Below, piece by piece: positions 1 through 64,000 of a stretch of 64,000 nt of DNA. Within the stretch, counting starts at the first letter, position 1. The number at the start of each line of letters is the position of its first letter. The stretch is from Candidatus Omnitrophota bacterium (GTDB lineage Bacteria > Omnitrophota > Gorgyraeia > B26-G9). Where the stretch lies: contig JAHITY010000088.1 in assembly GCA_018817165.1 (NCBI GenBank), positions 2,866 to 66,865 on the forward strand, read 5' to 3'. The position numbers and the translations under genes are program-made. A model generated the notes under the pieces. It did no database searches, had not been told where the DNA came from, and was given only the letters and a program-made list of their open reading frames with translations.

Positions 1-2384
1 CCCTTTTTGCTTAACTTCTTCCAGAAGTGTTCAAGAATATTTTCCATTGCCTGGCGACAATTTTTTAAAGCGTCTCTTCTGTTATCCTTTTGATAATCGC
101 GATCGGCCAATTCCAAATAATGCTTAGGATCAGAATAGTAAATTTTTACTCCGCGTTGTTTTATGATATCAGGAGGAATAAATTGAATATTAGAAACTAA
201 GTCGTTTCGCTTATTCTTATCAGAGGCAAGTTCAAGATTTTTGACAAATTCCTCTCCATGGCAAGTAATAATTTGTTGTTTATCCTTTAAATCTTCATGA
301 GAAAGCAATAATTCGATAATACCGCTTCTATGGTCATCATCAATAGCATTGACGATATCATCGAACACTAAAATTTCAAGACCTTCATTAACGGCTTTTG
401 AAAGTAGTAATACTAATCCAAGACATCTGATATGCCCTTCACTAAGAATTTGCAAAGCATCCAGCCGATTTTCGCTACCTAAAAAAAGTATTTCAATTTT
501 TTGTCCGCTTTCAGAGGGTAAAAATAATTCATTTATTTTTTCAAACTCTGGGTCTTGATAGTTAATAATATTGTAGAATTCAGCAGCCTTTGAAGCGATA
601 TTTTTTGAAATCATATATGGTAAGGAATCACGATATTTTTTCAAATCTACAATTATTTTAGCATATGATGTGCGAAATTGATTGTTACGTTCAATTTCTT
701 TATCAAGAACTTCAATTCTTTTAATTTCTACTTCATTTTGCTTTTTAAATTTATCGATCAATGCTTGAGAAGCATTAAGTGCCCCAACAATATCTTTCTC
801 TCGCGCTTCTATTGTGATAATTTCATCACGCAAACCCTTGAGCTTCTCAATTTCTTCATGCAGCTTACTATACTGTTCGCGTTTCGAAACGAGACTTAAG
901 TTGTAATCTTTTATTACTTTTTTTGTCTCTTTTATAAACGTTGAATGCTTCCGGATCTTTTCTATCTCAGCATTTGTGGAAGCAAGGAACATGTCGACTC
1001 TTTTAATTTCAAAGTTAGAAAGAGTTATCGTCGGCAGCAGATCTGCTTTCGGCTTTATTATATTATAAACAGTATTATAGCTTTGGATATAATCGTTCAT
1101 TGTTCTAGAGTTATCTAAAATGCTTTGAGCTAAAGAATGTATTTTCTCTTCAAGCTCCGCTAAAGATTTTAGTAGATTGTGTTGCTCATTAGCATTTTCA
1201 TATGGATTTTTGGTCACATTATTCAATGGTGTCAAACATGCCGGACAAATGGACTTGTCATAATCATCGCGGCCAGCAAGATCTTTTATCGAATTAAATA
1301 ACGCTTTAAATACAACATCCTTTCCTGCACTAACATATTTTTCTTGTATTTTCTTAAGGTCTTTAATACTTTTTTTAATGTGGGAAATTGAATCTCTGAC
1401 ATTCTGCGGTATTTTTTCATCAATATTATTTGGTATCTCTCTTCCCTTTTCATCTTGAAGTAAAGATATTTTTCCTTTTGTATCACTTTCATCATCAAGT
1501 AACTTCTTGAACTCTCTGATGTTTTTTATATTTGGGGTTCCTAGTTTTTTGATTAATTCAATCTCTTCGCTTTTGAGATTTTGAAGTTTGGTTTTTTCTT
1601 CCGCCAAAGTAGCAATATTTTGTTTATATTTCACTTGTTGTTCTTCAAAAGAAACTTTTAACGAATTGGTGGCTAATAAATGCTTGTCATCAAGAGTATC
1701 CGTAAAGTCTTCAACAAATGAATGGAATGCATCAAGACCGAAAAGAATGGAAATCCGAGCCTGCTGGTCTTTTGGGGTTGTGGCTGCCAGGCGAGCAAAT
1801 GAGTCAATTCTGTTTTTTTCTATGAAACAAAATCGGTAATTTTGAGATGAGGGTTGAACCAGATCCTCTTCTCCGTTATCAATGCTCCCATAAGCATTAG
1901 GTTTTTCCCAATTACCGGTATCAACATTCTGTAAATATTCTTGTATAGGAATTCTCTTAGCATCACACTCTTCAATTTCACCAAGTAACGCGTATTCAAG
2001 GCCTTCACAGAAACTGGATTTTCCAGATCCATTTGGCCCGCACATGTATGTATACTGCGTTTCAAACCGGAATGTTTCCTTTTGCCTAAACCCCCTGAAA
2101 GGACCAATCTCTAATCTTGTTATTTTAGAAACTCTTTTGTGATTACCAGACTCTTTCGAATGTACGGGAGAAACAAAAGGTTTGATGTCCTCACTAAACT
2201 TCTTGATTAGCTCTCCAATTCTTTTTGCCCTTTTACTTTGGGAACGTCCTAAAGGATAAAGTTCGTCTAAATTAGTTGCAATAAGATTTAGAAGCTTTTT
2301 ATCCGTATCGTTAAGTGTTTTATCTTGCTTTATACGTTCTAGCCAGAGATAAAACTCATTCTTTACAATAGCTGGTATGTTCAT
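1..2384 (-). CDS. Rad50/RloC-like ABC ATPase with coiled-coil zinc hook; 3'-truncated by the window edge (C-terminus lies beyond position 1). A candidate anticodon-nuclease or abortive-infection ATPase linked to the type I RM module
   Basis: Hand translation of the minus strand from the ATG at 2384 is open all the way to position 1. A Shine-Dalgarno AAGGAA sits 8 nt upstream, and the start lies 3 nt after the hsdS stop. Motifs seen: Walker A (LEIGPFRGF...YMCGPNGSGKSSF), a long K/E-rich coiled coil with a central CPAC zinc-hook-like motif (DYDKSICPACLTP), an ABC signature (LSEGH), Walker B (LEILVFDD), a D-loop and an H-loop-like ITCHG, followed by more than 100 further residues of extra C-terminal domain. 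The ORF track does not list it because it has no in-window stop; track ORFs 1286..1498 and 1820..2107 are out-of-frame pieces of it. Confidence 0.55.
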   Translation of the reverse strand, partial: MNIPAIVKNEFYLWLERIKQDKTLNDTDKKLLNLIATNLDELYPLGRSQSKRAKRIGELIKKFSEDIKPFVSPVHSKESGNHKRVSKITRLEIGPFRGFRQKETFRFETQYTYMCGPNGSGKSSFCEGLEYALLGEIEECDAKRIPIQEYLQNVDTGNWEKPNAYGSIDNGEEDLVQPSSQNYRFCFIEKNRIDSFARLAATTPKDQQARISILFGLDAFHSFVEDFTDTLDDKHLLATNSLKVSFEEQQVKYKQNIATLAEEKTKLQNLKSEEIELIKKLGTPNIKNIREFKKLLDDESDTKGKISLLQDEKGREIPNNIDEKIPQNVRDSISHIKKSIKDLKKIQEKYVSAGKDVVFKALFNSIKDLAGRDDYDKSICPACLTPLNNVTKNPYENANEQHNLLKSLAELEEKIHSLAQSILDNSRTMNDYIQSYNTVYNIIKPKADLLPTITLSNFEIKRVDMFLASTNAEIEKIRKHSTFIKETKKVIKDYNLSLVSKREQYSKLHEEIEKLKGLRDEIITIEAREKDIVGALNASQALIDKFKKQNEVEIKRIEVLDKEIERNNQFRTSYAKIIVDLKKYRDSLPYMISKNIASKAAEFYNIINYQDPEFEKINELFLPSESGQKIEILFLGSENRLDALQILSEGHIRCLGLVLLLSKAVNEGLEILVFDDIVNAIDDDHRSGIIELLLSHEDLKDKQQIITCHGEEFVKNLELASDKNKRNDLVSNIQFIPPDIIKQRGVKIYYSDPKHYLELADRDYQKDNRRDALKNCRQAMENILEHFWKKLSKK

Positions 2385-2387
2385 TAT

Positions 2388-3560
2388 TTAATTTCCTTTT
2401 ACTTTCAACTCTCCGCTCATCAGCTTTGGCAAAAGCGTATCTCGAAGTTTTTCAAGCGTAGAAATTTGATTTGCATTGTTCTTTAACTTAGGAAATATCT
2501 CTACCAATTGATAGTTTAATTTCTCAATTATTTTCATTGGTGGCATTTTCATTTCATATTCTTTAATTACATTAGCTTGTGCTCTTTGCCTCCCACTCGA
2601 GCCAGACATACTACTAATAGCAAAATCTCTAAAATCTTTATCCTTGGCTAAAATATATGAAATATATGGGTGAAATTGCTCTTTCATCCTTATCACAATA
2701 TATTCTGTCGATCCCCAACCAATTTCCTTATTATCTAAAAACGTCACAAAACAAGTTTTTCCATTTTCTAAGCATGGAGTAATCCTTGCTAAAAGAGTAT
2801 CTCCATTTTGAAATTTCATCCCTGATGTAAATTCTCGTTTATACCAACCCTCTGGATTAAAGGTTGAACTACTTACATTGCCCATTTCAAGGTATGTTGA
2901 GATATTTCCCTTCTTAAGCTGATATGTAGGATTTATATCCGCAATATCTTCAAGGCAACCATCCTCCCACTCCTCCTTAGCCTCTTCCACAAACCACTGC
3001 CTAAAAAGCGTTTCAGCTATTGATTCAAGGGTTTTATTTTGGCGGTGAAGTAAATCAATCTTATCATCCAAACTCGACAATACCCCGGCAATTGCTTTTT
3101 GTTCAGGAAGTGAGGGCAATATAATATCCAAATTTTCAATATCTGAAGGCTTTAATGATGGATATGTTGAAGTTGAAGCCTCAGCGATTATATCCAACTC
3201 CTCAACAATATCATCCGCCGACAAATAAAAATAAATAAACTTCGGGTCGGCTAAGTTTTTATTTGTTTCCAATACAACAAAACCTGTTGAAACAACTAAA
3301 TTTTCTTCTGGCTGAGCTACAAAACCATAATGACGTTGTATCGGTCTTACTGTTGAATAAACAATATCATCATGTTTTACTAGTCGTTTAGCCCTACTCG
3401 GAGCATCAATCAATTCAAGTTCCTGATACCCATCAATCTTTCCACAAGTAATGGAACCTGTATCTAAATATTTAATTACATTAAACTTATAGTCGCGACC
3501 AACACTCCGATTATTCGATGATATAACATCCCCCAACTTACATTCTTTCCAATCAGTCAT
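2388..3560 (-). CDS. hsdS: Type I restriction-modification specificity subunit HsdS
   Basis: Two target-recognition domains separated by the conserved central repeat (LPSLPEQKAIAGVLSSLDDKIDLLHRQNKTLESIAETLFRQWF). The conserved C-terminal repeat TLEKLRDTLLPKLMSGEL is present. Confidence 0.85.
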   Translation of the reverse strand: MTDWKECKLGDVISSNNRSVGRDYKFNVIKYLDTGSITCGKIDGYQELELIDAPSRAKRLVKHDDIVYSTVRPIQRHYGFVAQPEENLVVSTGFVVLETNKNLADPKFIYFYLSADDIVEELDIIAEASTSTYPSLKPSDIENLDIILPSLPEQKAIAGVLSSLDDKIDLLHRQNKTLESIAETLFRQWFVEEAKEEWEDGCLEDIADINPTYQLKKGNISTYLEMGNVSSSTFNPEGWYKREFTSGMKFQNGDTLLARITPCLENGKTCFVTFLDNKEIGWGSTEYIVIRMKEQFHPYISYILAKDKDFRDFAISSMSGSSGRQRAQANVIKEYEMKMPPMKIIEKLNYQLVEIFPKLKNNANQISTLEKLRDTLLPKLMSGELKVKGN

Positions 3561-3647
3561 TATTTACCATCCCACTCTAGTCTTAACTGATTAATTTCTT
3601 TCTCAGAAATGTCCAATTCTATTAAAATCTTTTGCATAATTTCTCTA

Positions 3648-3683
3648 CTTGTTCGGTTACTTATTCGGTTGCTTGTTCGGCAC
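3648..3683. repeat. Three tandem 12-bp direct repeats (cttgttcggtta / cttattcggttg / cttgttcggcac)
   Basis: Read directly from the sequence. They lie in the gene-remnant region between the ORF6N gene and hsdS. Confidence 0.6.
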
Positions 3684-3734
3684 ATTGGGTTTTAAATCCA
3701 ATTTTAGTCTCAAGTTTTACCTTTTTCTCAAAAT

Positions 3735-3953
3735 CTACATCTCTTTAGAGGAGATTTCCACTTTATAGGAAAGCTGCTTCCTGGTAATTTCAGGATGATT
3801 CCTTACCAATCGCAAGATCATTTCTTGGGTAGTTTCTTGGATAGCTTCTTGGGTAGTCTTTTGAGGGACATTCTTAAACCTTATCACAAAACTACCGTCT
3901 ATTACCTGATATTCAGGTAAAGGCAAGCCATCTGCTTTTAACAATTGATTCAT
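3735..3953 (-). pseudogene. Remnant of an AlbA_2/HATPase_c_4-type DNA-binding protein gene of the kind often inserted in type I RM loci
   Basis: The 72-aa ORF carries the characteristic segment GLPLPEYQVIDGSFVIRFKNVPQKTTQEAIQETTQE...ITRKQLS seen in the C-terminal HTH region of those proteins, but the rest of the gene is missing. A further 29-codon ORF (3561..3647) ends in a TAATG overlap with hsdS. Confidence 0.35.
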
Positions 3954-3957
3954 TATT

Positions 3958-4845
3958 TTACAATCTCTCTAATATTTTTAATGCCTGTTTACCAAACTTA
4001 GAAAATGCGAACATTTTCTTCCCCAAATCTTTTAATGATGCCCCAAAATGATAAACATCTTTATTATCAATAATTAAAAATCTGTCATGAGCATCTTTAA
4101 ATTCTTGAATAATAATTTCCGGATATTGCTCATTATGCTTTTTTAAATCCAAAGCAAGCTGTTTTGTTATAACCTTTGTAAAAATCCGCGCAGAAACACC
4201 TTTTTTGCGCTTAGTAAATAATGTCAGAACCGAATCATCAACATAATTATCAATCAGAATAATTGACTTTTTTGCCTTTCGTATAAGATCAGATACAAAT
4301 TTGTAAGCATCAAAAACTTGACCCTCAAAAAATATACCCTGTTTAGGCAATGCGTCTCCGCTCTCTAATGCCTTAAAAACCTGTTCAAATTTTTGATCTG
4401 TTATAATCTGATGTTCAAGCTGTTTTTTCTCCACTTCGTGTAACCTTTGGAATAATTGCCCATTAGACAAAATAAATTTACGCATCGCCACAAACGCGTT
4501 AATAATTTTAATACTAATTTTTACTGCTATATCACTCTTAAGAACTCCCGCGAGCATTGCAATGCCTTGTTCGTTAAAAACATACGGTAAATAACGTCGG
4601 CCACCCTTATTTCCCTTTGAGGTCACAAAATGTGACCTCAAACAATCATTCTCTTCTGTTGTCAGCTGAAACATAAATTCATCGGGAAAGCGTTCTTTAT
4701 TGCGTTTTACCGCTTGATTCAAAATCTTTGTTTCAACACCATAAAGTTCTGCCAAATCACTATCCAGCATAACCTGAACATCCCGCACCGTAAAAATCTT
4801 TCTTTCAACAGCTTCTAATTTAACTATCTCATTTTTCTCCATCAC
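3958..4845 (-). CDS. ORF6N (KilA-N-like) domain protein embedded between hsdM and hsdS
   Basis: The N-terminus IFTVRDVQVMLDSDLAELYGVETKILNQAVKRNKERFPDEFMFQLT is typical of the ORF6N domain. Its position between hsdM and hsdS is also typical. Confidence 0.6.
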   Translation of the reverse strand: MMEKNEIVKLEAVERKIFTVRDVQVMLDSDLAELYGVETKILNQAVKRNKERFPDEFMFQLTTEENDCLRSHFVTSKGNKGGRRYLPYVFNEQGIAMLAGVLKSDIAVKISIKIINAFVAMRKFILSNGQLFQRLHEVEKKQLEHQIITDQKFEQVFKALESGDALPKQGIFFEGQVFDAYKFVSDLIRKAKKSIILIDNYVDDSVLTLFTKRKKGVSARIFTKVITKQLALDLKKHNEQYPEIIIQEFKDAHDRFLIIDNKDVYHFGASLKDLGKKMFAFSKFGKQALKILERL

Positions 4846-4991
4846 TCTTCACCTATTTTAATTTATTCCTCACTTCATACACTGCTTCCGTTATAAGGTC
4901 ACATTTTGTGACCTTATAATGTTTCCAAACCTGCATTGGATTATGTATTTCTTTTTTAGATATCACAATTTGTGACTTCCAATCGTCCATT

Positions 4992-6560
4992 TCATCCTGA
5001 GTTAACTGAAGCCGCATTGACTTTAACTTTTTTCAAATTTTCTTTGATCAATGCGTTTAATTTTTCTTCTTCTTTCAGCTGTTCTTCAAATTCTTTTTTC
5101 AAAGCTGTAAACCGCTCATTAAAATCAAAATCATCTTCTTCATCCGGCAAACCAACATATCTACCTGGAGTCAGAACATAATCAAGTTCTCTAACTTTTT
5201 CTATGGATGTGGAATTACAAAACCCCTTTACATCCTCATAGTTACTTTCAGATTTACGCCAATTATGATAAGTTTGAGCTATATGTTTGATATCATCTGG
5301 TGAAAACTCCTTGGTTCTGCGATTGATCAAATGTCCCATATTGCGGGCATCAATAAACAGAATCTCATCAGTACGATTTCTATATCCGCCATTGGCTTTA
5401 TTTCTGCTTAAAAACCAAAGGCTTGCGGGAATCTGAGTATTTAAAAATAACTTTGCCGGAAGATTAACAATGCAGTCAACCAATCTGGCTTCAATCAAGG
5501 ATTTGCGGATATCACCTTCTCCTGAGGTTTTGGAGGTCAAAGAGCCTTTGGCCAAAACAAAACCCGCCATGCCTTTTGGACTCAGATGATATAAAAAGTG
5601 TTGTATCCAAGCATAATTAGCATTGCCGGGAGGCGGTGTGCCGAATTTCCAGCGGCCGTCATTACGTAGCAATTCACCACTCCAATCACTGTCATTAAAC
5701 GGAGGATTGGCAATCAAATAATCTGCTTTTAGATCTTTATGGCCATCATTTAAAAATGACCCTTCATTATTCCATTTAACTTGAGAGCTATCAATATTGC
5801 GAATTGCCAGATTCATTTTGGCCAAACGCCAGGTAGTTTGATTGCTTTCCTGTCCATAAATAGATAGATCATTTACTCTGCCTTGATGGCTGGATACAAA
5901 CTTTTCTGATTGAACAAACATACCTCCGGAACCGCAGCAAGGATCAAATACCCGGCCTTTGTGCGGCTCAAGCATTTCAACAAGTAATTCGACAACACTT
6001 CTCGGAGTATAAAACTGTCCGCCCTTTTTCCCTTCAGCCAGAGCAAATTCTCCCAAAAAATATTCAAATACATGCCCAAGAATATCAGCACTGCGGGCTT
6101 TGGCATCACCCAACGCAATTTTGCTAATCTCATCAATCAATCCACCAAGATTTGTCGGATCAAGATTGCCACGAGCGTATACCTTAGGCAATACGCCATT
6201 AAGCGATGGATTTTCCTTTTCAATGATATCCATTGCCGAGTCAACTATCTTACCAATAGTCGGCATTTTGGCATTAGAGCGCAAATGATTCCAACGAGCA
6301 ATTCCCGGAACAAAGAAAACATTTTCCGCTTTGTATTCATCTTTATCCTCTGGATCCGCGCCAGAATAACTCCCTTTACCAGCTACAAGTTTATCGTGCA
6401 ATTCTTCAAAAGTATCAGAGATATATTTTAAAAACATTAAGCCTAAAACTATATGTTTGTATTCAGCCGCGTCAATATTCTTTCTAAGCTTATCCGCGAC
6501 TTTCCAAAGCTGTTTTTCAATCGGCTCATCTTGAGTCTTGTTGTTTTTAACTTTTGCCAT
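4992..6560 (-). CDS. hsdM: Type I restriction-modification DNA methyltransferase subunit HsdM (N6-adenine)
   Basis: An N-terminal HsdM_N domain plus the motifs [17 protein letters not shown] and NPPF. Confidence 0.9.
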
Positions 6561-6584
6561 GTTTTCTCCAAATTCTTATAATAA

Positions 6585-7277
6585 TTATAAAATTCCTTGA
6601 TCGCTAAAACTATAGAAACCCTCACTACCAATAATGATATGATCTATTAATTTAATTTGCATCAGTTTTGCAGCTTCACTTAATTCTTTGGTAAATTTTT
6701 CATCTTGAGGACTTGGCTTTATCCTAGCACTGGGATGATTATGCGCGCAAATTATTGATACCGCGAATTTCTGCAAAGCTCCATGGATAATTTCCCGCAC
6801 AATCGGCATGGCGTGATTTACTGTACCTATTGCCGCGTCTTCAATATCAATAATTCGATTATCACTATCAAGATAAACAACCTTGAAAATCTCAGTCTTT
6901 AAATCCCTCATTTGCGGCATAAGAACATCCACAAGCTCTTTTGCTGATTTTATTTTCTGTTTTCCGGCAACAAGTTCATCTTCACGGAACCGCCTACCAA
7001 TCTCAAGAGCCGCCTGAATATGGGCAAGCTTTGCGCTGCCCAAGCCTTTAAACTCTTTCCAATCCCGCGCGTCTGTTTGAGTCATATTGCGAAATGTGCT
7101 AAATTTTTTAAGAATATTACGAGCAAGGTCAATCGCACTGGTGCCTTTAGTTCCGGTGCGCAGAAGAATAGCCAAGAGCTCAGACTTACTCAAAGTTTTC
7201 GCCCCATTCTTAAGCAGCTTCTCTCTGGGCCGATCATCTACTGGCCAACTGATAATACCTTGCGATTTCTTTTTCAT
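6585..7277 (-). CDS. radC: RadC-family JAB/MPN domain protein (UPF0758)
   Basis: A helix-hairpin-helix N-terminus and a JAMM motif (CAHNHPSA...SPQD). Confidence 0.85.
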   Translation of the reverse strand: MKKKSQGIISWPVDDRPREKLLKNGAKTLSKSELLAILLRTGTKGTSAIDLARNILKKFSTFRNMTQTDARDWKEFKGLGSAKLAHIQAALEIGRRFREDELVAGKQKIKSAKELVDVLMPQMRDLKTEIFKVVYLDSDNRIIDIEDAAIGTVNHAMPIVREIIHGALQKFAVSIICAHNHPSARIKPSPQDEKFTKELSEAAKLMQIKLIDHIIIGSEGFYSFSDQGIL

Positions 7278-7583
7278 AACACACCCTTAAAAACAAAAAA
7301 CCGAAGGATGTTTATCCTTCAGCCCCTATTCCAGTTATAACAAATACAATTTGATTTTCATCACATTATTTGATCCCATATTTAGATAAATTCAAAAGCC
7401 AAAAATATTCTTCGCTCAATCCAATAGCCCATCTAGACAATTTCTAAATTATCTAATATTTTACTAGGAATTAAAAAAGATAATAATATGTAATAATTAT
7501 ACTACCCCCGTACTAGTTAAACAACCCCTAAAATTAATGGAGATATAAACTTGCTATATCTCTAAACCTATGGCTATATTGTA

Positions 7584-7913
7584 ATGACAGCAAAGGAGAT
7601 GATTATGGAACAGGCAAAACTCAGGGAAATTATGGGGCATAAAGATTATACATTATCAGAGCTAAAGGCCAAATATAAGGCCTTATATGGCCCAGAAAGC
7701 GCCACACCAAGCAATAAAGTCTACTTATGGCGCAAGATTGCCTATAAACTGCAGGAACTGGAACACGGCGGGCTTTCCAGCCAAGCCCAGGGCAAAATTG
7801 AGGAGTTTATCGAGAAATATGACCCAGTTAACAATAAATTTAAAGATTATAAGATATCCAAATATTCAGATATTTTATCTAAAATTTCCTTAAAAGGAAT
7901 CTGCCCCTTATAA
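7584..7913 (+). CDS. DUF2924-like small protein, typical of integrative-element cargo. The true start is probably the ATG at 7605, preceded by AAGGAG.
   Basis: The sequence LREIMGHKDYTLSELKAKYKALYG...LWRKIAYKLQELEHGGLS matches the DUF2924 pattern. The ORF converges with AbiEii and overlaps it by 67 nt. Confidence 0.45.
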   Translation: MTAKEMIMEQAKLREIMGHKDYTLSELKAKYKALYGPESATPSNKVYLWRKIAYKLQELEHGGLSSQAQGKIEEFIEKYDPVNNKFKDYKISKYSDILSKISLKGICPL

Positions 7914-8794
7914 TATAAAGCCGACGTATTATTATATTCTCTTTCAAAAAGCTTTCTTGTTTTAACATTTTCTAACAATAAAGCTTCCTGTTTTAGAACA
8001 GGAAGTTCCTTATCTTTATCAGGAAATCGACACTCTTTATGATCTAGATATTCTTGTGTTCCAATAAAGTCCTGAACTGTCTCAACATTTAAAAGGCAAG
8101 CAAGATCATAATAATGTCGAATGAAATTTGGAGACAGTTGCCCACTTTCTTGAAATTGACGAAATTTTGTTAAAACTGTTTGCATTTTTTCAACGAATGT
8201 ATACCCAGGATGATAGCATTTTACATCGCAAGCTTTATTATCTAAAACTTCCATATTATTTTTTTGAGCAAAATCAAGAGCCCAAGAACTAATTATCAAA
8301 GGAGTATTGGGAGCAACATTATCAAAACCAACTTCAAGCAAAATCCCCTCTTTTACCCCATCGGCAAATGTAAACGTATTTTTATAGTAAAGCCGAATTC
8401 CTCCACTTCTGTATTTTTTATCATCAAAATCAGTATCACGCTCTACTCTATCTATTCCCTCAATTTGGATATTATTCGCAAGCCAATCATAGTAATTTTT
8501 ACGGCTTTCACAATGCTTTGGTTTATCATGATTTCTTCCAGTCTTAACATTCATCTGCGCAGGTGGTTCGATACGAATATCTATATCTTCGGAAAAACGA
8601 TGAATTATTCCATAGCCCTTAGAAAGTGATGTGCCGCCTTTTAATTCAAATAAGAATTCATTTTTCTGCAATCCATATAACACATGCATTATCCAATAAT
8701 CCTTTTCCACAAGACTACTCTCTATATTATGCTGATGTTCTACGGCTCGCAAAAGTTCTTTAAATTCATGATGGTTATGCAAATAATCAGGCAT
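7847..8794 (-). CDS. abiEii: AbiEii/AbiGii-family nucleotidyltransferase toxin of a type IV toxin-antitoxin / abortive-infection system (DUF1814)
   Basis: Carries the nucleotidyltransferase motif LKGGTSLSKGYGIIHRFSEDIDI. Confidence 0.8.
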   Translation of the reverse strand: MPDYLHNHHEFKELLRAVEHQHNIESSLVEKDYWIMHVLYGLQKNEFLFELKGGTSLSKGYGIIHRFSEDIDIRIEPPAQMNVKTGRNHDKPKHCESRKNYYDWLANNIQIEGIDRVERDTDFDDKKYRSGGIRLYYKNTFTFADGVKEGILLEVGFDNVAPNTPLIISSWALDFAQKNNMEVLDNKACDVKCYHPGYTFVEKMQTVLTKFRQFQESGQLSPNFIRHYYDLACLLNVETVQDFIGTQEYLDHKECRFPDKDKELPVLKQEALLLENVKTRKLFEREYNNTSALYYKGQIPFKEILDKISEYLDIL

Positions 8795-9380
8795 ACATTA
8801 AAGACTCCTCTGTTATCCATTTATTAAATAGAGTTTTTGTTCTTTCTCCCGCATAAGAATTGAAAACTTTTTTCATCTTTGATTTCGATCCTCTCAAAAC
8901 ATTTTCTTTAACACTTTTAAGAACATCCTCTCTATTTTCTGCTAGCTCATTTAAATTATTCAACAAATCAACCAATAAAAACTCTTTAGAGAGATGTTTA
9001 GGAAATTTATACTTTAAATGAAAATAAAACAACTTTCCTCCAAGCATGAATTGTCCATGGCGTTTATAATTATAAACAACCCTCTTATTATACAGTTGTG
9101 TTGTTCCCACGCCCAATGAATTATATAAATTAGGAGTAGTTAAAAGGAAATCTTTACTTTTTAAAAAAACCTGCACAAGTTTTTCATCCTCTGGAGGAAC
9201 ATTCCCAAAGGATGCTTTCATGGGATAATAATACAATCCCTGCGATACTTTCTGCAAAACCTTTTCTTTTACTAATTGCTTTAAGTGTCTATCAACAGCA
9301 TTAGACCATTGCGCTAGATCACTCCTACGATAAACCCGTCCTGGTTTCAGATTCTTTTTTAACTCTTTAATTGCCTTCAT
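8787..9380 (-). CDS. abiEi: AbiEi-family antitoxin / transcriptional regulator
   Basis: A winged-HTH-like N-terminus (RVYRRSDLAQWSNAVDRHLKQLVKEKVLQKV). It overlaps the downstream AbiEii gene by 8 nt. Confidence 0.6.
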   Translation of the reverse strand: MKAIKELKKNLKPGRVYRRSDLAQWSNAVDRHLKQLVKEKVLQKVSQGLYYYPMKASFGNVPPEDEKLVQVFLKSKDFLLTTPNLYNSLGVGTTQLYNKRVVYNYKRHGQFMLGGKLFYFHLKYKFPKHLSKEFLLVDLLNNLNELAENREDVLKSVKENVLRGSKSKMKKVFNSYAGERTKTLFNKWITEESLMYA

Positions 9381-9837
9381 TTTCTCTCACCTCACACTAC
9401 AAGTATACAGTCTTATTTATTATATTGCAAGTTTTTTAATTTAAATTTCATGCACTTTATTGACTTAAAAACAGTTTAATTATAGAACACATCAACTATA
9501 TTTAACTCTCAATTAATCATCATTAACGCAACATTAAGATATAATTATAGTTACAGCAAACACAAAAATTAACCAGTTGCATATCCTTTTACTTGAGAGA
9601 TAAAAAACAGAGAATTTCTAGTTAATGCTTCAAATCTCACCCATTAATCTTAACAATATCCGCCATAAATTCATTTACTAAAACTGATTCGCGAATCGCG
9701 ATATTAGAGATAAAGAGATACTAAAAAAAGCAGAAATTAGAACATAGGGTTTAGGGATTAGGCCTCCCCAGATAAAAGCAGATTATTTAGATAGCAGACA
9801 ATAAATATAAGTCATAACTCTTTGATGTGTTTGCAGA

Positions 9838-9872
9838 TACAAAAGGCCTGATAAGTAATTCTTATCAGGCCT
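9838..9872 (-). terminator. Rho-independent terminator-like hairpin
   Basis: A perfect 12-bp stem (aggcctgataag/cttatcaggcct) with a taatt loop. On the minus strand it is followed by TTTTGT. Confidence 0.4.
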
Positions 9873-9908
9873 TCTATTATCTCTCAAACTGGTGTTCGAG
9901 AGATTTAT

Positions 9909-9935
9909 TTGGCTGCCCCGCAGAACATTGAACCG
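9909..9935 (-). repeat. Partial direct repeat of the tRNA-Gln 3' end (candidate att core)
   Basis: The 14 nt ttggctgccccgca are identical to the tRNA-Gln 3' end (10216..10229). A further partial match (ttgaacc) follows. Confidence 0.6.
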
Positions 9936-10180
9936 TCGTGTCGCTCCCCTTGAAAAGCAGGTCCACTCACTCCCTAAGGGAGCACTCTTTCAGTTCCCCC
10001 TTAGTATTCCTCCTCCCTACGCAAAGAAGTTCCAGTACGCCGATCCCGAATGAAGTTGCCTAAGAAAAATATCCATCGGGATCCCGAAGAATCACCACAG
10101 AAGTCGAGGCATTCGGGATAAGGGAAAAACAGTCTTTTTCCCTAAAACCCTTTTTTATGGTTCGAGTCCAGGGCATAAAT

Positions 10181-10205
10181 AAAAAACCCACACTAAAAGT
10201 GTGGG
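10181..10205 (-). terminator. tRNA-Gln terminator hairpin
   Basis: A stem cccacac/gtgtggg flanked by an A-run and a T-run, immediately 3' of the tRNA. Confidence 0.5.
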
Positions 10206-10216
10206 TCTTATTATTT

Positions 10217-10291
10217 TGGCTGCCCCGCATGGACTTGAACCATGAACAAATGATCCAGAATCATCCGTGTTGCCAATTACACCACGGGGCA
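10217..10291 (-). tRNA. tRNA-Gln (anticodon CUG)
   Basis: The hand-folded 75-nt sequence has a 7-bp acceptor stem, U8, a D-loop with GG, anticodon loop UUCUGGA, T-loop TTCAAGT and an encoded CCA. Confidence 0.85.
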
Positions 10292-10333
10292 GTAAATTTA
10301 TCTATCAAATAATAGCAGAGTTAATTGTATTTG

Positions 10334-11641
10334 TCAAATATCGAATTCTTTTGCTTTTAACTTGTTGATCACAGATGTAAGCCTGGCAACCGATTTTTCT
10401 TTGCCTAAGAATTCAATAATTTCAAATATTCCCGGACTAACCGTCCCTCCGGTTAAAGCCACCCGCACTGGATGAATCAGCTCTCCGGCATTAATTCCCA
10501 AAGCATCAACCAAAACTCGAACATTTGCTTCTATTTGTTGTTTATCAAACGGATTGCTTTTTTCTAAAGCCTGGACAAATTTCTCCAAATAATCACAGAC
10601 ATTATCAATCTTTAAAAATTTATCCACAGCATCTTGGTCATATTCTATTTCATCTTTAAAGAAAAAACCGGCTAATTTGGAAAAATGTTCTAAAGTCGGC
10701 AAGCGAGTTTTATACAAAGCAATCAAACCAGTCAGCCATTTCTGATCATAAGTATCCGAAATATAACCCTTTTCCTGTAAACTGGGAATAATCATCTGTG
10801 TCAGTTTATCAATATCCATTTCTTTAATATATTGACCATTAACCCAGCTTAAACGGGTCATATCAAATATTGCCGCGGTTTTATTTACCCGTTTTAAAGA
10901 AAATTCTTTGACAAGAGTTTTTAAAGTGAACATTTCTTTATCCGTTCCTGGATTCCAGCCCAGCAGTGCCAAGTAATTAACCACTGCTTCCGGCAAGTAA
11001 CCTTGATTGCGATATTCAGTAATTGCCGTTGCCCCATGACGCTTAGACATCCTCGAGCCGTCTTCGCCATGAATCATCGGAATATGCACAAATTTCGGCG
11101 GTTTAAGCCCTAGGGCTTCATAAAGCATGATCTGCTTCGGAGTATTGGCAATATGGTCATCTCCCCGGATAATATGGGTCATTTCCATCAAAGCATCATC
11201 AACCACACAACAAAAATTATACGCCGGACTGCCGTCGGATTTCAGCAATACTTGGTCTTTTAATTGCTCAGTTCCGATCGTAATTTCACCGCGTAAAACA
11301 TCAAAGAACTTTATCGCCGCGTTTTCCGGAATCCGATAAATAATCGCCTCACCGTCTTTATAGGCTTTTCCAGAATCAAGCAGCTTTTTCGCGTATTCAC
11401 GATAAATATCAAACCGCTCACTTTGATAATATAATTCATCCCAATCCATTCCCAGCCATTTTAAACTATCTAAAATTTCATCCAGATATTTTTTTTCTGA
11501 GCGGACCTGATCAGTATCTTCAATTCTCAGGATAAATTTTCCCTTAGTAGAACGGGCATACAACCAGTTAAACAAACAAGTCCGCGCACCGCCAATATGT
11601 AAAAATCCAGTCGGTGAAGGAGCAAAACGAACTATCGGCAT
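10334..11641 (-). CDS. gltX: Glutamate--tRNA ligase
   Basis: A HIGG motif (FLHIGGARTC), KMSKS (RMSKRHG) and the overall class I GluRS architecture. Confidence 0.9.
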   Translation of the reverse strand: MPIVRFAPSPTGFLHIGGARTCLFNWLYARSTKGKFILRIEDTDQVRSEKKYLDEILDSLKWLGMDWDELYYQSERFDIYREYAKKLLDSGKAYKDGEAIIYRIPENAAIKFFDVLRGEITIGTEQLKDQVLLKSDGSPAYNFCCVVDDALMEMTHIIRGDDHIANTPKQIMLYEALGLKPPKFVHIPMIHGEDGSRMSKRHGATAITEYRNQGYLPEAVVNYLALLGWNPGTDKEMFTLKTLVKEFSLKRVNKTAAIFDMTRLSWVNGQYIKEMDIDKLTQMIIPSLQEKGYISDTYDQKWLTGLIALYKTRLPTLEHFSKLAGFFFKDEIEYDQDAVDKFLKIDNVCDYLEKFVQALEKSNPFDKQQIEANVRVLVDALGINAGELIHPVRVALTGGTVSPGIFEIIEFLGKEKSVARLTSVINKLKAKEFDI

Positions 11642-11670
11642 AATAATATTTCCTTTGTTTTAGTCTAAAA

Positions 11671-11688
11671 GTCTAAGAGTTCTTAGAC
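11671..11688 (-). terminator. Hairpin downstream of dxs (stem gtctaag/cttagac)
   Basis: A perfect 7-bp stem with a 4-nt loop and a T-run on the minus strand. It belongs to the TCTTAGAC repeat family. Confidence 0.4.
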
Positions 11689-11745
11689 TAAGAGTTTTTA
11701 AATAAATATTTAACAAACCATTAGCTATTAGCCATTGACCATCAG

Positions 11746-13650
11746 CTATTTTATGATCAACGCTGTATAAAACTGTTTAACCGAATCAGCAATCCCCTGA
11801 GCACTCAAACCGCATTGGCTGAGCAGCTGTCCTCTTTTTCCATGCTTTAAAAATTTATCCGGTAATCCCAGCATTTTTATCGCGCAGTGATCCGTTAAAT
11901 TGTTTTGAATAAATTCCGAAACCGCACTGCCAAACCCGCCGCTGATAACTCCATCTTCTACAGTAATTATCGCTTTAAATTCACTGGCTTTTTGTCTGAT
12001 CAAATCCTCGTCCAAAGGTTTTACAAACCGCGCGTCCACAACCTCGGCATAAATATCCTGTGTCTCGAGAATCTTTGCCGCCTCAAAAGCTAAAGCTACC
12101 ATGCTGCCCAAAGCAAAAATTGAAACATCCTTGCCTTCGCGAATAATCCGCGATTTTCCCAAAGGAATAAAAGAACTGCTTTTCTTAAGGCCCATATCCG
12201 GTACACAATCCTTGGGATAACGAATCGCGCAAGGCGGCTTAAGCGACATCGCCAAAGTCAATAAACGTTCAAATTCATCTTTATCTGAAGGAGCCATAAC
12301 CACCATATTCGGGATCAACCGCAAATAAGCAATATCAAAAACCCCATTATGCGTCGGACCGTCATCCGGCACAATTCCCGCTCGATCAATCGCAAAGACA
12401 ACCGGCAATTTTTGCAGACAAACATCGTGAATTATCTGATCAAAACTTCGCTGTAAAAAAGTCGAATAAATTGCTACTACCGGTTTAAAACCACCCCGGG
12501 CAAGCCCGGCAGCAAATCCTACAGCATGCTCTTCGGCAATTCCGGTATCAAAAAATCGTTCCGGGTATTTCTCACCAAAAGCCTCAAATCCCGTACCCCC
12601 AGGCATAGCCGCTGTGATCGCCACTATTTTTTCGTTTTTCTCACCTAATTCCAACATTTTATCCTGAAAAACTTCTGTATATGACTGCCCTGTGGACTTT
12701 TTCATTATCCCGGAACAAATTTCAAATTTTCCCGCGCTATGAAATTTAGATGGAGCATTTTCCGCGTGCTCATAACCTTTGCCTTTTTTAGTCAATAAAT
12801 GAATAAGTACTGGTTCATCAAGATCCGAAACATTTTTAAACATTTCAATCATTGCCGGAATATCCTGGCCATTCATCGGACCAAAATATCTAAATCCTAG
12901 TTCTTCAAACCATAAACCCGGCACCAGCATTTTAATTAATCCCATTTCTAATTGTTTGGCAGCACGCAAAGTCCTAAAGCCAAACCAAGGAACTCTTTTT
13001 AATAACTTTTCCACATCCTGACGAATCCGATTATACAAAGGACTGCTGACGATCCGGTTCAAATAACTGCTCAAGGCTCCGATACTCGGAGAAATACTAT
13101 GTTCATTATCATTTAAAATAACCATTAGTTTTTTATTCAAATGGCCGGTATGGTTTAAAGCTTCAAAAGCCATACCATTAGCCAAAGAAGCATCGCCGAT
13201 AACTACAGCTATTTTTCTTTCTTCTAATTTTTTAATTTCCCGATTCTTGATATCCCGGGCGCAAGCCAGCCCTAATGCCCAGGAAATAGACGTTGAGCTA
13301 TGGCCTACCGTAAAATAATCATACGTCGGATTTTCATCAATATCCGGAAAACCGCTCAAGCCGCCTGGCTGGCGTAAAGTTGTAAAATCATTTTTCCGTC
13401 CGGTAATAATCTTGTGCGTATAGGCTTGATGCCCCACATCAAAAAGAATAACATCCTGCGGCATATCCAAGCAATAATGTAATGCCAGAGTCAACTCAAT
13501 TGTTCCCAGATTGCTGGCTAAATGACCTCCGGTTTTGGCAACAGTATCAATTATTAAATGCCTGATTTCAACAGCCAGAGCCTGCAGCTCTTTGATAGAA
13601 AGCTTTTTAAGATCATGCGGGCGATGCACCTTGTCTAATATTTTTGTCAT
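11746..13650 (-). CDS. dxs: 1-deoxy-D-xylulose-5-phosphate synthase
   Basis: Carries GGHLASNLG, GDG and a transketolase-like domain order. Confidence 0.9.
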   Translation of the reverse strand: MTKILDKVHRPHDLKKLSIKELQALAVEIRHLIIDTVAKTGGHLASNLGTIELTLALHYCLDMPQDVILFDVGHQAYTHKIITGRKNDFTTLRQPGGLSGFPDIDENPTYDYFTVGHSSTSISWALGLACARDIKNREIKKLEERKIAVVIGDASLANGMAFEALNHTGHLNKKLMVILNDNEHSISPSIGALSSYLNRIVSSPLYNRIRQDVEKLLKRVPWFGFRTLRAAKQLEMGLIKMLVPGLWFEELGFRYFGPMNGQDIPAMIEMFKNVSDLDEPVLIHLLTKKGKGYEHAENAPSKFHSAGKFEICSGIMKKSTGQSYTEVFQDKMLELGEKNEKIVAITAAMPGGTGFEAFGEKYPERFFDTGIAEEHAVGFAAGLARGGFKPVVAIYSTFLQRSFDQIIHDVCLQKLPVVFAIDRAGIVPDDGPTHNGVFDIAYLRLIPNMVVMAPSDKDEFERLLTLAMSLKPPCAIRYPKDCVPDMGLKKSSSFIPLGKSRIIREGKDVSIFALGSMVALAFEAAKILETQDIYAEVVDARFVKPLDEDLIRQKASEFKAIITVEDGVISGGFGSAVSEFIQNNLTDHCAIKMLGLPDKFLKHGKRGQLLSQCGLSAQGIADSVKQFYTALIIK

Positions 13651-13667
13651 AAATCTATCCCTTGGTT

Positions 13668-13916
13668 TTATTCAGCTTCTAATTTCTGCTCATCAAAACT
13701 TTCTAACTCAAGTTTTTTCCCGTCTTTTTTAACTAAAACATCAACTTTTTTCTTTGCTTCTTGGAGTTTCTTATTACAAACAGCAATTAATTTCATGCCC
13801 TCTTCATAGTTTTTAAGCGAAACATCCAAAGATATATCCTCAGATTCTAAATCCTCAGCAATTTTCTCTAGATTTTTTAAAGCTTGTTCAAACGACAGTT
13901 CTTTCATTTTCGACAT
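13668..13916 (-). CDS. xseB: Exodeoxyribonuclease VII small subunit
   Basis: An 82-aa helical protein with LSFEQALKNLEKIAEDLE. It lies in the xseA-xseB-dxs gene order. Confidence 0.8.
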   Translation of the reverse strand: MSKMKELSFEQALKNLEKIAEDLESEDISLDVSLKNYEEGMKLIAVCNKKLQEAKKKVDVLVKKDGKKLELESFDEQKLEAE

Positions 13917-15181
13917 TCCTCCACTTGACTTATAATAACACCTTTATCTAATTTTGTCTCTAATATATCTCCTTTTTTCAAACCCTGAATATCTTTGAGC
14001 AGTTTTTTTTCAGAGGATAAATAAGTAACACTATAGCCGCGGGATAATATCGCTAAAGGATTCAGATTCAGCAGTCTGGCGCTGATCTGGGCTAAGTGCG
14101 ATTGTTTGGTCTTTAATAACCGAGATATTCCTGCTTCGAGATTGATTAAAGGCTTAAACCGGGCATTTTTAGTGTCTAGAACATTTAAAATTCCGGTTTT
14201 TAATCTTTTGTCTAAATTATCCAGACTCTGCTGGTATTGCTCCACAATCACCTGGGGCCGACGCAAAGCATAACTTTTGATTAAATGCGAAAAGCGCATT
14301 TGAGCTAACTTAAGTCTCTGGACAACTGATTCTGTTAACCTTTTGGCCATTGACTCAACCGCTAAAACTAATTGCTCTTTTTCCTGCACCACTAATTCCG
14401 CGGCAGCCGAAGGCGTGGGGGCACGCAAATCAGCGACAAAATCACAAATTGTAAAATCAATTTCATGGCCCACCGCTGATATGATCGGAATTCGGGAATT
14501 ATAAACGGCTCTGGCTACAGGCTCCTCATTAAACGCCCATAAATCTTCCAAGCTGCCGCCGCCCCGGCCAACAATAATCACATCAATATCTTTAAATGAA
14601 TTTAATTCTTCAATTGCACAAGCAATATCCAATGCCGCGGTTTTACCCTGAACCAGACAAGGACGAATAATAATATGCACATTCGCATAACGCCGATTAA
14701 TTACCTGCAGAATATCTCTGATTGCCGCGCCCGTAGAAGATGTAACAATTCCGATTTTCTGGGGTAAAAACGGCATTACCCGCTTATGAGCAGGATCAAA
14801 TAACCCCTCGGCTGCTAGTTTTTTCTTTAGCTGTTCATAGGCAAGCTGTAATGAGCCTTTGCCCAATGGTTCCACACTATTGACATACAGCTGATATTGA
14901 CCGCTTTGATCATATAAACTGATCCGGCCGGCACACACACATTCCATACCATCTTCGGGTTTGAAATTAAGCCGCATGCTCGCATTTTTAAAAAAAACAC
15001 ATTTAAGCTGAGCTTTTTCATCTTTTAGGGTAAAGTACATATGCCCTGATTGAGGAGTCCTCAAAGTAGAGACTTCTCCTTTGATCCAAACTTGGGGAAA
15101 GCTGTCTTCTAAAATCTCACGGATATTCCGCGTAAGTTCCGCGACAGTATAAATTGTTTTTTCTTTAAATAAATCAGCCAT
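13904..15181 (-). CDS. xseA: Exodeoxyribonuclease VII large subunit
   Basis: An OB-fold N-terminus and catalytic core (GRGGGS) with a coiled-coil C-terminus. Confidence 0.9.
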   Translation of the reverse strand: MADLFKEKTIYTVAELTRNIREILEDSFPQVWIKGEVSTLRTPQSGHMYFTLKDEKAQLKCVFFKNASMRLNFKPEDGMECVCAGRISLYDQSGQYQLYVNSVEPLGKGSLQLAYEQLKKKLAAEGLFDPAHKRVMPFLPQKIGIVTSSTGAAIRDILQVINRRYANVHIIIRPCLVQGKTAALDIACAIEELNSFKDIDVIIVGRGGGSLEDLWAFNEEPVARAVYNSRIPIISAVGHEIDFTICDFVADLRAPTPSAAAELVVQEKEQLVLAVESMAKRLTESVVQRLKLAQMRFSHLIKSYALRRPQVIVEQYQQSLDNLDKRLKTGILNVLDTKNARFKPLINLEAGISRLLKTKQSHLAQISARLLNLNPLAILSRGYSVTYLSSEKKLLKDIQGLKKGDILETKLDKGVIISQVEECRK

Positions 15182-15272
15182 AATCTTTCAAGTCACCAGT
15201 CAATAGCTAATGGTCTATGGTCTATTGTCAATAATATTTAAGTTTTTAATTTTTTTCTGATTTTACTATTAG

Positions 15273-16374
15273 CTATGAGCTGGTAACACTCCACTTTAAA
15301 AAACCTTCGAGAAAATCATCGATCTTTCCATCCATGACAACCGGAACATTGCCGGTTTCCACTCCCGTGCGATGATCTTTGATCATTGAATAAGGATGCA
15401 TAACATACGAACGGATCTGAGAGCCCCATTCTATTTTTTTCTTCAGAGCATTATGTTTGTCCGCTTCGGCTTGTCTTTCTTTTAATTCCAGCTCATAAAG
15501 CTTTGATGTTAACATTTTCATCGCCATCGCTTTATTCTTTATCTGTGAGCGCTCATTCTGACACTGCACAACTATATTTGTCGGTAAATGAGTAATCCGG
15601 ACAGCGGAATCAGTAGTATTAACATGCTGTCCGCCGGCACCGCCGGCTCGGCAGACATCTATGCGTAAATCATCTTCATTGATTTCAATATTTATATCCT
15701 GATCTACCTCAGGAATGACTTCCACGGAAACAAAAGAAGTATGCCGGCGTTTATTCGAATCAAAAGGCGATATTCTCACCAAACGGTGCACACCGTTTTC
15801 GCCTTTTAATTTTCCATAAACAAATATTCCTTTGATCAATATAGTCACACTTTTCACCCCGGCTTCTTCGCCTTGTAAAAAGTCAATCGTATCCACACTA
15901 AACCGATTATTTTCCGCCCAGCGGGTATACATCCGCAAAAGCATACTCGCCCAATCACAAGACTCTGTGCCTCCGGCTCCGGCATGAATACTTAAAAAAG
16001 CATTTGCTTGATCATCGGGTCCTGAGAGCAGTAAGTTTATTTCCAGATTATCAACTAATTTTTCCAGTTCAGAAAGTTCTTTTTTGATTTGCTTTAGCGT
16101 ATCAGTATCATCAGCTTCTACAAGTTCTAATAATTCTCCGATGTTTTTTACATCTGCTTCAGCTTTTTGGATAGGTTCGGCTTGACGTTTGAGCAGTTTT
16201 AAATCTTTTATAATTATATTCGCTTTTTCCTGATCACTCCAAAAATCAGAAACAGCCATTTTTTCTTCTAGTACTTTAATTTTAGATGACTTTGTAGCCA
16301 GGTCAAAGATACCCCCTGAGCTGTTCAAATTGATCAGAAATAAGTTTAAATTTTTCTTTTAATTCTTCATGCAT
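15273..16374 (-). CDS. prfB: Peptide chain release factor 2 with a programmed +1 ribosomal frameshift
   Basis: Carries GGQHVNTTDSAVR. In frame 0, the ATG at 16374 gives 25 codons ending ...CAG CTC AGG GGG TAT CTT TGA C (LRGYL-stop, at about 16297..16299). The +1 frame continues DLATKSS... to 15273. The track ORF 15273..16328 starts from an internal TTG in the +1 frame. Confidence 0.85.
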
Positions 16375-16487
16375 ATTAATAAATCCTTTTTGAGTTATGG
16401 CCAGCTAAACAATTTTACTCTTCAAACTTTATTGATGACCTGCCAACCGAAGCTTACTTCTTTGAAGCTCCATTCGCTAGCGTAGGT

Positions 16488-16573
16488 TGGTGCCGAAGGT
16501 GGGATTTGAACCCACACGCCCTTGCGGACACATGGCCCTGAACCATGCGCGTCTGCCATTCCACCACTTCGGC
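16488..16573 (-). tRNA. tRNA-Leu (anticodon CAG)
   Basis: GCCGAAG...CTTCGGCACCA with a 7-bp acceptor stem, a long variable arm, anticodon loop TTCAGGG and a TTCAAAT T-loop. Confidence 0.85.
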
Positions 16574-16632
16574 TGATAGGTTTTATATTGTACTATTCAA
16601 TCAAAAAATTTGCAAATTAAAATTTAGCAGGA

Positions 16633-16959
16633 TTAATTAGGAACAAAAGATATCTCAGTACTGAGAAAAATCTCTTTTTGTACTACCCCTTTTATAACAA
16701 CAAGATCCTGAGCAGTGATTTCACTTATCTTGCAAACAATGTTCTTTTCTTTAAGCCGATTGGATATTATTGTATGGGGTGCGACTTTGACCAGAACTTG
16801 TTTATTAATATAAGGTAAATGCACTTCAATACTGTCTTCACTAACAGTCATAACGATTCCGCTTAATTCAAACGGAGGATTATAATCCGCAGCCAAAACA
16901 TTACTTGCGTAAAACCAACTAAGCACCACAAACAAACCGATAATTATTTTTTTAAACAT
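16633..16959 (-). CDS. Small secreted hypothetical protein (signal peptide)
   Basis: A hydrophobic N-terminal leader MFKKIIIGLFVVLSWFYASNVLA. Confidence 0.45.
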   Translation of the reverse strand: MFKKIIIGLFVVLSWFYASNVLAADYNPPFELSGIVMTVSEDSIEVHLPYINKQVLVKVAPHTIISNRLKEKNIVCKISEITAQDLVVIKGVVQKEIFLSTEISFVPN

Positions 16960-16960
16960 A

Positions 16961-17242
16961 TTAACCGAATTTATAGACCTTTCTGATGGGCTCTATCACT
17001 GTCCAGGTACAGGATAAGCCCTTAGGAAACACCACCAAATCTCCGGCGCCAAAACTAACTTCCTGTTCAGCAGTTTTAACCTTTACTTTTCCTTCAAACA
17101 CATAAGCTGTCTCGCGATCAGAATAAGTCCAATCAAATGTGCTTTTTTCACATTCCCAAGCACTCCAGTTTTTAATCCCTAATGCATCAAGTTCTTTCTG
17201 ACTAGGCTTTTTTACTTCAATCTTCATATCTCCTCCTCTCAA
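16961..17242 (-). CDS. Small cupin-fold protein (DUF861/cupin_3-like)
   Basis: A 93-aa protein resembling EutQ-like cupins. Confidence 0.5.
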   Translation of the reverse strand: MRGGDMKIEVKKPSQKELDALGIKNWSAWECEKSTFDWTYSDRETAYVFEGKVKVKTAEQEVSFGAGDLVVFPKGLSCTWTVIEPIRKVYKFG

Positions 17243-17370
17243 TATCTGTGTTTATTATACAGCTTAATCAGACAAAAAATCCAGCTGATTATTCTTTATA
17301 CCCAAAAAAAGCTAGCAACTCTTAGACTTTTAGACTCTTAGACTCTTAGTCTTTTAGTCTCTTAGTCTAT

Positions 17371-18555
17371 CTAGACAATTGAACAAATACTTGCCGGATA
17401 AACTGTCCAATCGCCGAATCTTTTATTGATCGCATCCTGCGCATTGCAAATCTGATAACGTTTTTGGGCATCAGCCAATAAAAAATTGTTTGTTGCCGGC
17501 ATAAAGTTCTTCACACTTATTCCCAAAGCTCTGACCTCAACATTTTTCGTATTTAATTTATCCAGTAAAAATAATGCCCGTTTAAAAATCTGTTTTGAAT
17601 CATTATTATATTCTTTGAAATTCTTTTCTCCGGAAATAGATTTCATGTCAGGTTTGCGCAAATAAATATGCACGGTGTTTGCTTCTAAATTGTGTCTGCG
17701 CAGCCTGAAACCAACCATCTCTGCTAATAATTGCATCCAGGCTTCTATTTCCCCTCGAGTATAAATATTCTGATTTAAAGTATATGAATGACCGATTGAT
17801 TTCGGATCTTTGGGTTTTTGATCTACCCAGTCAATTTCTTCATCAGCAACAACAATCTCAGGATGCGCCAGCGCATACATCCACAATCCGATTTTACCAA
17901 ATCTTTGCTGATAAAAATCCGCGGAAAATTTCCGCATATCTGAAAAAGAAAATATGGATAAATCCTGCAATTTAGCGCTTAAGCTTGCGCCAATCCCGGG
18001 AATTTTTTGAATCGGCAAATCCTTTAAAACAGAAATAATATCGGCTCTGGGCATGATCATCATCCCATCCGGCTTTTTAAGCTTTGAAGCGATCTTCGAC
18101 ATCAAGCGGTTTACCGATATGCCTACCGACCCGGTAATCGAAAATTTCTTCTTGATTTCCTGTTTGATCCGCATCCCCAAGTCAAAATAGGAGCCAAACA
18201 TTTTATCCAAACCAGTAATATCCAGATAAAATTCATCTATTGAGGCCTGTTCGATTTGCGGTGAATAATTTTTAAGCATCTCGGCGATTTGATCAGACAC
18301 ATACAGATATTTAGCGGAATCAGCACTGACAAATTCAGCATTTGGACATATCCGCAATGCCTGCTGAGTGCTCATCCCGGAATCGATACCCAAAGCTTTT
18401 GCTTCATAAGAAGCCGCGCAAACAACTGTGCGCTGTTTATCTGCCCGGCCGCCGACAATTAACGGTTTACCTTTAAGCCGCGGATTATACGCCTGCTCTA
18501 CTGAAGCGAAAAACGCGTCCATGTCTATGTGTAAAATTTTAGGTTCATTTTTCAT
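17371..18555 (-). CDS. dinB: DNA polymerase IV (Y-family)
   Basis: The N-terminus HIDMDAFFASVE and a palm/fingers/little-finger domain order. Confidence 0.9.
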   Translation of the reverse strand: MKNEPKILHIDMDAFFASVEQAYNPRLKGKPLIVGGRADKQRTVVCAASYEAKALGIDSGMSTQQALRICPNAEFVSADSAKYLYVSDQIAEMLKNYSPQIEQASIDEFYLDITGLDKMFGSYFDLGMRIKQEIKKKFSITGSVGISVNRLMSKIASKLKKPDGMMIMPRADIISVLKDLPIQKIPGIGASLSAKLQDLSIFSFSDMRKFSADFYQQRFGKIGLWMYALAHPEIVVADEEIDWVDQKPKDPKSIGHSYTLNQNIYTRGEIEAWMQLLAEMVGFRLRRHNLEANTVHIYLRKPDMKSISGEKNFKEYNNDSKQIFKRALFLLDKLNTKNVEVRALGISVKNFMPATNNFLLADAQKRYQICNAQDAINKRFGDWTVYPASICSIV

Positions 18556-18874
18556 GTTAAAAACACACGCCCTGTAACATACCGATAAAGAAGTTGGTTT
18601 ACAGGCAAAAACACATCTTTTCGCTAAGCCTGAGCCTGCATCGTGCAGACCCAGCCGCGCGTTCTCACTATTTTGACATCCCTGTCAAAATGACGTTCGA
18701 AAGCGCCGCTCAAAGAGAATTTTTGCCCAGCGAATTAGCCATTTCAACCAATCATATTTTTCTTTTCACTTTTAACTTTATAAACTTTACAAACTGTTTT
18801 AGTTTTTTACTATCGACCATTAGCTATCAGCCATCGACTCTTAGACTTTTAGACTCTTAGACTTTTTAGTCTAA

Positions 18875-19159
18875 TTATTCTTCCTCAATGATCTTCCACT
18901 TCATTCTCTGCTGGCTAAAACACAGGGTATAGCGGCTATTATTTGTATCACTGACACTGAACAATTGAAAAACTTCTTTACCCTTTTTATCCTGCCATTT
19001 CAAATTCACATCTTTTATAATATGCTTTTGGGAATTAATAAAAAACCAAAGCGGCAAAAACCCTCCCTGTTTAAATGAGACAACTATGTCCACATTCTCA
19101 CCGGGCAGACTATCATCTTGCGGAAGCGGCCTATCCCAGCGGGCATTCGGATTAAACAT
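18875..19159 (-). CDS. Hypothetical small protein inside the lexA-dinB SOS unit. The likely start is M17 of the track ORF.
   Basis: The track ORF 18875..19207 overlaps lexA. The internal Met MFNPNARW at 19159 abuts the lexA stop. No recognisable motifs. Confidence 0.35.
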   Translation of the reverse strand: MFNPNARWDRPLPQDDSLPGENVDIVVSFKQGGFLPLWFFINSQKHIIKDVNLKWQDKKGKEVFQLFSVSDTNNSRYTLCFSQQRMKWKIIEEE

Positions 19160-19739
19160 ATTGCCTGACCGCGGTAATAACTTTGCCAATGATTTGTGAG
19201 CGTTCATTCAAAGCAATTATCGGATAATTTTTATTTGCCGGCTCAAGAAAGAACTTATTCTCGCGGCTTCTTAATGTCTTGACTGTTACTTCGCCATCAA
19301 TCCGGCAAACCACAACATCTTTATTCTGCGCGCAGGGCTGCTTTTTTACCAACACCAGATCATCCGGCATGATCCCCGCGTCAATCATGCTATCGCCATG
19401 CACGCGTAAAAAAAACAATTCATCTTTTTGCGAAAACAATTTATCCACATTAAAATAATCTTCTACGTTTTCTATGGCTAATACCGGAACTCCCGCTGGC
19501 ACAATCCCTAATATCGGAACAGTCAGCATTGCTTTTTCCGTTAATTCAATAGCCCGGGATTTTTTTTCTTCTAAAATAAGATATCCTTTTGTGCATAATG
19601 CTTTTAAATAATCCCTGACTGTTCCGGTTGATGAAAACCCGAATTCCGAAGCAATTTCCCGAATAGTCGGCGGTAATCCATTGCGGATTGTTTTACGAAT
19701 AAACATCAGCACTTCCTGTTGCTTGGTAGTCAAATCCAT
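19152..19739 (-). CDS. lexA: LexA repressor (S24 peptidase)
   Basis: A winged-HTH N-terminus, the cleavage region, Ser in GDSM and Lys in VTVKTL. Confidence 0.9.
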   Translation of the reverse strand: MDLTTKQQEVLMFIRKTIRNGLPPTIREIASEFGFSSTGTVRDYLKALCTKGYLILEEKKSRAIELTEKAMLTVPILGIVPAGVPVLAIENVEDYFNVDKLFSQKDELFFLRVHGDSMIDAGIMPDDLVLVKKQPCAQNKDVVVCRIDGEVTVKTLRSRENKFFLEPANKNYPIIALNERSQIIGKVITAVRQYV

Positions 19740-19821
19740 CGTTTAAGCCTCCCCGATTAATGTTATGTTTTCTATTAAAAATAATAATACCACACATTTG
19801 TGTGGACGTCAAGAAAAAGAC

Positions 19822-19846
19822 ATAAAAAAAACCGTCTTATCGACGG
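19822..19846 (-). terminator. Rho-independent terminator downstream of the carbamate-kinase-like gene
   Basis: A stem ccgtc/gacgg followed on the minus strand by a 9-nt T-run. Confidence 0.5.
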
Positions 19847-19875
19847 AGAAATTAATTAAAGCAAGCAGTTAAAGA

Positions 19876-21219
19876 TTATATTGCTTGGGCAATTATAAGT
19901 TGAAATTCAAGCCCCCCCGCTTGTTGCGGATAAGCAGATATCGGCACTTGACTTAAAGCGATATTTTGCCGCGGCGTTTTCTTTTCATCCAATCCTTGAA
20001 TCGCAATATCGTCAAAAGAGTTCTTGGGACTGCGCTCAATGCGCGTATGCAATCCCCCCTTATCTATCTTTGCTAAATTCTCAGGATTTGTAATAATGAC
20101 CTCTTTTGCTGCGCCTGATTTAATAATACTTATTGCTGCTTGTAATTTAGGCAGCATCGATCCTTCGGTGCCGGCAAATTCGCCGCTATCAATGTATTGT
20201 TGAAGCCGGTCTGCGGTAATATTGGAAATAGGCCGCTGTGTTGAACGCCCATAATCAAGGTAAACACGCTTAACATCCGTTGAGATAATAACACGACTCA
20301 GCGGTTTTTGTTCGGCAGAATATCTGCTTTTAAACAGGCTCTCAGCCAGACAAGCTGTTGCTAAGTCTTTATCAATCACTGCCGGCAAACTGCGCGCTTG
20401 ATTATTCATATCCACCGCAATTCCGCCGCCGCCGACACAAATAACAATCTTTTTAGCTCTTATTGCTTTTTCTATTTTATCTATTTGAACAATCGATTTC
20501 GGCTTTGGGCTGGCAACCAGGACTCGCGGAATTGGCTCTTCTTTCCCGTTAACTGTTTTAAACCGCGCCAAGCCAATAGGCTTTTTCGGGTTAGTAAAAC
20601 CTTCATCCGCAGCATCTACTCTGACATCAGTCATAACAACTTCTATTTGGTTTTCAGAAATACCCAAGCTCATAAGCGCTTCCTTGATATCCGCTCCGAT
20701 CCACTCCTGGGTTTCCTTAACCCCTTGCGCTAGTTTTTGGTTAATGAATTCTTGATCTTTATTTCCATCAAGGAAGCGGCCAAGCCATCTGTCAAGTACT
20801 GCCCCGGCCTCAGGCCCATTGCCATGAGTAATAATTCCCCCCTTTTTTAACTCTGGGAGAATATGCCTTAGTGTTTCTTTTATTCGGTCTTTCTGGATAT
20901 CCGATATTTTCTGCCAATCATCTTTTTTCCAGGGCATTAAGCCCTTTACATCCTCACCTCTCAACAGAGAATTACCACCAATGGAATAAATTTCAGTTGA
21001 TTTGCTTTTCCTAAGGCGCTCTTTAAATGCAGGATATAAAATAGATTGTTTATAAATAGTCTGAAAAGCATTTAGCTGTATTTGGACTTGCGGGGAAAGC
21101 ATTGCAGGAACTCCTTGTTGCTCGTTAAGTAAAAATGTTCCTTGTCCCGCTAACGCGCAATCTGCCATCAGTATTGCCTGGATCAATATTAACGCTATGT
21201 TTTTTAGTATTTTATTCAT
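19876..21219 (-). CDS. Carbamate kinase-like amino-acid-kinase family protein with a predicted signal peptide and N- and C-terminal extensions
   Basis: Carries IGGNSLL and IITHGNGPEAG (carbamate kinase signature). The N-terminus MNKILKNIALILIQAILMADCALAGQ is signal-peptide-like. At 447 aa it is about 130 aa longer than ArcC. Confidence 0.55.
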   Translation of the reverse strand: MNKILKNIALILIQAILMADCALAGQGTFLLNEQQGVPAMLSPQVQIQLNAFQTIYKQSILYPAFKERLRKSKSTEIYSIGGNSLLRGEDVKGLMPWKKDDWQKISDIQKDRIKETLRHILPELKKGGIITHGNGPEAGAVLDRWLGRFLDGNKDQEFINQKLAQGVKETQEWIGADIKEALMSLGISENQIEVVMTDVRVDAADEGFTNPKKPIGLARFKTVNGKEEPIPRVLVASPKPKSIVQIDKIEKAIRAKKIVICVGGGGIAVDMNNQARSLPAVIDKDLATACLAESLFKSRYSAEQKPLSRVIISTDVKRVYLDYGRSTQRPISNITADRLQQYIDSGEFAGTEGSMLPKLQAAISIIKSGAAKEVIITNPENLAKIDKGGLHTRIERSPKNSFDDIAIQGLDEKKTPRQNIALSQVPISAYPQQAGGLEFQLIIAQAI

Positions 21220-21264
21220 AATTTTTCGAGTTTCAAGCCCTTCACACTAAGCATTTCATCTTAT

Positions 21265-22146
21265 TTAAATCGCCTGTTCAATTAATGAAAAAAGTTCATT
21301 AATATCAACACATTGTCCAAAATCACTATATTTCGGCATTGTATTTACCTGTTTATCCTCTTCTTCATAGACTTGAATCAACTGTCTAAAATAATTATCG
21401 GTAAAGTCACGTTCTATTGGAAAATTTTCACCTTGGCCTTCTTGTTCAAGAGATCTTATTGCTTTTTCAGCTATATCCCCTGGGATATCTTGAAAATTTT
21501 CCCAGATAAAAGTAAATACACCTGTCGCCCCTTTTTTACTGCCGACAGGATAGGGTTCTTCAACTAATTTATCAAAAAACATCTTAGTCGTAGGAAACTC
21601 TGCATCGGCTAATTGTCTTGACTGTTCAAAATAGAGATTATTTCTTCTCTGTTCTACATTATAAGCAACTTTTTGCTTTATATGGGCAAGAACCTGCTCT
21701 GCTGATCTTTGCTTTGCCAGCCCCCTACTAATATGTGCGGAAAGATATCTGTAAATCCCCTTTATGCCAAAAGCATCAATATTGTCCACATCATAAAGTA
21801 TTTTTGTTTCAAGGTTTAAATCATGCAAAACATTAGCAGTATCTTCAGGTATCTTTTTATCATGAAATGCTACAGCTTGTTTTATTTTCTCTATTTGCTC
21901 ATCGGTAAAAATATCATTTTCTCTAAAATTCTGTTCTATAAAATCGGCTGCCTGCTGTCCATGCGATTCAGAATCTTCAGCAAATATATCATGCAAATAA
22001 ATTGCTGCCGTTAAAACTTTCCAGTCTACGGCCTCATCTTTATTTAACTTAATTACAAGCATTTCAGCTTTTTCAAGCAAATCAACTGAGTGCTGCATAC
22101 CATGGTGTATATTTTCACTAAAACAGCGTCTAAAAAAATGTTCCAC
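21265..22146 (-). CDS. HD-domain phosphohydrolase family protein
   Basis: Carries H...HD motifs (IHHGMQHS, AIYLHDIF). Confidence 0.55.
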   Translation of the reverse strand: MEHFFRRCFSENIHHGMQHSVDLLEKAEMLVIKLNKDEAVDWKVLTAAIYLHDIFAEDSESHGQQAADFIEQNFRENDIFTDEQIEKIKQAVAFHDKKIPEDTANVLHDLNLETKILYDVDNIDAFGIKGIYRYLSAHISRGLAKQRSAEQVLAHIKQKVAYNVEQRRNNLYFEQSRQLADAEFPTTKMFFDKLVEEPYPVGSKKGATGVFTFIWENFQDIPGDIAEKAIRSLEQEGQGENFPIERDFTDNYFRQLIQVYEEEDKQVNTMPKYSDFGQCVDINELFSLIEQAI

Positions 22147-22188
22147 TCTTACACTCTCCTTGAAAAATATGCTATGTATTTTTTATTA

Positions 22189-23901
22189 CTATATCGATCG
22201 CTCGGCAAAATGTACTTTTGAAGCCCTATTTTTATTTAAAGGTTTAAACAATAACAGCGGATTATCCTCAGGAGTTTGCTTATACTCTAAATTATCAACT
22301 GCATGTAAAAAGTCCTTATTTTCTTTAGCAATTTTTAGAATATATTCCAAATCAATTTTATCTTTTGATAGCAAGCCTTGCATATTCAGCGAATCAACTT
22401 GCTCAGTTTCAAGCAACCGAACATTAATTGCAAGTCTGGCAATAGGATCCCTGAGCATCCTAACCAATGCCTCTTCCAAATAATTACATTTGCTAATACT
22501 TTTCGATAAATTAGGGACAAATTCTTTTGCTTTTTCATACAATAGTATTTGCCCATTTTCTTTGAAAAATGTTTTAATCACCATGTTTTTACGAATATAC
22601 CGCATTGAATCTTTTATTGATTTACTATTAACATTCCCCATGCTAAAAACACTGTCAGGAATATAAATAGACCCTAAAAAATATTCTCCACGCGCACTTA
22701 TAGTTAAAGAGTTGTCCAATCTCACTGAAGAAACACTAGGGGTAAATTTTAGCTTTCTGTAATGTTCATCCTCCCGATAATCTCCAGAGTTTTTCAATAC
22801 AAATTTATCATATAAATCTTGCGGCAGATTTTCCGCATCTCCCATCTGCAATAAGTTTGCATATAAAACTTTCAAAGCTCCTTTTTTTAATTTTATTGTT
22901 CTTAATTTGATTCCACCAGGCAACAAATTTTCTTCATCCTGAACAATATTACCCCCTAAAAACTTTACAAAATCATCAAGTTCGTCATCTTGGCTCGTGA
23001 CATATGTATGTAGATATAAGGTCCCACCAGGAAATAGAGTAAAATACTTATCTATAAATCTTCCGATTTTTTCTAAGGGTATATGCTGTTGATGAACAGT
23101 GTCAACAGAAAGCATAAAAGTCGGAGATTTCTTTTGTTCAGCCGCTGCAAATTCAATCATAAAATCCTCGGCCCAACGTTCATCTATCCACCAACCGTTG
23201 GTAAACATCAAGCCCGTTCTCATTCCCAAACTTTTTGCCATTCTTATAGTTTCCAAAAGCTCATTACGTACCAAAGAAAGTTCACCGCCCATGAAACGAA
23301 TCTCTTCGACTCCCGATGCCTTAGCATCTAAAAGAATTTTTTTTATTTGCGAAATAGAGAGTTTTTCTTTATGCTCCGGATTCACTTTAGCAAGACAAAA
23401 CCTGCACTTTGCATTACATCTTTCAGTAAGACAAAGTGTCAGGTATCGCGGCATTGATATCTTATCATTATTTACTATATTATCTGCAATATAGTCCTCC
23501 ATTAATTTTGCCCAGACCATAAGATACATTTTTCTTCTAAACAAATCCTCCGTATTTGCTGATAAATACCGCAGATAGTTTAAAACAGTATTATCTGCTA
23601 TCCCGAAATCATATATTACTGCCCTCATCTGCATATAAGTTTTATAATAATATTCTTGTTTTCGTCCAAAATCCTTGAACCCAGAGTCCAGAATATCATC
23701 TATCTTATTTTTAAAAGGTGGCGAAAAATATCCCATATAATCAAAAACTGATGGGTCACTAACCTTTTCAGCATTGAATATATACTGTATTTGATTCACA
23801 TCTAATGAAGCTCTAGGTGAAAGCATTGTATCTTGCTGTGCCCAGGCAATATTGCTAAGCAGTAGCATTTGAATGATTAATAATATAATTTTTTTATTCA
23901 T
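22189..23901 (-). CDS. Radical SAM protein with a signal-peptide-like N-terminus and a roughly 150-aa N-terminal domain of unknown function
   Basis: Carries CLTERCNAKCRFC (CxxxCxxC). The N-terminus is MNKKIILLIIQMLLLSNIAWAQQ. No SPASM-type cysteine cluster. Confidence 0.7.
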   Translation of the reverse strand: MNKKIILLIIQMLLLSNIAWAQQDTMLSPRASLDVNQIQYIFNAEKVSDPSVFDYMGYFSPPFKNKIDDILDSGFKDFGRKQEYYYKTYMQMRAVIYDFGIADNTVLNYLRYLSANTEDLFRRKMYLMVWAKLMEDYIADNIVNNDKISMPRYLTLCLTERCNAKCRFCLAKVNPEHKEKLSISQIKKILLDAKASGVEEIRFMGGELSLVRNELLETIRMAKSLGMRTGLMFTNGWWIDERWAEDFMIEFAAAEQKKSPTFMLSVDTVHQQHIPLEKIGRFIDKYFTLFPGGTLYLHTYVTSQDDELDDFVKFLGGNIVQDEENLLPGGIKLRTIKLKKGALKVLYANLLQMGDAENLPQDLYDKFVLKNSGDYREDEHYRKLKFTPSVSSVRLDNSLTISARGEYFLGSIYIPDSVFSMGNVNSKSIKDSMRYIRKNMVIKTFFKENGQILLYEKAKEFVPNLSKSISKCNYLEEALVRMLRDPIARLAINVRLLETEQVDSLNMQGLLSKDKIDLEYILKIAKENKDFLHAVDNLEYKQTPEDNPLLLFKPLNKNRASKVHFAERSI

Positions 23902-24192
23902 TTAATTCCTTATCAAAAAGACATAATACAGAAAAGAGAAAATACTCGCAGATAATTTTTACACTTAATCATTTTGTCTCTTACCTCTTGTTAATCAAAA
24001 TGTTAGGACTAATATATTCCTAATAAAAAAGATTTTAAAGTATACCATATACCCCAGAGATTCGCAAACAAAACCCTATTTTTATTATTAATATAAGTCA
24101 TTTAATTACAATATATTATGCGCTTAATTTTTGAGAATTGATAACTGTTTTTAATCTGAGGTTTGGATTTAGACAAGCTTCAGGGGGAGATA

Positions 24193-25143
24193 TTACTTTA
24201 GGATTCTTAATTCTACAGAAATAAGCTGCTCAAACGCTTCTTTATCTGATGAAAAAGTATTTTTATTATTAGATAAATTAATATCAGCAGAATCTTTCTG
24301 TAATGTTCCACTGCCGGCTAAAAACAATTGTAGCTTTAGGAAATTCTCATAAGTAATATTAAAGGAAAATATTTCCTGGCTTTCTTCAACGCTGTTAAAA
24401 ACTTGGGTGGCATTATATGTGCTGAGAATTTTGCTTATTTGCTGTTTACTAAACAGCTCATCGAAATCTATGATCAGAACTTGTTTTTGTTCATTTCCTT
24501 CAGAAGAAGGTTTTGCTGCTTCAGCTAAGCTTAAAAAGGCTTTATCCTGAACTTTTAATTCCAGCCCAGCCGGAGAATAGGCATCTAAAGCTGCCTCAGA
24601 ATCACCTATTTGCAGAGCTGCCGGCTTACTGCTATCAGCTATTTCCTGTTTAGCCAAGCGGCCAGAAGTTTGGCTAATAATTGATTTTTTTTTGGCAGAT
24701 TGAATCTCCTCGTGGCTTGTTAATTGAGATTCCTGAACATCTCTCTCAGTTAAAATAAAAGCATCTTGTTCATTGATCAGTCCTCTATGCTTGGCTGGCA
24801 GCATATTAAGTTGATTGTTAACCGCGATTACTAAGACTATTGTTGCCACTAAAGCAAAAGCTCTTGCCGAAGAAGTCCTTGGGAAAAAATTCCTTAATCC
24901 CAGAAAAACCTTTTCCCAGAAAGGCAATTCATCAAGCCGCTTATTAACATTATCAATAAAATCCGCTGGAGGATTAATTGCCTTAATCTTATGCATAATG
25001 CTTACCATCTCAGTTATCGACTCAAGTGATTGTGCGCAAGCCGGACAATCTTCAATATGCTTGGTCATAACCATCTGCTGTTTTTTATCTAATTCATTAT
25101 CCAGGAATTTTGAAAGTAGTTTTTTGCAATCCTGACAATTCAT
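24193..25143 (-). CDS. Zinc-finger (ZAS-type) anti-sigma factor, membrane-spanning
   Basis: Carries CQDC...HIEDCPAC at the N-terminus and a central transmembrane segment (AFALVATIVLVIAV). Confidence 0.6.
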   Translation of the reverse strand: MNCQDCKKLLSKFLDNELDKKQQMVMTKHIEDCPACAQSLESITEMVSIMHKIKAINPPADFIDNVNKRLDELPFWEKVFLGLRNFFPRTSSARAFALVATIVLVIAVNNQLNMLPAKHRGLINEQDAFILTERDVQESQLTSHEEIQSAKKKSIISQTSGRLAKQEIADSSKPAALQIGDSEAALDAYSPAGLELKVQDKAFLSLAEAAKPSSEGNEQKQVLIIDFDELFSKQQISKILSTYNATQVFNSVEESQEIFSFNITYENFLKLQLFLAGSGTLQKDSADINLSNNKNTFSSDKEAFEQLISVELRILK

Positions 25144-25144
25144 A

Positions 25145-25780
25145 TCACATCACTTCCTCTAGAATATCAGCTAACAGGCTTCTCGCTCTATGCAAACGAG
25201 ACTTTACTGTTCCAAGGTTAATCAACAAAACCTGAGCTATTTGTTCATAACTTAATTGCTGGATATCGCGTAAAATAATCACTTCGCGAAAATCATATTC
25301 TAATGAATTTAAAGCGCACTGGATCAGCTCATTCAGCTCTTTATCTAAAATGCCTCGATCCGGTGCCGGGCTTAAATCAGGAATCTCTCTTGAGAATGAA
25401 ACATCATCAGAATTTAAATAAGGCTGATCCAATGATAAATTACGCTGATTAGCTTTGGTATTTTTTTTAAGCTTATTGCGACTCAGATTAATCGTTATCC
25501 GGTAAAGCCAGGTAAAAAATCTTGAGTTAAATTTAAATTGCTTGATCGCCTTAAAGCCCCGGACAAATACATCCTGAGCTATTTCTTCAGCCTGATGATA
25601 ATCACCGAATATCCGAAAAGCAATATTAAACACCTGACGATGGTATTTTAAGATCAATTGATTAAATGCCTGCCGATCCCCTTGTTGAACTTTAAGAATT
25701 ATCTCTTTTTCTTGAGCTATTTCTGCAGAGGCATTAAGATCATTGGTATTATTATTTTCTTCAATCACTTTATTAGACAA
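25145..25780 (-). CDS. ECF-subfamily RNA polymerase sigma factor
   Basis: Sigma-70 regions 2 and 4 (FTWLYRITINL...LGTVKSRLHRAR). It is coupled to the anti-sigma gene with a 1-nt spacing. Confidence 0.8.
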   Translation of the reverse strand: MSNKVIEENNNTNDLNASAEIAQEKEIILKVQQGDRQAFNQLILKYHRQVFNIAFRIFGDYHQAEEIAQDVFVRGFKAIKQFKFNSRFFTWLYRITINLSRNKLKKNTKANQRNLSLDQPYLNSDDVSFSREIPDLSPAPDRGILDKELNELIQCALNSLEYDFREVIILRDIQQLSYEQIAQVLLINLGTVKSRLHRARSLLADILEEVM

Positions 25781-25815
25781 TCTTCCCGATCAAAAGTTCA
25801 TTATTTTACAAAAAA

Positions 25816-27135
25816 TCATTTACTTCCAGGCTTTCCCAATAGCTTAAACATTTTTTTCTTATAAGCTTCAACTCCCGGCTGATCAAAAGGATTAACTCCG
25901 GAAAGCAGCCCTGAGATAGCCGTTGCTTTCTCAAAGAAATAAAACAGCTGTCCTAAATTAAAGGCGCTGCGTTTAGGAATACTGATCATCATATTCGGGA
26001 CTTTACCCTCATAATGCGCACTAGCCGTAGCCTCATAGGCCTTAAAATTAACATAGTCCAGATCTTTGCCTGCTAAATAATTCAAACCATCAATATCCGC
26101 TTTAAGCTTAGGCACATTGATTTTAGCCATTGATTTTTCCACAACAAGAAATGTCTCAAATATATTCCTCTCACCATCTTGAATTATTTGCCCTAAAGAA
26201 TGCAAATCAGTTGTAAACTCACAAGCCGCCGGAAAAATTCCTTTGCCGTCTTTGCCTTCGCTTTCACCAAAAAGCTGTTTCCACCATTCTCCAATAAAAC
26301 GCAGATTAGGATGAAACCCGGAAAGCATTTCTATTTTTTTCCCTTTTTTATAAAGAATATGTCTTATTCCCGCGTATTTGTAAGCCGGGTTTTTCTTTAT
26401 ATCTAAAATATTACATTTAGTCTCAAAATCCTTAGCGCCGTTTATCAGTTCACGAATATTAATCCCGGCAACCGCGATCGGCAATAAACCCACAGGAGTT
26501 AATACAGAAAATCTTCCGCCCACATCATCGGGAATCACAAAAGTCTTATAACCTTCACTTTCCGCCAATTCGCGTAATGATCCTTTGGCCGCGTCAGTAG
26601 TCGCGATAATTTTGTCTTTTATATTATTTTTTCCGTAAAGGTTTTCCAAATATTGCTTTAAGATCCGAAAAACAACTGCTGTTTCTGTTGTCGTGCCGGA
26701 TTTTGAAATAACATTAATAATAACTCTCTTATCTTTGACTACCCGCAACATATCCTGCAAATAATCAGCACTCAAATTTTGCCCGGCAAAATATATTTTA
26801 GGTTTTTCCGAGTTTAACTCATTAGAAAAATTAGGCTTAAGAAATTCAATCGCTGCCTTAGCCCCTAAATAAGATCCGCCAATCCCCAAAACAATAAATA
26901 CATCGCAATTATCTCTGATTTTTTTTGCTGTTGCCTGAATATCACTGATCAGCGTATTGGGTATTTGTGAAGGCAAATCCAGCCAACCGATAAAATCACT
27001 TCCCGGGCATTTTTTCCTGATTAATTCCTGATGCACCAGTTTGATTGGTTTAGCAACAGCCTTGAGTTCCTGCTCCGAAACATATCCTTTACAATTAGTA
27101 GTTATTAATTTTATATCAGTCATGAGCTCCTCCAT
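25816..27135 (-). CDS. pgi: Glucose-6-phosphate isomerase
   Basis: Carries GIGGSYLG, ISKSGTTTET and GQLFYFFE. Confidence 0.9.
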   Translation of the reverse strand: MEELMTDIKLITTNCKGYVSEQELKAVAKPIKLVHQELIRKKCPGSDFIGWLDLPSQIPNTLISDIQATAKKIRDNCDVFIVLGIGGSYLGAKAAIEFLKPNFSNELNSEKPKIYFAGQNLSADYLQDMLRVVKDKRVIINVISKSGTTTETAVVFRILKQYLENLYGKNNIKDKIIATTDAAKGSLRELAESEGYKTFVIPDDVGGRFSVLTPVGLLPIAVAGINIRELINGAKDFETKCNILDIKKNPAYKYAGIRHILYKKGKKIEMLSGFHPNLRFIGEWWKQLFGESEGKDGKGIFPAACEFTTDLHSLGQIIQDGERNIFETFLVVEKSMAKINVPKLKADIDGLNYLAGKDLDYVNFKAYEATASAHYEGKVPNMMISIPKRSAFNLGQLFYFFEKATAISGLLSGVNPFDQPGVEAYKKKMFKLLGKPGSK

Positions 27136-27257
27136 TTTTAAATTAATTAGCTAAAGTCGTGATTTATTATTTATTTGAATTATATTTTATCATTGTCTTA
27201 AGTCATTAACAAGATTATTGTTGATTAGGATACTAAGGCAGGAAAGCAGCAAACGTA

Positions 27258-28364
27258 TTAAAAATCTCTATATTCGCGGCGGATAAACAGACCACTTGCT
27301 ACAGGGTCCAAAAACAACTTCAAGAAATAGTTTACATCTTTTACGAATCTTCGCGGAACATAAACAATGTCTTCTGACTCAAGAACCAGATTATCGCTTA
27401 AATCAGCTAATTTTAAAGCCTTATTCAGATCCAATCTTTTAGGATCTGGATTCTGCAGCCCGCCTTTTACTAATATGATACTCGGAGTAACCGCGTCTTC
27501 CGTAAAGCCGCCGGCTAAACCAACTGCTTCTAAAATTGTCTTGCCTTTAGCTAAAGTATATACCCCCGGACTTCTGACCTGGCCAAGCACAATAACTCTA
27601 TTGCCGCCAAAAGTATTTACAGAAACAGACACCTGCGGGTATTTTATGAACTCACGTAAACCCTGAGTTAAAGTATTGCTAAATTCAGTGATTGTTTTAC
27701 CAGAAGCCTCAACTTCACCAACTAAGGCAAATGAAATCAAGCCATCAGGCCGAACTATCACTTGATCATCAAGATCGGGATTTTGCCAAACCTTGACAGA
27801 TAAAACATCACCATTTCCGATTCTATACTTAACTGCACTTTTTTGCTTTATTTCAGGAAGACTTACCGGAATATCAGGCTGATCATTTACCGCAGGCAAA
27901 ACACTATTTTCTTTATCCTTCTTAATATCAGAAATAGCCATTTCGAATTCTTTTTGAGCTTCATTAAACCTGCCCTGATTATACAAAATTAAGCCTCGTT
28001 TATAATGCTGATCATTTTCTTTTTCTGTAGCATTTAAGGCTTTTTTAAATTCCTGCTCTGCAAGCTTAAATTTTCCTTGATTGTAATAGATCAACCCTTT
28101 TTTATAATAATCCTGTTTTTCTGTTTTAGTTTTTTCAATTGATTTTTGAAACTCTTGCTCTGCTTCTTTATATTTTCCCGCTTTATAAAAATCTAAACCT
28201 TTCGCGTAATGATCATCATTGCTCGAAATATTTGAATCGGCATAGCTCAAATCGGATACTTTTAAAAAAAATAAACCGCAAATAGCTAAAAATATCGCTG
28301 AAATAAAAATATTTTTAAATATACTCTTTGCTGTTTTCTGAAATTTATTTTCTTTAATTCGCAT
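27258..28364 (-). CDS. Polysaccharide export protein (Wza/KpsD family, Poly_export+SLBB) with N-terminal TPR-like repeats
   Basis: An N-terminal transmembrane or signal segment, three KGL.YYxQGKFxEAEQEF repeats, then YRIGNGDVLSVKVWQNPDL...VRPDGLISFALVGEVEASGKT. Confidence 0.7.
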   Translation of the reverse strand: MRIKENKFQKTAKSIFKNIFISAIFLAICGLFFLKVSDLSYADSNISSNDDHYAKGLDFYKAGKYKEAEQEFQKSIEKTKTEKQDYYKKGLIYYNQGKFKLAEQEFKKALNATEKENDQHYKRGLILYNQGRFNEAQKEFEMAISDIKKDKENSVLPAVNDQPDIPVSLPEIKQKSAVKYRIGNGDVLSVKVWQNPDLDDQVIVRPDGLISFALVGEVEASGKTITEFSNTLTQGLREFIKYPQVSVSVNTFGGNRVIVLGQVRSPGVYTLAKGKTILEAVGLAGGFTEDAVTPSIILVKGGLQNPDPKRLDLNKALKLADLSDNLVLESEDIVYVPRRFVKDVNYFLKLFLDPVASGLFIRREYRDF

Positions 28365-28384
28365 ATTTTACTGCTCTTATCCCC

Positions 28385-31300
28385 TTAAAATCCCTGAATT
28401 TTCCCTCTTAAACTAATTATTTCTTCAGCCATAACAACTTTTTCATCTTCACTTTTTGCTAGGCTATTCTGCACATCTTTAAGTTTTTGTTCAAACTCCT
28501 TTATTGCAACATTCTGCTCTTTCATCTGATCAAAGAGTTTTTGATATTTTTCCATGACTTGCTGTTTTTGAGTAGCTAACTCTTCCATTTGGGCAAGAAC
28601 TTCCTGGGTGGAAGTCGATTTACCTTTAGTTTGATTCTCTAATTCAGTGATTTTTGCTTGAGCCGCAGATAACTGCGCCATTATCTCTTGTCTCTGTAAA
28701 TTTGAAGCTGAAATTTCCGACTGCAATTCAGTCTGAACTCCCTCTTTTTCTTTTAACAAAACTTCCAGGGACTTTAATTTCTCATTCAAAGACTGTAAAT
28801 CAGGGCTATTTTGCTTTAATCTATTCATCTCAGATAACAGAACATTGTTCTTATTCTCAAATTCTTTTTCTGCCTTAGACAGCTCAACAGTTTTAGCATC
28901 AGCAGCAACAAGCTTATTTTTAATATTGTTTAAGTTATCTCGCAAACCCGCTAAATCCTGGTTTTTCTGGTTTAATTCATCCTCTGTTATTTTTAGCTTA
29001 GTTTTCAGGCTATCAAACTCTAAACGTAATGCATTATTTTCATTCAACTGATTCGGCTGTAAATTTTGATTTTTCTTAATATTGAAAATTTCTTGATTTA
29101 AAGCCGCAAGCTCTTTTTCTTGTTTTGCCAACAGTTTTTCTTGCTCCTTACTTTTGGCTTCTAGACTACTTTTCTCTTTACCCAAAAGTTGTTTGTCTGT
29201 CTCCAAAACATCCACTTTAGCAGTTATTGACTTTTCCTTTTGTCCTAGTTCGCTCAGTTGTTTCTGCAGCGCGGTTACTTGATTATTAAGCTCCGCGTTA
29301 GACTGGGTCAGTTCCTTAGTTTTTTCCTGCTTAGTACTAGATTCATTTTGCAGAGTAAGAATTGCACTGTTTTTATTTTTCAATTCAGATTCTATAGCTT
29401 GAATGTCCTGGATTAGCTTCTCATTACTTTTCCGCAAAGAATCATTTTCCGCCACAGATTCTTTATTAGAATTTTTTCTTTTTTCCAAGTCACCATTTTT
29501 TTTAAGCAGTAGCGTCAATTCCCTATCTTTCGCTAAAAGCTGTTCCTGCTGATCTTTATTTGCTGATTCTAATTCATTTCTTTCTTTAGCTATCCGTTTT
29601 ATATCTGTTTCCAAAACATCAAAATTCTTTAAACTTGCCTTCTTATCCAGCTCTAGGACAGTTAGCTGATTATTTAACTCATCTAACTTGTTCTTAAGTT
29701 CGTCATTTAACTTTGCCAGCTGATTACTTTGATCAATCGAGCCCTTAGCTTCTTTTTCCTTTAAAACAATGTCTTTCTCCAATAAACCTACTTTGTTTTC
29801 AATTTTAGCTAATTTTTCATTTTGACCTTTTAATTCTTTATTTTCTGTCTCTAGCTTTTTATTATTATCATTCAAAGCCGTATTAGCTTTTGTTATATCC
29901 TTATAATCAGCACTCAAACTTAAAACTTTCGCTTCAAGATCCGCGCGCTGTTCCTTTATTTTTGCTAACTCATTATTAAGCTTATCATAAGCCGTCTGGC
30001 TATTATTTAAATCTGTTTTCTCCCTTAAGCTAATCGTCTCATTTTCTTTTAAAAGATTTTTGTTTTCATTTTCGAGTAATGAAAAATTCTCATTCAAAGC
30101 AATTATTTGAGCTTCAAGCTCTTTTTTATCTTTTTGAACTTGTTCGAATTGACTGGTAATATCCTGATTCTTTTTATTCAAATTTTCAAGCAAACCATTT
30201 AATTCATTGATCTTTTTTTCTGCTTGCACAGCTGAAAGTGTCTTTTTAGCTAAAACCCCATTTTCTTCTTCCAGCTTTTTTTTATCTATTTCAAGCTGCT
30301 TATTCTTTTCTTTTGCGGCATCTTCTTCTTTTAAAAGCAAAGCAATATCTTTTTCAATGACCTCAAGTTGCTGCTCTTTTTTTCGAATATCTTCATCTTT
30401 CAGCTTCAAAGTCTCCTGCGCCTGTTTCGATTCAGCTTGCACTTTGCTATTTTTTTCAATTTCCAGGTTATAATCAGCTAAGATCTTGTCTTTTTCTTTG
30501 GCAGCGAAATTTTTTTCTTCCTCGAGCTTTTTCGCGTCATTTTTTAAAACCTGATTTTCTTCAATTAAATCCTTATTTTTTTTATTCAAGCCAGACAACT
30601 CAGATTCAATTAATTGAGTTTTCTGAACTTTTTCATCTAAAGCGGCTTGGATGCCTTTATTTTGTTCCTCAAGCTTAACCATCAGCTTCCCGTTTTTTTC
30701 CAACAATTCTTTTTCCGCTAAAATCGCTTCTTTTTCTTTTAATATTTTAGCGTTTTGGCTGTTTAATTCATTAATTTCTTTATCTTTTTTATCGATCATT
30801 TGCTGCTGTTTTACCTGCTCAGAATTTTCCGCGATATTAATCGGCTTAGCAACTGATTCCTCTTGCTGTTTTTCTAGAGCCATAATGATTTGCTCAAGCA
30901 GTTTGTTTTCAAAAACGATTTTTTCTTGCTCATTTGCCTTAGCAGCAACAGCTTCTTCCGCTTTTTTAGCCTCAGCAATTAGTAACTCATATTGCTTATT
31001 TTGCGCTAATGTTTTTTCATTAACTAATTTAAGCTCTTCCTGTAATTTGTTTTTTTCCTGTTTAAGGAGTTCATACTGAGCAAGCTGCTCACGAATCGAC
31101 AATGCCGGTTTAGCTGCCCCTGCTTCCTCATCCTTTTTGGCTCCAAATAGTCCCCCTAAAAAAGTAGTCTCAGTAGCGGCAGGCTTTATAATCACATCTT
31201 TCTTTTGATAAAGGTCAATCAACTCTTCTTTTACAGCAGCCAATTCTTCGGACAATGATTTTTTTTCAACCTTAATATCTTCGATCAATACCTGATTTTG

Positions 31301-31741
31301 CTTTAAGTCTTCATCTTTATTCATTAATAAAAGTTCTAATTGCTTTATCTTTTTGTTAAGCCCATCTGTCGGCTGAGGTTTCTTTTTTAATCTCGCATTA
31401 ACCTTTTCAAACTTATCTTCAACTTCTTTTTTTTCTTTTTTAATTCTTTTAATTTCTTGTTTCAATAATTCATTTTCTTCCGAAAGTTCAGTTGGATTAC
31501 TTAATGATTTATCTATTCCCGGACTTTTCTCAACAATATTATCTGCCGAACGCAAAGCCTGTCTTGCTTTTTCAAACTCAGCCTGAGCCTCCTTATATTT
31601 ACCCTGTTTAAACAATTCCTGAGCACGGATATAATGCTTATCATATTCCTGCGAATACGCTTCACTCAAGCTACAAAACAAAAGCCCAAAAATTAAAATT
31701 GAAACATTAAATATAACGTTTATTTTTTTAAAGGCATACAT
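28385..31741 (-). CDS. Giant (1118 aa) low-complexity coiled-coil protein with an N-terminal signal or transmembrane segment and one TPR-like unit
   Basis: K/E/L/N/Q-rich heptad-like sequence throughout. The N-terminus is MYAFKKINVIFNVSILIFGLLFCSLSEA. Confidence 0.55.
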   Translation of the reverse strand: MYAFKKINVIFNVSILIFGLLFCSLSEAYSQEYDKHYIRAQELFKQGKYKEAQAEFEKARQALRSADNIVEKSPGIDKSLSNPTELSEENELLKQEIKRIKKEKKEVEDKFEKVNARLKKKPQPTDGLNKKIKQLELLLMNKDEDLKQNQVLIEDIKVEKKSLSEELAAVKEELIDLYQKKDVIIKPAATETTFLGGLFGAKKDEEAGAAKPALSIREQLAQYELLKQEKNKLQEELKLVNEKTLAQNKQYELLIAEAKKAEEAVAAKANEQEKIVFENKLLEQIIMALEKQQEESVAKPINIAENSEQVKQQQMIDKKDKEINELNSQNAKILKEKEAILAEKELLEKNGKLMVKLEEQNKGIQAALDEKVQKTQLIESELSGLNKKNKDLIEENQVLKNDAKKLEEEKNFAAKEKDKILADYNLEIEKNSKVQAESKQAQETLKLKDEDIRKKEQQLEVIEKDIALLLKEEDAAKEKNKQLEIDKKKLEEENGVLAKKTLSAVQAEKKINELNGLLENLNKKNQDITSQFEQVQKDKKELEAQIIALNENFSLLENENKNLLKENETISLREKTDLNNSQTAYDKLNNELAKIKEQRADLEAKVLSLSADYKDITKANTALNDNNKKLETENKELKGQNEKLAKIENKVGLLEKDIVLKEKEAKGSIDQSNQLAKLNDELKNKLDELNNQLTVLELDKKASLKNFDVLETDIKRIAKERNELESANKDQQEQLLAKDRELTLLLKKNGDLEKRKNSNKESVAENDSLRKSNEKLIQDIQAIESELKNKNSAILTLQNESSTKQEKTKELTQSNAELNNQVTALQKQLSELGQKEKSITAKVDVLETDKQLLGKEKSSLEAKSKEQEKLLAKQEKELAALNQEIFNIKKNQNLQPNQLNENNALRLEFDSLKTKLKITEDELNQKNQDLAGLRDNLNNIKNKLVAADAKTVELSKAEKEFENKNNVLLSEMNRLKQNSPDLQSLNEKLKSLEVLLKEKEGVQTELQSEISASNLQRQEIMAQLSAAQAKITELENQTKGKSTSTQEVLAQMEELATQKQQVMEKYQKLFDQMKEQNVAIKEFEQKLKDVQNSLAKSEDEKVVMAEEIISLRGKIQGF

Positions 31742-31758
31742 GTTAACCCCCTACAAAA

Positions 31759-33447
31759 TCAATTCCCCATTAATAGTTCTATTTCTTTCTTCAACCTATC
31801 AGCCTTGAGCTTATCTTCCGAATTGTTTGGCTGATTTTTGAATTGGTCAACCATGTTTTCTTGCAAAGTAATATTTAGCTGAGTTGAGCGGGTAAGGTCA
31901 TCCATTGTTATTCTTTGGCGCTCCTGCATATCAACCAGCTCCTGCTGTTTCCTCTTAAATTCTGCCTGCAAAATCGCCAGCTCATTTTTCAAACTTAGGA
32001 TATCTTGATTCTTATTAAAAATTTCTTCTTCCCTTCGAGCTAAAAGTTCGCTAGTTTGCAGCATTTGATTCTTTAAATTGGCATAAAGCATATTGGCGTC
32101 TTTAAATTCCTTATCTTGATAAAGACCACGTTCTTCCAGCGTTTTTTTCGCCATTGCTAATGCTGCCAATTCTTCATCTTTACGCCTTAAAGCTTCTTCC
32201 TTATACGAAAGCGAATCATTTAGCATTTTAATTCTATCTTTAAGCAAAACATATTGCCTGGCTTCAGTAGCCCCTTCCGGCAAAGACAAACTGGTGCCTT
32301 TTTGAATCGTTTTTTCTAATTCATTGATTCTTTGCTTTGAAGTTTCCAATTCAACTTCTTTACTCATCAATAACTCAGAGAACTTAACAACTTGCGCTTT
32401 AGCTGTATCATAAAGCACGTAAGCTCTATTTAAATCAGCATCCGTTTTCCCGGATTTTAATGGAATTTCACTTAGAACTGTTAATTCAGGAGATGGGCTC
32501 TGATCTTTTTTTAAGGCACTGATCATTTTTTCTTGTTCCGTTAGCTTTTGCTCAGCTTTTGCTAATTCCGCTTCCACTTGATCTCTTTCAGCTTCAATTT
32601 TCTTAATATTTCGCGCTTTTCTCTGTATATCTAATAATTCCTGCTCAAGACTCGCGATACGTTCACTTTGCTGATTAAGCTTTTCATTTATTTTAGTCCG
32701 CGCATTGGCATAACGCACAACTTCTTTGTTTAGCAAGCTTCGCTGCTCTTCTTTATCTTTCAGCTGATTGTGTAATTCAGCAATTTGTGATTTCAGCTTA
32801 TCACTAGGAGATTGATCTGAGAGTTTTACAGCCTGCTCTAATTTATTTTCCAGCTTTTTCTGATCGCTTTCCATCTTTCCAATCTTTTTTTCTAAAACTT
32901 TTTTTTCTTTATTGGAATCTGAATTTTTCTGAACAAGCTTTTTAATCTCCCCATCTTTTTCTTTAAGCAATTCGCTGTTTTTTTCTATTTTCGCTAAATA
33001 AGCTAAAATAGTCTTATCACTTTTAGCCGCGCTTAACTCTTGTTTGACCATTTTAAGATTTTCCAGGGTTTGAGTAAACTCTCGAGTAAGAGATGTTACC
33101 CTGCTATTTAAAGAGAGATTGGATTGTTGCAGAGTATTTCTTTCTTGCTCGATTTTTAAATAAGATTCATCCAGTGTTTTTAATCTTTTTTCAGTTACAT
33201 CATACTTTTCTTTTATATTTTTTATCTCTGCCAATCCCGCCAACTCTTTTTTAAGTAAAACAATAAGTTTCTCTTCTTCAAGTTTCTGCTGTAAAAGATC
33301 TTCCTTTTCCCGAGCTAATACATCGGATCTTGCCGCGAGTATTTCCGCTCTATTCTTTGTTTCTACAAATCTTAACGCGAAAAAAATAGTTCCACATGCG
33401 ATAATGATTAATAAAAAAATCGAAAATATTTTCAGAAACTTATCCAT
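31759..33447 (-). CDS. Membrane-anchored coiled-coil protein (562 aa)
   Basis: An N-terminal transmembrane segment followed by a long coiled coil. Confidence 0.5.
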   Translation of the reverse strand: MDKFLKIFSIFLLIIIACGTIFFALRFVETKNRAEILAARSDVLAREKEDLLQQKLEEEKLIVLLKKELAGLAEIKNIKEKYDVTEKRLKTLDESYLKIEQERNTLQQSNLSLNSRVTSLTREFTQTLENLKMVKQELSAAKSDKTILAYLAKIEKNSELLKEKDGEIKKLVQKNSDSNKEKKVLEKKIGKMESDQKKLENKLEQAVKLSDQSPSDKLKSQIAELHNQLKDKEEQRSLLNKEVVRYANARTKINEKLNQQSERIASLEQELLDIQRKARNIKKIEAERDQVEAELAKAEQKLTEQEKMISALKKDQSPSPELTVLSEIPLKSGKTDADLNRAYVLYDTAKAQVVKFSELLMSKEVELETSKQRINELEKTIQKGTSLSLPEGATEARQYVLLKDRIKMLNDSLSYKEEALRRKDEELAALAMAKKTLEERGLYQDKEFKDANMLYANLKNQMLQTSELLARREEEIFNKNQDILSLKNELAILQAEFKRKQQELVDMQERQRITMDDLTRSTQLNITLQENMVDQFKNQPNNSEDKLKADRLKKEIELLMGN

Positions 33448-33457
33448 TGACTTTCTC

Positions 33458-34609
33458 TTATTTTAGGTTGCCGTCATTATAAACATCAAGAATATATACA
33501 GAAAAATTTTTACTCAAATCAATTTGCTTTGCCTGAAGCAATTTTTGCCCATGCGCGTCATACGTAACTTTAATAATCGGCCTGAGCGGCATTTTTTGAT
33601 TTTGACCAATAATTTCAGCAATTTCTTTAGTATTTAATTTAACCACACTCATTAAAGGATATATCCCGATCTCATCAATCAAAGTCTTGAGGAACTTGCT
33701 TTCAAATTTAGCTTTATCGCGCAAAAGCTCTTTTATTACCTTAAGATATCCTAGCTTTTTTCTATAAGGCCTTGAATGCATCATTGCTTCATAAACATCA
33801 GCCATTCCTATTAGTCTGGCATACTCACATATTTCTTTATCTTTAAGACCATAGGGATAGCCTGATCCGTCAATCCGTTCATGTCCCTGGTGAATAACAT
33901 CGAAAATTTCAAAATTCAAATCCTGCGCTATTTTTTTTAAAATATCCTTACCGATAATCGGATGCTTTTTCACTTCCAAATAATCATTATCGCTAAACCG
34001 CGCGGGACGACTAATCAGATTATCAAAATTCATAATACCAATATCATGAACCAAGGCTGCTAATCCAATTTGCTTAAGCCGCGTATTGTCATAATTTAAG
34101 GCCATTGCTAACCGTAAGCAAAGTATGCAGACATTTACTGAATTCTGATAAATATATCCTTTTTCGAAAGAATATTCCGCGAAAAACAATCTCATCAGCT
34201 GATTAGCATCTGCTGAAAGCAAAGCGATAAATTGATCCACAACATAATCGGCAACAATAAATGACCCGTTTTGAGCGTTATCCAGCGGATTCATTATTCC
34301 TTGAACAAAAGCAATTGCCTTGGCATAAGCAGCAATTGCCTGTTCGCTTTCAACACTGACTACATTAACATCACTCTTATAAATTGTATGATATTTTTCT
34401 TTCTCCGCGGCAAGCTGCGGCTGCTGTTCTATTTCCGTTTCTAAAAGATCATTCGCCGTTTCTTCAGGTAATATTTCAGGCTTTTTTTCTGGCATTTGCG
34501 AAGGGGATAAAGGCTGCTTAAAAGCAGACGGCTCATTTACTTGAGCCTTGGATTCTTTAATCTGCTTATTTTTTTTTGCCTTTTTTAAAATATCGGATAT
34601 TTTTAGCAT
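33458..34609 (-). CDS. HD-GYP domain c-di-GMP phosphodiesterase (stand-alone, no receiver)
   Basis: Carries HDIG and HERIDGSGYP. Confidence 0.75.
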   Translation of the reverse strand: MLKISDILKKAKKNKQIKESKAQVNEPSAFKQPLSPSQMPEKKPEILPEETANDLLETEIEQQPQLAAEKEKYHTIYKSDVNVVSVESEQAIAAYAKAIAFVQGIMNPLDNAQNGSFIVADYVVDQFIALLSADANQLMRLFFAEYSFEKGYIYQNSVNVCILCLRLAMALNYDNTRLKQIGLAALVHDIGIMNFDNLISRPARFSDNDYLEVKKHPIIGKDILKKIAQDLNFEIFDVIHQGHERIDGSGYPYGLKDKEICEYARLIGMADVYEAMMHSRPYRKKLGYLKVIKELLRDKAKFESKFLKTLIDEIGIYPLMSVVKLNTKEIAEIIGQNQKMPLRPIIKVTYDAHGQKLLQAKQIDLSKNFSVYILDVYNDGNLK

Positions 34610-34646
34610 TATTTATTTTCAGTCTGTTTTTTTAAAAACATCTTAA

Positions 34647-35267
34647 TTATTTAGTTACAGGCATCTTTTCTTTACTGATAAATGTAAATGACTCTGACTC
34701 ACCAGGAGATTTCTGCTTACTTAAAACTCCCCGCATTTCAGTCATATCCTCATTCATTTCACCTCGCCAAAAGATCACTTGACCATCATCAGCACTTTGC
34801 ATGGTTTCCCAAATAATCATCCCATCGTCTTTGAGCGTTAAGGTATAATTAGTCGACATAAAACCATTTTGCTTAAATTGTTCAGCATAAAATTTATTAT
34901 CGCTAAATACAAGTGCTTCTTTCTGAATTTTTCCACCACCAGCAATAGGAAAAATTTCCGTATCCCAACTTGTATTATCTAATTTTAAGCGAACTTTTTC
35001 ACGCGACAGCTTAACATCTGATTTAATAGTAGCATCTTTCTCTTTATTTGCTTTAATAACTTGTTTTTCTTGAATCGGCAGTTTTACTTCTTTTTGCTCA
35101 ATAACTTTTTTTTCAGTAATTACTTCTACTTTTTCCTGTTTGACTTCTTTTTGCGTTTCTTTAACTTCAGGTGCTGCGGTCTTTTTCTTTCCCCATGCTT
35201 GCGCATTTTGCACGCTAAACATTACAAATACTGCAATCAATACCAAAAGCCCTACATTTTTTCTCAT
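34647..35267 (-). CDS. Secreted hypothetical protein
   Basis: A signal peptide MRKNVGLLVLIAVFVMFSVQNAQA and a K/E-rich linker. Confidence 0.45.
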   Translation of the reverse strand: MRKNVGLLVLIAVFVMFSVQNAQAWGKKKTAAPEVKETQKEVKQEKVEVITEKKVIEQKEVKLPIQEKQVIKANKEKDATIKSDVKLSREKVRLKLDNTSWDTEIFPIAGGGKIQKEALVFSDNKFYAEQFKQNGFMSTNYTLTLKDDGMIIWETMQSADDGQVIFWRGEMNEDMTEMRGVLSKQKSPGESESFTFISKEKMPVTK

Positions 35268-35290
35268 ACTTCCTCCTTTTTAAATAAAGT

Positions 35291-36265
35291 TTATTTAGAA
35301 CTAGATTTTCCTTCCCAAGTCTGCCATGTAAGAATATACTTTTTAACCCAATCCACGTCCTGATCTTCCTTCTTGGTTAACATTAAAAACTTCTGAAATC
35401 TATCTATCGCTTTTGCTCTATCCTCAAACTGCTCAGCATAAATAAGCCCTAAATTAAAATAAGCCTGCGGATCTTCCGGATTCAGTTCAATCGCCTTTTC
35501 AAACTCAGGAATTGCTCGGGTATATTCCTTTTTTTCGGAATAAAAAACCCCCAAGTTATAATGCATCAATGCTGTACGTTTTAACAAAATTTTATTTTCG
35601 CGAGCGATCTCCGCGTATTCTTTAGGCAAACGATTAATTTTATTTTCTAGCTTCTTATTTGTCGTAACCGATTTCTTATATTTACTCTTAACTTCTTTTA
35701 CTTGATTCCTTAAAACATCTGCCGTGGCTTCGGCTTTAGCGATTTGATCAGATGCCGAGTCGACTTCTTTTTGCATTTTCTTAAGATTATTTTCTGAGCG
35801 GGATATCTCTTTTTCCTGCTCTTTTATTTTTTTATTCAAATCATCAACAATGATATACCCGGCTTTTGATTTAGAAAGAGTCTTTCTCATTTCATCTCTT
35901 TCTGACTGAACTTGAAACAAATCCGCCTGTAAATTGTCTAATTTACTAACCAAATGATCATTAACTGATTGGAGTCTTTTGTTTGCGCTTATATTTGTTT
36001 CTTTTTCCAGTTCCCACTGCGCCCGTTCTTGTTCGACTAAACTTAATTGCTGTTTTGCCTGAGTTATTTCATTTTTATACTGCAATAAAATTTTCATCTG
36101 CGCAAGCAGATTTTCCCGGTCCTTAATAACAGCATCATACTCTTTTTTTAATTTACTAAAATCTTTATTGTCCAAAGATTCAACCTGAGCCTGCCCCAAA
36201 GCCATTGAAGGTAAAAACAACATCACGCAAAAAAACACAAGCTTAATTGATTTCATTTTATTCAT
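35291..36265 (-). CDS. Secreted coiled-coil protein with C-terminal TPR repeats (PilF/MshN-like candidate secretin partner), paralog 2
   Basis: A signal peptide, a coiled coil, then a C-terminal TPR block (HYNLGVFYSEKKEYTRAIPEFEKAIELNPEDPQAYFNLGLIY). Confidence 0.55.
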   Translation of the reverse strand: MNKMKSIKLVFFCVMLFLPSMALGQAQVESLDNKDFSKLKKEYDAVIKDRENLLAQMKILLQYKNEITQAKQQLSLVEQERAQWELEKETNISANKRLQSVNDHLVSKLDNLQADLFQVQSERDEMRKTLSKSKAGYIIVDDLNKKIKEQEKEISRSENNLKKMQKEVDSASDQIAKAEATADVLRNQVKEVKSKYKKSVTTNKKLENKINRLPKEYAEIARENKILLKRTALMHYNLGVFYSEKKEYTRAIPEFEKAIELNPEDPQAYFNLGLIYAEQFEDRAKAIDRFQKFLMLTKKEDQDVDWVKKYILTWQTWEGKSSSK

Positions 36266-38075
36266 CCTTTAAAGGTTTTATGGTTGGATAATATTCCTCA
36301 ATATTCTTATATTCAGGATATTCCTGATAAAGCTTTGGTTTTATTTCATAATTTTTTTCAAACTCAGTTAAATCAGATTCCGTAGTCATTGAATTATAGT
36401 CCTTATATCCTTTGCCTTGCTCAACTCCAAAATCTCTATTATTACCTGTATCGATTTTATCGCCGTCAATAATATGGGCAGTAACCATGATCAGCAGTTC
36501 ACTGCGGGTAGTCCCTTTGCTCCCGGATTTAAACAACATACCCAGAATTGGAATTTTGCCTAAAAACGGAACTTCTTGTGATGTATCTGTTTTTTCTTCC
36601 TTACGCAAACCACCAACAGCGACAGTTGCTCCATCTTTTATCATTACAGTTGTTTCAGCGGTTGAAGTATCGACAATCGGAATCCGATTGTTCTGCGCTG
36701 TCAATAATGTACCGATTACACTGCTTAAATCCGGCTTTATTTTTAAGGTAACATAACCTTCATCATTTATTGTCGGGGTAATATGCAACTGCAACCCCAC
36801 ATCTAAAAAAGTCACTTCTTCAGAAACAGTTGTGGTTGTCTGACCAGCAGTTGTGGTTGTCGTAATATAAGCCTGTCTTTCGCCGACATGAATACGCGCT
36901 TCCTGATTATTTGTCACTGCCAGCTTAGGATTTGACAAAATCTTAACTTCTCCCAATGTCTGTAAATATTTCAGCATTACATCATAATCATGATTGCCAA
37001 CTACTCCAATATGCATTTCGCTTGTCCCCACACTGGGAACACTTGACGCGTAATCAGAAGTCGTTCCGCTAAAAGGATATGATCCTATATTACCAGTATC
37101 AGTTAAAACCTCCTGCCGAGAACGCCAGGCCGCTGTGGTACTGTTTACAGAGGCCAAAGGGGTTGAGCCCAGATAAGTAGTATTACCATCTTTTTGCGAT
37201 AATTCAAACAGACCTTCCCACGCGACTCCTTGACTTAAAGCATCAGTCAGCTTTATTTGAATTATTGTAGACTCAATCAAAACTTCTCTTGTTTTCTGAT
37301 CAAGCTTAGCAATAATCGCCTGAATATCTTTCATTCTTTCCGGAAGGGTTTGTACAACCAGCTGATTTGTCCGTTCATCGGCTTTTATCGAGCCGACTTT
37401 TTTCATATCCAGCTGTGTTTTTAACTGCTTGGCAATATCCCCGGCATTCGCGTATTGCAAATTAAAAACCTGTACCGTACTCTTATGCTCAAGCAATCCT
37501 ATTGTTTCTTCCACTTCCGCTATTTTCTCTGGGGTATCCAGGATTAAAATAGTCCCGGAATCAGCCTCCACCAATACTTTGCCAATTGAACTCTTTATTG
37601 AATCAATTATTGTATATGCTTGCTCAGGAATAACATATTTTAAATGAAAAACTTTTACCTGGCGAATATCATCAAAACCTTTTCCATAACGCTGCGTATA
37701 TTCTTTTTCAGTCATTACATTGTATATTGAACCTATTTTTTCATAAGCTAAACTATTTGATCTTATAACAATCTCAAAAATATCTTCTACTGCCGCATTG
37801 TTTATCATCAAAGTAATCCGACCTGAGACATCTTTTGTCGGCACAATATTTAAATTCGCTTTTTGAGCAATATATTTAAGCGCGTCTTTAACTTCAATAT
37901 CACGCAAATCCAAAGAAATCAACTCTTTAGCTACCATGAGATTAGAAACAGAAGAACCATTCACTGTTGATAATGAAACATATTCACCATCAGCGAAGAC
38001 TGTTTCTACAGCACATAATATTGTAACTGCGAAACACCAAATAGTCAAAAATATAATAAAAATAAATTGCTTCAT
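36258..38075 (-). CDS. Secretin (GspD/PilQ/MshL family), paralog 2. The likely start is M14 of the track ORF.
   Basis: Secretin_N repeats and a secretin C-domain (LSNPKLAVTNNQEARIHVG, IPIVDTSTAETTVMIKDGATVAVGGL, VPFLGKIPILGMLF). Confidence 0.85.
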   Translation of the reverse strand: MKQFIFIIFLTIWCFAVTILCAVETVFADGEYVSLSTVNGSSVSNLMVAKELISLDLRDIEVKDALKYIAQKANLNIVPTKDVSGRITLMINNAAVEDIFEIVIRSNSLAYEKIGSIYNVMTEKEYTQRYGKGFDDIRQVKVFHLKYVIPEQAYTIIDSIKSSIGKVLVEADSGTILILDTPEKIAEVEETIGLLEHKSTVQVFNLQYANAGDIAKQLKTQLDMKKVGSIKADERTNQLVVQTLPERMKDIQAIIAKLDQKTREVLIESTIIQIKLTDALSQGVAWEGLFELSQKDGNTTYLGSTPLASVNSTTAAWRSRQEVLTDTGNIGSYPFSGTTSDYASSVPSVGTSEMHIGVVGNHDYDVMLKYLQTLGEVKILSNPKLAVTNNQEARIHVGERQAYITTTTTAGQTTTTVSEEVTFLDVGLQLHITPTINDEGYVTLKIKPDLSSVIGTLLTAQNNRIPIVDTSTAETTVMIKDGATVAVGGLRKEEKTDTSQEVPFLGKIPILGMLFKSGSKGTTRSELLIMVTAHIIDGDKIDTGNNRDFGVEQGKGYKDYNSMTTESDLTEFEKNYEIKPKLYQEYPEYKNIEEYYPTIKPLKDE

Positions 38076-38086
38076 TTGTATAATAA

Positions 38087-40300
38087 TTATCGCACATTTT
38101 CCTGCGTGCCCCAAATCAGCAAATATTCTTTTGCTTTCTGAGCATCCTTATCATTAGGTGCCAGAGCAAGATAGTGCTTAAAATGGGAAATCGCTTTTAA
38201 TTCATCGACTAAATAACGAGAATATATAATCCCCAGATTATAATGTGTGCTCGCATCCCGATCATTGAATTTTAAAGCTTTTCTAAACTCAGATACAGCT
38301 TGGGTGTATTCCTGACGTTGAGAATGAAAAACTCCTAAATTATAATGCAATGAAGAATTCTCTAAACGTAAATCACTTGTTTCTTTTTCTAACTTTGATA
38401 ATCTTTCCGGCATGGCTTTAAGCTGTAGCTCAAAATTTTTATTCTGATTATTCAAATCACTTATATTCTTTTTTAGCTCATCAACCGTGTCAGAATATTT
38501 AGCCAATAATCCGATCTGCTGCTCATCCTTCTTCTGCCATTCCCGTTCCTTTTTATAAAAATTCTGAACTTTTTTAGCTAAACTGTCTTTATCTTTTTCC
38601 AGCTTTACGTGTACTTCCTGGAGCGCCGCAAACTTGATTTTATTATCTTCCAGCTGATTTAAATAATTCTCCCTATCTTTATTCGAAAGATCGTTTTTCT
38701 TTTCCAGTTCACCGGCAAGACCGCGAAATTCTTTTAATTCCTCGCTAAGTTTATTTTTATTTTCCTCTAATTTCAGAAGGTAGCTTTGCTCTTTTTCTTG
38801 GATCATCTGCTCAGTAAGAGTTAGCTTTTTATCTTTATCTTCAACTTGTTTTTTATAATCCGCTACCAATGAAAGCAATTCAAGATTTTCATTAGCCATC
38901 TTATTATTCTTTGATTTTAAGCTGGTCAGTTCTTCGTAGGACTTATTTAAAATCTTATTAAGATTTGTAAACTCTGTTTTTAAAAAGTCAATCTCATCAT
39001 TAGCCACCTGAATGCTTCCAGAATCACTTGGAGTAAGTCCTTGCCCGGTACCGGTTTGTTTACCATCTAAACTAATAAGTTTAAGCAAAAGCTGTTTTTT
39101 CTCATTTACTAATTTATCATTTTGATTAATAAGATCTTCATTCCTTTTTTTAATATCCAAAACATTTTCTTCCAAACTCTTTTTATTTTCAGATATCAAC
39201 ATTTTATATTCTGCTCTTTGATGCAAAAGCTCCTCATCCTTTTGTTTGATCAAAGCTTTTTGACTGATTAGCTGCGCGTCTTTTTCCTTGGTCTGCTGAA
39301 TAAAAGATTCCATATCAGTTTCATACTGTTCTTTCTGCTGATTAAAATCTTTGCTGCCATCCTGAAGCTTGGCCAGCTCTTCTTTTAAAGCTTTTTCCCT
39401 TTGTATATATTTTTCAGTATAATAGCGTTCCATACCCTTTAATTCTTCTTGGGTAACTCCCAGCTGCTTTTCTTTTTCTGCCAGCTGTTTTCTGGTTTCA
39501 TCAAGCTTTTGCTGATAATCCTTACTATCTGCCTCTATTTGCTGATTGCGATTAACAATTGTCTCGCTTTCCTTTTTTGCCAACACTAATTCATCTTTTA
39601 AAGTTTTTTCTTTTTGCTGCATTGCCTCAACCTGTTTAATAGTTTCTTTGGTTAAGTTAGTCACTTGTTCATTAAAAGCTTTTTCTTTTTTATCCAGCTT
39701 GTCTTTAAGCGCTAAAATTTGCTCTTGCTGAGCTTGATGTTCTTTAGCATATTTTTGCTCTGATTCTTGGATTTTCCGATTCTCTTCTTTAAGTGATTCA
39801 ACCAGCTTACTTAATTGCGTAACTTGCTCTGTTTCCTTTTGAGATTTTTGCGAATAATATAACTCTTTCTTTTCAGAATCTTCCTTTAACCTATTATAAT
39901 TATCTTTAAGTTCCGCCTTATTTTCTTCCAAAGTGCTGATTGCCGCTTGGGCCTTAGTAAACAGCTGATCGACATTATTAAGCTGCTGCCTTAAAGAAGT
40001 GATTTCGCCTTCTTTAGCGGCTACAGCTTGTTCTTTTAGCGCCAGCTGTTCACTAAGAAAATCATGTTTTGACTTAACTTGCTCATACTGATTGCTCAGA
40101 TCTTCATAAGCCTGTTGTTTAGCTTTTAGATCTTTTGCTAAAACCCCCATGTCTTTAGCAATTTTCTCAACCACATTCGATACTTCCATTGAAGCATCCT
40201 GCGCTTGAGACACTGAGCCGATATTAAGACTCAAAGCAAAAATCAGTGCAAAGATAAGCCCCCTACTTCCCACGATTCCTCGCCAATGAAAATTTTTCAT
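38087..40300 (-). CDS. Secreted coiled-coil protein with C-terminal TPR repeats, paralog 1 (737 aa)
   Basis: A signal peptide, a long coiled coil, and a C-terminal TPR block homologous to that of 35291..36265. Confidence 0.55.
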   Translation of the reverse strand: MKNFHWRGIVGSRGLIFALIFALSLNIGSVSQAQDASMEVSNVVEKIAKDMGVLAKDLKAKQQAYEDLSNQYEQVKSKHDFLSEQLALKEQAVAAKEGEITSLRQQLNNVDQLFTKAQAAISTLEENKAELKDNYNRLKEDSEKKELYYSQKSQKETEQVTQLSKLVESLKEENRKIQESEQKYAKEHQAQQEQILALKDKLDKKEKAFNEQVTNLTKETIKQVEAMQQKEKTLKDELVLAKKESETIVNRNQQIEADSKDYQQKLDETRKQLAEKEKQLGVTQEELKGMERYYTEKYIQREKALKEELAKLQDGSKDFNQQKEQYETDMESFIQQTKEKDAQLISQKALIKQKDEELLHQRAEYKMLISENKKSLEENVLDIKKRNEDLINQNDKLVNEKKQLLLKLISLDGKQTGTGQGLTPSDSGSIQVANDEIDFLKTEFTNLNKILNKSYEELTSLKSKNNKMANENLELLSLVADYKKQVEDKDKKLTLTEQMIQEKEQSYLLKLEENKNKLSEELKEFRGLAGELEKKNDLSNKDRENYLNQLEDNKIKFAALQEVHVKLEKDKDSLAKKVQNFYKKEREWQKKDEQQIGLLAKYSDTVDELKKNISDLNNQNKNFELQLKAMPERLSKLEKETSDLRLENSSLHYNLGVFHSQRQEYTQAVSEFRKALKFNDRDASTHYNLGIIYSRYLVDELKAISHFKHYLALAPNDKDAQKAKEYLLIWGTQENVR

Positions 40301-40302
40301 TT

Positions 40303-42114
40303 TTAATCCTCTTTTTGGTCTTTAATCAAAGTTCTTTGGTATGGTTTAAAACTTTTAATTTCCATTCCGCCAAAATCACTTGCCGGTGGCGGCGGTAAAT
40401 AGCTTTCCTGCTCTTCCTTAATTCTATCCACCTGTTCATAATCCTGAAACGATTTTATCCCGGGAGCCCCGATAACATCACCTTGCGCGGCAACCAATGC
40501 CTCACCGCTGATAATCGTGGGCGTAATCATAATTAATAATTCTGTAACATTTTTAACATCGCTTGATTTCTGAAATAAAAGGCCGATAATCGGGATGCTG
40601 CTGATAAACGGAACTCTTTGCTTTATCTGTACTTTCTCTTCCCGGCGCAAACCGCCGATAACAAGCGTTGCCCCATCTTTAACCAATGCCGTTGTTTCCG
40701 CTAATGAAGTGTCTACTATTGGGATTTGATTGCCTGTAGGGGTAACTAATGTTTCTAATACGCTGCTGACTTCCGTCTTTAATTTTAAGTCAATAAAGCC
40801 ATCTTCATTAATCCGCGGAACAACATCCATTTGAATACCAATATCAATAAATTGCACATCTTCCGATATTGTACTAGTTGATTGTCCGGAAGTAGTAGTT
40901 GTGGTTACATATGCCTCACGCGCTCCAACGTGAATTCTTGCTTCTTGATTATTGGTTACCGCGATCTTAGGATTAGAAAGCAGCTTAGACGACGTAACTG
41001 TCTGGATATAAGTTAATACCATGTCCAGATCATTGCCGCCGATAATTCCGAGATGCAGACCGTCCAATCCAACCATTGCGCTGCTGCTGTTATACACTGA
41101 TGTTGTCCCGCTAAACGGATATGAACCTACATTTCCCACATCTTCATAAACTTGTCTGCGCGAACGCCAATCAGCAGTTGCTGAGCCAACCGAAGTAAAC
41201 GGAGCTGATCCAAGATAAGTCAAGCTATTCGAATCAGAAGCCGCGTCAAATAAGCCTTCCCATTCAACCCCTTTATCTGTCCCATCTGAAATTTTAGATT
41301 TTACAATCTTAATATCAATTAAAACTTCTTTTGTTTTTTGATCCAAAGCCTTGATTAATTCTTCTATTTCTTCCATTCTTTTGGGAAAAGTCTGGACAAT
41401 AACCTGATTAAGCCGTTCATCAGCTTTAATTGATCCGACTTTTTTACCGGAAAGCCTGTGACTTAAAGTTTCTTCTACACTCTTCGCTTTAGCATAATTC
41501 AAGGTAAATATCTTTACAATATTCTTTTTTTCAAATTGGCTGAGCAGTTCCTCCATCCGCGCAAGATTCGATGGAGAATCCATGCATAGAATATTCCCTG
41601 ATTCCTGATCAACCAATATTCTGCCTACATCACTTTTAACTGCTTCCAATAAATTAAAAGCCTGTTCCGGAATCGCGTAATCAAGATGAAAAACTTTTAC
41701 CTTGCGGATATCGAAAAAATTCTTACCATAAAGCACTGCGTATTCCTGCTGCGTCATAACATTATAAATATCGCCGACCTTATCATAGGCCAAACCATTT
41801 GAACGAAGCATAATATCAAAGACATCCTGCACGGGAACTGACTCAACGACCAGCGTTATCCGCCCGGCAACAGATTTTGTGGTTACGATATTAAGCCCGC
41901 TTTTCAATGAAAAATATTTCAAAGCATCATTGATATCGATTTTTCTCAAATCCAAGGAAATAACACCATCAACACCTTTACTCAAAACCGCGATCTTAGG
42001 CTGCGGCGGGGCAATCAAAGGCGTTGAAGCCCCGGCATCTTGCGCCCAGCCGGATTTAAAATTAATCAGGATAAAAACTGCAATTAAACTAACCGCAATC
42101 TGTTTTTTACTCAT
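40303..42114 (-). CDS. Secretin (GspD/PilQ/MshL family), paralog 1
   Basis: The same domain set as 36258..38075, at about 55-60% identity by eye. Confidence 0.85.
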   Translation of the reverse strand: MSKKQIAVSLIAVFILINFKSGWAQDAGASTPLIAPPQPKIAVLSKGVDGVISLDLRKIDINDALKYFSLKSGLNIVTTKSVAGRITLVVESVPVQDVFDIMLRSNGLAYDKVGDIYNVMTQQEYAVLYGKNFFDIRKVKVFHLDYAIPEQAFNLLEAVKSDVGRILVDQESGNILCMDSPSNLARMEELLSQFEKKNIVKIFTLNYAKAKSVEETLSHRLSGKKVGSIKADERLNQVIVQTFPKRMEEIEELIKALDQKTKEVLIDIKIVKSKISDGTDKGVEWEGLFDAASDSNSLTYLGSAPFTSVGSATADWRSRRQVYEDVGNVGSYPFSGTTSVYNSSSAMVGLDGLHLGIIGGNDLDMVLTYIQTVTSSKLLSNPKIAVTNNQEARIHVGAREAYVTTTTTSGQSTSTISEDVQFIDIGIQMDVVPRINEDGFIDLKLKTEVSSVLETLVTPTGNQIPIVDTSLAETTALVKDGATLVIGGLRREEKVQIKQRVPFISSIPIIGLLFQKSSDVKNVTELLIMITPTIISGEALVAAQGDVIGAPGIKSFQDYEQVDRIKEEQESYLPPPPASDFGGMEIKSFKPYQRTLIKDQKED

Positions 42115-42779
42115 CTAATTTCAACCTCTTCACCTTTATACCGCAAAACAACTCGATCTTTTTGAATATCATAAACTTTAATCTCATCGATCATATACCC
42201 CTTCCGGACAAAGTAGGTTTTATCAATTTCCGGATTTTCAATAATCGCGTCCGGATCATCGCCCCAAGAAATACCGACTAATTTCAGATTCTTTGTCAAT
42301 TCAGAAAGTTTCGAAACTTTATTAATGTCTTCTTCTTTGAAATCAACTTCTTTTCTTTTTGCGTATCCCATTTGAAAAAAATCTCTGACTTCCGCTTTAT
42401 CCAAATAAAACTGCTTTTCTTTTAACAGCGAGCTGATTTCAATTGATTCGCTGACTACATTTGCTTGGGCATCCCGTCCAATAAGCAATGCCGCCTTATC
42501 TGTGCCTTTAATCTCAATCCGGATAAATATTCCTAAAGCAATTATCGCCACCCCAATTACGCATTGCAAAAAAACATTAATCAGTTTTAAATCCTGAAAA
42601 ACACTTTTACCGGCAACCGGCTTAAAACTAAAACTTTCTTTAAAAAAAGCAAATCTCGCCCGCAATGATCCCAGAGAAAGATACTTATTCCCCATTCTAA
42701 TCGGAGAAGGTCTAGAGACATTATCACTTTTCCCCTCAATGATTTCTAATAAACGTTTTTCCGGAGTTTTTTCTGCCAT
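42111..42779 (-). CDS. Membrane protein, possibly secretin-associated (GspB/PilP-like role)
   Basis: A single transmembrane segment (VIGVAIIALGIFI). It sits between the ExeA-like ATPase and the secretin, with a 4-nt overlap. Confidence 0.35.
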   Translation of the reverse strand: MAEKTPEKRLLEIIEGKSDNVSRPSPIRMGNKYLSLGSLRARFAFFKESFSFKPVAGKSVFQDLKLINVFLQCVIGVAIIALGIFIRIEIKGTDKAALLIGRDAQANVVSESIEISSLLKEKQFYLDKAEVRDFFQMGYAKRKEVDFKEEDINKVSKLSELTKNLKLVGISWGDDPDAIIENPEIDKTYFVRKGYMIDEIKVYDIQKDRVVLRYKGEEVEIR

Positions 42780-42793
42780 ATTTTAATCCAAAC

Positions 42794-43654
42794 TCAGGCA
42801 ATTACACTAGGTTGTCTGACCCAATGCAATCCTTGCTGAATTTCTTCTTCTACGATTTCCTTGATTAAATCCTCATCGATCACAAATTTATTTCTCATTA
42901 CCAAGCGCTTTAATGCTTTATGACAAAGCATATTCATTCTCCGCGGATACCCCTTAGTGTTTTGATAAATCGCTCTGATCGCTGTATCTAAAAACAAATG
43001 CATATTCGATTTATACCCAGCCTGGCGAATCCGATATTCGATCATTTTCCGCGCTTCATATTCATCCAAAGGATTTAAAGTGTACTTTAAACTTATCCGG
43101 TCAATAAAATTAGGGATATTTATCAGTTTAGAGTGTAGCTCCATTTGGCCAAGTAAGACTAACTGCAATAATTTATATTCATTTGTTTCATAATTAAGCA
43201 AAACCCGTAAACACTCAAGGGTTAATTCATTCAACTTTTGCGCCTCATCAATGATCAGCACAATAGTCTTACCTTCTTCAACTCCTTTTTGAAATAAAAA
43301 CTTCTCGAGAGCTTCTTTTAAATTTAGAATCCTTGGACCGTCTTTAGCCACTTCAATATCAAAATTTCGAGCAAGTGATGTAAGGAATATCTCTTCATCA
43401 TTATAAACCGGATCAAGCATCATATGACAGATAAATCCTTCTTGTGATTTTATCAACTGATACAGTTTACGACTAAGCGTTGTCTTGCCAGTACCCACAT
43501 CCCCTAAAATAACTCCCAATCCCCGTTTCAACCGCAGCTCAATCATTAAATTAGTTAAAGCCATATCATGCTCGCGGGATTCATAAAAAAACATCGGATC
43601 AGGGCTTGTAGAAAAAGGCTCTTTTTCAAATCCTAAAATCTTATAATAGCTCAT
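42794..43654 (-). CDS. ExeA/GspA/MshM-like AAA ATPase (AAA_22)
   Basis: Walker A GDVGTGKTT, Walker B LIIDEAQ and typical ExeA length and order. Confidence 0.8.
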   Translation of the reverse strand: MSYYKILGFEKEPFSTSPDPMFFYESREHDMALTNLMIELRLKRGLGVILGDVGTGKTTLSRKLYQLIKSQEGFICHMMLDPVYNDEEIFLTSLARNFDIEVAKDGPRILNLKEALEKFLFQKGVEEGKTIVLIIDEAQKLNELTLECLRVLLNYETNEYKLLQLVLLGQMELHSKLINIPNFIDRISLKYTLNPLDEYEARKMIEYRIRQAGYKSNMHLFLDTAIRAIYQNTKGYPRRMNMLCHKALKRLVMRNKFVIDEDLIKEIVEEEIQQGLHWVRQPSVIA

Positions 43655-43802
43655 AGAATCTCCTTAAAAAATAAAAAGCCATGCCTTATGCGCAAACACA
43701 TAAAACACAGCTTTAAATTTTTTATTAAAAGATTAAACAATCTCTTAAAATCCATTTTAAAAATCCTCTTCCATGATAATTCAGTACTAAAAAATTACAA
43801 AC

Positions 43803-44033
43803 CTAAGCATTATCCAACATTTTAGCGATAATCTTCAAAGGATATCCTTTACCCTTTAATTCATCGATTTTATTCAAGTTATTTTCTACTTCAACAGCTC
43901 GATAAAAACGCTTATTGCCAAAACCTCTGATTCTAATAGCATTAAGCAATCCAAAATTTGTATAGTGATTCAATGTCTGGTAAGATATATTATACTTTCT
44001 TACCACATCCATAGCAGTTATATTTTCTTCCAT
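43803..44033 (-). CDS. Small MerR-family HTH protein. The start is probably M44 of the track ORF.
   Basis: An HTH MDVVRKYNISYQTLNHYTNFGLL. Confidence 0.45.
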   Translation of the reverse strand: MEENITAMDVVRKYNISYQTLNHYTNFGLLNAIRIRGFGNKRFYRAVEVENNLNKIDELKGKGYPLKIIAKMLDNA

Positions 44034-44250
44034 TTTGACCTCGTAATTTGTAAAAACAGCAAATCCATTTTCATACAAACACACCCATCCTGGGAAAGGC
44101 TGGAATATTTTTTGCAAAAATATGAATAAAAAACACGCATTTAAACATTTTGATAATAGCATATATGGTAACTATTGTCAAGTGATATAGCCCACAATAA
44201 ACCTACTGATTTTAAATACAAAAATATCGATTTTTAAAAGCTCCAAAACT

Positions 44251-44751
44251 TTAAATCCAGCCAATTATCGACAAAGCGCAAATTGTCTTTGCATCCACTA
44301 TCTTGCCTTGTTTAAATAATTTTTTGATTTGTTCTTTTGTGTATATACTGCTCTTAATTATTTCATCTTTTTCCAGCTGTTTCTCAGAAAAGCTCAAATC
44401 CTCAGCAGTAAAAAATATGATCTTTTCCGTGGAATAGCCCGGACAAGGATAAATTTGGCCTATTTTCTTGATTTTTTTGGCAGTATACCCTGTCTCTTCG
44501 ATAAGTTCGCGCTTAGCACAACAAACAGCTGCTTCATTTACTTCCAAAGTTCCTGCTGGTAATTCGTATAAATATTGTTCGATCACCGGGCGATACTGCC
44601 GCAGCATAATTATTTTATTTTTATTTACTAACGGAACTATCAGCACTGCCCCGGGATGCTTGACTATTTCAAGATTTATAATTTCTAAATTAGGTAATCG
44701 CGTTTTTTTCGTAAAAACCTTGATCAACCTTCCCTCAAATTTGTTTTTCAT
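44251..44751 (-). CDS. NUDIX hydrolase (ADP-ribose pyrophosphatase-like)
   Basis: Nudix box GTLEVNEAAVCCAKRELIEETG. Confidence 0.8.
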   Translation of the reverse strand: MKNKFEGRLIKVFTKKTRLPNLEIINLEIVKHPGAVLIVPLVNKNKIIMLRQYRPVIEQYLYELPAGTLEVNEAAVCCAKRELIEETGYTAKKIKKIGQIYPCPGYSTEKIIFFTAEDLSFSEKQLEKDEIIKSSIYTKEQIKKLFKQGKIVDAKTICALSIIGWI

Positions 44752-44830
44752 ATTTTCTCCATAAAAAAAGGGGTAGAAAATATTTTCTACCCCTGATGTT
44801 ATTCTTAAACACTAAAAACTACTATTGAGT

Positions 44831-45838
44831 TTAAAGTCCTTTTGACGCGATAAGCTTAACCAAATCAACTACTCTGTTTGAATAACCCCACTCATTATCA
44901 TACCAAGAAAGCACTTTAACCATGCCCACACCGATTTTCATTGTGCTCAAAGCATCAAAAACTGAAGAATGCGAATCTTTGATAACATCAGCAGAAACAA
45001 TCGGATCTTCACAATAAGACAAAATGCCTTTCATTGTTGTCTCAGCAGCGGCTTTAATCGCATTATTAATTTCCTCTACTGAAGCATCTTTCTTTAATTT
45101 CACAACCAAATCAACCAAAGAACCGGTTGGAGTTGGCACGCGGATCGCCAAACCATTTAATTTCCCATTAAGCTCTGGAATAACTAATCCTACTGCCGCA
45201 GCAGCACCAGTTGTTGTTGGAATCATCGAAAGAGCCGCGGCACGCGCTCTTCTTAAATCACTGTGCGGAAAATCAAGAATTACCTGATCATTAGTATAAG
45301 AATGAATTGTAGTCATTAATCCTTCTTCAATACCAAAATGATCATTTAAAACTTTTGCTATCGGCGCCAGACAATTAGTTGTGCATGAAGCGTTAGAAAC
45401 AACAATATCACTTGCTTTAAGGCTGGAATCATTTACCCCTAAAACAATTGTATTATCAATTTTATCTTTTGACGGTACAGTCAAAATTACTTTTTTTGCT
45501 CCGGCTTCAACATGCCACATTGTCTGTTCTTTTGATCTAAACACACCAGTTGACTCAATAACAATATCAACTTTCAACGCTTTCCACGGCAGCTGTTTAG
45601 GATCCTTGATTGCTGAGATTTCAATCTTCTTCCCATCAACAACTATCGCATTTCCGTCTACAGACACCTTCTTATCATATCTTCCGTACACAGAATCATA
45701 CTTCAGCAAATGCGCCAGCGTTTTTGCGTTAGTAAGATCATTGATCGCGACAACCTCGATATCCTTACTTGCCATGGCAATCTTAAAAACATGTCTGCCA
45801 ATTCTTCCAAACCCATTAATTGCTATACGTACTCCCAT
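44831..45838 (-). CDS. gap: Glyceraldehyde-3-phosphate dehydrogenase
   Basis: Carries INGFGRIGR and ASCTTNCLAP. Confidence 0.9.
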   Translation of the reverse strand: MGVRIAINGFGRIGRHVFKIAMASKDIEVVAINDLTNAKTLAHLLKYDSVYGRYDKKVSVDGNAIVVDGKKIEISAIKDPKQLPWKALKVDIVIESTGVFRSKEQTMWHVEAGAKKVILTVPSKDKIDNTIVLGVNDSSLKASDIVVSNASCTTNCLAPIAKVLNDHFGIEEGLMTTIHSYTNDQVILDFPHSDLRRARAAALSMIPTTTGAAAAVGLVIPELNGKLNGLAIRVPTPTGSLVDLVVKLKKDASVEEINNAIKAAAETTMKGILSYCEDPIVSADVIKDSHSSVFDALSTMKIGVGMVKVLSWYDNEWGYSNRVVDLVKLIASKGL

Positions 45839-45885
45839 TATACTGCCTCCTTTCAAATTAACCGATTATTGGCCTGCAGATTTTT

Positions 45886-46887
45886 TTAAACAACCTCTCG
45901 CAACAGCTTTGCAGTTTGTTCTGGTGGGCTGGGATTGATATAAAAACCTGTCCCCCATTCAAAACCAGCAACCCTGGTAAGCTTTGGCAAAATCTGCATA
46001 TGCCAGTGATAAAAACCAAGCTCCTGTTCATGCTGAATAGGAGCAGTGTTAATAATAAAATTAAATGGCGGATCTGTCAAGATTTTTTTCAAACGCCATA
46101 AAACATCTTTCAGCATAGCTGAAAAATCGCATATAAAATCTTCTGAAATACGATAAAAATGGGAAACATGTTTTTTCGGTAAAATCCAGATTTCAAACGG
46201 CGTACAGGAAGCAAAAGGACAAAACGCGACAAAATTTTTATTTTCACAAATCAGCCGATCCCCAGACTCAAGCTCCTGATCAATAATATCACAATAAACA
46301 CAACGTTCTTTAAATCCATAATATTTCTCCGCGCCTCTTAAAGCTTCTTTCATTTTTTTTGGCACGATCGGCAGCGCGATCAATTGAGAATGCGAATGTT
46401 CCAGAGAAGCGCCGGCGCTTTGACCATGGTTTTTAAATATAAGAATATATTGAAAACGGCTATCTTGTTTCAAATCAAGAAAACGTTGTTTATACGCAAA
46501 AATTATTTTAGAAACTTCTTCATTACTAAGATCAGCAATGTCTTTTTGATGATCCGAAGTTTCGATTATTACTTCGTGCGCTCCAATCCCATTCATCTGG
46601 TCATATATCCCAATACCCTGACGATCTAAATCCCCTTCTACCCGCAAAGCCGGAAATTTATTAGCAATAACCCGTAAATTCCACAGAGAATTATTATCTT
46701 GATCCGGGGTTTTATCCACAAATATATCCGGTGGACTTTTATCTTCATTACCCACACAAAAAGGACAAAATTTTCCAAGCTGTTTTGCGCCTACAGACTG
46801 TTCAATATAATCATCAGGAGAAATTTGTTTTTCCTCTTGGACAATTATCCACCGGCCTAATATCGGATCGCGCCTTAACTGCTGCAT
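45886..46887 (-). CDS. galT: Galactose-1-phosphate uridylyltransferase (GalT family, HIT branch III)
   Basis: A CPFC zinc site and an intact H-S-H-S-Q motif. Confidence 0.85.
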   Translation of the reverse strand: MQQLRRDPILGRWIIVQEEKQISPDDYIEQSVGAKQLGKFCPFCVGNEDKSPPDIFVDKTPDQDNNSLWNLRVIANKFPALRVEGDLDRQGIGIYDQMNGIGAHEVIIETSDHQKDIADLSNEEVSKIIFAYKQRFLDLKQDSRFQYILIFKNHGQSAGASLEHSHSQLIALPIVPKKMKEALRGAEKYYGFKERCVYCDIIDQELESGDRLICENKNFVAFCPFASCTPFEIWILPKKHVSHFYRISEDFICDFSAMLKDVLWRLKKILTDPPFNFIINTAPIQHEQELGFYHWHMQILPKLTRVAGFEWGTGFYINPSPPEQTAKLLREVV

Positions 46888-47921
46888 TATTGTTTTTCTC
46901 CCTGCGGATGATTTAAAAACTCAGCCGCTATTTCCGGAGGAGTGGGATTAATATAAAAGCCACTGCCCAATTCAAAACCCGCGACTTTTGTCAGCCGCGG
47001 CATAATCTCGATATGCCAATGATAATCATAATCAATGGTTTTCCAATAACCCGGAGAGGTCATCCGGCGAAAAGGCGCGGTATGAATAATATAATTATAC
47101 GGCGGATCCTGCAATGATACAGACAGCTTGCGCATAACTGATTTCATTATTTTAGCTAACCCTTCAGTATTCTTAAGATTAAAAAAATCCGCGGAATGCT
47201 CTTCCGGTAAAACCCATACTTCAAACGGAAAACGCGAAGCATAAGGCGCGAAAGCGATAAATCCATCTATCCGGTCAACAATCCGCGCTTGTTTTTCAAT
47301 CTCATGCCCAATCATATCGCAGAAAATGCAGCGCTCACGAAATTCATAATAGCGTCTGGCTCCAGCCAGCTCTTCTTTGACTCTTTTCGGATTTACCGGT
47401 AAAGCGATTAACTGCGTACGCGAATGTTTTATGGGACTAGCCCCGGCAACAATCCCGTAGTTTTTAGAAATCAAAACATATTTAATCCGCTCATCTTTTT
47501 CCAATTCCTGCATTCTTTGCACATAAACTTTAAACACTTGATTTATTTGAGCAATATCCAGATCAGCAATATTAGCAATATGCTTGGGCGTTTCCACAAT
47601 CAATTCATGCGCGCCAATGGCATTCATTAAATCATAAATCCCCATTCCTCTGCGTCCCAGATCTCCGCTGTTTTGCATCAAAGGATTTATATTAGGAAGC
47701 ACCCGCACATCCCAATCCGAAGTATTTGCGGATGTCTTTGATTTGCGCACAGCATAAATTTCATCCGGAGTCTCAGCCTCATGTCCTTGGCAAAACAAAC
47801 ATTCTTTTTCAGCACACTGCTCAGAAATTTTTTTAATCACAAGATCATGCGGCCGCTTAGCCCTTTCTGTGGAAATAATAACCCATCTGCCGATAATCGG
47901 ATCTTTTCTTAATTGAGGCAT
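46887..47921 (-). CDS. GalT-family paralog lacking the nucleophilic histidine
   Basis: Colinear with the adjacent galT (MPQLRKDPIIGRW, CLFC zinc site), but the H-x-H-x-Q motif reads H-S-R-T-Q. Confidence 0.7.
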   Translation of the reverse strand: MPQLRKDPIIGRWVIISTERAKRPHDLVIKKISEQCAEKECLFCQGHEAETPDEIYAVRKSKTSANTSDWDVRVLPNINPLMQNSGDLGRRGMGIYDLMNAIGAHELIVETPKHIANIADLDIAQINQVFKVYVQRMQELEKDERIKYVLISKNYGIVAGASPIKHSRTQLIALPVNPKRVKEELAGARRYYEFRERCIFCDMIGHEIEKQARIVDRIDGFIAFAPYASRFPFEVWVLPEEHSADFFNLKNTEGLAKIMKSVMRKLSVSLQDPPYNYIIHTAPFRRMTSPGYWKTIDYDYHWHIEIMPRLTKVAGFELGSGFYINPTPPEIAAEFLNHPQGEKQ

Positions 47922-48022
47922 ATAAAACTCCGTCGTGCGTATCGCGTATAGAGTATTGAGTTTTAAAAAATTGTATTATTTTGCTTTAACGCAATACGCA
48001 TTACTCAATACGCAATACTATT

Positions 48023-48964
48023 TTAATTTCCAAAAATATCTCCGCCCTTAAGATTATGCCCATTTACAAAATCATAGGCATTCATTGCTTTTTTACCTTC
48101 TAACTGTAAACTCTCGATCAACAAAGCTTGACTGCCGGTCATAACCACAATCCCCGCATGCTTTTCAATTTGCACAATTTCTCCAGGAATTTGAGCAGTA
48201 TTTTCCAAGCGATCAAAAGCCAGCACCTTAGTTTTAAGGATTTTTAATAATTTACCTTTATAATGAGTAAAGGCACAGGGCCAAGGCAATAAGCCTCTTA
48301 CTTTATTATGAATACAATCAGCCGAATCACGCCAATCGATCAACCCATTTTCTTTTTTTAATTTTTTCGCCACACTAACTTTACTCTGGTCTTGGGGGAC
48401 GAATTTTTCCTGATTTTTTTCAATCAAGTCAATTGACTCAAGCAATGCCTCAGCTCCGAGTACAGCCAGCTTATCCAATAAAACCACCGCGTCATCATCA
48501 TTGATTTCTAGGCTTTTTGATAAAACAATATCTCCTCCGTCCATTGTTTCATTCATCTTCATAATCGTAACACCACTGAGCTTATCGCCATTAATAATCG
48601 CGTAATTTATCGGTGCAGCTCCTCGCCATTTTGGCAAAAGCGAAGAATGCACATTCAGACAAAATTCCCGGGGAATCTCAAGCAATTGATTGCTTAGTTT
48701 CTGTCCAAAACTAACCACCACAAACAAATCCGCGTTAAAACTTTTCAATTGTTCGACGATCTCCGGAGCGCTGACTATTTCCGGCTGGAAAATCGGCAAA
48801 TTATATTCTTCAGCATAAATTTTAACAGGCGTCTTACTGAGTAATAGATTTCTCCCCTTTTTTCGATCCGGCTGTGTATAAACCGCAAGCAGCTGATGCT
48901 TTTGCCGCAAAGCTTTTAAACTTGCCAGAGAAAAATCCGATGAACCAAAAAAAACTATTTTCAT
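48023..48964 (-). CDS. fmt: Methionyl-tRNA formyltransferase
   Basis: Carries HSSLLPKWRGAAPI and a C-terminal Fmt_C domain. Confidence 0.9.
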   Translation of the reverse strand: MKIVFFGSSDFSLASLKALRQKHQLLAVYTQPDRKKGRNLLLSKTPVKIYAEEYNLPIFQPEIVSAPEIVEQLKSFNADLFVVVSFGQKLSNQLLEIPREFCLNVHSSLLPKWRGAAPINYAIINGDKLSGVTIMKMNETMDGGDIVLSKSLEINDDDAVVLLDKLAVLGAEALLESIDLIEKNQEKFVPQDQSKVSVAKKLKKENGLIDWRDSADCIHNKVRGLLPWPCAFTHYKGKLLKILKTKVLAFDRLENTAQIPGEIVQIEKHAGIVVMTGSQALLIESLQLEGKKAMNAYDFVNGHNLKGGDIFGN

Positions 48965-49195
48965 AAAATATCTCTATTGCCTTCTGTTCCTAGCGTATAG
49001 CGATTTTTAAAAGTCACAAGGACACAAAGTCGCCAGGTTTATATTTCATTTAATTGCTCTAATTAACCTAATTATTCTAATTTCTAAACAATTACCAATG
49101 ATATTAATTCTCAAAAATTATTTTAGTTTGTTAACTTTTTTAAGTTAGGTCAATTAGAAATTAGTAATTATTTTTCTGTCTTCTGTTCTCTTTGT

Positions 49196-49224
49196 TTGAC
49201 AATCCCGCTTATTTTACTTACAAT
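49196..49224 (+). promoter_or_regulatory. Consensus sigma-70 promoter (TTGACA, a 17-nt spacer, TACAAT) that likely drives leaderless expression of the TPR gene
   Basis: The -35 TTGACA lies at 49196..49201 and the -10 TACAAT at 49219..49224. The ATG at 49232 is about 7-8 nt downstream of the -10. Confidence 0.5.
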
Positions 49225-49231
49225 ACACATT

Positions 49232-49840
49232 ATGGAAAATGATAAAAATACTCTAGATAACGAATTCTATGAAAAAGCCGTCTCTTTATACAGAAAAAAA
49301 AACTACGCCTATGCCATTGAGTTATTAACTCAAGTCCTTCAAGAAAATCCTGAACATCAAGATTGCCAGCGTTATCTATGGGACTGTATCCGTCAAAAAA
49401 ATGCTCTGATCAAACAATCACTTTCATCAATAATAATTAAAAAACTAAAAATATTCATCTTAACTATAAAATTTTTAATTATCAGTATAAACCAAACAAA
49501 TGATCAAACCCTAGAGCTTATCAAAAAAATAATTCTCCTTGATCCTAATAATATCTCTGCATTATTTAAACTATCCGCTGAGTACTCCAAGTTAAATAAA
49601 AATATTCTAAAAATAACCGCATTAGAAGAAATTATACACATTGATAAAAATAACCTTTTGGCTTTAAAAATATTAGCTGATATCTATTATACGCAAAAAA
49701 CTTATGAAAAAGCAAAAGTTATAGCAATGAAAGTTTTAAAACTCTCTCCCCGCTATCTGCCGGCAGAAACTATTTTAAATGACATTTCCGCCTTAGGAAC
49801 AATTGAAAAAGGGTTTGATGAAATTAAACCCGCCACATAA
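49232..49840 (+). CDS. TPR-repeat protein, the only plus-strand gene in the window
   Basis: TPR-like helices (YEKAVSLYRKKNYAYAIELLTQVLQENPEH; LALKILADIYYTQKTYEKAKVIAMKVLKLSP). The track ORF start at 49196 overlaps the promoter, so the ATG at 49232 is preferred. Confidence 0.5.
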   Translation: MENDKNTLDNEFYEKAVSLYRKKNYAYAIELLTQVLQENPEHQDCQRYLWDCIRQKNALIKQSLSSIIIKKLKIFILTIKFLIISINQTNDQTLELIKKIILLDPNNISALFKLSAEYSKLNKNILKITALEEIIHIDKNNLLALKILADIYYTQKTYEKAKVIAMKVLKLSPRYLPAETILNDISALGTIEKGFDEIKPAT

Positions 49841-49959
49841 ACCAGCGTATAGAAATTAGCGTTTAGCGAATAGAAAAACAAAAAGATTTGTTTACTCTAA
49901 ACTCTATACGCCATTTTTAGCTTTTGCTCTTCCTAAACGCTAAACGCTAATCCCTGCTT

Positions 49960-51981
49960 TTAAATCACCATTCTCGGATCAACATCAATTGCCAACTTTA
50001 TTTTTGACGGCAACTTATTATCTTTTAATAATTCTTTAATTAATTTATTCGTGTTTAAAATATCCGCCGTATTCAGAATCAGCCCACAGCGAAAATAACC
50101 TTTTAATTTATAAATCGGCATGGGCATCGGTCCAATCATGCTTATTTCTAAACCCTTAATTTTCAGCATTAATTTTTGGCCAAGATTTTCCGCAGCGGAA
50201 ATAACAGCCTTTTCCTCTTTTGAACGAAGAACAATACTGATTAGATGCGAAAATGGTGGAAGGTTCAGCTGTTTTCTGAACAATAGTTCCTTTTCATAAA
50301 AAACCTTATAATCATGATTAATCGCGCATTCTATTGCATAATGATCCGGAGTATAAGTTTGGATAATCACCTTACCGGCTATTTTACCTCTTCCGGCCCG
50401 TCCAGCAACTTGGGTTAAAAGCGAAAAAGTTCTTTCCGAGGCCCGAAAATCCGGAAGATTCAAACTTATATCAGCGGAAATAACCCCCACCAAAGTAACA
50501 TTTGGGAAATCTAAACCTTTAGCCAACATTTGAGTCCCAACTAGAATATCGATTTTTTTATTTTTAAAATCATCTAATGCTTCAAAATGTGCTGTTTTTT
50601 TACGCATAGAATCAGAATCCATCCGCGCTATCCTTGCTAATGGAAAAATTCTGCTCAGTTCACTTTCCACTTTTTGCGTTCCAGTACCTAAATAATTAAT
50701 ACTACTACCACTGCATTTAGGGCATATCTGCACCGCTTGCTGCATATAGCTGCAATGATGGCAAACAAGACACTTTTTATCTGAATGATACACCAAGGAT
50801 AGATTACATTTAGGGCATTGGAGAACATATCCGCATTTATTGCAATTAACAAATGTAGAAAAACCCCGGCGATTAAGGAAAATAATTATTTGCTCTTTAT
50901 TTTTCAAACAACGACTTATGTTATCTTCCAGGACTTTGGAAAGAATCGGCAAACGCTTGAAGCGAGTTGACTGATTACTCATATCCACAATTTGGACCTG
51001 AGGTAATTCGCTGCCCTTTATTCTTTCCGGTAGTTCAATCAACTCAAAATCACCCTTTTTTGCCGCATAGTTTGATTCTAGACTAGGAGTTGCACTGCCT
51101 AAGATCACTGTTGCTTGAGCGATTTGCGCCCGCTTTATCGCCGTATTGATCAAATGATACCGCGGGGTATCTTCTTGTTTATATGTATTTTCATGTTCTT
51201 CATCAACCACAATCAATCCCAGGTTTTTCAAAGGACTGAATATCGCCGAACGCGGGCCGATCACAATTTTTGCCTGTCCACTTTTAATTCTCTGCCACTG
51301 AATGAATTTCTCGCCAGCACTTAAACGGCTATGTACCAGCGCGATTTTTTCTTTACCAAACTTTTCCGTAAACCACTGTACAGTCTGAGGCGTAAGCGCA
51401 ATTTCCGGAATAAAAACCAACACATCGCGCCCTTGCTTTAAAGTTTGCTCAATTGCTCCAAAATAAACCTCAGTTTTACCACTAGCAGTAATTCCATGCA
51501 ATAAAAAAACATTAAATTCCCGCTTAACAATACTTTGGTTTAATTGCAGCAAAGCTTTGGTTTGATAACTAGTAAGAATATTTTTCACTACTTTTTTTTC
51601 ATAATCAATCCCAGGCATCAACTGGCTGGCCAGCCGGGGTTTAATTGAAGTCTTTCCTTTTTTAAACGGCATGGCAATAGCAGCATCAATTGCCTCGCCC
51701 CAGGAGCATAAATAATAATCGGCAATCCAACGAGTCAGCTCAAGTATTTCCGAAGATAGTATGGGCTCTTTATCAATAACTGATTTGATCTCTTTAATCC
51801 GGGTAATCGCGGTAGAAGCACTGATCCCCACAATAAAACCAACAATTGTTCTATTACCAAAGGAAATCCAGACTCTTTTGCCGATCTTAACTAAAGGCTG
51901 TAAAGCTTGCGGAACTGAATAATCAAAAACATCATTCAAAGGTAAATTAATCGCGACTTGCACAAATTTATTTTCAGACAT
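49960..51981 (-). CDS. priA: Primosomal protein N' (PriA helicase)
   Basis: Walker A GITASGKT, DEEHE and Cys-rich zinc fingers (CNKCGY...CPKC...CHHC...CPKC). Confidence 0.9.
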   Translation of the reverse strand: MSENKFVQVAINLPLNDVFDYSVPQALQPLVKIGKRVWISFGNRTIVGFIVGISASTAITRIKEIKSVIDKEPILSSEILELTRWIADYYLCSWGEAIDAAIAMPFKKGKTSIKPRLASQLMPGIDYEKKVVKNILTSYQTKALLQLNQSIVKREFNVFLLHGITASGKTEVYFGAIEQTLKQGRDVLVFIPEIALTPQTVQWFTEKFGKEKIALVHSRLSAGEKFIQWQRIKSGQAKIVIGPRSAIFSPLKNLGLIVVDEEHENTYKQEDTPRYHLINTAIKRAQIAQATVILGSATPSLESNYAAKKGDFELIELPERIKGSELPQVQIVDMSNQSTRFKRLPILSKVLEDNISRCLKNKEQIIIFLNRRGFSTFVNCNKCGYVLQCPKCNLSLVYHSDKKCLVCHHCSYMQQAVQICPKCSGSSINYLGTGTQKVESELSRIFPLARIARMDSDSMRKKTAHFEALDDFKNKKIDILVGTQMLAKGLDFPNVTLVGVISADISLNLPDFRASERTFSLLTQVAGRAGRGKIAGKVIIQTYTPDHYAIECAINHDYKVFYEKELLFRKQLNLPPFSHLISIVLRSKEEKAVISAAENLGQKLMLKIKGLEISMIGPMPMPIYKLKGYFRCGLILNTADILNTNKLIKELLKDNKLPSKIKLAIDVDPRMVI

Positions 51982-52021
51982 ATTTTCACATTTCTATTCT
52001 AAAAACGATTAAAACAATTAC

Positions 52022-52519
52022 TTATCCGGCAAATAATCCCTGAACCCCAACTGTAAGTAAAGTTACAATACAAGCGGCAATAAAAACTCCCAAACTAATC
52101 GCGAAAAATGAATCTCTTTTATTTAAGCCAAATAAAAAAGCGGCAATTGCTCCTGTCCAAGCTCCGGTCATCGGCAAAGGAATTGCCACTAAAATCACTA
52201 ATCCTAAAAGTTCGTATTGTTCAACAACTTTTGATCTTTTTCTCGTGCGGTCAAATAGCCAATCAAAAAATCTGTCCAGGACTTTGACTTTTCTTAATAA
52301 TTTCGCGATGGGCTCAAGCAAATATAAAAGCGGCAATACCGGAAGCATATTCCCCAGCAATGAATAGAAAAAAACCGTTTTAATCCCCATGCCCATTTTA
52401 ACAATGCCATAAGGAATTGCCAAGCGCAATTCAACAACCGGCATAGCGGCGATAATCGTAATTATCCATTCCGGAGAAAGTCCGTTTAAAAAAATCACCA
52501 ATTTATCAGTAATCATCAC
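52022..52519 (-). CDS. Small integral membrane protein (COG2426-like)
   Basis: Four to five predicted transmembrane helices. No motifs. Confidence 0.45.
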   Translation of the reverse strand: MMITDKLVIFLNGLSPEWIITIIAAMPVVELRLAIPYGIVKMGMGIKTVFFYSLLGNMLPVLPLLYLLEPIAKLLRKVKVLDRFFDWLFDRTRKRSKVVEQYELLGLVILVAIPLPMTGAWTGAIAAFLFGLNKRDSFFAISLGVFIAACIVTLLTVGVQGLFAG

Positions 52520-53156
52520 TCTGCCATCCTTTTTCCCCGATCAGCGGCACAAAAACACAACCGCATTTTCCTGTTTTAAAAATCTGATTATTTTTTTTCT
52601 CAAACAATGTGAGTGTTTGCAAAGACTTGTCGCCGATTGGTATGATTAATTTACCATTATCCTTTAATTGTTCAAGTAAAGGCATTGGCACTTGCGGCGC
52701 GGCGGCTGTGGCAATAATCGCGTCATACGGTTGAAATTGAGCTAAACCTAATGTGCCGTCACCGATATACGCCCGGATATTATTAATTCCCATAAGTTTA
52801 AATCTTGCTTGAGCCTGCACAGACAAATGCTCAATTCGCTCAATAGTATACACTTGTTTAACCAAAGCAGCTAAAATTGCCGTCTGATATCCTGAACCAG
52901 TACCTAATTCTAACACTGTTTCATTACCCTTAAATTCCAACAGCTCGGTCATCAAAGCAACCATATACGGCTGGGATATGGTCTGTCCAGCGCCGATGGG
53001 CAAAGGACAATCATCATAAGCGGAATTAATCAATTCCACAGCAACAAATTCATGCCGCGGCAACTCAGAAAATACAGCAAGAACACGTTCATTTTTTATC
53101 CCGCGCCCGATCAGCTGAATTTGAACCATCTGTTTTCTTTTATCAATAAAATTCAT
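52506..53156 (-). CDS. pcm: Protein-L-isoaspartate O-methyltransferase
   Basis: Carries GQTISQP and VLELGTGSGYQ. Confidence 0.85.
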   Translation of the reverse strand: MNFIDKRKQMVQIQLIGRGIKNERVLAVFSELPRHEFVAVELINSAYDDCPLPIGAGQTISQPYMVALMTELLEFKGNETVLELGTGSGYQTAILAALVKQVYTIERIEHLSVQAQARFKLMGINNIRAYIGDGTLGLAQFQPYDAIIATAAAPQVPMPLLEQLKDNGKLIIPIGDKSLQTLTLFEKKNNQIFKTGKCGCVFVPLIGEKGWQSDDY

Positions 53157-53158
53157 TT

Positions 53159-53830
53159 TTATTTACTGAACATACTTTTTATAATTAAATTGCAAAATCT
53201 AATTGTATCAGAAATCGGATCTATCAAGCTACGATTGTTAGTATATATACTTTTAATCGGAATTGATTCGATTTTATATTCATGCTTTGCCGCTTGGATC
53301 AGAATCTCGGATTCTGTATCGTATTTAGCAGTCAAGAGATTAAGTTTTTCCAGCACTGAACCGCGAATCAATCTAAACCCACATTGACTATCTGGAATTT
53401 TTGTTCGGGTAATCATTGAAATCAACAAAGAAGTAAAGTTATTTGTTAACCTGCGCAGTAAAGGCATGCCTTGCGGATCCCCCATCCGATTACCAATTAT
53501 TATATCCGCGTCAGAACTCAAAGCATAATTAATAAACTTATTTATCTCCTGCGGCAAATGCTGTCCATCAGTATCCATAATTATCACAGCATCATAATCT
53601 TTGCTCTGGATAAACTTAAAGCCAGTGCGCAGGGCCTGGCCTTTACCTTTATTCTCCTCATGGCTAATCACAATAGCTTGTGCTTGTCTGGCAATATCCG
53701 CGCTATTATCATTCGATCCATCATCAACAACAATAACATCCAAGCCATAGGCCCGAATCTGATTTATTATCTTGCCTATTTCTTTTTCTTCATTATAAGC
53801 CGGAAGTAAAACACAAACTTTCATGATCAT
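53159..53830 (-). CDS. Family-2 glycosyltransferase (polyprenyl-phosphate sugar synthase-like)
   Basis: Carries LPAYNEE...VVDDGS...DTDGQH. Confidence 0.8.
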   Translation of the reverse strand: MIMKVCVLLPAYNEEKEIGKIINQIRAYGLDVIVVDDGSNDNSADIARQAQAIVISHEENKGKGQALRTGFKFIQSKDYDAVIIMDTDGQHLPQEINKFINYALSSDADIIIGNRMGDPQGMPLLRRLTNNFTSLLISMITRTKIPDSQCGFRLIRGSVLEKLNLLTAKYDTESEILIQAAKHEYKIESIPIKSIYTNNRSLIDPISDTIRFCNLIIKSMFSK

Positions 53831-54050
53831 TCACTTAACGGTTCAGGTTGCAACTAAGTCAATTTTACAGTTATAGCTTTAAAAGGTTACGGTCAGGGTT
53901 ACGATGCCCGTTTCGGCTTACGGTAACGGCTGTCGTCTTAAAATTTATTGTTTTTAGCCTAAACCGTTTAACGTTACCGATACGGGTTTCGTTACCATTA
54001 AACCTTGCCGAGTGTCGACACATATCTGTTATTGCACAGCTCTGCGATTT

Positions 54051-54932
54051 CTAAACTACTTCTGATTTGCCTGCTTTCCAAAATTCATGAAACATAAACC
54101 ATTGTTTTGGATATTTTTTAATTGTTCGTTCAATCACCTTCACATACTGCTCAGTAATTTTTCTAATATCAGCCTGTTCATCGCCGGTATATTCCGGATA
54201 AATCGGCTGTTCAAAAATATACTTAAAATATTGATCATCTTTTTCATCCCGGATCACAAAAGCCGGAATAATTGCCGCTTTTGTCCGCAGACTTAAAACC
54301 GCCGGACCTTTGGGAGCGAGCATTGTTTTTGAGAAAAAATCAACCGGGATTCCGTTTTCTCCGGAAAAATCCCGATCACCTAATATTCCCACAATTTCAT
54401 TGCGTTTTAATGCCGCAAAACATTTGCGCACGCTGACTCCCACGGGAATAACATTAACTCCCTTGCTTTGCCTTTGCTCCGAGAAAAAATCATCTATCTT
54501 GCTGTTCGTATGAGTTAAAGCCACGGCATTCATCTTATAACCCATAATTCCCATAACCTGCGCGCAAAGTTCCCAATTACCCAGATGTGCTGTCAAACCA
54601 ATAACGCCATTACCTTTTTTCAGCGCTTCGTCCATATAATGCAGGTTCTCAATTTTTATAAATTCTTCAACAAACTGCTTATCGACTTTTGCCGCCCGGA
54701 AAAAATCTACCAGGTATCTGCCAAAATTAGCATAGATAAACCGCGGATATTTAACCAGATTAGGAGCATCTTCACCAACAATGCACTTAAGATTTCCCAT
54801 CATTGCTCTGCGCTCAGCCCGGCTAAAAAAGAATTTAAAGCCCGTAATAAAAACACTGATGCGATAACCTAATTTGCGGGGGATAAATAGAGCAATAGAT
54901 TGACCGATTCTATATAAAAAGTACAATATCAT
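54051..54932 (-). CDS. Lipid A biosynthesis (Kdo2-lipid IVA) acyltransferase, LpxL/HtrB family
   Basis: Carries the HLGNWE motif and has the family's typical length. Confidence 0.7.
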   Translation of the reverse strand: MILYFLYRIGQSIALFIPRKLGYRISVFITGFKFFFSRAERRAMMGNLKCIVGEDAPNLVKYPRFIYANFGRYLVDFFRAAKVDKQFVEEFIKIENLHYMDEALKKGNGVIGLTAHLGNWELCAQVMGIMGYKMNAVALTHTNSKIDDFFSEQRQSKGVNVIPVGVSVRKCFAALKRNEIVGILGDRDFSGENGIPVDFFSKTMLAPKGPAVLSLRTKAAIIPAFVIRDEKDDQYFKYIFEQPIYPEYTGDEQADIRKITEQYVKVIERTIKKYPKQWFMFHEFWKAGKSEVV

Positions 54933-54941
54933 TGATCTGTA

Positions 54942-56129
54942 TTATTTCTTTGTTTTTTTTTCTATTAGGTCTAGAATAAGATCAGCAGCCTTAATCGCCG
55001 ATTGCGGCTGTGCGTGTTTTTGTGTATTCAGCTTCATTTGCTCTAACTTTTCTGGATTGTTTAACAGATCTTCAATTAATACCGCGGCATCCAGAGGATT
55101 TTTTGCTTTAACTGCCACGCCTTCGCTGAGTAAAAATTCTGTGTTTTTCGCTTCTTGTCCCGGAATCGGATTAACAATTACCAATGGAAGATTTTTAGTA
55201 AGCGCTTCCGCGGTTGTTAATCCCCCAGGCTTGGTAACCACTAAGTCGGAGATATCCATCAGCATTTCAACTTCTTTGGTATAACCCAGTACTGCCATTT
55301 TCTTTCTGAATAAAAGTTTTCTTTTTTCCAGCCAGCCGCGCAGCTTTTTATTTGTTCCACAAATCACAATAATCTGAAAAGGTTTTTCAATTGTATTTAC
55401 CGCGTAGATCAAGTCTTCGATCGGACCTAAACCCTGGCCGCCGCCCATAATCAGAATAGTGGTTAAATCATCATTTAATCTCAGACTTCTTCGCGTAGCC
55501 TCTTTATTCGTTGATTTAAAAAATTTAGGACTTATGGGTATTCCATAAGAAAAAACCCGGTCTTTTTCAATCCCGCTGCTGACAAAACGTTTTTTACATT
55601 GTTTACTGGGCACAATATAGGCAGTTACATTATCATACATCCAATAAGAATGCGGCGCGTAATCAGTTAATACTCCGATCAAAGCAAAATCCCGTTTACT
55701 TTTCTTTTTATAATCAGCAACCATGCCGCAGGGAAATGCCTGAGAACAAGCAACAACGTCTGGATTGAATTTAGATATCAATTTTTCCAATTTCTTTGAA
55801 TTTAATTTATGAATAAGTTTACGAAATCTGCGAGTCCGGCGGACAACTTTGGGATTATCATAAAGATATTCCCAAACCTCAGGCTTTATTTTAATAACTT
55901 TATTGTAAATGCTATTAATTACCTTTTCCAGTACGGGATTTGTGTAGTTAAAACAGTTCATATTCATAACTTTCACATCCGTACGCGCCAGATATAAAGC
56001 TTCTTCTATCGCCTTGGTAGCACGATGATGCCCTGAATTATTGGATATATATAGTAATAATACTCTTTTCATAGCTCTCTTGGTTGATAATAGATAATAC
56101 ATATTATCATAAAAAAACTCAGATATCAA
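54942..56129 (-). CDS. MGDG-synthase/UgtP-like diacylglycerol glycosyltransferase (GT28). The start is probably M20 (about 56072).
   Basis: An N-terminal MGDG_synth-like region and a C-terminal GT28 (VVTKPGGLTTAEALTKNLPLVIVNPIPGQEAKN). Confidence 0.7.
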   Translation of the reverse strand: MISEFFYDNMYYLLSTKRAMKRVLLLYISNNSGHHRATKAIEEALYLARTDVKVMNMNCFNYTNPVLEKVINSIYNKVIKIKPEVWEYLYDNPKVVRRTRRFRKLIHKLNSKKLEKLISKFNPDVVACSQAFPCGMVADYKKKSKRDFALIGVLTDYAPHSYWMYDNVTAYIVPSKQCKKRFVSSGIEKDRVFSYGIPISPKFFKSTNKEATRRSLRLNDDLTTILIMGGGQGLGPIEDLIYAVNTIEKPFQIIVICGTNKKLRGWLEKRKLLFRKKMAVLGYTKEVEMLMDISDLVVTKPGGLTTAEALTKNLPLVIVNPIPGQEAKNTEFLLSEGVAVKAKNPLDAAVLIEDLLNNPEKLEQMKLNTQKHAQPQSAIKAADLILDLIEKKTKK

Positions 56130-56149
56130 GAAATCACATGCTTTACGAA

Positions 56150-56188
56150 AAAATCCTCAGCCAAATCCGGTTTGCTGAGGATTTTTTT
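56150..56188 (-). terminator. Bidirectional rho-independent terminator downstream of mtnP
   Basis: A stem aatcctcag/ctgaggatt flanked by an A-run and a T-run. Confidence 0.55.
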
Positions 56189-56209
56189 AAAAATAAAGCT
56201 CTATATTTT

Positions 56210-57070
56210 CTACTTGATATACTTTGATATCAATAACTTAACTTTTTCCAACGCTTGCACAGGCATAGCATCGGGAGAAGTAATAATCGCGCAGGCCAAA
56301 GCATCCTGACAGGAACAAGTTATCGCTCGATCCATCATGGGAATTATTTTTCGAATAAATTCCTTAGCATTTTCTGAATTAGCGGTTAAATTAGCAATAA
56401 CTTTTTCCACACTAACTTCTTCATCTGCTTTCCAAACATCATAATCAGTGACCAAAGCCACAGTGGTATAACACATCTCAGCTTCCCGAGCCAGCTTAGC
56501 TTCTGGCAAAGCTGTCATCCCAATTATCGAAAAGCCCAACTGGCGATAAACATTTGACTCCGCGCGAGTAGAAAACTGCGGGCCTTCCATGCAAACATAG
56601 GTTCCGCCTTTGTGCACGGTTATTCCCACAGCTTTAGCCGCATCCAGCGCTAATTTACTCAAATCCGGACAATACGGATCAGCAAAACCAACATGCGCCA
56701 CAATGCCCTCATTAAAAAAAGTCGATACCCTTTGCTTTGTTCGGTCAAACAACTGATCCGGAATAACAAAATCCCGGGGTTTGAGTTCTTCTTTCAAACT
56801 ACCCACAGCGGAAATTGATAAAACCTGTTCAACTCCGATTTTTTTCAAAGCATATATATTCGCGCGAAAATTCAACTCAGATGGCGCGATTTTATGTCCC
56901 CGGCCATGACGCGGTAAAAAAGCAAACCGCACACCTTCTAAAGTACCGATAATAAGCTTATCTGATGTTTTACCATAAGGCGTCTCTACCTCAATAGTTT
57001 CCACATCCTTAATTGCTTCAATATCATAAATACCGCTTCCCCCAATAATCGCGATTTTCACCTTTTCCAT
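56210..57070 (-). CDS. mtnP: S-methyl-5'-thioadenosine phosphorylase
   Basis: PNP_UDP_1 family. Carries IIGGSGIY and GMTALPEAKLAREAE. Confidence 0.85.
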   Translation of the reverse strand: MEKVKIAIIGGSGIYDIEAIKDVETIEVETPYGKTSDKLIIGTLEGVRFAFLPRHGRGHKIAPSELNFRANIYALKKIGVEQVLSISAVGSLKEELKPRDFVIPDQLFDRTKQRVSTFFNEGIVAHVGFADPYCPDLSKLALDAAKAVGITVHKGGTYVCMEGPQFSTRAESNVYRQLGFSIIGMTALPEAKLAREAEMCYTTVALVTDYDVWKADEEVSVEKVIANLTANSENAKEFIRKIIPMMDRAITCSCQDALACAIITSPDAMPVQALEKVKLLISKYIK

Positions 57071-57150
57071 CTCATTTTCCTTTTTTATTTTTTAAGCTTT
57101 TTCATCAGCCATGAGCTATGAGCCATGAGCAACTAATGCAGCGCGCTGCA

Positions 57151-58203
57151 TTAGTTCGGCATTTTCCCTTTTTTAAAAGCATTAAGAAAAGCATCTACCA
57201 CTTCTCCATCAAACTGCGTGCCTTTATTTTTTGTCAGCTCTTCCATAGCAATATCAATTGATAAAGCTTGGCGATAAGGCCGATCAGAAGTCATCGCGTC
57301 ATAAGAATCAGCTACTGCGATAATTCGAGATCTAGCCGGAATCTGCTCTTTAGTTAAACCACTGGGATAACCTTTGCCATCAACTCTTTCATGATGATAG
57401 CGAATAACATCACTGCTTTCCTGCATCCCTTCCAAAGGCGCTAAAATTTTAGAACTTTGCACCGGATGCGCTTTAATCTGCTCATACTCTTCTGCTGTCA
57501 ACCGTCCGGGCTTATTTAATACTCCATCGCGAATCGCGATTTTTCCCACATCATGCAAACGAGACTCAATATGCAGTGATTCCATAAACTGATCATCGAT
57601 CGACCAGTTATGATTATCTTTTAATTCTTCAGCAATAATCTTACTATACAAATCTACCCTCTCGGAATGACCATGCGTATAGCGATCCCGCGCTTCCAAA
57701 GCCATGGCCAAGGATAAAATAGTTTGATAAAAATTACGTTTTAATTTTTTATTCAGCTCTCCGACATTATCCACTTCTCGGGCGAGCTGATCAATTAATT
57801 TACTTTTTTCATCAAGTTCTTCGCGTAAATCATCAAACAGCTGGGCATTAACTTTTACCAAAACTTCCCGCTCCAGATAATCCAGTTTAAATGGCTTACT
57901 CACATAATCAACCGCGCCCAAAGCCTTTGCTGCCTGCATGGTTTTATCATCTTCTAAAGCTGTCACCATAATAACTTTTATACTTTTATCTACCAGCCGG
58001 ATATTACGCAGCACGGTTAATCCATCCATAATCGGCATGCGCACATCCAAAAATACCAAATGCGGTCTTTCATTTTTAATAACTTCTAATGCCTGCGCAC
58101 CGTTATTAGCGACAAAAACAGTATAATTTTTGCGCAAGAAAAAATTCTCCAAAATCTGGGTTATTTCCTGTTCATCATCAACAACCAAAATTTTAAGCAT
58201 CAA
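57151..58203 (-). CDS. Response regulator with receiver plus HD-GYP domain (RpfG-like)
   Basis: Carries ILVVDDE...DVRMP and HDVGKI...HHERVDGKGYP. Confidence 0.8.
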   Translation of the reverse strand: MMLKILVVDDEQEITQILENFFLRKNYTVFVANNGAQALEVIKNERPHLVFLDVRMPIMDGLTVLRNIRLVDKSIKVIMVTALEDDKTMQAAKALGAVDYVSKPFKLDYLEREVLVKVNAQLFDDLREELDEKSKLIDQLAREVDNVGELNKKLKRNFYQTILSLAMALEARDRYTHGHSERVDLYSKIIAEELKDNHNWSIDDQFMESLHIESRLHDVGKIAIRDGVLNKPGRLTAEEYEQIKAHPVQSSKILAPLEGMQESSDVIRYHHERVDGKGYPSGLTKEQIPARSRIIAVADSYDAMTSDRPYRQALSIDIAMEELTKNKGTQFDGEVVDAFLNAFKKGKMPN

Positions 58204-58238
58204 CTTCCCCCATTTAATCCAAAACTAAAAATTTTAAA

Positions 58239-59309
58239 TTAAATTTTCAATAACACTTCTTCGCGACAATTTTCCTGCTTAGTGATTTTTTTCTTGTTTT
58301 TTTTATACGCAGAACTAAAAGCATCAACTACCATAGCATCAAACTGAATATCCTTAAATCTTTCCAATTCTTCAAAAGCTACATCATCCGATAAAGCAGC
58401 CCGATATGGACGATCTGAGGTCATTGCGTCAAAAGCATCAGCCACAGCAATAATCCTGGCTCTTAAAGGAATCTTATTTCCCGCTTTGCGCTTAGGATAA
58501 CCCGTCCCATCATAGCGCTCATGATGACTATAAATAACCTCAATATTATCTTTAATATTTTCTAAAGGCGCTAAGATCCTAACACTTTCTCCTGGATGAC
58601 GCTTGATCTCATCATGCTCAGCATCAGTTAATTTTCCTCTTTTATTTAATACATTATCGGGAATGGCAATCTTGCCAATATCATGAAGTCGGGATTCAAT
58701 ATGCAGATCTTCTAAAAACTTATCATTAATATCAAACATTTTTGATGACTGTAATTTTTTAGCAATAAGCTTGCTGTAAACTTCCACTCTTTCTGAATGA
58801 CCATGTGTATATTTATCGCGGGATTCAAGGGCTGTGGCTAAAGATAAAATTGTTTGGTAAAAATTGCGGGATGCGCGTTCATTCAAATTGCCCAATTGAT
58901 CAATCAAATCTTGCTTCTGATTAATCTCACTTCTCAGGTCCTCAAAAAGCTGCACACTTACTTTGGCAATAACATCATGTTCCAGATAAGCTTTGGTAAA
59001 CGGTTTGCGCACAAAATCAACCGCGCCCAGACGCATGGCTTCACTGACAATTTCTTTAGTGCCAAAAGCCGTAACCATAATAACTTTTATTGTTTGATCA
59101 AAATCACGGATTTCTCGCAGCACAGTTAAGCCATCTTTTTTCGGCATACGAATATCAAGGAATACAAGATGGGGGCGATGTTCTTTGACAAGTTCAATGG
59201 CGGCTTCTCCGTCATTAGCAATGCGCACTTCATAGCCTTTTTTTGAAAAAAAACTGGCAAGGGCTTTGGCGATCTCTTGTTCATCATCAACAACTAAGAT
59301 ATCAAGCAT
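58239..59309 (-). CDS. Response regulator with receiver plus HD-GYP domain (RpfG-like), tandem paralog
   Basis: Carries ILVVDDE...DIRMP and HDIGKI...HHERYDGTGYP. Confidence 0.8.
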   Translation of the reverse strand: MLDILVVDDEQEIAKALASFFSKKGYEVRIANDGEAAIELVKEHRPHLVFLDIRMPKKDGLTVLREIRDFDQTIKVIMVTAFGTKEIVSEAMRLGAVDFVRKPFTKAYLEHDVIAKVSVQLFEDLRSEINQKQDLIDQLGNLNERASRNFYQTILSLATALESRDKYTHGHSERVEVYSKLIAKKLQSSKMFDINDKFLEDLHIESRLHDIGKIAIPDNVLNKRGKLTDAEHDEIKRHPGESVRILAPLENIKDNIEVIYSHHERYDGTGYPKRKAGNKIPLRARIIAVADAFDAMTSDRPYRAALSDDVAFEELERFKDIQFDAMVVDAFSSAYKKNKKKITKQENCREEVLLKI

Positions 59310-59354
59310 GGCAAACCTCCGTGTAATTACTTATTGCTAAAAAAACTAAATCCT

Positions 59355-61532
59355 TTAATTTTTTTCTAATCCAAATTGTAGCACAAAAGTCGTACCTTGA
59401 CCAACTTTACTTTTAACATTTATTGTCCCTTTATGCAAGCCCATTACCTGAGAAGCGACAAAAAGACCTAAACCTGTACCGTTCTCCTTACCCTTAGTAT
59501 AGAACGGATCAAAGATATTTTGAATATCTTTTTCGTCAATCCCTTTGCCTGTATCCGTGATCAAAACCTCTACTTTATGCTTTACTTCAGCAGTGGTGAT
59601 TTTCAGCGTACCGCCTTCACCCATTGACTGAATACCATTAACAAACAGATTAAGCAGTACTTCCTGGATCTGAGTCGGATTTCCATTGATCTCCGGAACT
59701 TCATTATATTCTTTTATCAGTTCAATATTCCCATGTTTGATTTTATGGCCGATCAACTCTAAAGTCTCATCGATCATCTCATGGACTTTTATTACTTTTA
59801 TTTCCTCCTTAGGCAAGCGCGAGAAATTAAGCAAACGATGAATTATTTTATAACCCCGCTCAGTCTGATCACTGATCTTTTGGAGAAATTTCTTTTTACT
59901 CTCATCCGTTTCATCCATCAGCAAAAGCTGTACATTTCCAGAAATAATCGCCAGAGGATTATTTATCTCATGCGCCATAGATGAGGCCAATTGACCTAAA
60001 AGATTTAATTTCTCAGATTGGATCAAGCTGGCCTGAGCGACTTTCAAATCCTCAAACAACTGCGCGGCTTTAAACGCCATGGCACTATCATTTGCCAAAA
60101 TCGAAAATGTGGAAATATCACTGATCGAATATGGGTCCGGAATTTTTTCTCCTAGAACTAAAAACCCTAATAGTTCTTTTTGATAAACCGAAGGAAGAAT
60201 AAGACTGGCTTTATACAACTCCATTATTCTTTTTAATTCCCTTAACACTTTATCTAACCCTTTGAACGGTTTTCTAAGCACATTGGGATTATTCAGCCAA
60301 TAATCAATATCTTCGTAAACCAAGACTTCCACATCATTAGCCCGCATTACCCCTTCGTCAACCAGCCTGTCCCGAATAACCGTAAACCATTTCACCAACA
60401 TACTGCCTTCTCGAATCAAAGTATCCACTGGAATCTTATGCTCACCTACTGAAGACTGCATATGATAAACCTTATTATCCTTATCATGCAAAAACATACT
60501 GATATGCATGATTTTATTATCCAACTTCTTATACAATTTAAGCAAATATCTAGGGATTATTTTTGATAATTTATCAATACTCTGGACTTCAATCGTTGTC
60601 TTTGACGCGGCTTTTAAAGACTGGTGTAGCCGAACTTGTTGCCGCATTCTTTTTTCTTCCGCTTTATTTTGAAATCTAAGATAAATATACGGACCGAGCA
60701 AAGCCAAAATTGTATACAATCCTAATGGCGGCACAAACCATTGAGTTTGAAAATACTTTACTAAATATGGTTTGCCCAAAATTAACAATGCCAGAGGAAT
60801 ACCCACAATAAAAGCATAAACTAAAAGTAATATAGCTCCACGGGTAAAAGCTACTTTTATATCCATTAATCTATATCTTAAAATAGCATATGCAAAAATA
60901 AGAGGATAAATACCAAGTAAAATATTTGATAAAGGATAAATTGGCAAACCCATTACAAGCAAAAACATAATCTCGGGCCCCGCCCAAGCAACTACACATC
61001 CTATAATAAAATATTTTATTTGATTGCGATGTATGCCTGTTATCTTACTAAAATATTTCAAAAGTAAAAAAAAGGCATATAAAAGGATAAGCCAATAAAA
61101 TATTAAATAAAATATTAAATATAACGGGTTCTCTTCCCAAGAGCAATGCATAAAATAAAATTGATCGAAAACAAAACGGATTTTAACGAAACTATCAGAT
61201 GTAAAGTTACAAATCAAAAAAAACCCATCCAACAAATAAACCCAGGAAATTAATTTTTTGTTCCCCAAGCTCGTACTTTCACAAACAAAATGAAAGAAAA
61301 AAGCGGGGGCCAAAATAGTACCACTATTTGCTATCTGCACCCAAAATAAAGCATCTGCATACGATATAGCAGTTGATGCTTTGAACATGCCAAATGCCCA
61401 TAAGGATGAAGCCAGACACGTCAAAGCTAAACTTACAGAACCTATTTGCCTTTTACCTTTCCACAAAAATATAATACCTATACAGAAAGAGGAAACAAAA
61501 GCAAATAGGCCAGTGATACTAAACATATTCAT
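59355..61532 (-). CDS. Membrane sensor histidine kinase with a multi-TM (7TMR-DISM-like) N-terminal domain. The start is probably M31 of the track ORF.
   Basis: About 8 hydrophobic helices, then H-box SMAHEINNPL and HATPase G-boxes (GTGLGLFVA). The M31 start abuts the upstream gene's stop. Confidence 0.75.
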   Translation of the reverse strand: MNMFSITGLFAFVSSFCIGIIFLWKGKRQIGSVSLALTCLASSLWAFGMFKASTAISYADALFWVQIANSGTILAPAFFFHFVCESTSLGNKKLISWVYLLDGFFLICNFTSDSFVKIRFVFDQFYFMHCSWEENPLYLIFYLIFYWLILLYAFFLLLKYFSKITGIHRNQIKYFIIGCVVAWAGPEIMFLLVMGLPIYPLSNILLGIYPLIFAYAILRYRLMDIKVAFTRGAILLLVYAFIVGIPLALLILGKPYLVKYFQTQWFVPPLGLYTILALLGPYIYLRFQNKAEEKRMRQQVRLHQSLKAASKTTIEVQSIDKLSKIIPRYLLKLYKKLDNKIMHISMFLHDKDNKVYHMQSSVGEHKIPVDTLIREGSMLVKWFTVIRDRLVDEGVMRANDVEVLVYEDIDYWLNNPNVLRKPFKGLDKVLRELKRIMELYKASLILPSVYQKELLGFLVLGEKIPDPYSISDISTFSILANDSAMAFKAAQLFEDLKVAQASLIQSEKLNLLGQLASSMAHEINNPLAIISGNVQLLLMDETDESKKKFLQKISDQTERGYKIIHRLLNFSRLPKEEIKVIKVHEMIDETLELIGHKIKHGNIELIKEYNEVPEINGNPTQIQEVLLNLFVNGIQSMGEGGTLKITTAEVKHKVEVLITDTGKGIDEKDIQNIFDPFYTKGKENGTGLGLFVASQVMGLHKGTINVKSKVGQGTTFVLQFGLEKN

Positions 61533-62968
61533 GTCAATACCTTTACAATTCTTTTCGCTACTTTTCGACCAGAAAGCGCCACTGTTGAAATACCACCTTG
61601 CCCAGCGCCAGTGATTACCCAATGGCCTATTAAAAATAAATTTTTTATTGATGTTTGATTATCTAATTTTCGGTTAGCAATTTGGTCAACGCTTGATTCC
61701 CAACCAAAAGCCGAACCATTCTTATTTATAGTATATTTATTAAATGTAACAGGTGTCGCTATCTCCATAATATCTATATTTTTTTTTAGATTAGGAAAAA
61801 GTTTATACGCTCTTTTTAAAATTTTATTTGCATAAATCATTTTGTTCTTTTTCCAAAATTCTTCACTTTCATAAGATGCCATAGAAAAAATTTGTGCCGT
61901 ATTATTTATTTTATTTGAAAAAGAATTCATTTTGCCAGGAGAAAACGAAAAAACAAGGCAAGGAATTGTCATTTTTCTTGTGTTGACTATTAAATCATTA
62001 TAAATTTTATCCAAATCATTGTGAGGAAAATCCCATATATTGCATGATTCACCAAAAATATTCTCTATTTTTTCTCTAATGCCTAAATAAATCGCAAAAT
62101 AAGATACTGATTCCTTTAATTTTTTTACAATATCAGCTTCTTTTGTTTTAACATCTAAAATTTTCCGAAAAAGATGCGTTGCATCAATACCTGAAACAAT
62201 TATCTTAGCTGAAAAACTTTCTCCTGAATCTAATACAATTCCCTGAGCCATAGTTGATTTTGTTATAATTCTTTTTACTTGCGAGGATAATATCATTTTT
62301 CCGTTCAAAGATTTAAATTTTTCTACTAACAAGTTAGTAAACTTTTGAATTCCTCCTTGGGGATAATAACCAGGATCAAGAAGAAATTCTCTTAAAAATA
62401 TTATCGCGGCAAAAGCAGAAATCTTACTTGGCGGCAATCCCATATTGCCTAGCATAAAAACACCTAGTGAAACTTTCAATTGACTGTCTTTAAAAAAAGA
62501 ATTTAAGACTGATTGAAAATTAGCTTTATGTGTTTTTCGATAAATTGCCACTGTATTAGGCTGCAAAACAAATTCGAAAAACTTTTCAATATTCCTTGAT
62601 TGTTCAGGAAATACTCTTTTAAGTTCATCCTGTGTTTTTATTGAATCTGATCTAATGTAAACAATATTTTTCTTAAGCAACAATTTATCTGAAGGATCAA
62701 ATTGCACAAATAAATCTTTAATATTAATACCAAGTTCTTTTAATATTACTGCTAATATACCTTTTTTAACTCCACCCAAAAAATGTGCTGCAGAATCAAA
62801 TACATATCCTGATCGGACAAAAGAACTACAATACCCTCCAGGGGAATGATGTTGTTCCGCTATTAAAACGTTTTTTCCCTCTTTCGCCAAATAACACCCA
62901 CAAACAAGGCCGCTTATTCCAGCGCCGATAATTATCACATCAAAATCATTTTTCTTATCATTTACCAT
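61529..62968 (-). CDS. FAD-dependent oxidoreductase of the phytoene desaturase (CrtI) / amine oxidase family
   Basis: Carries DVIIIGAGISGLVCGCYLAKEGKNVLIAEQ (Rossmann GxGxxG) and a CrtI-like C-terminus. Confidence 0.75.
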   Translation of the reverse strand: MVNDKKNDFDVIIIGAGISGLVCGCYLAKEGKNVLIAEQHHSPGGYCSSFVRSGYVFDSAAHFLGGVKKGILAVILKELGINIKDLFVQFDPSDKLLLKKNIVYIRSDSIKTQDELKRVFPEQSRNIEKFFEFVLQPNTVAIYRKTHKANFQSVLNSFFKDSQLKVSLGVFMLGNMGLPPSKISAFAAIIFLREFLLDPGYYPQGGIQKFTNLLVEKFKSLNGKMILSSQVKRIITKSTMAQGIVLDSGESFSAKIIVSGIDATHLFRKILDVKTKEADIVKKLKESVSYFAIYLGIREKIENIFGESCNIWDFPHNDLDKIYNDLIVNTRKMTIPCLVFSFSPGKMNSFSNKINNTAQIFSMASYESEEFWKKNKMIYANKILKRAYKLFPNLKKNIDIMEIATPVTFNKYTINKNGSAFGWESSVDQIANRKLDNQTSIKNLFLIGHWVITGAGQGGISTVALSGRKVAKRIVKVLT

Positions 62969-64000
62969 TAGTTTATCACAAACTTTCCATTTGTTAATTT
63001 TTTATCAAGAATTTTGTCAGATAAAGACACCGCAGAACAAAACGCACCAGCAATTCCCATTCCTGGAAAAGTTTTTGCTCCCACAAGAAATAAATTCTTT
63101 ACCGGAGTTTTTATTTTCATTCTATCTAGAAGCATTTGCTTCGAATAAGCCGCAAGATCATAAATACACCCATCTGTAGAATTTAACCAGCTTTTAAAAG
63201 AAATTGGAGTTAAAATATCCTCAAACAGGACTTCTTCTATTTTAAAACAACTTTTCATTTCTTTAGTTACTAATTTAATCCAATCTTGCTTTACTTTACA
63301 ATACTGTTCAACTTTATGCTGTTTATCAAAGCTATTCCAAAAATTAACATCTGTAGGTAATAATACGACATTAAGCATAAAAATATCTTCATTTTTAAAA
63401 TCTGTAAAATCTTTTAAAGAGTGAATACTTAAAGTATATATAAGTTCCCCGCTACTAAGATCAATCCCCTTTATATCTTGCGATGGGAAATTTTTAGATT
63501 TTAATTTCTGTTCAATAATAATGCTTCCAACTGATAGAAACGTTGGATCAATCTGTGCTTTTACTGCTAAAAATACTTGCAATGCGGAAGTCGATTGACG
63601 TAAATTTTTAATTTTTCGCCTAAATCCATTCGATAAATTAAAATTTTTACTAAGGTCATTAAAAGTTTTGACAGTGTCCACATTTGATATTATTATTTTC
63701 CCATAAAAAGATCTTCCGTCCTTACATTTTACCCCTACAGCCACTTTACCCTTTTTTATAATTTCCTCAACTTCCGAATCAATAATGATCTTACCATCAT
63801 TTTTTTTAATAAAAGTAACCAATGATTCAATCAACTTACCAAATCCACCTTTTATAAAATAAGTTCCTTCTTTATAATATCCCATTATTAAGCAAATCAT
63901 ATACAAGGCCGAAACAGAGAACCGATCCAGCCCAAGATATGGCCAACCGATAGAAAGCATTTCTTTAAGTTCAGTTGATTTTGTAAATCTATTTAAAAAT
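62968..64000 (-). CDS. Second CrtI-family FAD-dependent oxidoreductase, 5'-truncated by the window edge
   Basis: The frame is open to position 64000. The C-terminal motif NLFLVGAKTFPGMGIAGA is present. It overlaps the downstream paralog by 1 nt (the T at 62968 is both the last base of its TAA stop and the first base of the paralog's TTG start). Confidence 0.6.
   Translation of the reverse strand, partial: FLNRFTKSTELKEMLSIGWPYLGLDRFSVSALYMICLIMGYYKEGTYFIKGGFGKLIESLVTFIKKNDGKIIIDSEVEEIIKKGKVAVGVKCKDGRSFYGKIIISNVDTVKTFNDLSKNFNLSNGFRRKIKNLRQSTSALQVFLAVKAQIDPTFLSVGSIIIEQKLKSKNFPSQDIKGIDLSSGELIYTLSIHSLKDFTDFKNEDIFMLNVVLLPTDVNFWNSFDKQHKVEQYCKVKQDWIKLVTKEMKSCFKIEEVLFEDILTPISFKSWLNSTDGCIYDLAAYSKQMLLDRMKIKTPVKNLFLVGAKTFPGMGIAGAFCSAVSLSDKILDKKLTNGKFVIN

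Follow-up and report, generated by a model that had tools for sequence, protein, structure and literature searches.

A variable gene slot of Omnitrophota with a radical SAM, HD-domain and carbamate-kinase-like cassette under shared terminal elements

In a Candidatus Omnitrophota genome, genes for a radical SAM enzyme, an HD-domain protein and a carbamate-kinase-like protein stand behind those for an ECF-type sigma/anti-sigma pair, raising the question of whether they form one ECF-controlled operon and where their products act. The locus was analysed within a window of 64,000 nucleotides, the whole stretch of DNA under study. A sequence-only reading had described five co-directional, tightly spaced genes ending in a strong terminator (19822..19846). 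The five minus-strand ORFs are present at the positions that it gave and their domains are real (Table 1), but they do not make up a single tight operon, because a gap of 291 bp with a conserved promoter separates the anti-sigma and radical SAM genes; the sigma and anti-sigma genes are 1 nt apart, and the remaining two junctions measure 42 bp and 45 bp. The terminator exists at modest strength, with a short stem and a fold of -7.6 kcal/mol (z = -1.9).

Table 1. Features of the cassette and its upstream region, in window coordinates
Feature	Position	Strand	Description
ECF-type sigma factor gene	25145..25780	-	Pfam Sigma70_r2 and r4_2; TIGR02937 at 105 bits (cutoff 42.9)
Candidate ECF-type promoter GAAC-N16-GTCT	25775..25799	-	Just upstream of the sigma gene; sole match near the locus
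Anti-sigma factor	24193..25143	-	zf-HC2 PF13490, 35.9 bits against 22.2
Cassette promoter, sigma-70-type	24027..24067	-	-35 TTGCGA (24067..24062), 17-nt spacer, extended -10 TGgTATACT (ends 24039)
19-codon ORF MIKCKNYLRVFSLFCIMSF	23913..23972	-	With ribosome-binding site; read from sequence
Radical SAM enzyme, rare family	22189..23901	-	570 aa; PF04055 at residues 158-272 only
Radical SAM leader MNKKIILLIIQMLLLSNIAWA	23839..23901	-	Sec/SPase-I type, predicted cut AWA/QQ
Radical SAM N-motif TMLSPRASLDVNQIQYIFNA	23770..23829	-	Common to the kinase, methyltransferase and other cassette proteins
Four-helix N-domain of the radical SAM family	23479..23721	-	aa 61-141; invariant Y85 Y86 Y89 R93 W130 K132 E135 D136 (alignment)
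CxxxCxxC motif	23395..23418	-	C162/C166/C169; invariant in 8/8 family members
Radical SAM tail VHFAERSI	22192..22215	-	Degenerate; fits the loose tail pattern
HD-domain protein	21265..22146	-	293 aa; PF01966 at 22.9 bits (cutoff 22)
HD tail LFSLIEQAI-COOH	21268..21294	-	Fits the strict tail pattern
Carbamate-kinase-like kinase	19876..21219	-	447 aa; PF00696, arcC-like
Kinase leader MNKILKNIALILIQAILMADCALA	21148..21219	-	Predicted cut ALA/GQ
Kinase N-module AMLSPQVQIQLNAFQTIYKQSILYPAFKERLRK	21004..21105	-	AF2 helices 43-58 and 61-70, pLDDT about 75
Kinase tail FQLIIAQAI-COOH	19879..19905	-	Preceded by about 45 aa of disordered linker
Intrinsic terminator ending the cassette	19824..19846	-	5-bp GC-rich stem (19846..19832) and T8 tail

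The radical SAM, HD and kinase genes are transcribed as a separate unit, from a conserved housekeeping-type promoter (24067..24039) to the terminator (19846..19832). The promoter was detected by a promoter scan and has no second copy in the window; a conserved TTTAAAATCTTTT block follows its extended -10. It is kept in six loci, namely the window and the relatives' loci L003, L005, L007 and L010 (by alignment) and L001 (read directly), and in L001 it is present in the absence of the ECF pair. The start of the 19-codon ORF aligns with that of the first cassette gene in L003; no conservation beyond this was found in the aligned loci of relatives. This ORF is probably what is left of the 5' end of a first cassette gene since lost.

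The ECF control that had been proposed would mean that the anti-sigma factor, which has one predicted TM segment and an extracytoplasmic part of about 200 aa, senses envelope stress, and that the sigma factor induces the three enzymes to act in sequence on one substrate, in a small-molecule or modification pathway associated with the envelope. The pair lies directly upstream and co-directional in the window, L003 and L005, anti-sigma orthologues also occur in L007 and L010, and no terminator was detected after the anti-sigma gene, so that read-through is possible. However, control by the ECF factor is not supported, since the cassette carries its own conserved sigma-70-type promoter even where the pair is missing; the pair appears to be a conserved neighbour of undemonstrated regulatory role. 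Sigma orthologues, found at the same position in L003 and L005, are absent from L001 and none was seen in L007. A motif scan of the window gave no GAAC..GTCT motif upstream of the cassette, and the one near the sigma gene is partly kept in L003, although three matches in the window against 2.6 expected by chance are weak taken alone. As the cassette content varies per genome and the kinase is unique, a fixed three-step pathway is also disfavoured, and this explanation as a whole is improbable, though a small-molecule pathway in the envelope is conceivable.

In a small clade of uncultured Omnitrophota, the cassette occupies a slot flanked by pgi on one side, with or without the ECF pair, and by lexA on the other. 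The cargo, which differs per genome, includes radical SAM, HD, carbamate-kinase-like, MTS methyltransferase and GlpX-like FBPase proteins as well as unknowns. The window holds radical SAM, HD and kinase genes in this order; L003 encodes a protein of 239 aa, an X-HD protein and a GlpX/TPR protein of 901 aa; L005, a protein of 471 aa and HD; L007, HD alone; L001, a methyltransferase and a radical SAM enzyme; L010 and L004, a protein of 648 aa, a methyltransferase of 767 aa, a protein of 412 aa, lexA and HD. The HD protein is the conserved core of the slot, and its partners differ in each genome compared, none of which has the exact trio in synteny. The loci are few and all from close relatives, so that the conserved position could partly reflect shared ancestry rather than function.

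The radical SAM protein belongs to a rare family (2 proteins in a word search of 5.8 billion; 8 representative clusters at E<=1e-30 among 1.84 billion proteins), and its gene closes with three stop codons. The CxxxCxxC cluster is intact, as had been read, and the catalytic motifs are invariant within the family; the alignment of 8 members contains no further conserved cysteine. The 150 aa described earlier as an unknown domain consist of the leader, the disordered N-motif and a four-helix domain kept across the entire family (AF2 helices 61-78, 82-99, 103-115 and 120-141 at pLDDT 81-90; whole protein, 72.9). Among PDB structures the closest fold is that of EpeE/YydG, a peptide epimerase (E = 7.6e-9, target-normalised TM 0.67-0.69, about 375 columns); SkfB and then anSME come next.

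This fold could point to protein or peptide modification by the radical SAM enzyme and MTS-type methyltransferases, with HD and kinase as accessory proteins and the shared terminal motifs themselves, or giant surface proteins, as possible substrates. NCBIfam places YydG third, and MTS/PrmA/PrmC-like methyltransferases with a (D/N/A)PP[YF] motif occur alongside or in fusions. The YydG model, however, has a cutoff of 300 bits and scores 48.7, auxiliary-cluster cysteines are lacking, the all-helical N-domain is no RRE-like domain, and the sole small ORF is not conserved, leaving no conserved precursor gene; we regard this reading as improbable too. Less probable still is a factory of antiviral or antibiotic nucleotide analogues, in which a viperin-like or OxsB-like radical SAM enzyme would work with the HD phosphohydrolase and the kinase, as in prokaryotic viperin-kinase systems. 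HD, radical SAM and kinase proteins are a nucleotide-flavoured set, for which the OxsA (HD) and OxsB (radical SAM) pair of oxetanocin synthesis is a further precedent; the PADLOC pVip models match at E = 1.7e-16 to 8.9e-8, and viperin_w_prok is the best NCBIfam match. But the viperin matches are limited to the generic SAM-binding core (residues 156-284; 183 structural columns), viperin_w_prok has a cutoff of 180 bits and reaches 54.9, the kinase is of the carbamate and not the nucleotide type, and leaders would make no sense for intracellular defence.

The HD gene has a GTG start preceded by an AAGGAG ribosome-binding site and encodes no leader, as had been stated. Nine relatives were found; the invariant residues are H15 G16 H19 D22, H52 D53, H62, H95 D96 and D119 D121 D124, and by sequence the nearest relatives of solved structure are YedJ and lp_2664, two uncharacterised HD hydrolases. 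Radical SAM and HD domains are joined in a relative of 856 aa, and P0135 consists of leader, radical SAM, HD and tail. The C-terminal end of P0002 is a relic of an HD N-terminus, and P0125 joins His_Phos_1 to HD. These fusions tie the two proteins functionally; radical SAM and HD are two halves of a single ancestral enzyme. For the kinase a close relative was sought elsewhere without result, confining it to this MAG.

The kinase scores 159 bits with arcC TIGR00746 (below its cutoff of 358), matches 1B7B at E = 5e-30 and keeps every residue invariant across 31 carbamate kinases. It is an intact carbamate-kinase core wrapped in N- and C-terminal labels. Of its excess of about 130 aa over ArcC, leader and N-module account for about 75 aa at the N-terminus, and the disordered linker with the tail for about 55 aa at the C-terminus; the GGN loop being residues 81-83, the core begins near residue 75. 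The NCBI gene call starts at M18 (430 aa) and thereby omits the leader; the upstream ATG is favoured because the leader resembles the other cassette leaders. The N-module shares 43% identity over 47 aa with that of the L001 methyltransferase (BLASTP, E = 2e-10). In the AF2 model (pLDDT 78.8), residues 404-435 are disordered and 436-446 form a helix of low pLDDT; no confident contact between N-module and tail was found.

Most slot proteins carry a Sec/SPase-I-type leader and, within 5-25 residues, the motif mLSPxΦxΦxxxxFQxI[Y/F]. The two recur on non-homologous enzymes across several genomes, which supports the common targeting suggested from the similar N-termini, and the N-motif match between unrelated enzymes has an hhalign probability of 89.6% (E = 1.9e-6). 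The radical SAM leader, conserved in P0002, P0133, P0134, P0135, P0136 and the giant P0132, combines a charge of +2 in its n-region with an h-region of 11 residues (KD 3.2), and its polar c-region contains AxA. Both it and the kinase leader are as quoted in the sequence-only reading and have the n/h/c build and AxA-type site of exported proteins of the same window, such as the secretin at 40303..42114 (MSKKQIAVSLIAVFILINFKSGWA/QD). A second shared label, absent from that reading, is the amphipathic tail ΦΦ(E/D)x(A/S)I-COOH at the extreme C-terminus, behind a disordered linker. In the window it occurs in 3/299 ORFs, all from the cassette; eight clade loci have it in 15 of 100 ORFs (7 strict), against 3 of 740 (0 strict) in control loci. 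Relatives of the radical SAM enzyme end in ..TEQSI, ..VEQSI, ..VEIAI or ..IDQAI, and HD orthologues, several of which likewise have the tail and no leader, in ..LIEMAI, ..LIEISI, ..LIERYI or ..IIEQAI. In larger multi-domain relatives, N-motif and tail lie terminally or close to the ends, apart from a single tail-like match in the interior. No DNA-level repeat lies behind the shared termini, indicating that their similarity is held at the protein level.

All the leaders compared have n-region charges of +2 to +5, neutral or acidic residues past the h-region, and the small-x-small sites AWA, ALA, VLA, GLA, LFA, AFA and CLA. By n/h/c rules they look cleaved and exported. Of two findings that the sequence-only reading had named against itself, the lack of trio synteny was found, but the leaders do not resemble cytoplasm-facing anchors. 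Such anchors are assumed by another explanation, a metabolon on the cytoplasmic face, where the hydrophobic N-termini stay uncleaved as anchors or assembly helices, the leaderless HD docks via the shared tail and the chemistry takes place in the producer's cytoplasm. It accounts for the Fe-S, SAM and ATP needs and for the tail on leaderless HD proteins, and 46% of Omnitrophota long proteins have been read as TM-anchored with cytoplasmic domains (bioRxiv 10.64898/2026.06.07.730766). Against it, the leader charges and small-x-small sites follow the N-in/C-out cleavable pattern of the window's secretins, and an N-out/C-in anchor would violate the positive-inside rule in every member. The metabolon is unlikely.

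Alternatively, the slot may express interchangeable effector enzymes, secreted by Sec and then a secretin or T2SS-like route to the surface or the interior of a host or prey cell; the host would supply Fe-S assembly, SAM and ATP, and the enzymes would rewire or drain carbamoyl phosphate, sugar phosphates and nucleotides. In agreement with this, promoter and leader are constant while the cargo varies, a relic of a lost first gene lies at 23972..23913, and the cargo domains belong to phosphotransfer enzymes of cytoplasmic type (carbamate kinase, GlpX, enolase, iPGM, PPDK_N, His_Phos_1). Two secretins lie near the cassette (36258..42114), and in L091 a T2SS E/F/pseudopilin operon adjoins a leader-bearing HD homologue. 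Predatory or host-dependent lifestyles and exported giant proteins with enzyme domains have been proposed for the phylum (bioRxiv 10.64898/2026.06.07.730766; 10.1101/2023.11.21.568195). This reading is nevertheless doubtful: toxin/immunity pairs, recombination repeats and mobile-element genes are lacking, the window's HD has no leader, and no delivery apparatus is specifically linked to the slot.

We prefer, tentatively and at a probability of roughly 0.45, the reading of an own-promoter cassette in a variable slot, with constant terminal packaging and co-targeting outside the cytoplasm. Among the long proteins of Omnitrophota, which contain methyltransferase, HD, radical SAM and kinase domains, 94% are equipped with a signal peptide or TM segment (bioRxiv 10.64898/2026.06.07.730766; 10.1101/2023.11.21.568195). 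One signal-bearing giant, P0132 (4647 aa), combines the leader, a radical SAM domain, three MTS methyltransferases and a second radical SAM domain (Pfam), plus an HD-like H..HD stretch upstream of the radical SAM domain, read from the sequence without profile-search confirmation. Whereas such giants fuse radical SAM, HD(-like) and MTS-methyltransferase domains, the cassette presents similar domains as small separate genes. On this comparison, the most likely view is that it splits such exported multi-enzyme proteins into separate genes, whose products are sent to one place by two terminal labels. These labels may serve as address or docking elements, gathering cofactor-dependent enzymes at one site beyond the producer's cytoplasm (periplasm, cell surface or target cell), where radical SAM and HD would act on a phosphorylated substrate, or a peptide or protein, and the kinase would interconvert carbamoyl phosphate plus ADP and ATP for its co-located partners. 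No described system matches the combination, as the sequence-only reading had supposed.

Radical SAM enzymes depend on SAM, a reductant and an Fe-S cluster, and the kinase depends on nucleotides, none of which is expected in the periplasm; these needs count against export. To our knowledge Tat is the only route for folded Fe-S proteins, and the leaders, with KK instead of RR and very hydrophobic h-regions, argue against Tat. The HD protein of the window bears the tail without a leader, which closes to it the Sec route of its partner; either its tail acts within the cytoplasm, or HD proteins of this kind leave by other means. With these difficulties, the preferred reading of the slot suggests that normally intracellular, cofactor-dependent enzymes are brought together beyond the cytoplasm by a mechanism not yet described.

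All five minus-strand ORFs called by the sequence-only reading of this Candidatus Omnitrophica MAG were confirmed in position (table below). The sigma and anti-sigma genes, with 1 nt between them and both products scoring above the cutoffs of their models, form a standard ECF/zf-HC2 pair. The next three genes, for a radical SAM protein (rSAM), an HD protein (HD) and a carbamate-kinase-like protein (kinase), constitute the cassette. The five genes had been described as tightly spaced and as possibly being under ECF control; the spacing is not uniformly tight, and ECF control is not supported. A gap of 291 bp separates the anti-sigma and rSAM genes and includes a sigma-70-type promoter, followed by a conserved TTTAAAATCTTTT block. 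This promoter block occurs once in the window, is the sole conserved island in the aligned intergenic regions 5' of the slot from the window and four related contigs, and is also present 5' of the first cassette gene in the related contig L001, where no sigma/anti-sigma genes lie between pgi and the cassette. An ECF-like GAAC-N16-GTCT motif was found 5' of the sigma gene only, and no ECF-type promoter (-35 GAAC, -10 CGT/GTC) in common with the sigma gene, as expected for a member of the ECF regulon, was found upstream of the cassette. These sequence features favour a housekeeping-type unit transcribed on its own over membership in an ECF regulon. No terminator was found after the anti-sigma gene, and read-through from the sigma operon is conceivable. 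The terminator 3' of the kinase gene, earlier rated as strong, is present but modest (5-bp stem, T8 tail, -7.6 kcal/mol). The cassette has its own promoter and its own terminator.

Positions and properties of features in the window and in related contigs
Feature	Position	Strand	Properties
ECF sigma gene	25780..25145	-	regions 2 and 4 only; TIGR02937 105 bits, cutoff 42.9
Anti-sigma gene	25143..24193	-	HxxxCxxC zinc finger; PF13490 (zf-HC2) 35.9 bits, cutoff 22.2
Cassette promoter	24067..24039	-	TTGCGA-N17-TGgTATACT, extended -10
19-codon ORF MIKCKNYLRVFSLFCIMSF	23972..23913	-	good ribosome-binding site; 5' leader of cassette
rSAM gene	23901..22189	-	570 aa; PF04055 confined to residues 158-272
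HD gene	22146..21265	-	293 aa; narrow pass of HD model PF01966
Start of HD lost in JGI/Logan call	22099..22146		call of 277 aa, from M17
Kinase gene	21219..19876	-	447 aa; amino-acid-kinase fold, carbamate kinase nearest
Start of kinase lost in NCBI call	21168..21219		call of 430 aa, from M18
Candidate LexA operator CCACACAAATGTGTGG	19790..19805		in spacer of lexA promoter TTGACG-N17-TATTAT
Wza-like gene	27258..28364		Poly_export, SLBB
Coiled-coil gene	28385..31741		1118 aa, leader-bearing
Second HD gene	33458..34609		HD_5/HD-GYP-like, 383 aa
Secretin genes	36258..38114; 40303..42114		Secretin, Secretin_N, STN
TPR proteins and AAA_22 (ExeA-like) ATPase	35291..36265; 38087..40300; 42794..43654		interleaved with secretins
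Region with HD gene near lexA, L004	1724..5066		HD gene leader-bearing
Region with HD gene near lexA, L010	6796..8864		HD gene leader-bearing
HD homologue and T2SS operon, L091	1..8955		distant Omnitrophota MAG, GCA_042576765.1
Enolase gene, L012	5945..9121		1058 aa; Enolase_C 385-679, Enolase_N 744-941

The 19-codon ORF aligns with the start-codon region of the first cassette gene in L003 and is absent from the other related loci; from this alignment it is probably the relic of a lost or replaced gene and not a precursor peptide. A RiPP precursor within the 291-bp gap was rejected, since its small ORFs show no conservation across related loci. The idea that the SOS response controls the cassette was likewise rejected, the candidate LexA operator CCACAC-N4-GTGTGG being found only in the lexA promoter, 3' of the cassette terminator. 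This perfect palindrome, which the terminator scan had scored as a hairpin, is present in a single copy in the window and at the same site 5' of lexA in L003, L005, L007 and other loci, and is a candidate LexA operator of this Omnitrophota clade.

HD homologues are scarce (nine clusters in a search of 5.8 billion proteins), and the contigs carrying them have a common backbone of Wza-like gene, pgi, (sigma, anti-sigma), slot, lexA, small ORF, dinB and cupin. The slot contains rSAM, HD and kinase in the window; a 239-aa protein, a 506-aa X-HD fusion and a 901-aa GlpX-like FBPase/TPR protein in L003; a 471-aa unknown protein and HD in L005; HD alone in L007; an MTS-type methyltransferase (MTase) and rSAM in L001; and 648-aa, MTase-containing 767-aa and 412-aa proteins before lexA, with HD after lexA, in L010 and L004. 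In the last two contigs the HD gene, located between lexA/95-aa ORF and dinB, looks like part of the SOS operon from its position, and slot proteins can therefore occupy either side of lexA. Gene content thus varies at a fixed genomic position, as seen in a handful of metagenomic contigs, all from close relatives. Since the content differs behind the same promoter, conservation is higher for the promoter than for the gene downstream of it. A cargo that varies while promoter and leader stay conserved would be in agreement with effector-like proteins; the lack of immunity genes and of mobile-element signatures argues against this. The trio of rSAM, HD and kinase, which had been suggested to form one pathway, was not found in synteny elsewhere, and the exact trio is unique to this MAG because the kinase has no closer relative than ordinary carbamate kinases.

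The Wza-like polysaccharide export gene encodes an unusual N-terminal TPR array and adjoins the gene for the coiled-coil protein, which shows a weak match to the crescentin rod; this pair is kept 5' of pgi in L005 and L007. The gene for the second HD protein, which is unrelated to that of the cassette, has the coiled-coil gene on one side and the secretin cluster on the other. A metagenome scan for further rSAM loci gave a single extra contig, L090 (encoding the relative P0133), with uninformative neighbours plus a transposase.

The rSAM is a member of the radical SAM superfamily (PF04055, 43.3 bits against a gathering cutoff of 29.5). The CxxxCxxC cluster, earlier read as intact, is indeed so: C162, C166 and C169 are invariant across the family, as are G205 G206 E207 (GGE) and further core motifs, and no other conserved cysteine was found outside the cluster in the alignment of eight sequences. 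An exhaustive HMMER search of 1.84 billion representatives yielded only eight family members at E<=1e-30, and the leader is present in six of the seven that are full-length. The AF2 model (pLDDT 72.9, pTM 0.74) shows a disordered segment (16-56), a conserved four-helix domain (61-141), a partial TIM barrel and a helical C-domain, and its core superposes on rSAM structures. The best match among solved structures is the peptide epimerase EpeE/YydG (PDB 8AI1-8AI6; E = 7.6e-9, TM 0.67-0.69 on the target, about 375 columns), with the CxxxCxxC and GGE core in common, followed by SkfB, MoaA, anSME and BlsE. Identity to EpeE is, however, only 13-14%, TIGR04078 gives 48.7 bits against a cutoff of 300, and the window rSAM lacks conserved cysteines for both the second, C-terminal [4Fe-4S] cluster and the catalytic Cys H-donor, while adding the four-helix N-domain and a Sec-type leader. 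No yydF-like precursor peptide gene lies beside rSAM, the sole small ORF not being conserved. Given the EpeE-like fold and the PrmA/PrmC-like methyltransferases, the chemistry involved could also be protein modification.

All NCBIfam matches of rSAM were far under the cutoffs. The pVip system with a kinase resembles the cassette in having an rSAM beside a kinase and in giving weak model matches. In contrast to that system, the likeness is confined to the SAM core (viperin_w_prok, 54.9 bits against a cutoff of 180, covering residues 158-284 and not the nucleotide-binding C-terminal half; about 183 core columns only for viperins by Foldseek), the kinase is of the wrong type, and the leaders are ill-suited to cytoplasmic defence. 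Membership in a defence system was rejected, the PADLOC pVip matches being core-level only.

The HD protein, with 22.9 bits against a cutoff of 22 for its model, has the H..HD..D motif and an unusually rich set of His and Asp residues (H19, H52-D53, H95-D96 and D119/121/124) invariant among nine relatives. Its only solved relatives are uncharacterised YedJ-type hydrolases (YedJ and lp_2664; PDB 3GW7, 2PJQ), which are nearest by sequence and have the H..HD..D core in common. They are remote (E ~1e-7 by profile), however, and the family of the cassette HD has further invariant His/Asp residues as well as a C-terminal extension of 100 aa and the tail. The JGI/Logan call of this gene seems to start too late, losing the invariant HHG motif, and so does the NCBI call of the kinase gene, losing the leader.

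The nearest relatives of the kinase are ordinary cytoplasmic carbamate kinases, including ArcC of Enterococcus faecalis (PDB 1B7B; E = 5e-30, chain residues 24-298), with 35-41% identity across the core. It retains every residue that is invariant among 31 carbamate kinases (GGN, HGNGP, K213, GGGG, DKD, SMxPK). The 50 columns invariant across the kinase and these 31 include G81 G82 N83, T131-P136, K213, G263-G266, D283 K284 D285 and S354 M355 P357 K358; motifs in common with ArcC also include NPxKPIG, IDKD and MLPK. The catalytic motifs of both rSAM and kinase are intact. Unlike ArcC, the kinase has a leader and N-module (about 75 aa) and a linker and tail (about 55 aa); the excess of about 130 aa noted earlier is real, but the leader accounts for only part of its N-terminal share. 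The TIGR00746 (arcC) score of 159 bits does not reach the equivalog cutoff of 358, and no arginine deiminase pathway genes lie beside the kinase gene. AF2 predicts a confident core, two N-module helices (pLDDT ~75), a disordered linker and a low-confidence terminal helix. Intramolecular contact between N-module and tail was rejected, as AF2 placed the tail without confidence.

The similarity between the N-termini of rSAM and kinase, noticed before, is borne out and reaches beyond those two leaders. A rule-based reading was applied to 13 leaders, with the leaders of the window's secretins as comparison. The leaders have a positive n-region, an h-region of 11-13 residues, often with one Gln (LIIQxLL), and a polar c-region ending small-x-small (AWA, ALA, VLA, GLA, LFA, AFA or CLA). 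A Sec/SPase-I signal peptide should have a positive n-region, some 10-15 residues in the h-region and a polar c-region with small amino acids at -3 and -1; by these rules the cassette leaders are predicted to be of this type, and the same build is found on the two secretins, undoubtedly exported proteins. The Tat rules are an S/T-R-R-x-F-L-K motif and a moderately hydrophobic h-region; the twin-arginine motif is absent from these leaders (n-regions MNKK, MNKILKN, MKIIRK; h-region KD ~3). Tat export with HD hitch-hiking was rejected, because there is no RR and the h-regions are too hydrophobic.

At 5-25 residues past the predicted cut lies an N-motif, mLSPxΦxΦxxxxFQxI[Y/F]. The N-motifs of the kinase and of the L001 methyltransferase are alike (43% identity over 47 residues, E = 2e-10), yet the two are unrelated enzymes from different genomes. 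The profile of rSAM-family N-motifs matched that of the other N-motifs with 89.6% probability (E = 1.9e-6). The C-terminal tail is a short amphipathic helix behind a disordered linker, ending ΦΦ(E/D)x(A/S)I-COOH and without a TM segment, such as ..LFSLIEQAI (HD), ..FQLIIAQAI (kinase), ..AIIEQAI (L001 MTase and the protein P0129), ..LIEMAI, ..LIEISI, ..LVEQSI, ..LVEIAI, ..VIEEAI and ..LIDRSI. Among the 299 window ORFs of at least 50 aa, exactly the three cassette ORFs have the tail. For ORFs of at least 150 aa in eight clade loci, the loose pattern was found in 15/100 and the strict pattern in 7/100, all in or beside the slot, against 3/740 and 0/740 in 73 unrelated control loci. Most proteins of the cassette and of the related loci share two terminal elements. 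Curated sorting-signal models of NCBIfam (PEP-CTERM, GlyGly-CTERM, LPXTG, T9SS CTD and others, most including a TM helix) gave no match at E<=10 to three tails and three N-modules. An origin of the shared ends in recent DNA duplication or in recombination sites was rejected, no meaningful direct or inverted repeats being found in 19600..24400.

Fusion proteins indicate the history of the pair. The rSAM relative P0135 (856 aa) consists of leader, N-motif, rSAM, the same HD family and tail, and P0002, the closest relative of rSAM, carries a remnant of the HD N-terminus (HHGLQH..) at its end. The rSAM and HD genes of the window thus arose by fission of one ancestral enzyme, to which pair the kinase is an add-on. 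The leader-bearing giant P0132 (4647 aa) combines, by Pfam, this rSAM and a second one with three MTS methyltransferases, and an HD-like H..HD stretch upstream of rSAM was read from its sequence only, without confirmation by profile search. A P-loop kinase fused in P0136 and a transglutaminase-like domain in P0134, two further relatives, were rejected, being supported by neither Pfam nor PDB sequence searches. In MAGs of Omnitrophota, Elusimicrobiota and Aminicenantes, the HD family is also found within other large proteins with a leader, fused to or beside PPDK_N, iPGM, enolase and His_Phos_1 domains. In the company of exported multi-enzyme proteins, the simplest role of the kinase would be to supply neighbouring enzymes with ATP formed from carbamoyl phosphate, or to catalyse the reverse reaction for them; the PPDK-, enolase- and iPGM-like domains of the relatives point in the same direction, toward phosphoryl-transfer chemistry. 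In the larger multi-domain relatives the N-motif and tail are at or near the termini, with two exceptions, an internal tail-like match at position 1128 of L012_1486 and a match 34 residues from the C-terminus of a 4027-aa L011 protein. Tail plus N-motif as cleavage junctions of a polyprotein, which would be expected inside the giants, were rejected on account of this location, one internal match aside. The 1058-aa enolase of L012 looks circularly permuted from its domain order, with Enolase_C before Enolase_N; it has an N-terminal MSPQ..IQNAF motif, no obvious leader and a tail ..EYLIDRSI, and its gene lies directly 3' of that for a 1486-aa leader-bearing PPDK_N and HD protein.

The statement that this combination is not a described system stands, as no curated family or defence system (NCBIfam, PADLOC, sorting-signal models) covers the cassette proteins. 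The nearest described phenomenon, known descriptively only, is the Omnitrophota giants of the 'Archaeovorin' type (bioRxiv 10.1101/2023.11.21.568195, 10.64898/2026.06.07.730766), which come from the same phylum and carry overlapping domains behind a signal peptide, P0132 with this rSAM family and MTS MTases providing a link. Domains of methyltransferase, HD, radical SAM and kinase type are combined in the giants, 94% of which bear a signal peptide or TM segment (bioRxiv 10.64898/2026.06.07.730766). In contrast, the cassette domains are separate genes of 293-570 aa at one conserved slot with its own promoter, each product having leader, N-motif and tail, except that the window HD has a tail and no leader. 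Slot, N-motif and tail are mentioned in neither of the two papers.

We propose, with a probability of about one in four, that the leader with mLSP..FQxIY and the ΦΦ(E/D)x(A/S)I-COOH tail are two halves of a new sorting/assembly code, by which cofactor-dependent enzymes of cytoplasmic type (radical SAM, ATP-yielding kinases) are exported by Omnitrophota to an extracytoplasmic compartment or into a host or prey cell, working as a modular, exchangeable set. In the mechanism that seems most likely, the leader would carry the proteins across the inner membrane, and the N-motif and free C-terminal tail would act as address or docking peptides gathering different enzymes at one destination or complex, so that the cassette would be a split, small-gene counterpart of the exported giants. 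Short terminal peptides are known to steer unrelated folded enzymes to one destination in the case of peroxisomal PTS1/PTS2, Tat hitch-hiking and encapsulin or microcompartment peptides, and C-terminal peptides are sensed in DegS/RseA. By analogy, the cassette tail is also short, terminal and set off by a linker from unrelated folded enzymes, and would require a free C-terminus as do PTS1 and PDZ ligands; it differs in that there is no sequence resemblance and no shell, Pex, Tat (no RR) or PDZ partner was identified.

The paralogous secretin genes lie in a cluster co-directional with the cassette and 12-18 kb upstream of it, and no E/F ATPase or platform genes were seen in the annotated part of the window. 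In L091 the leader-bearing HD homologue is divergent from a response regulator/T2SS E/T2SS F/N_methyl pseudopilin operon. The secretin cluster may be an outer-membrane conduit, and the two secretins, or the T2SS genes of L091, are possible export conduits.

Some observations do not fit. The window HD, as already seen in the sequence-only reading, and several orthologues bear the tail and have no leader, so that HD cannot pass through Sec behind its former fusion partner; the tail may be recognised within the cytoplasm, or else the true location of the proteins differs from that suggested by the leaders. A supply of Fe-S clusters, SAM, reductant and nucleotides would be unexpected outside the cytoplasm. 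The leaderless HD, these cofactor needs and the non-Tat leaders together keep two rivals alive. [quoted passage not shown] Alternatively, delivery might take the proteins inside host or prey cells, in which the cofactors are at hand.

Textbooks place radical SAM enzymes, SAM methyltransferases and ATP-dependent kinases in the cytoplasm, and Omnitrophota are thought to include predators and host-dependent nanobacteria. Sec-type leaders consistently found on such enzymes would question where their chemistry can happen, and a further label at the C-terminus, common to unrelated enzymes, would make the challenge greater still. The cassette offers a tractable handle on the unexplained multi-enzyme giants of Omnitrophota, since proteins of 300-570 residues can be expressed and assayed while giants of 10-100 kilo-residues cannot. 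Should the motifs prove to be a sorting code, a complete list of the enzymes exported by these organisms could be drawn up from sequence alone, and the motifs would be a guide to the receptor or secretion machine reading them.

Follow-up and report, generated by a model that had tools for sequence, protein, structure and literature searches.

The described systems closest to the locus reported here are the classical T2SS (with GspD, GspC, GspA/GspB, i.e., ExeA/ExeB, and GspS/AspS), the Vibrio MSHA locus (mshI-J-K-L-M-N-E-G, with MshL, MshM, and MshN), and the type IVa pilus secretin PilQ together with the TPR proteins PilF/PilW/Tgl. MshN is not known to be a long coiled-coil protein. In Pseudomonas aeruginosa, XcpQ, XqhA, and HxcQ are alternative or additional secretins for one T2SS. 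CpoB/YbgF (Tol-Pal), an exported protein that works in the periplasm next to an envelope-spanning machine, has a coiled coil at its N-terminus and a TPR domain at its C-terminus. 'Loner' gspD genes are allowed in the TXSScan/MacSyFinder models (PMC6668835).

The locus compared here with these systems lies in a window (the whole stretch of DNA analyzed, 64 kb in length) from a Candidatus Omnitrophota MAG, and no paper describing it was found in the literature library searched. With the classical T2SS, it shares a secretin carrying N0 and N domains, a bitopic protein that matches the GspC HR domain crystallized with GspD N0-N1 (PDB 3oss), and a gene for an ExeA/GspA-type P-loop ATPase next to the secretin gene; relatives have the module linked to GspF/G/J/K/L/M. 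However, the ATPase here is soluble, without the TM segment and the peptidoglycan-binding domain of ExeA, and the GspC-like protein lacks the PDZ domain of classical GspC. Instead of a lipoprotein pilotin, there is one exported coiled-coil protein with a two-repeat TPR domain per secretin, and secretin and partner are duplicated, with the module detached from inner-membrane genes.

As in MSHA, a secretin, a soluble ExeA-like ATPase, and a TPR protein form a triad here, with c-di-GMP-related genes nearby. In relatives, the platform protein is a PilM+PilN fusion (~480-510 aa), with a PilO-like protein after it, which we take to be comparable to MshI/MshJ. On the other hand, the gene order differs, both secretins miss the cutoff of the MshL model TIGR02519 (152 and 177 bits versus 250), and the pseudopilin genes linked to the module match T2SSG/J/K models. 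As in the type IVa pilus, a TPR protein is genetically tied to the secretin, and PilQ structures are the best secretin-domain matches, whereas AMIN domains are absent here and the partner, unlike the lipoproteins PilF/PilW/Tgl, is no lipoprotein, has two TPR repeats versus about six, and carries 200 to >1500 residues of coiled coil. The presence of more than one secretin paralogue in a genome, with secretin genes away from the machine, recalls XcpQ/XqhA/HxcQ and loner gspD, but the paralogues here are adjacent, co-transcribed, each with a dedicated partner, and conserved together across the clade. CpoB/YbgF is an architectural analogue only: its coiled coil is far shorter than the one here, it goes with Tol-Pal and not with a secretin, and no ybgF family model was among the curated NCBIfam matches at E<=0.01.

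Gene content of the operon

The six genes recognized by the initial annotation are all intact ORFs on the minus strand, and the coordinates it gave for them stand. The unit that it delimited (34647-43654) is part of something larger, as gene spacing and conserved synteny indicate a tight 16.4-kb operon running from 43654 down to 27258. Two secretin/partner pairs are arranged in the order Sec1, P1, Sec2, P2, with tight spacing and overlaps. The genes upstream of them encode a P-loop ATPase resembling GspA/MshM and a membrane protein whose HR domain is of the GspC type, in agreement with the ExeA-like AAA ATPase and small membrane protein annotated at the outset.

The operon is preceded by a gene for a small MerR-family HTH protein (43803..44162, minus strand; PF13411 MerR_1, E 1.9e-8). 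Its ORF encodes 119 aa, while orthologues have 73-88 aa and match only residues ~41-119; translation probably starts at the ATG at 44033, for a product of ~76 aa. Most related loci have a copy of this gene ahead of the module, and some have another one ahead of secretin 2. The best promoter-like site lies upstream of both the MerR-type gene and the operon (44153..44181, minus strand): TTGACA, a 17-nt spacer, and TATTAT, with a TG, 11/12 matches in all, being a consensus match only.

The ATPase (286 aa; 42794..43654, minus strand) matches AAA_22 (E 6.5e-18) and has the Walker A motif GDVGTGKTT and a DEAQ motif, as expected for the cytoplasmic P-loop ATPase domain of GspA/ExeA. No TM or hydrophobic segment and no peptidoglycan-binding or further domain was found in its 286 residues, and in that respect it presumably resembles MshM. 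It scores 182.3 bits against the PEP-CTERM-associated ATPase model TIGR03015, whose cutoff is 324.5. The protein is 52-98% identical in 30 related loci, in which a secretin always lies downstream of it, and its dN/dS is 0.014-0.026.

The bitopic inner-membrane protein (222 aa; 42111..42779, minus strand) carries the conserved motif PEKxLLxLIE in its N-terminal part, followed by a single hydrophobic segment (~66-88) and, at the C-terminal end, the HR domain (~150-220). The chain ends right after this domain, at residue 222, and no PDZ match was found. The window copy scores 22.4 bits against PF11356 T2SSC, below the cutoff of 27, and matches GspC NCBIfam models at E 2e-4. PF11356 is matched by 22/26 orthologues (best E 1.1e-9), a Lentisphaerae homologue (L038) scores 27.4 bits against the same cutoff, and the family profile matches the GspC HR domain in PDB 3oss_C (E 2.7e-4). 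These matches identify it as a GspC-like protein, whose HR domain is of the type known to bind secretin N0.

Downstream of the pairs, the exported protein p206 (34647..35267, minus strand) consists of a K/E-rich disordered linker, one helix, and a C-terminal eight-stranded beta domain, which is conserved (WETMQ...FWRGE) and modeled by AF2 with pLDDT ~95 over residues 99-203. It has no Pfam match and no PDB structure match at E<=1e-3, the weak matches being lipocalin/LolA-like; the family is uncharacterised, with 798 representative clusters matching at E<=1e-3, and p206 follows partner 2 in related loci. The next gene encodes a 383-aa HD-GYP domain protein (33458..34609, minus strand; PF13487 HD_5, E 9.4e-21) with the motifs HDIG and DGSGYP. 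It is probably a c-di-GMP phosphodiesterase, and its gene is conserved in the cluster, as judged from synteny. CC562 (31759..33447, minus strand) is a coiled-coil protein that is N-terminally anchored, with a hydrophobic N-terminus and only coiled-coil-type matches, and is likewise conserved in the cluster. CC1118 (28385..31741, minus strand) is exported and has one N-terminal TPR-like hairpin, the coiled coil being ~1000 aa long. Large internal indels make it hypervariable (1118 aa versus 876 aa in the L001 orthologue, at 52-56% identity), whereas the neighbouring genes are 83-98% identical to those of L001. The last gene encodes an OPX/Wza-like polysaccharide-export protein (27258..28364, minus strand; PF02563 Poly_export, E 2.8e-23; SLBB; TPR_2) with three N-terminal TPR repeats, and its position is conserved in related loci.

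In the 64-kb window, no genes for pilins, GspE/PilB/PilT, or GspF/PilC were found by Pfam scans, which covered 58 of the 64 ORFs listed with a length of 100 aa or more, all long ones on the minus strand among them. A prepilin leader motif is absent in any reading frame, and none of GspE, GspF, GspG and the minor pseudopilins, GspK, GspL, and GspM is encoded within the window. The earlier statement that the window lacks pilin, PilB/PilT, and platform genes is thus borne out by these scans and the leader search.

The duplicated secretins and their partners

Both secretins consist of a signal peptide, the N0/STN and N domains, the secretin domain, and a tail. Copy 1 has 603 aa (40303..42114, minus strand), and copy 2 has 605 aa (36258..38075, minus strand) counted from the ATG at 38075, with an upstream TTG at 38114 that is also open. 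PF00263 Secretin is matched end to end by both (E 8e-43 and 1.6e-47; 146 and 162 bits; model positions 2/3-168/169), which places them in the secretin superfamily, and two stretches of Secretin_N and the STN/N0 domain are also matched in each. No equivalog cutoff is reached: GspD TIGR02517 gives 220 and 238 bits (cutoff 351) and PilQ TIGR02515 gives 233 and 260 bits (cutoff 284), so that the PilQ models score slightly above the GspD models for both. The best PDB match for the secretin domain is Myxococcus PilQ (3jc8, E 1.7e-34), and AMIN domains have no Pfam match in either protein. The existence of two intact secretins stands as first described; their identity had been estimated by eye at 55-60%, and the alignment gives 53% over 509 residues, gap-free, with divergence running throughout the barrel.

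The two copies differ in their tails, which contain IKSFQDY and IKSFKPY in secretin 1 (~70 aa), and GKGYKDY and KLYQEYPE, ending with IKPLKDE, in secretin 2. Among secretins with a coiled-coil/TPR neighbour, 27/38 short tails have the motif [KR]-x-[FY]-x-x-Y, which occurs 1.11 times per tail versus 0.06 in shuffles, the sequences compared being related and not independent. Conservation of this motif may have another reason than docking of a TPR domain. Secretins without such a neighbour have a TonB_C-like C-terminal domain instead.

Each secretin gene is followed, as had been annotated, by a gene for a secreted coiled-coil protein with C-terminal TPR repeats. The N-termini of both partners contain signal-like segments, the remainder is of coiled-coil composition, and the TPR matches are C-terminal (residues 651-715 in partner 1 and 231-308 in partner 2). 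Partner 1 (737 aa; 38087..40300, minus strand) has a signal peptide, a coiled coil of ~600 aa, and a TPR domain made of two repeats and a cap; its gene starts 2 nt past the secretin 1 stop. Partner 2 (324 aa; 35291..36265, minus strand) has a signal peptide, two ~100-residue helices, and again a TPR domain of two repeats and a cap; the 5' end of its gene shares 8 nt with the 3' end of the secretin 2 gene. The coiled coil of partner 1 is hypervariable (orthologues of 376-1628 aa), the length of partner 2 is conserved (308-362 aa), and the TPR domain of the partners is strictly conserved. In several lineages, the partner N-terminus resembles an uncleaved membrane anchor, which would fit a periplasmic tether.

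That the partners contain real TPR folds, and that these are homologous to each other, was proposed from the outset and agrees with the models and alignments. Several TPR Pfam models are above cutoff in partner 2, and TPR_11 is passed by partner 1 (30.2 versus 26.8). The AF2 model, made for partner 2, has a pLDDT of 85 overall and 95-98 in the TPR domain, whose best PDB match by Foldseek is the consensus two-repeat TPR 1na3 (TM 0.85, rmsd 1.8 A, 87 columns, 32% identity). Partner 1 is linked to it by the last 145 residues of the two proteins, which are 34% identical (E 2e-26).

Secretin and partner tell a common evolutionary story. The doubled module is kept in ~17 species-level genomes (L001-L008, L010, L011, L013, L015-L018, L020, and L021) and recurs in independently assembled MAGs from many studies, and L014 and L019 apparently have one pair only. 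In NJ trees, two broad groups of secretins correspond to the two copies, with a few lineages unresolved, and the partner TPR domains separate by copy, those of partner 2 being one clade. These trees show, at the level of sequence, that secretin and partner were duplicated as one unit, long ago. The tandem duplication originally recognized is therefore real and includes the pair, yet it is an ancient paralogy across many Omnitrophota lineages and not a recent event. Purifying selection acts on both secretins and both partners (dN/dS 0.05-0.11, close to the values of GAPDH and PGI), with 0.046-0.094 for secretin 1, 0.066-0.070 for secretin 2, and 0.064-0.085 for partner 1. Conservation and dN/dS support the view that both copies are functional. 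A check for pseudogenes found both secretin ORFs intact, with full-length domain matches and low dN/dS.

Linkage to T2SS genes in related genomes

In related single-copy genomes, the module of ATPase, GspC-like protein, and secretin adjoins genes for GspF/G/J/K, a GspL-like protein, and GspM, and the window genes may therefore be read as the detached, duplicated outer half of a T2SS/MSHA-like machine. In L032, GspF, GspG, N_methyl, GspK, the PilM+PilN fusion, and PilO/GspM lie directly upstream of the ATPase, GspC-like, and secretin genes. The closest single-copy outgroup (L022), which has a partner and p206, encodes a pseudopilin, GspK, and PilM+PilN 3.5-7.5 kb upstream, and in L031 a gene for a GspE-like ATPase comes after the secretin gene.

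Two further loci bear on the role of the partner. Downstream of T2SSG, T2SSJ, T2SSK, PilMN, and T2SSM_b, L049 encodes a coiled-coil/TPR protein of 1242 aa as well as an HD-GYP protein; here the coiled-coil/TPR gene stands behind GspM, and no secretin gene lies closer to it than 10 kb. In the complete genome L048, partner 2, p206, ATPase2, and HD-GYP occur together with no secretin nearby. From these gene orders, the partner may serve the T2SS as a whole and not the secretin specifically.

A proposed machine and its alternatives

The best explanation, to which we give slightly better than an even chance, is that the region encodes the outer-membrane/periplasmic half of an Omnitrophota-type T2SS/MSHA-like machine; that this machine belongs to the type IV filament superfamily is part of the same explanation and is held with the same cautious preference. 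The GspC-like protein would use its HR domain to contact N0 of the secretins, each of which is translationally coupled to its own exported coiled-coil/TPR protein. Made together from one operon, the secretins would form two different outer-membrane channels, with the inner-membrane platform and pseudopilus presumably encoded elsewhere in the genome. The TPR domain of each partner may dock on the copy-specific C-terminal tail of its cognate secretin through the motif [KR]-x-[FY]-x-x-Y, and its coiled coil may oligomerise and tether or scaffold the channel in the periplasm, although a fixed tether spanning the periplasm is difficult to square with the size range of partner 1 (376-1628 aa). The partner would thereby replace the lipoprotein pilotin/S-domain pair of the classical T2SS, and the TonB_C-like domain fused to the secretin in sister lineages. 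Control by c-di-GMP is suggested by the co-transcribed HD-GYP protein.

Several other explanations were weighed. Both secretins might co-assemble into one hetero-oligomeric channel with both partners attached, as could be expected from their shared tight operon (Sec1, P1, Sec2, P2), the single GspC-like gene and, in this lineage, the single ATPase serving both, and the joint retention of both copies in ~17 lineages. This is improbable given 53% identity with divergence throughout the barrel, a separate tail and partner signature for each secretin, and the apparent retention of one pair only in L014 and L019; to our knowledge, known secretins are all homo-oligomers. A somewhat smaller probability is given to the coiled-coil/TPR proteins, perhaps with CC562 and CC1118, being cargo or surface fibres exported via or anchored on the secretin for host or prey attachment. 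The length plasticity of partner 1 and of CC1118, whose indels separate near-identical genomes, is what exposed proteins would show, all have N-terminal export signals, and host-attached or predatory lifestyles of Omnitrophota have been inferred in published work. However, translational coupling to the secretin and the strict TPR conservation suggest a stoichiometric partner, and the anchor-like N-terminus in several lineages, the low dN/dS (0.06-0.11), and the fixed length of partner 2 also speak against cargo.

The initial annotation leaned toward a type IV or MSHA-type pilus, with the secretins as PilQ-type channels and the TPR proteins as PilF/PilW/Tgl-like pilotins. PilQ does provide the best NCBIfam and PDB matches, the partners weakly match PilW and Tgl models via their TPR repeats, and the platform protein in related loci matches PilM and PilN models. 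This leaning did not hold up, since the scores are below the PilQ cutoff without AMIN domains, and the genes linked to the module are T2SS hallmarks (GspC HR, GspK, T2SSG, T2SSJ, and T2SSM_b), so that the HR domain and the adjacent GspF/G/J/K/L/M in relatives point to a T2SS-like system; we regard it as no more probable than the export of cargo. Its second half, a PilF-like secretin pilot, was rejected because the partners and their orthologues have no lipobox as seen by eye and the partners have only two TPR repeats plus a cap; their scores are also far below the family cutoffs (PilF/PilW TIGR02521, 32.7 versus 154; Tgl NF033762, 28.2 versus 225). Less probable again is an operon for exopolysaccharide export akin to XrtA/PEP-CTERM loci, in which the secretins would have been taken over to export polymer: TIGR03015 is the best curated match of the ATPase, the last gene encodes an OPX/Wza-like protein, and there is an HD-GYP protein, but the ATPase score of 182 is far from 324.5, no exosortase, glycosyltransferase, Wzx/Wzy, or chain-length regulator is encoded in the operon, and relatives link the module directly to T2SS genes. 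A recent duplication, an assembly artefact, or one copy as a decaying pseudogene, for which nothing speaks beyond the tandem arrangement itself, is refuted by intact ORFs with full-length domains, 53% identity, independent MAGs, dN/dS of 0.05-0.09 for both, and the copy groups.

Under the preferred reading, a T2SS/MSHA-like machine, the exported coiled-coil protein with a small TPR domain would be a type of accessory not described before for secretins. A broader reading, which we consider doubtful, takes the whole 16-kb operon as an Omnitrophota-specific, c-di-GMP-controlled envelope apparatus, whose secretins are not just T2SS exits but anchor or extrude very long coiled-coil fibres of rapidly changing length. 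The gene content to be built into it comprises the ATPase, the GspC-like protein, the two pairs, the small beta-barrel protein, the HD-GYP protein, the two long coiled-coil proteins, and the OPX-like protein. If it were true, a scaffold in the periplasm or on the surface could be made of these fibres, for instance one attaching these nanobacteria to host or prey cells.

Organization of the Secretin Operon and Its Surroundings

The window is AT-rich (G+C ~36%), and all of its long ORFs are located on the minus strand. From 43654 to 27258, 11-12 minus-strand genes follow each other in an unbroken row, with gaps of at most 37 nt and two overlaps, one of 4 nt between the genes for the GspC-like protein and secretin 1, and one of 8 nt between secretin 2 and partner 2. 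In the order of transcription, the products are a P-loop ATPase (42794-43654, 286 aa), a small GspC-like membrane protein (42111-42779, 222 aa), secretin 1 (40303-42114, 603 aa), coiled-coil/TPR partner 1 (38087-40300, 737 aa), secretin 2 (36258-38075, 605 aa), coiled-coil/TPR partner 2 (35291-36265, 324 aa), an exported protein lacking a Pfam match (p206; 34647-35267, 206 aa), an HD-GYP protein (33458-34609, 383 aa), a membrane-anchored coiled-coil protein (562 aa), an exported coiled-coil protein (CC1118; 28385-31741, 1118 aa), and a TPR + Poly_export/SLBB (OPX/Wza-like) protein (27258-28364, 368 aa). The initial annotation described the first six of these genes; all six exist at the coordinates assigned to them, but they form only the first half of a longer operon. 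The OPX/Wza-like protein encoded at its end, which has three TPR repeats at its N-terminus, ahead of the Poly_export and SLBB domains, and lacks an obvious lipobox, is an unusual neighbour for secretins.

A small gene for a MerR-type HTH protein lies directly upstream of the operon, as does the best promoter-like site in the region. The interval that separates the MerR-type gene from the start of the ATPase contains a long, imperfect hairpin and, 3′ of it, a T-run (43675-43714), which could together represent an attenuator or a terminator. The Rfam search returned two tRNAs only, with no riboswitch before the operon and no match at this hairpin.

The p206 protein, which shares 100% identity with hypothetical protein KJ915_08315 from a Ca. 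Omnitrophica MAG, has an eight-stranded beta domain that is modelled with confidence and in which the motifs WETMQ and FWRGE are invariant. No family in Pfam matches it, and none of its PDB neighbours is convincing. With 798 representative clusters at E<=1e-3, it belongs to a sizeable, uncharacterised family that is tied to the cluster. A role as a second GspC was considered and rejected, as profile-profile comparison with the GspC-like family gave a probability of 0.9%. A counterpart is found at L048:10691-11197 (L-numbers denote related loci in other genomes or contigs that were compared with the window).

Several other features of the window lie outside the operon. Two tandem response-regulator/HD-GYP proteins are encoded beside a 7TM histidine kinase at 57151-61622, and together with the HD-GYP gene of the operon they make up a marked cluster of c-di-GMP phosphodiesterase genes. 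A defence/mobile-element patch (2388-9380) contains type I R-M HsdS and HsdM, an ORF6N/Rha-like regulator, RadC, and an AbiEii toxin with a 197-aa ORF upstream, while two neighbouring GalT/HIT-like paralogues (DUF4921/DUF4931 type) occur at 45886-47921, one of them starting right where the other stops.

Secretins and Their Coiled-Coil/TPR Partners

Both secretins cover the whole PF00263 model and possess N0/STN and N domains according to Pfam. They share 53% identity over 509 ungapped residues, and neither copy is a pseudogene. Neither reaches the equivalog cutoffs for GspD, PilQ, or MshL, and an exact-sequence look-up with secretin 1 returned no record. An origin from filamentous phages was rejected in view of the much weaker match to pIV (7ofh, E 5e-15) than to PilQ/GspD (E 1e-34), an ATPase of the AAA_22 rather than the Zot type, and the absence of phage context.

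Each secretin domain is followed by a tail of ~60-75 residues, which is variable outside short [KR]-x-[FY]-x-x-[YF] motifs. These appear as IKSFQDY and IKSFKPY in copy 1 and as GKGYKDY and KLYQEYPE in copy 2, whose C-terminal end is IKPLKDE; the short tails of single-copy secretins end in MRSYE or VRGYE. The motif was detected in 27 of the 38 partner-bearing secretins, at 1.11 per tail versus 0.06 per shuffled tail, and these figures reflect conservation rather than independent recurrence because the tails share kinship.

The partners are exported proteins that combine a coiled coil with a C-terminal TPR domain. Their last 145 residues are 34% identical (E 2e-26); elsewhere, E, K, Q, and L account for about half of the residues and proline for less than 1%, a coiled-coil composition, and matches are confined to SMC/Rad50-type coiled-coil segments. 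The AlphaFold2 model of partner 2 (29 aligned sequences, mean pLDDT 85) consists of a signal segment, a pair of helices each ~100 residues long, and five short ones at pLDDT 95-98. Foldseek related this last domain to consensus TPR structures (1na3, TM 0.85, rmsd 1.8 A, 32% identity), so that the TPR fold proposed initially is indeed present in the partner 2 model. An identity with the PilF/PilW/Tgl pilotins was rejected, since the partners lack a lipobox, contain only two TPR repeats plus a cap, and score far under the family cutoffs. By eye, the N-termini of most partners look like cleavable signal peptides, and those of the L013, L015, L018, L019, L021, and L022 partners resemble uncleaved membrane anchors.

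The last 130 residues of partner 2 proved an effective query for homologues; with the full 737-aa partner 1 as the query, low-complexity word matches dominated and only 3 hits were obtained. Each secretin copy has its own type of partner, and secretin and partner have co-diverged. Among orthologues, the length of partner 2 is steady (308-362 aa), whereas partner 1 can measure anything between 376 and 1628 aa and is too variable to be a simple ruler across the periplasm.

In sister lineages devoid of a coiled-coil/TPR gene (L026-L032 and L037), the secretins carry ~90 extra C-terminal residues, with the pattern GEVKLxF...PFPxFP in L026-L029, L032, and L037, and the extension in L037:4055-6160 (residues 614-697) matches TonB_C at the Pfam cutoff. 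The coiled-coil/TPR partner and the fused TonB_C-like domain alternate across lineages, as if both served a single function. We know of no previously described secretin-TonB_C fusion.

Age and Conservation of the Duplicated Pair

A scan of one genome per species identified 47 related loci, almost all in Candidatus Omnitrophota MAGs, the closest being L001 (94% identity). A few carry a Planctomycetes, Deltaproteobacteria, or Patescibacteria label but have the synteny of the Omnitrophota loci. When the window proteins were mapped on these loci, the doubled arrangement was present in L001-L008, L010, L011, L013, L015-L018, L020, and L021. The conserved order is ATPase, GspC-like protein, secretin 1, long partner, an optional MerR gene, secretin 2, short partner, p206, an optional second ATPase, HD-GYP protein, coiled-coil protein(s), and OPX-like protein.

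The second MerR gene and the second ATPase paralogue are kept only in deeper-branching lineages and have both been lost in the lineage of the window, which indicates that the original duplication was wider than the secretin and its partner. The second ATPase, also of the AAA_22 type, lies 3′ of p206 and is 30-34% identical to the first (L010:13241-14116, L011:5976-6821, L013:6697-7512, L016:13259-14101, L017:5458-6333, and L048:11211-12035). The second small MerR gene is located 5′ of secretin 2 in L010, L011, L016, and L017, that is, in most deeper-branching lineages with the second ATPase.

In the neighbour-joining tree of secretins, two broad copy groups are each represented by many genomes, with the single-copy L022 secretin just outside and the L014, L015, L019, and L021 secretins lacking a clear placement. 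In the TPR-domain tree, the partner-2 domains group in a single clade, marked by the signature DVDWVKKYILTWQTWEGK, to which the partner-1 domains do not belong. Taken together, the two trees indicate that secretin and partner were duplicated together, once, and early in a large Omnitrophota clade. The duplicated pair recognized in the initial annotation is a solid and conserved observation. Compared with L001 and L002, dN/dS was 0.046-0.094 for secretin 1, 0.066-0.070 for secretin 2, and 0.064-0.107 for the partners, with GAPDH and PGI at 0.06-0.07 for comparison; the value for the MerR gene was an artefact and was excluded.

Relation to Type II Secretion and Biological Meaning

The 222-aa GspC-like protein by itself shows weak matches to GspC and GspB models and to the two solved GspC HR domains. 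At the family level, however, 22 of 26 orthologues match PF11356 (T2SSC; best E 1.1e-9), a Lentisphaerae homologue reaches the Pfam cutoff, and the family profile retrieves 3oss chain C (E 2.7e-4), the GspC HR domain in a crystal structure with GspD N0-N1. On these profile matches, the GspC assignment is solid for the family. In published TFF models, GspC is a hallmark of T2SS versus type IV pili, and gspD may be a 'loner' gene (PMC6668835). The reported absence of pilin, PilB/PilT, and platform genes from the window holds in Pfam scans of 58 of the 64 listed ORFs of at least 100 aa, in which no pilin, GspE/PilB/PilT, or GspF/PilC was found; prepilin leader motifs are missing from every reading frame of the window.

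The decisive evidence for the type of machine is comparative, as the module or the partner is located beside T2SS genes in four related loci. In the single-copy locus L032, GspF, LacI, GspG, two more pseudopilin-like genes, GspK, a PilM+PilN fusion (GspL-like), and PilO/GspM directly precede the ATPase, GspC-like protein, and secretin. L022, the nearest single-copy relative of the doubled clade, has the coiled-coil/TPR partner and p206, with a pseudopilin, GspK, and a PilM+PilN fusion 3.5-7.5 kb upstream on the same strand. In the single-copy L031, the secretin is followed by a GspE-type ATPase, and the metagenome contig L049 contains T2SSG, T2SSJ, T2SSK, PilM/PilN, and T2SSM_b, after which come genes for a 1242-aa coiled-coil/TPR protein and for an HD-GYP protein. 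Together with the GspC assignment, this linkage leads us to read the window genes as encoding the outer half of a machine of T2SS-like type; its inner-membrane half would be encoded elsewhere in the genome. There is also a resemblance to the MSHA locus (mshI-J-K-L-M-N) in three respects, namely the solubility of the ATPase, the fusion of PilM with PilN, and the presence of a TPR protein next to the secretin, and an honest label would be a T2SS/MSHA-like type IV filament system. Outside Omnitrophota, the ATPase, GspC-like protein, secretin, and coiled-coil/TPR protein occur as a stand-alone four-gene unit in a Lentisphaerae MAG (L038:7850-21379), with a Laminin_G-rich protein of >1800 aa, a possible cargo, encoded ~3 kb downstream.

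With regard to mechanism, we infer that the TPR head of each partner would bind the tail of its cognate secretin, and that the coiled coil would oligomerise and tether or scaffold the channel in the periplasm. The HR domain of the GspC-like protein may connect N0 of both secretins with the inner-membrane platform. By analogy with ExeA/ExeB, the target of the ATPase may be the cytoplasmic N-terminus of the GspC-like protein. Some observations fit less well. In L048, a complete 1.82-Mb genome, a short coiled-coil/TPR protein, p206, the second ATPase, HD-GYP, and a 1124-aa protein are clustered with no secretin nearby, and in L049 no secretin is found within 10 kb; the partner may thus be a component of the whole T2SS and not only of the secretin. 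Exposed fibres or cargo are another possible identity for some of the coiled-coil proteins. CC1118 and its L001 orthologue (L001:16341-18971; 1118 versus 876 aa) are 52-56% identical while their neighbours reach 83-98%, and they differ by large internal indels with both termini conserved. A tandem-repeat search at the DNA level found no arrays accounting for the length changes of the coiled coils.

Full-text literature searches on Omnitrophota/Omnitrophica secretins, type II secretion, and pili, and on secretins with coiled coils, TPR, and pilotins, retrieved no account of the locus. A published T2SS-like locus upstream of Omnitrophota giant genes (gspD/E/F, rcpC, and PPIase) is a different one. 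The building blocks (secretin, GspC HR domain, ExeA-type ATPase, and TPR) are known; what is new is the accessory architecture, in which each secretin is provided with an exported protein that joins a long coiled coil to a minimal TPR head, the alternation of this accessory with a fused TonB_C-like domain, and the conserved, co-transcribed duplication of the secretin-partner pair.

To our knowledge, the targeting, assembly, and envelope retention of secretins are known only in a few proteobacterial models (lipoprotein pilotins, ExeAB, FimV, and TsaP). The locus points to another solution in a large uncultured phylum, namely a dedicated exported coiled-coil/minimal-TPR protein per secretin. The two diverged, co-expressed, and conserved pairs offer a natural test of the specificity of secretin-accessory recognition and of whether two channels can serve one T2SS. 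Omnitrophota have been inferred to attach to other cells or to prey on them, so their secretion machinery probably plays a central part in their biology.
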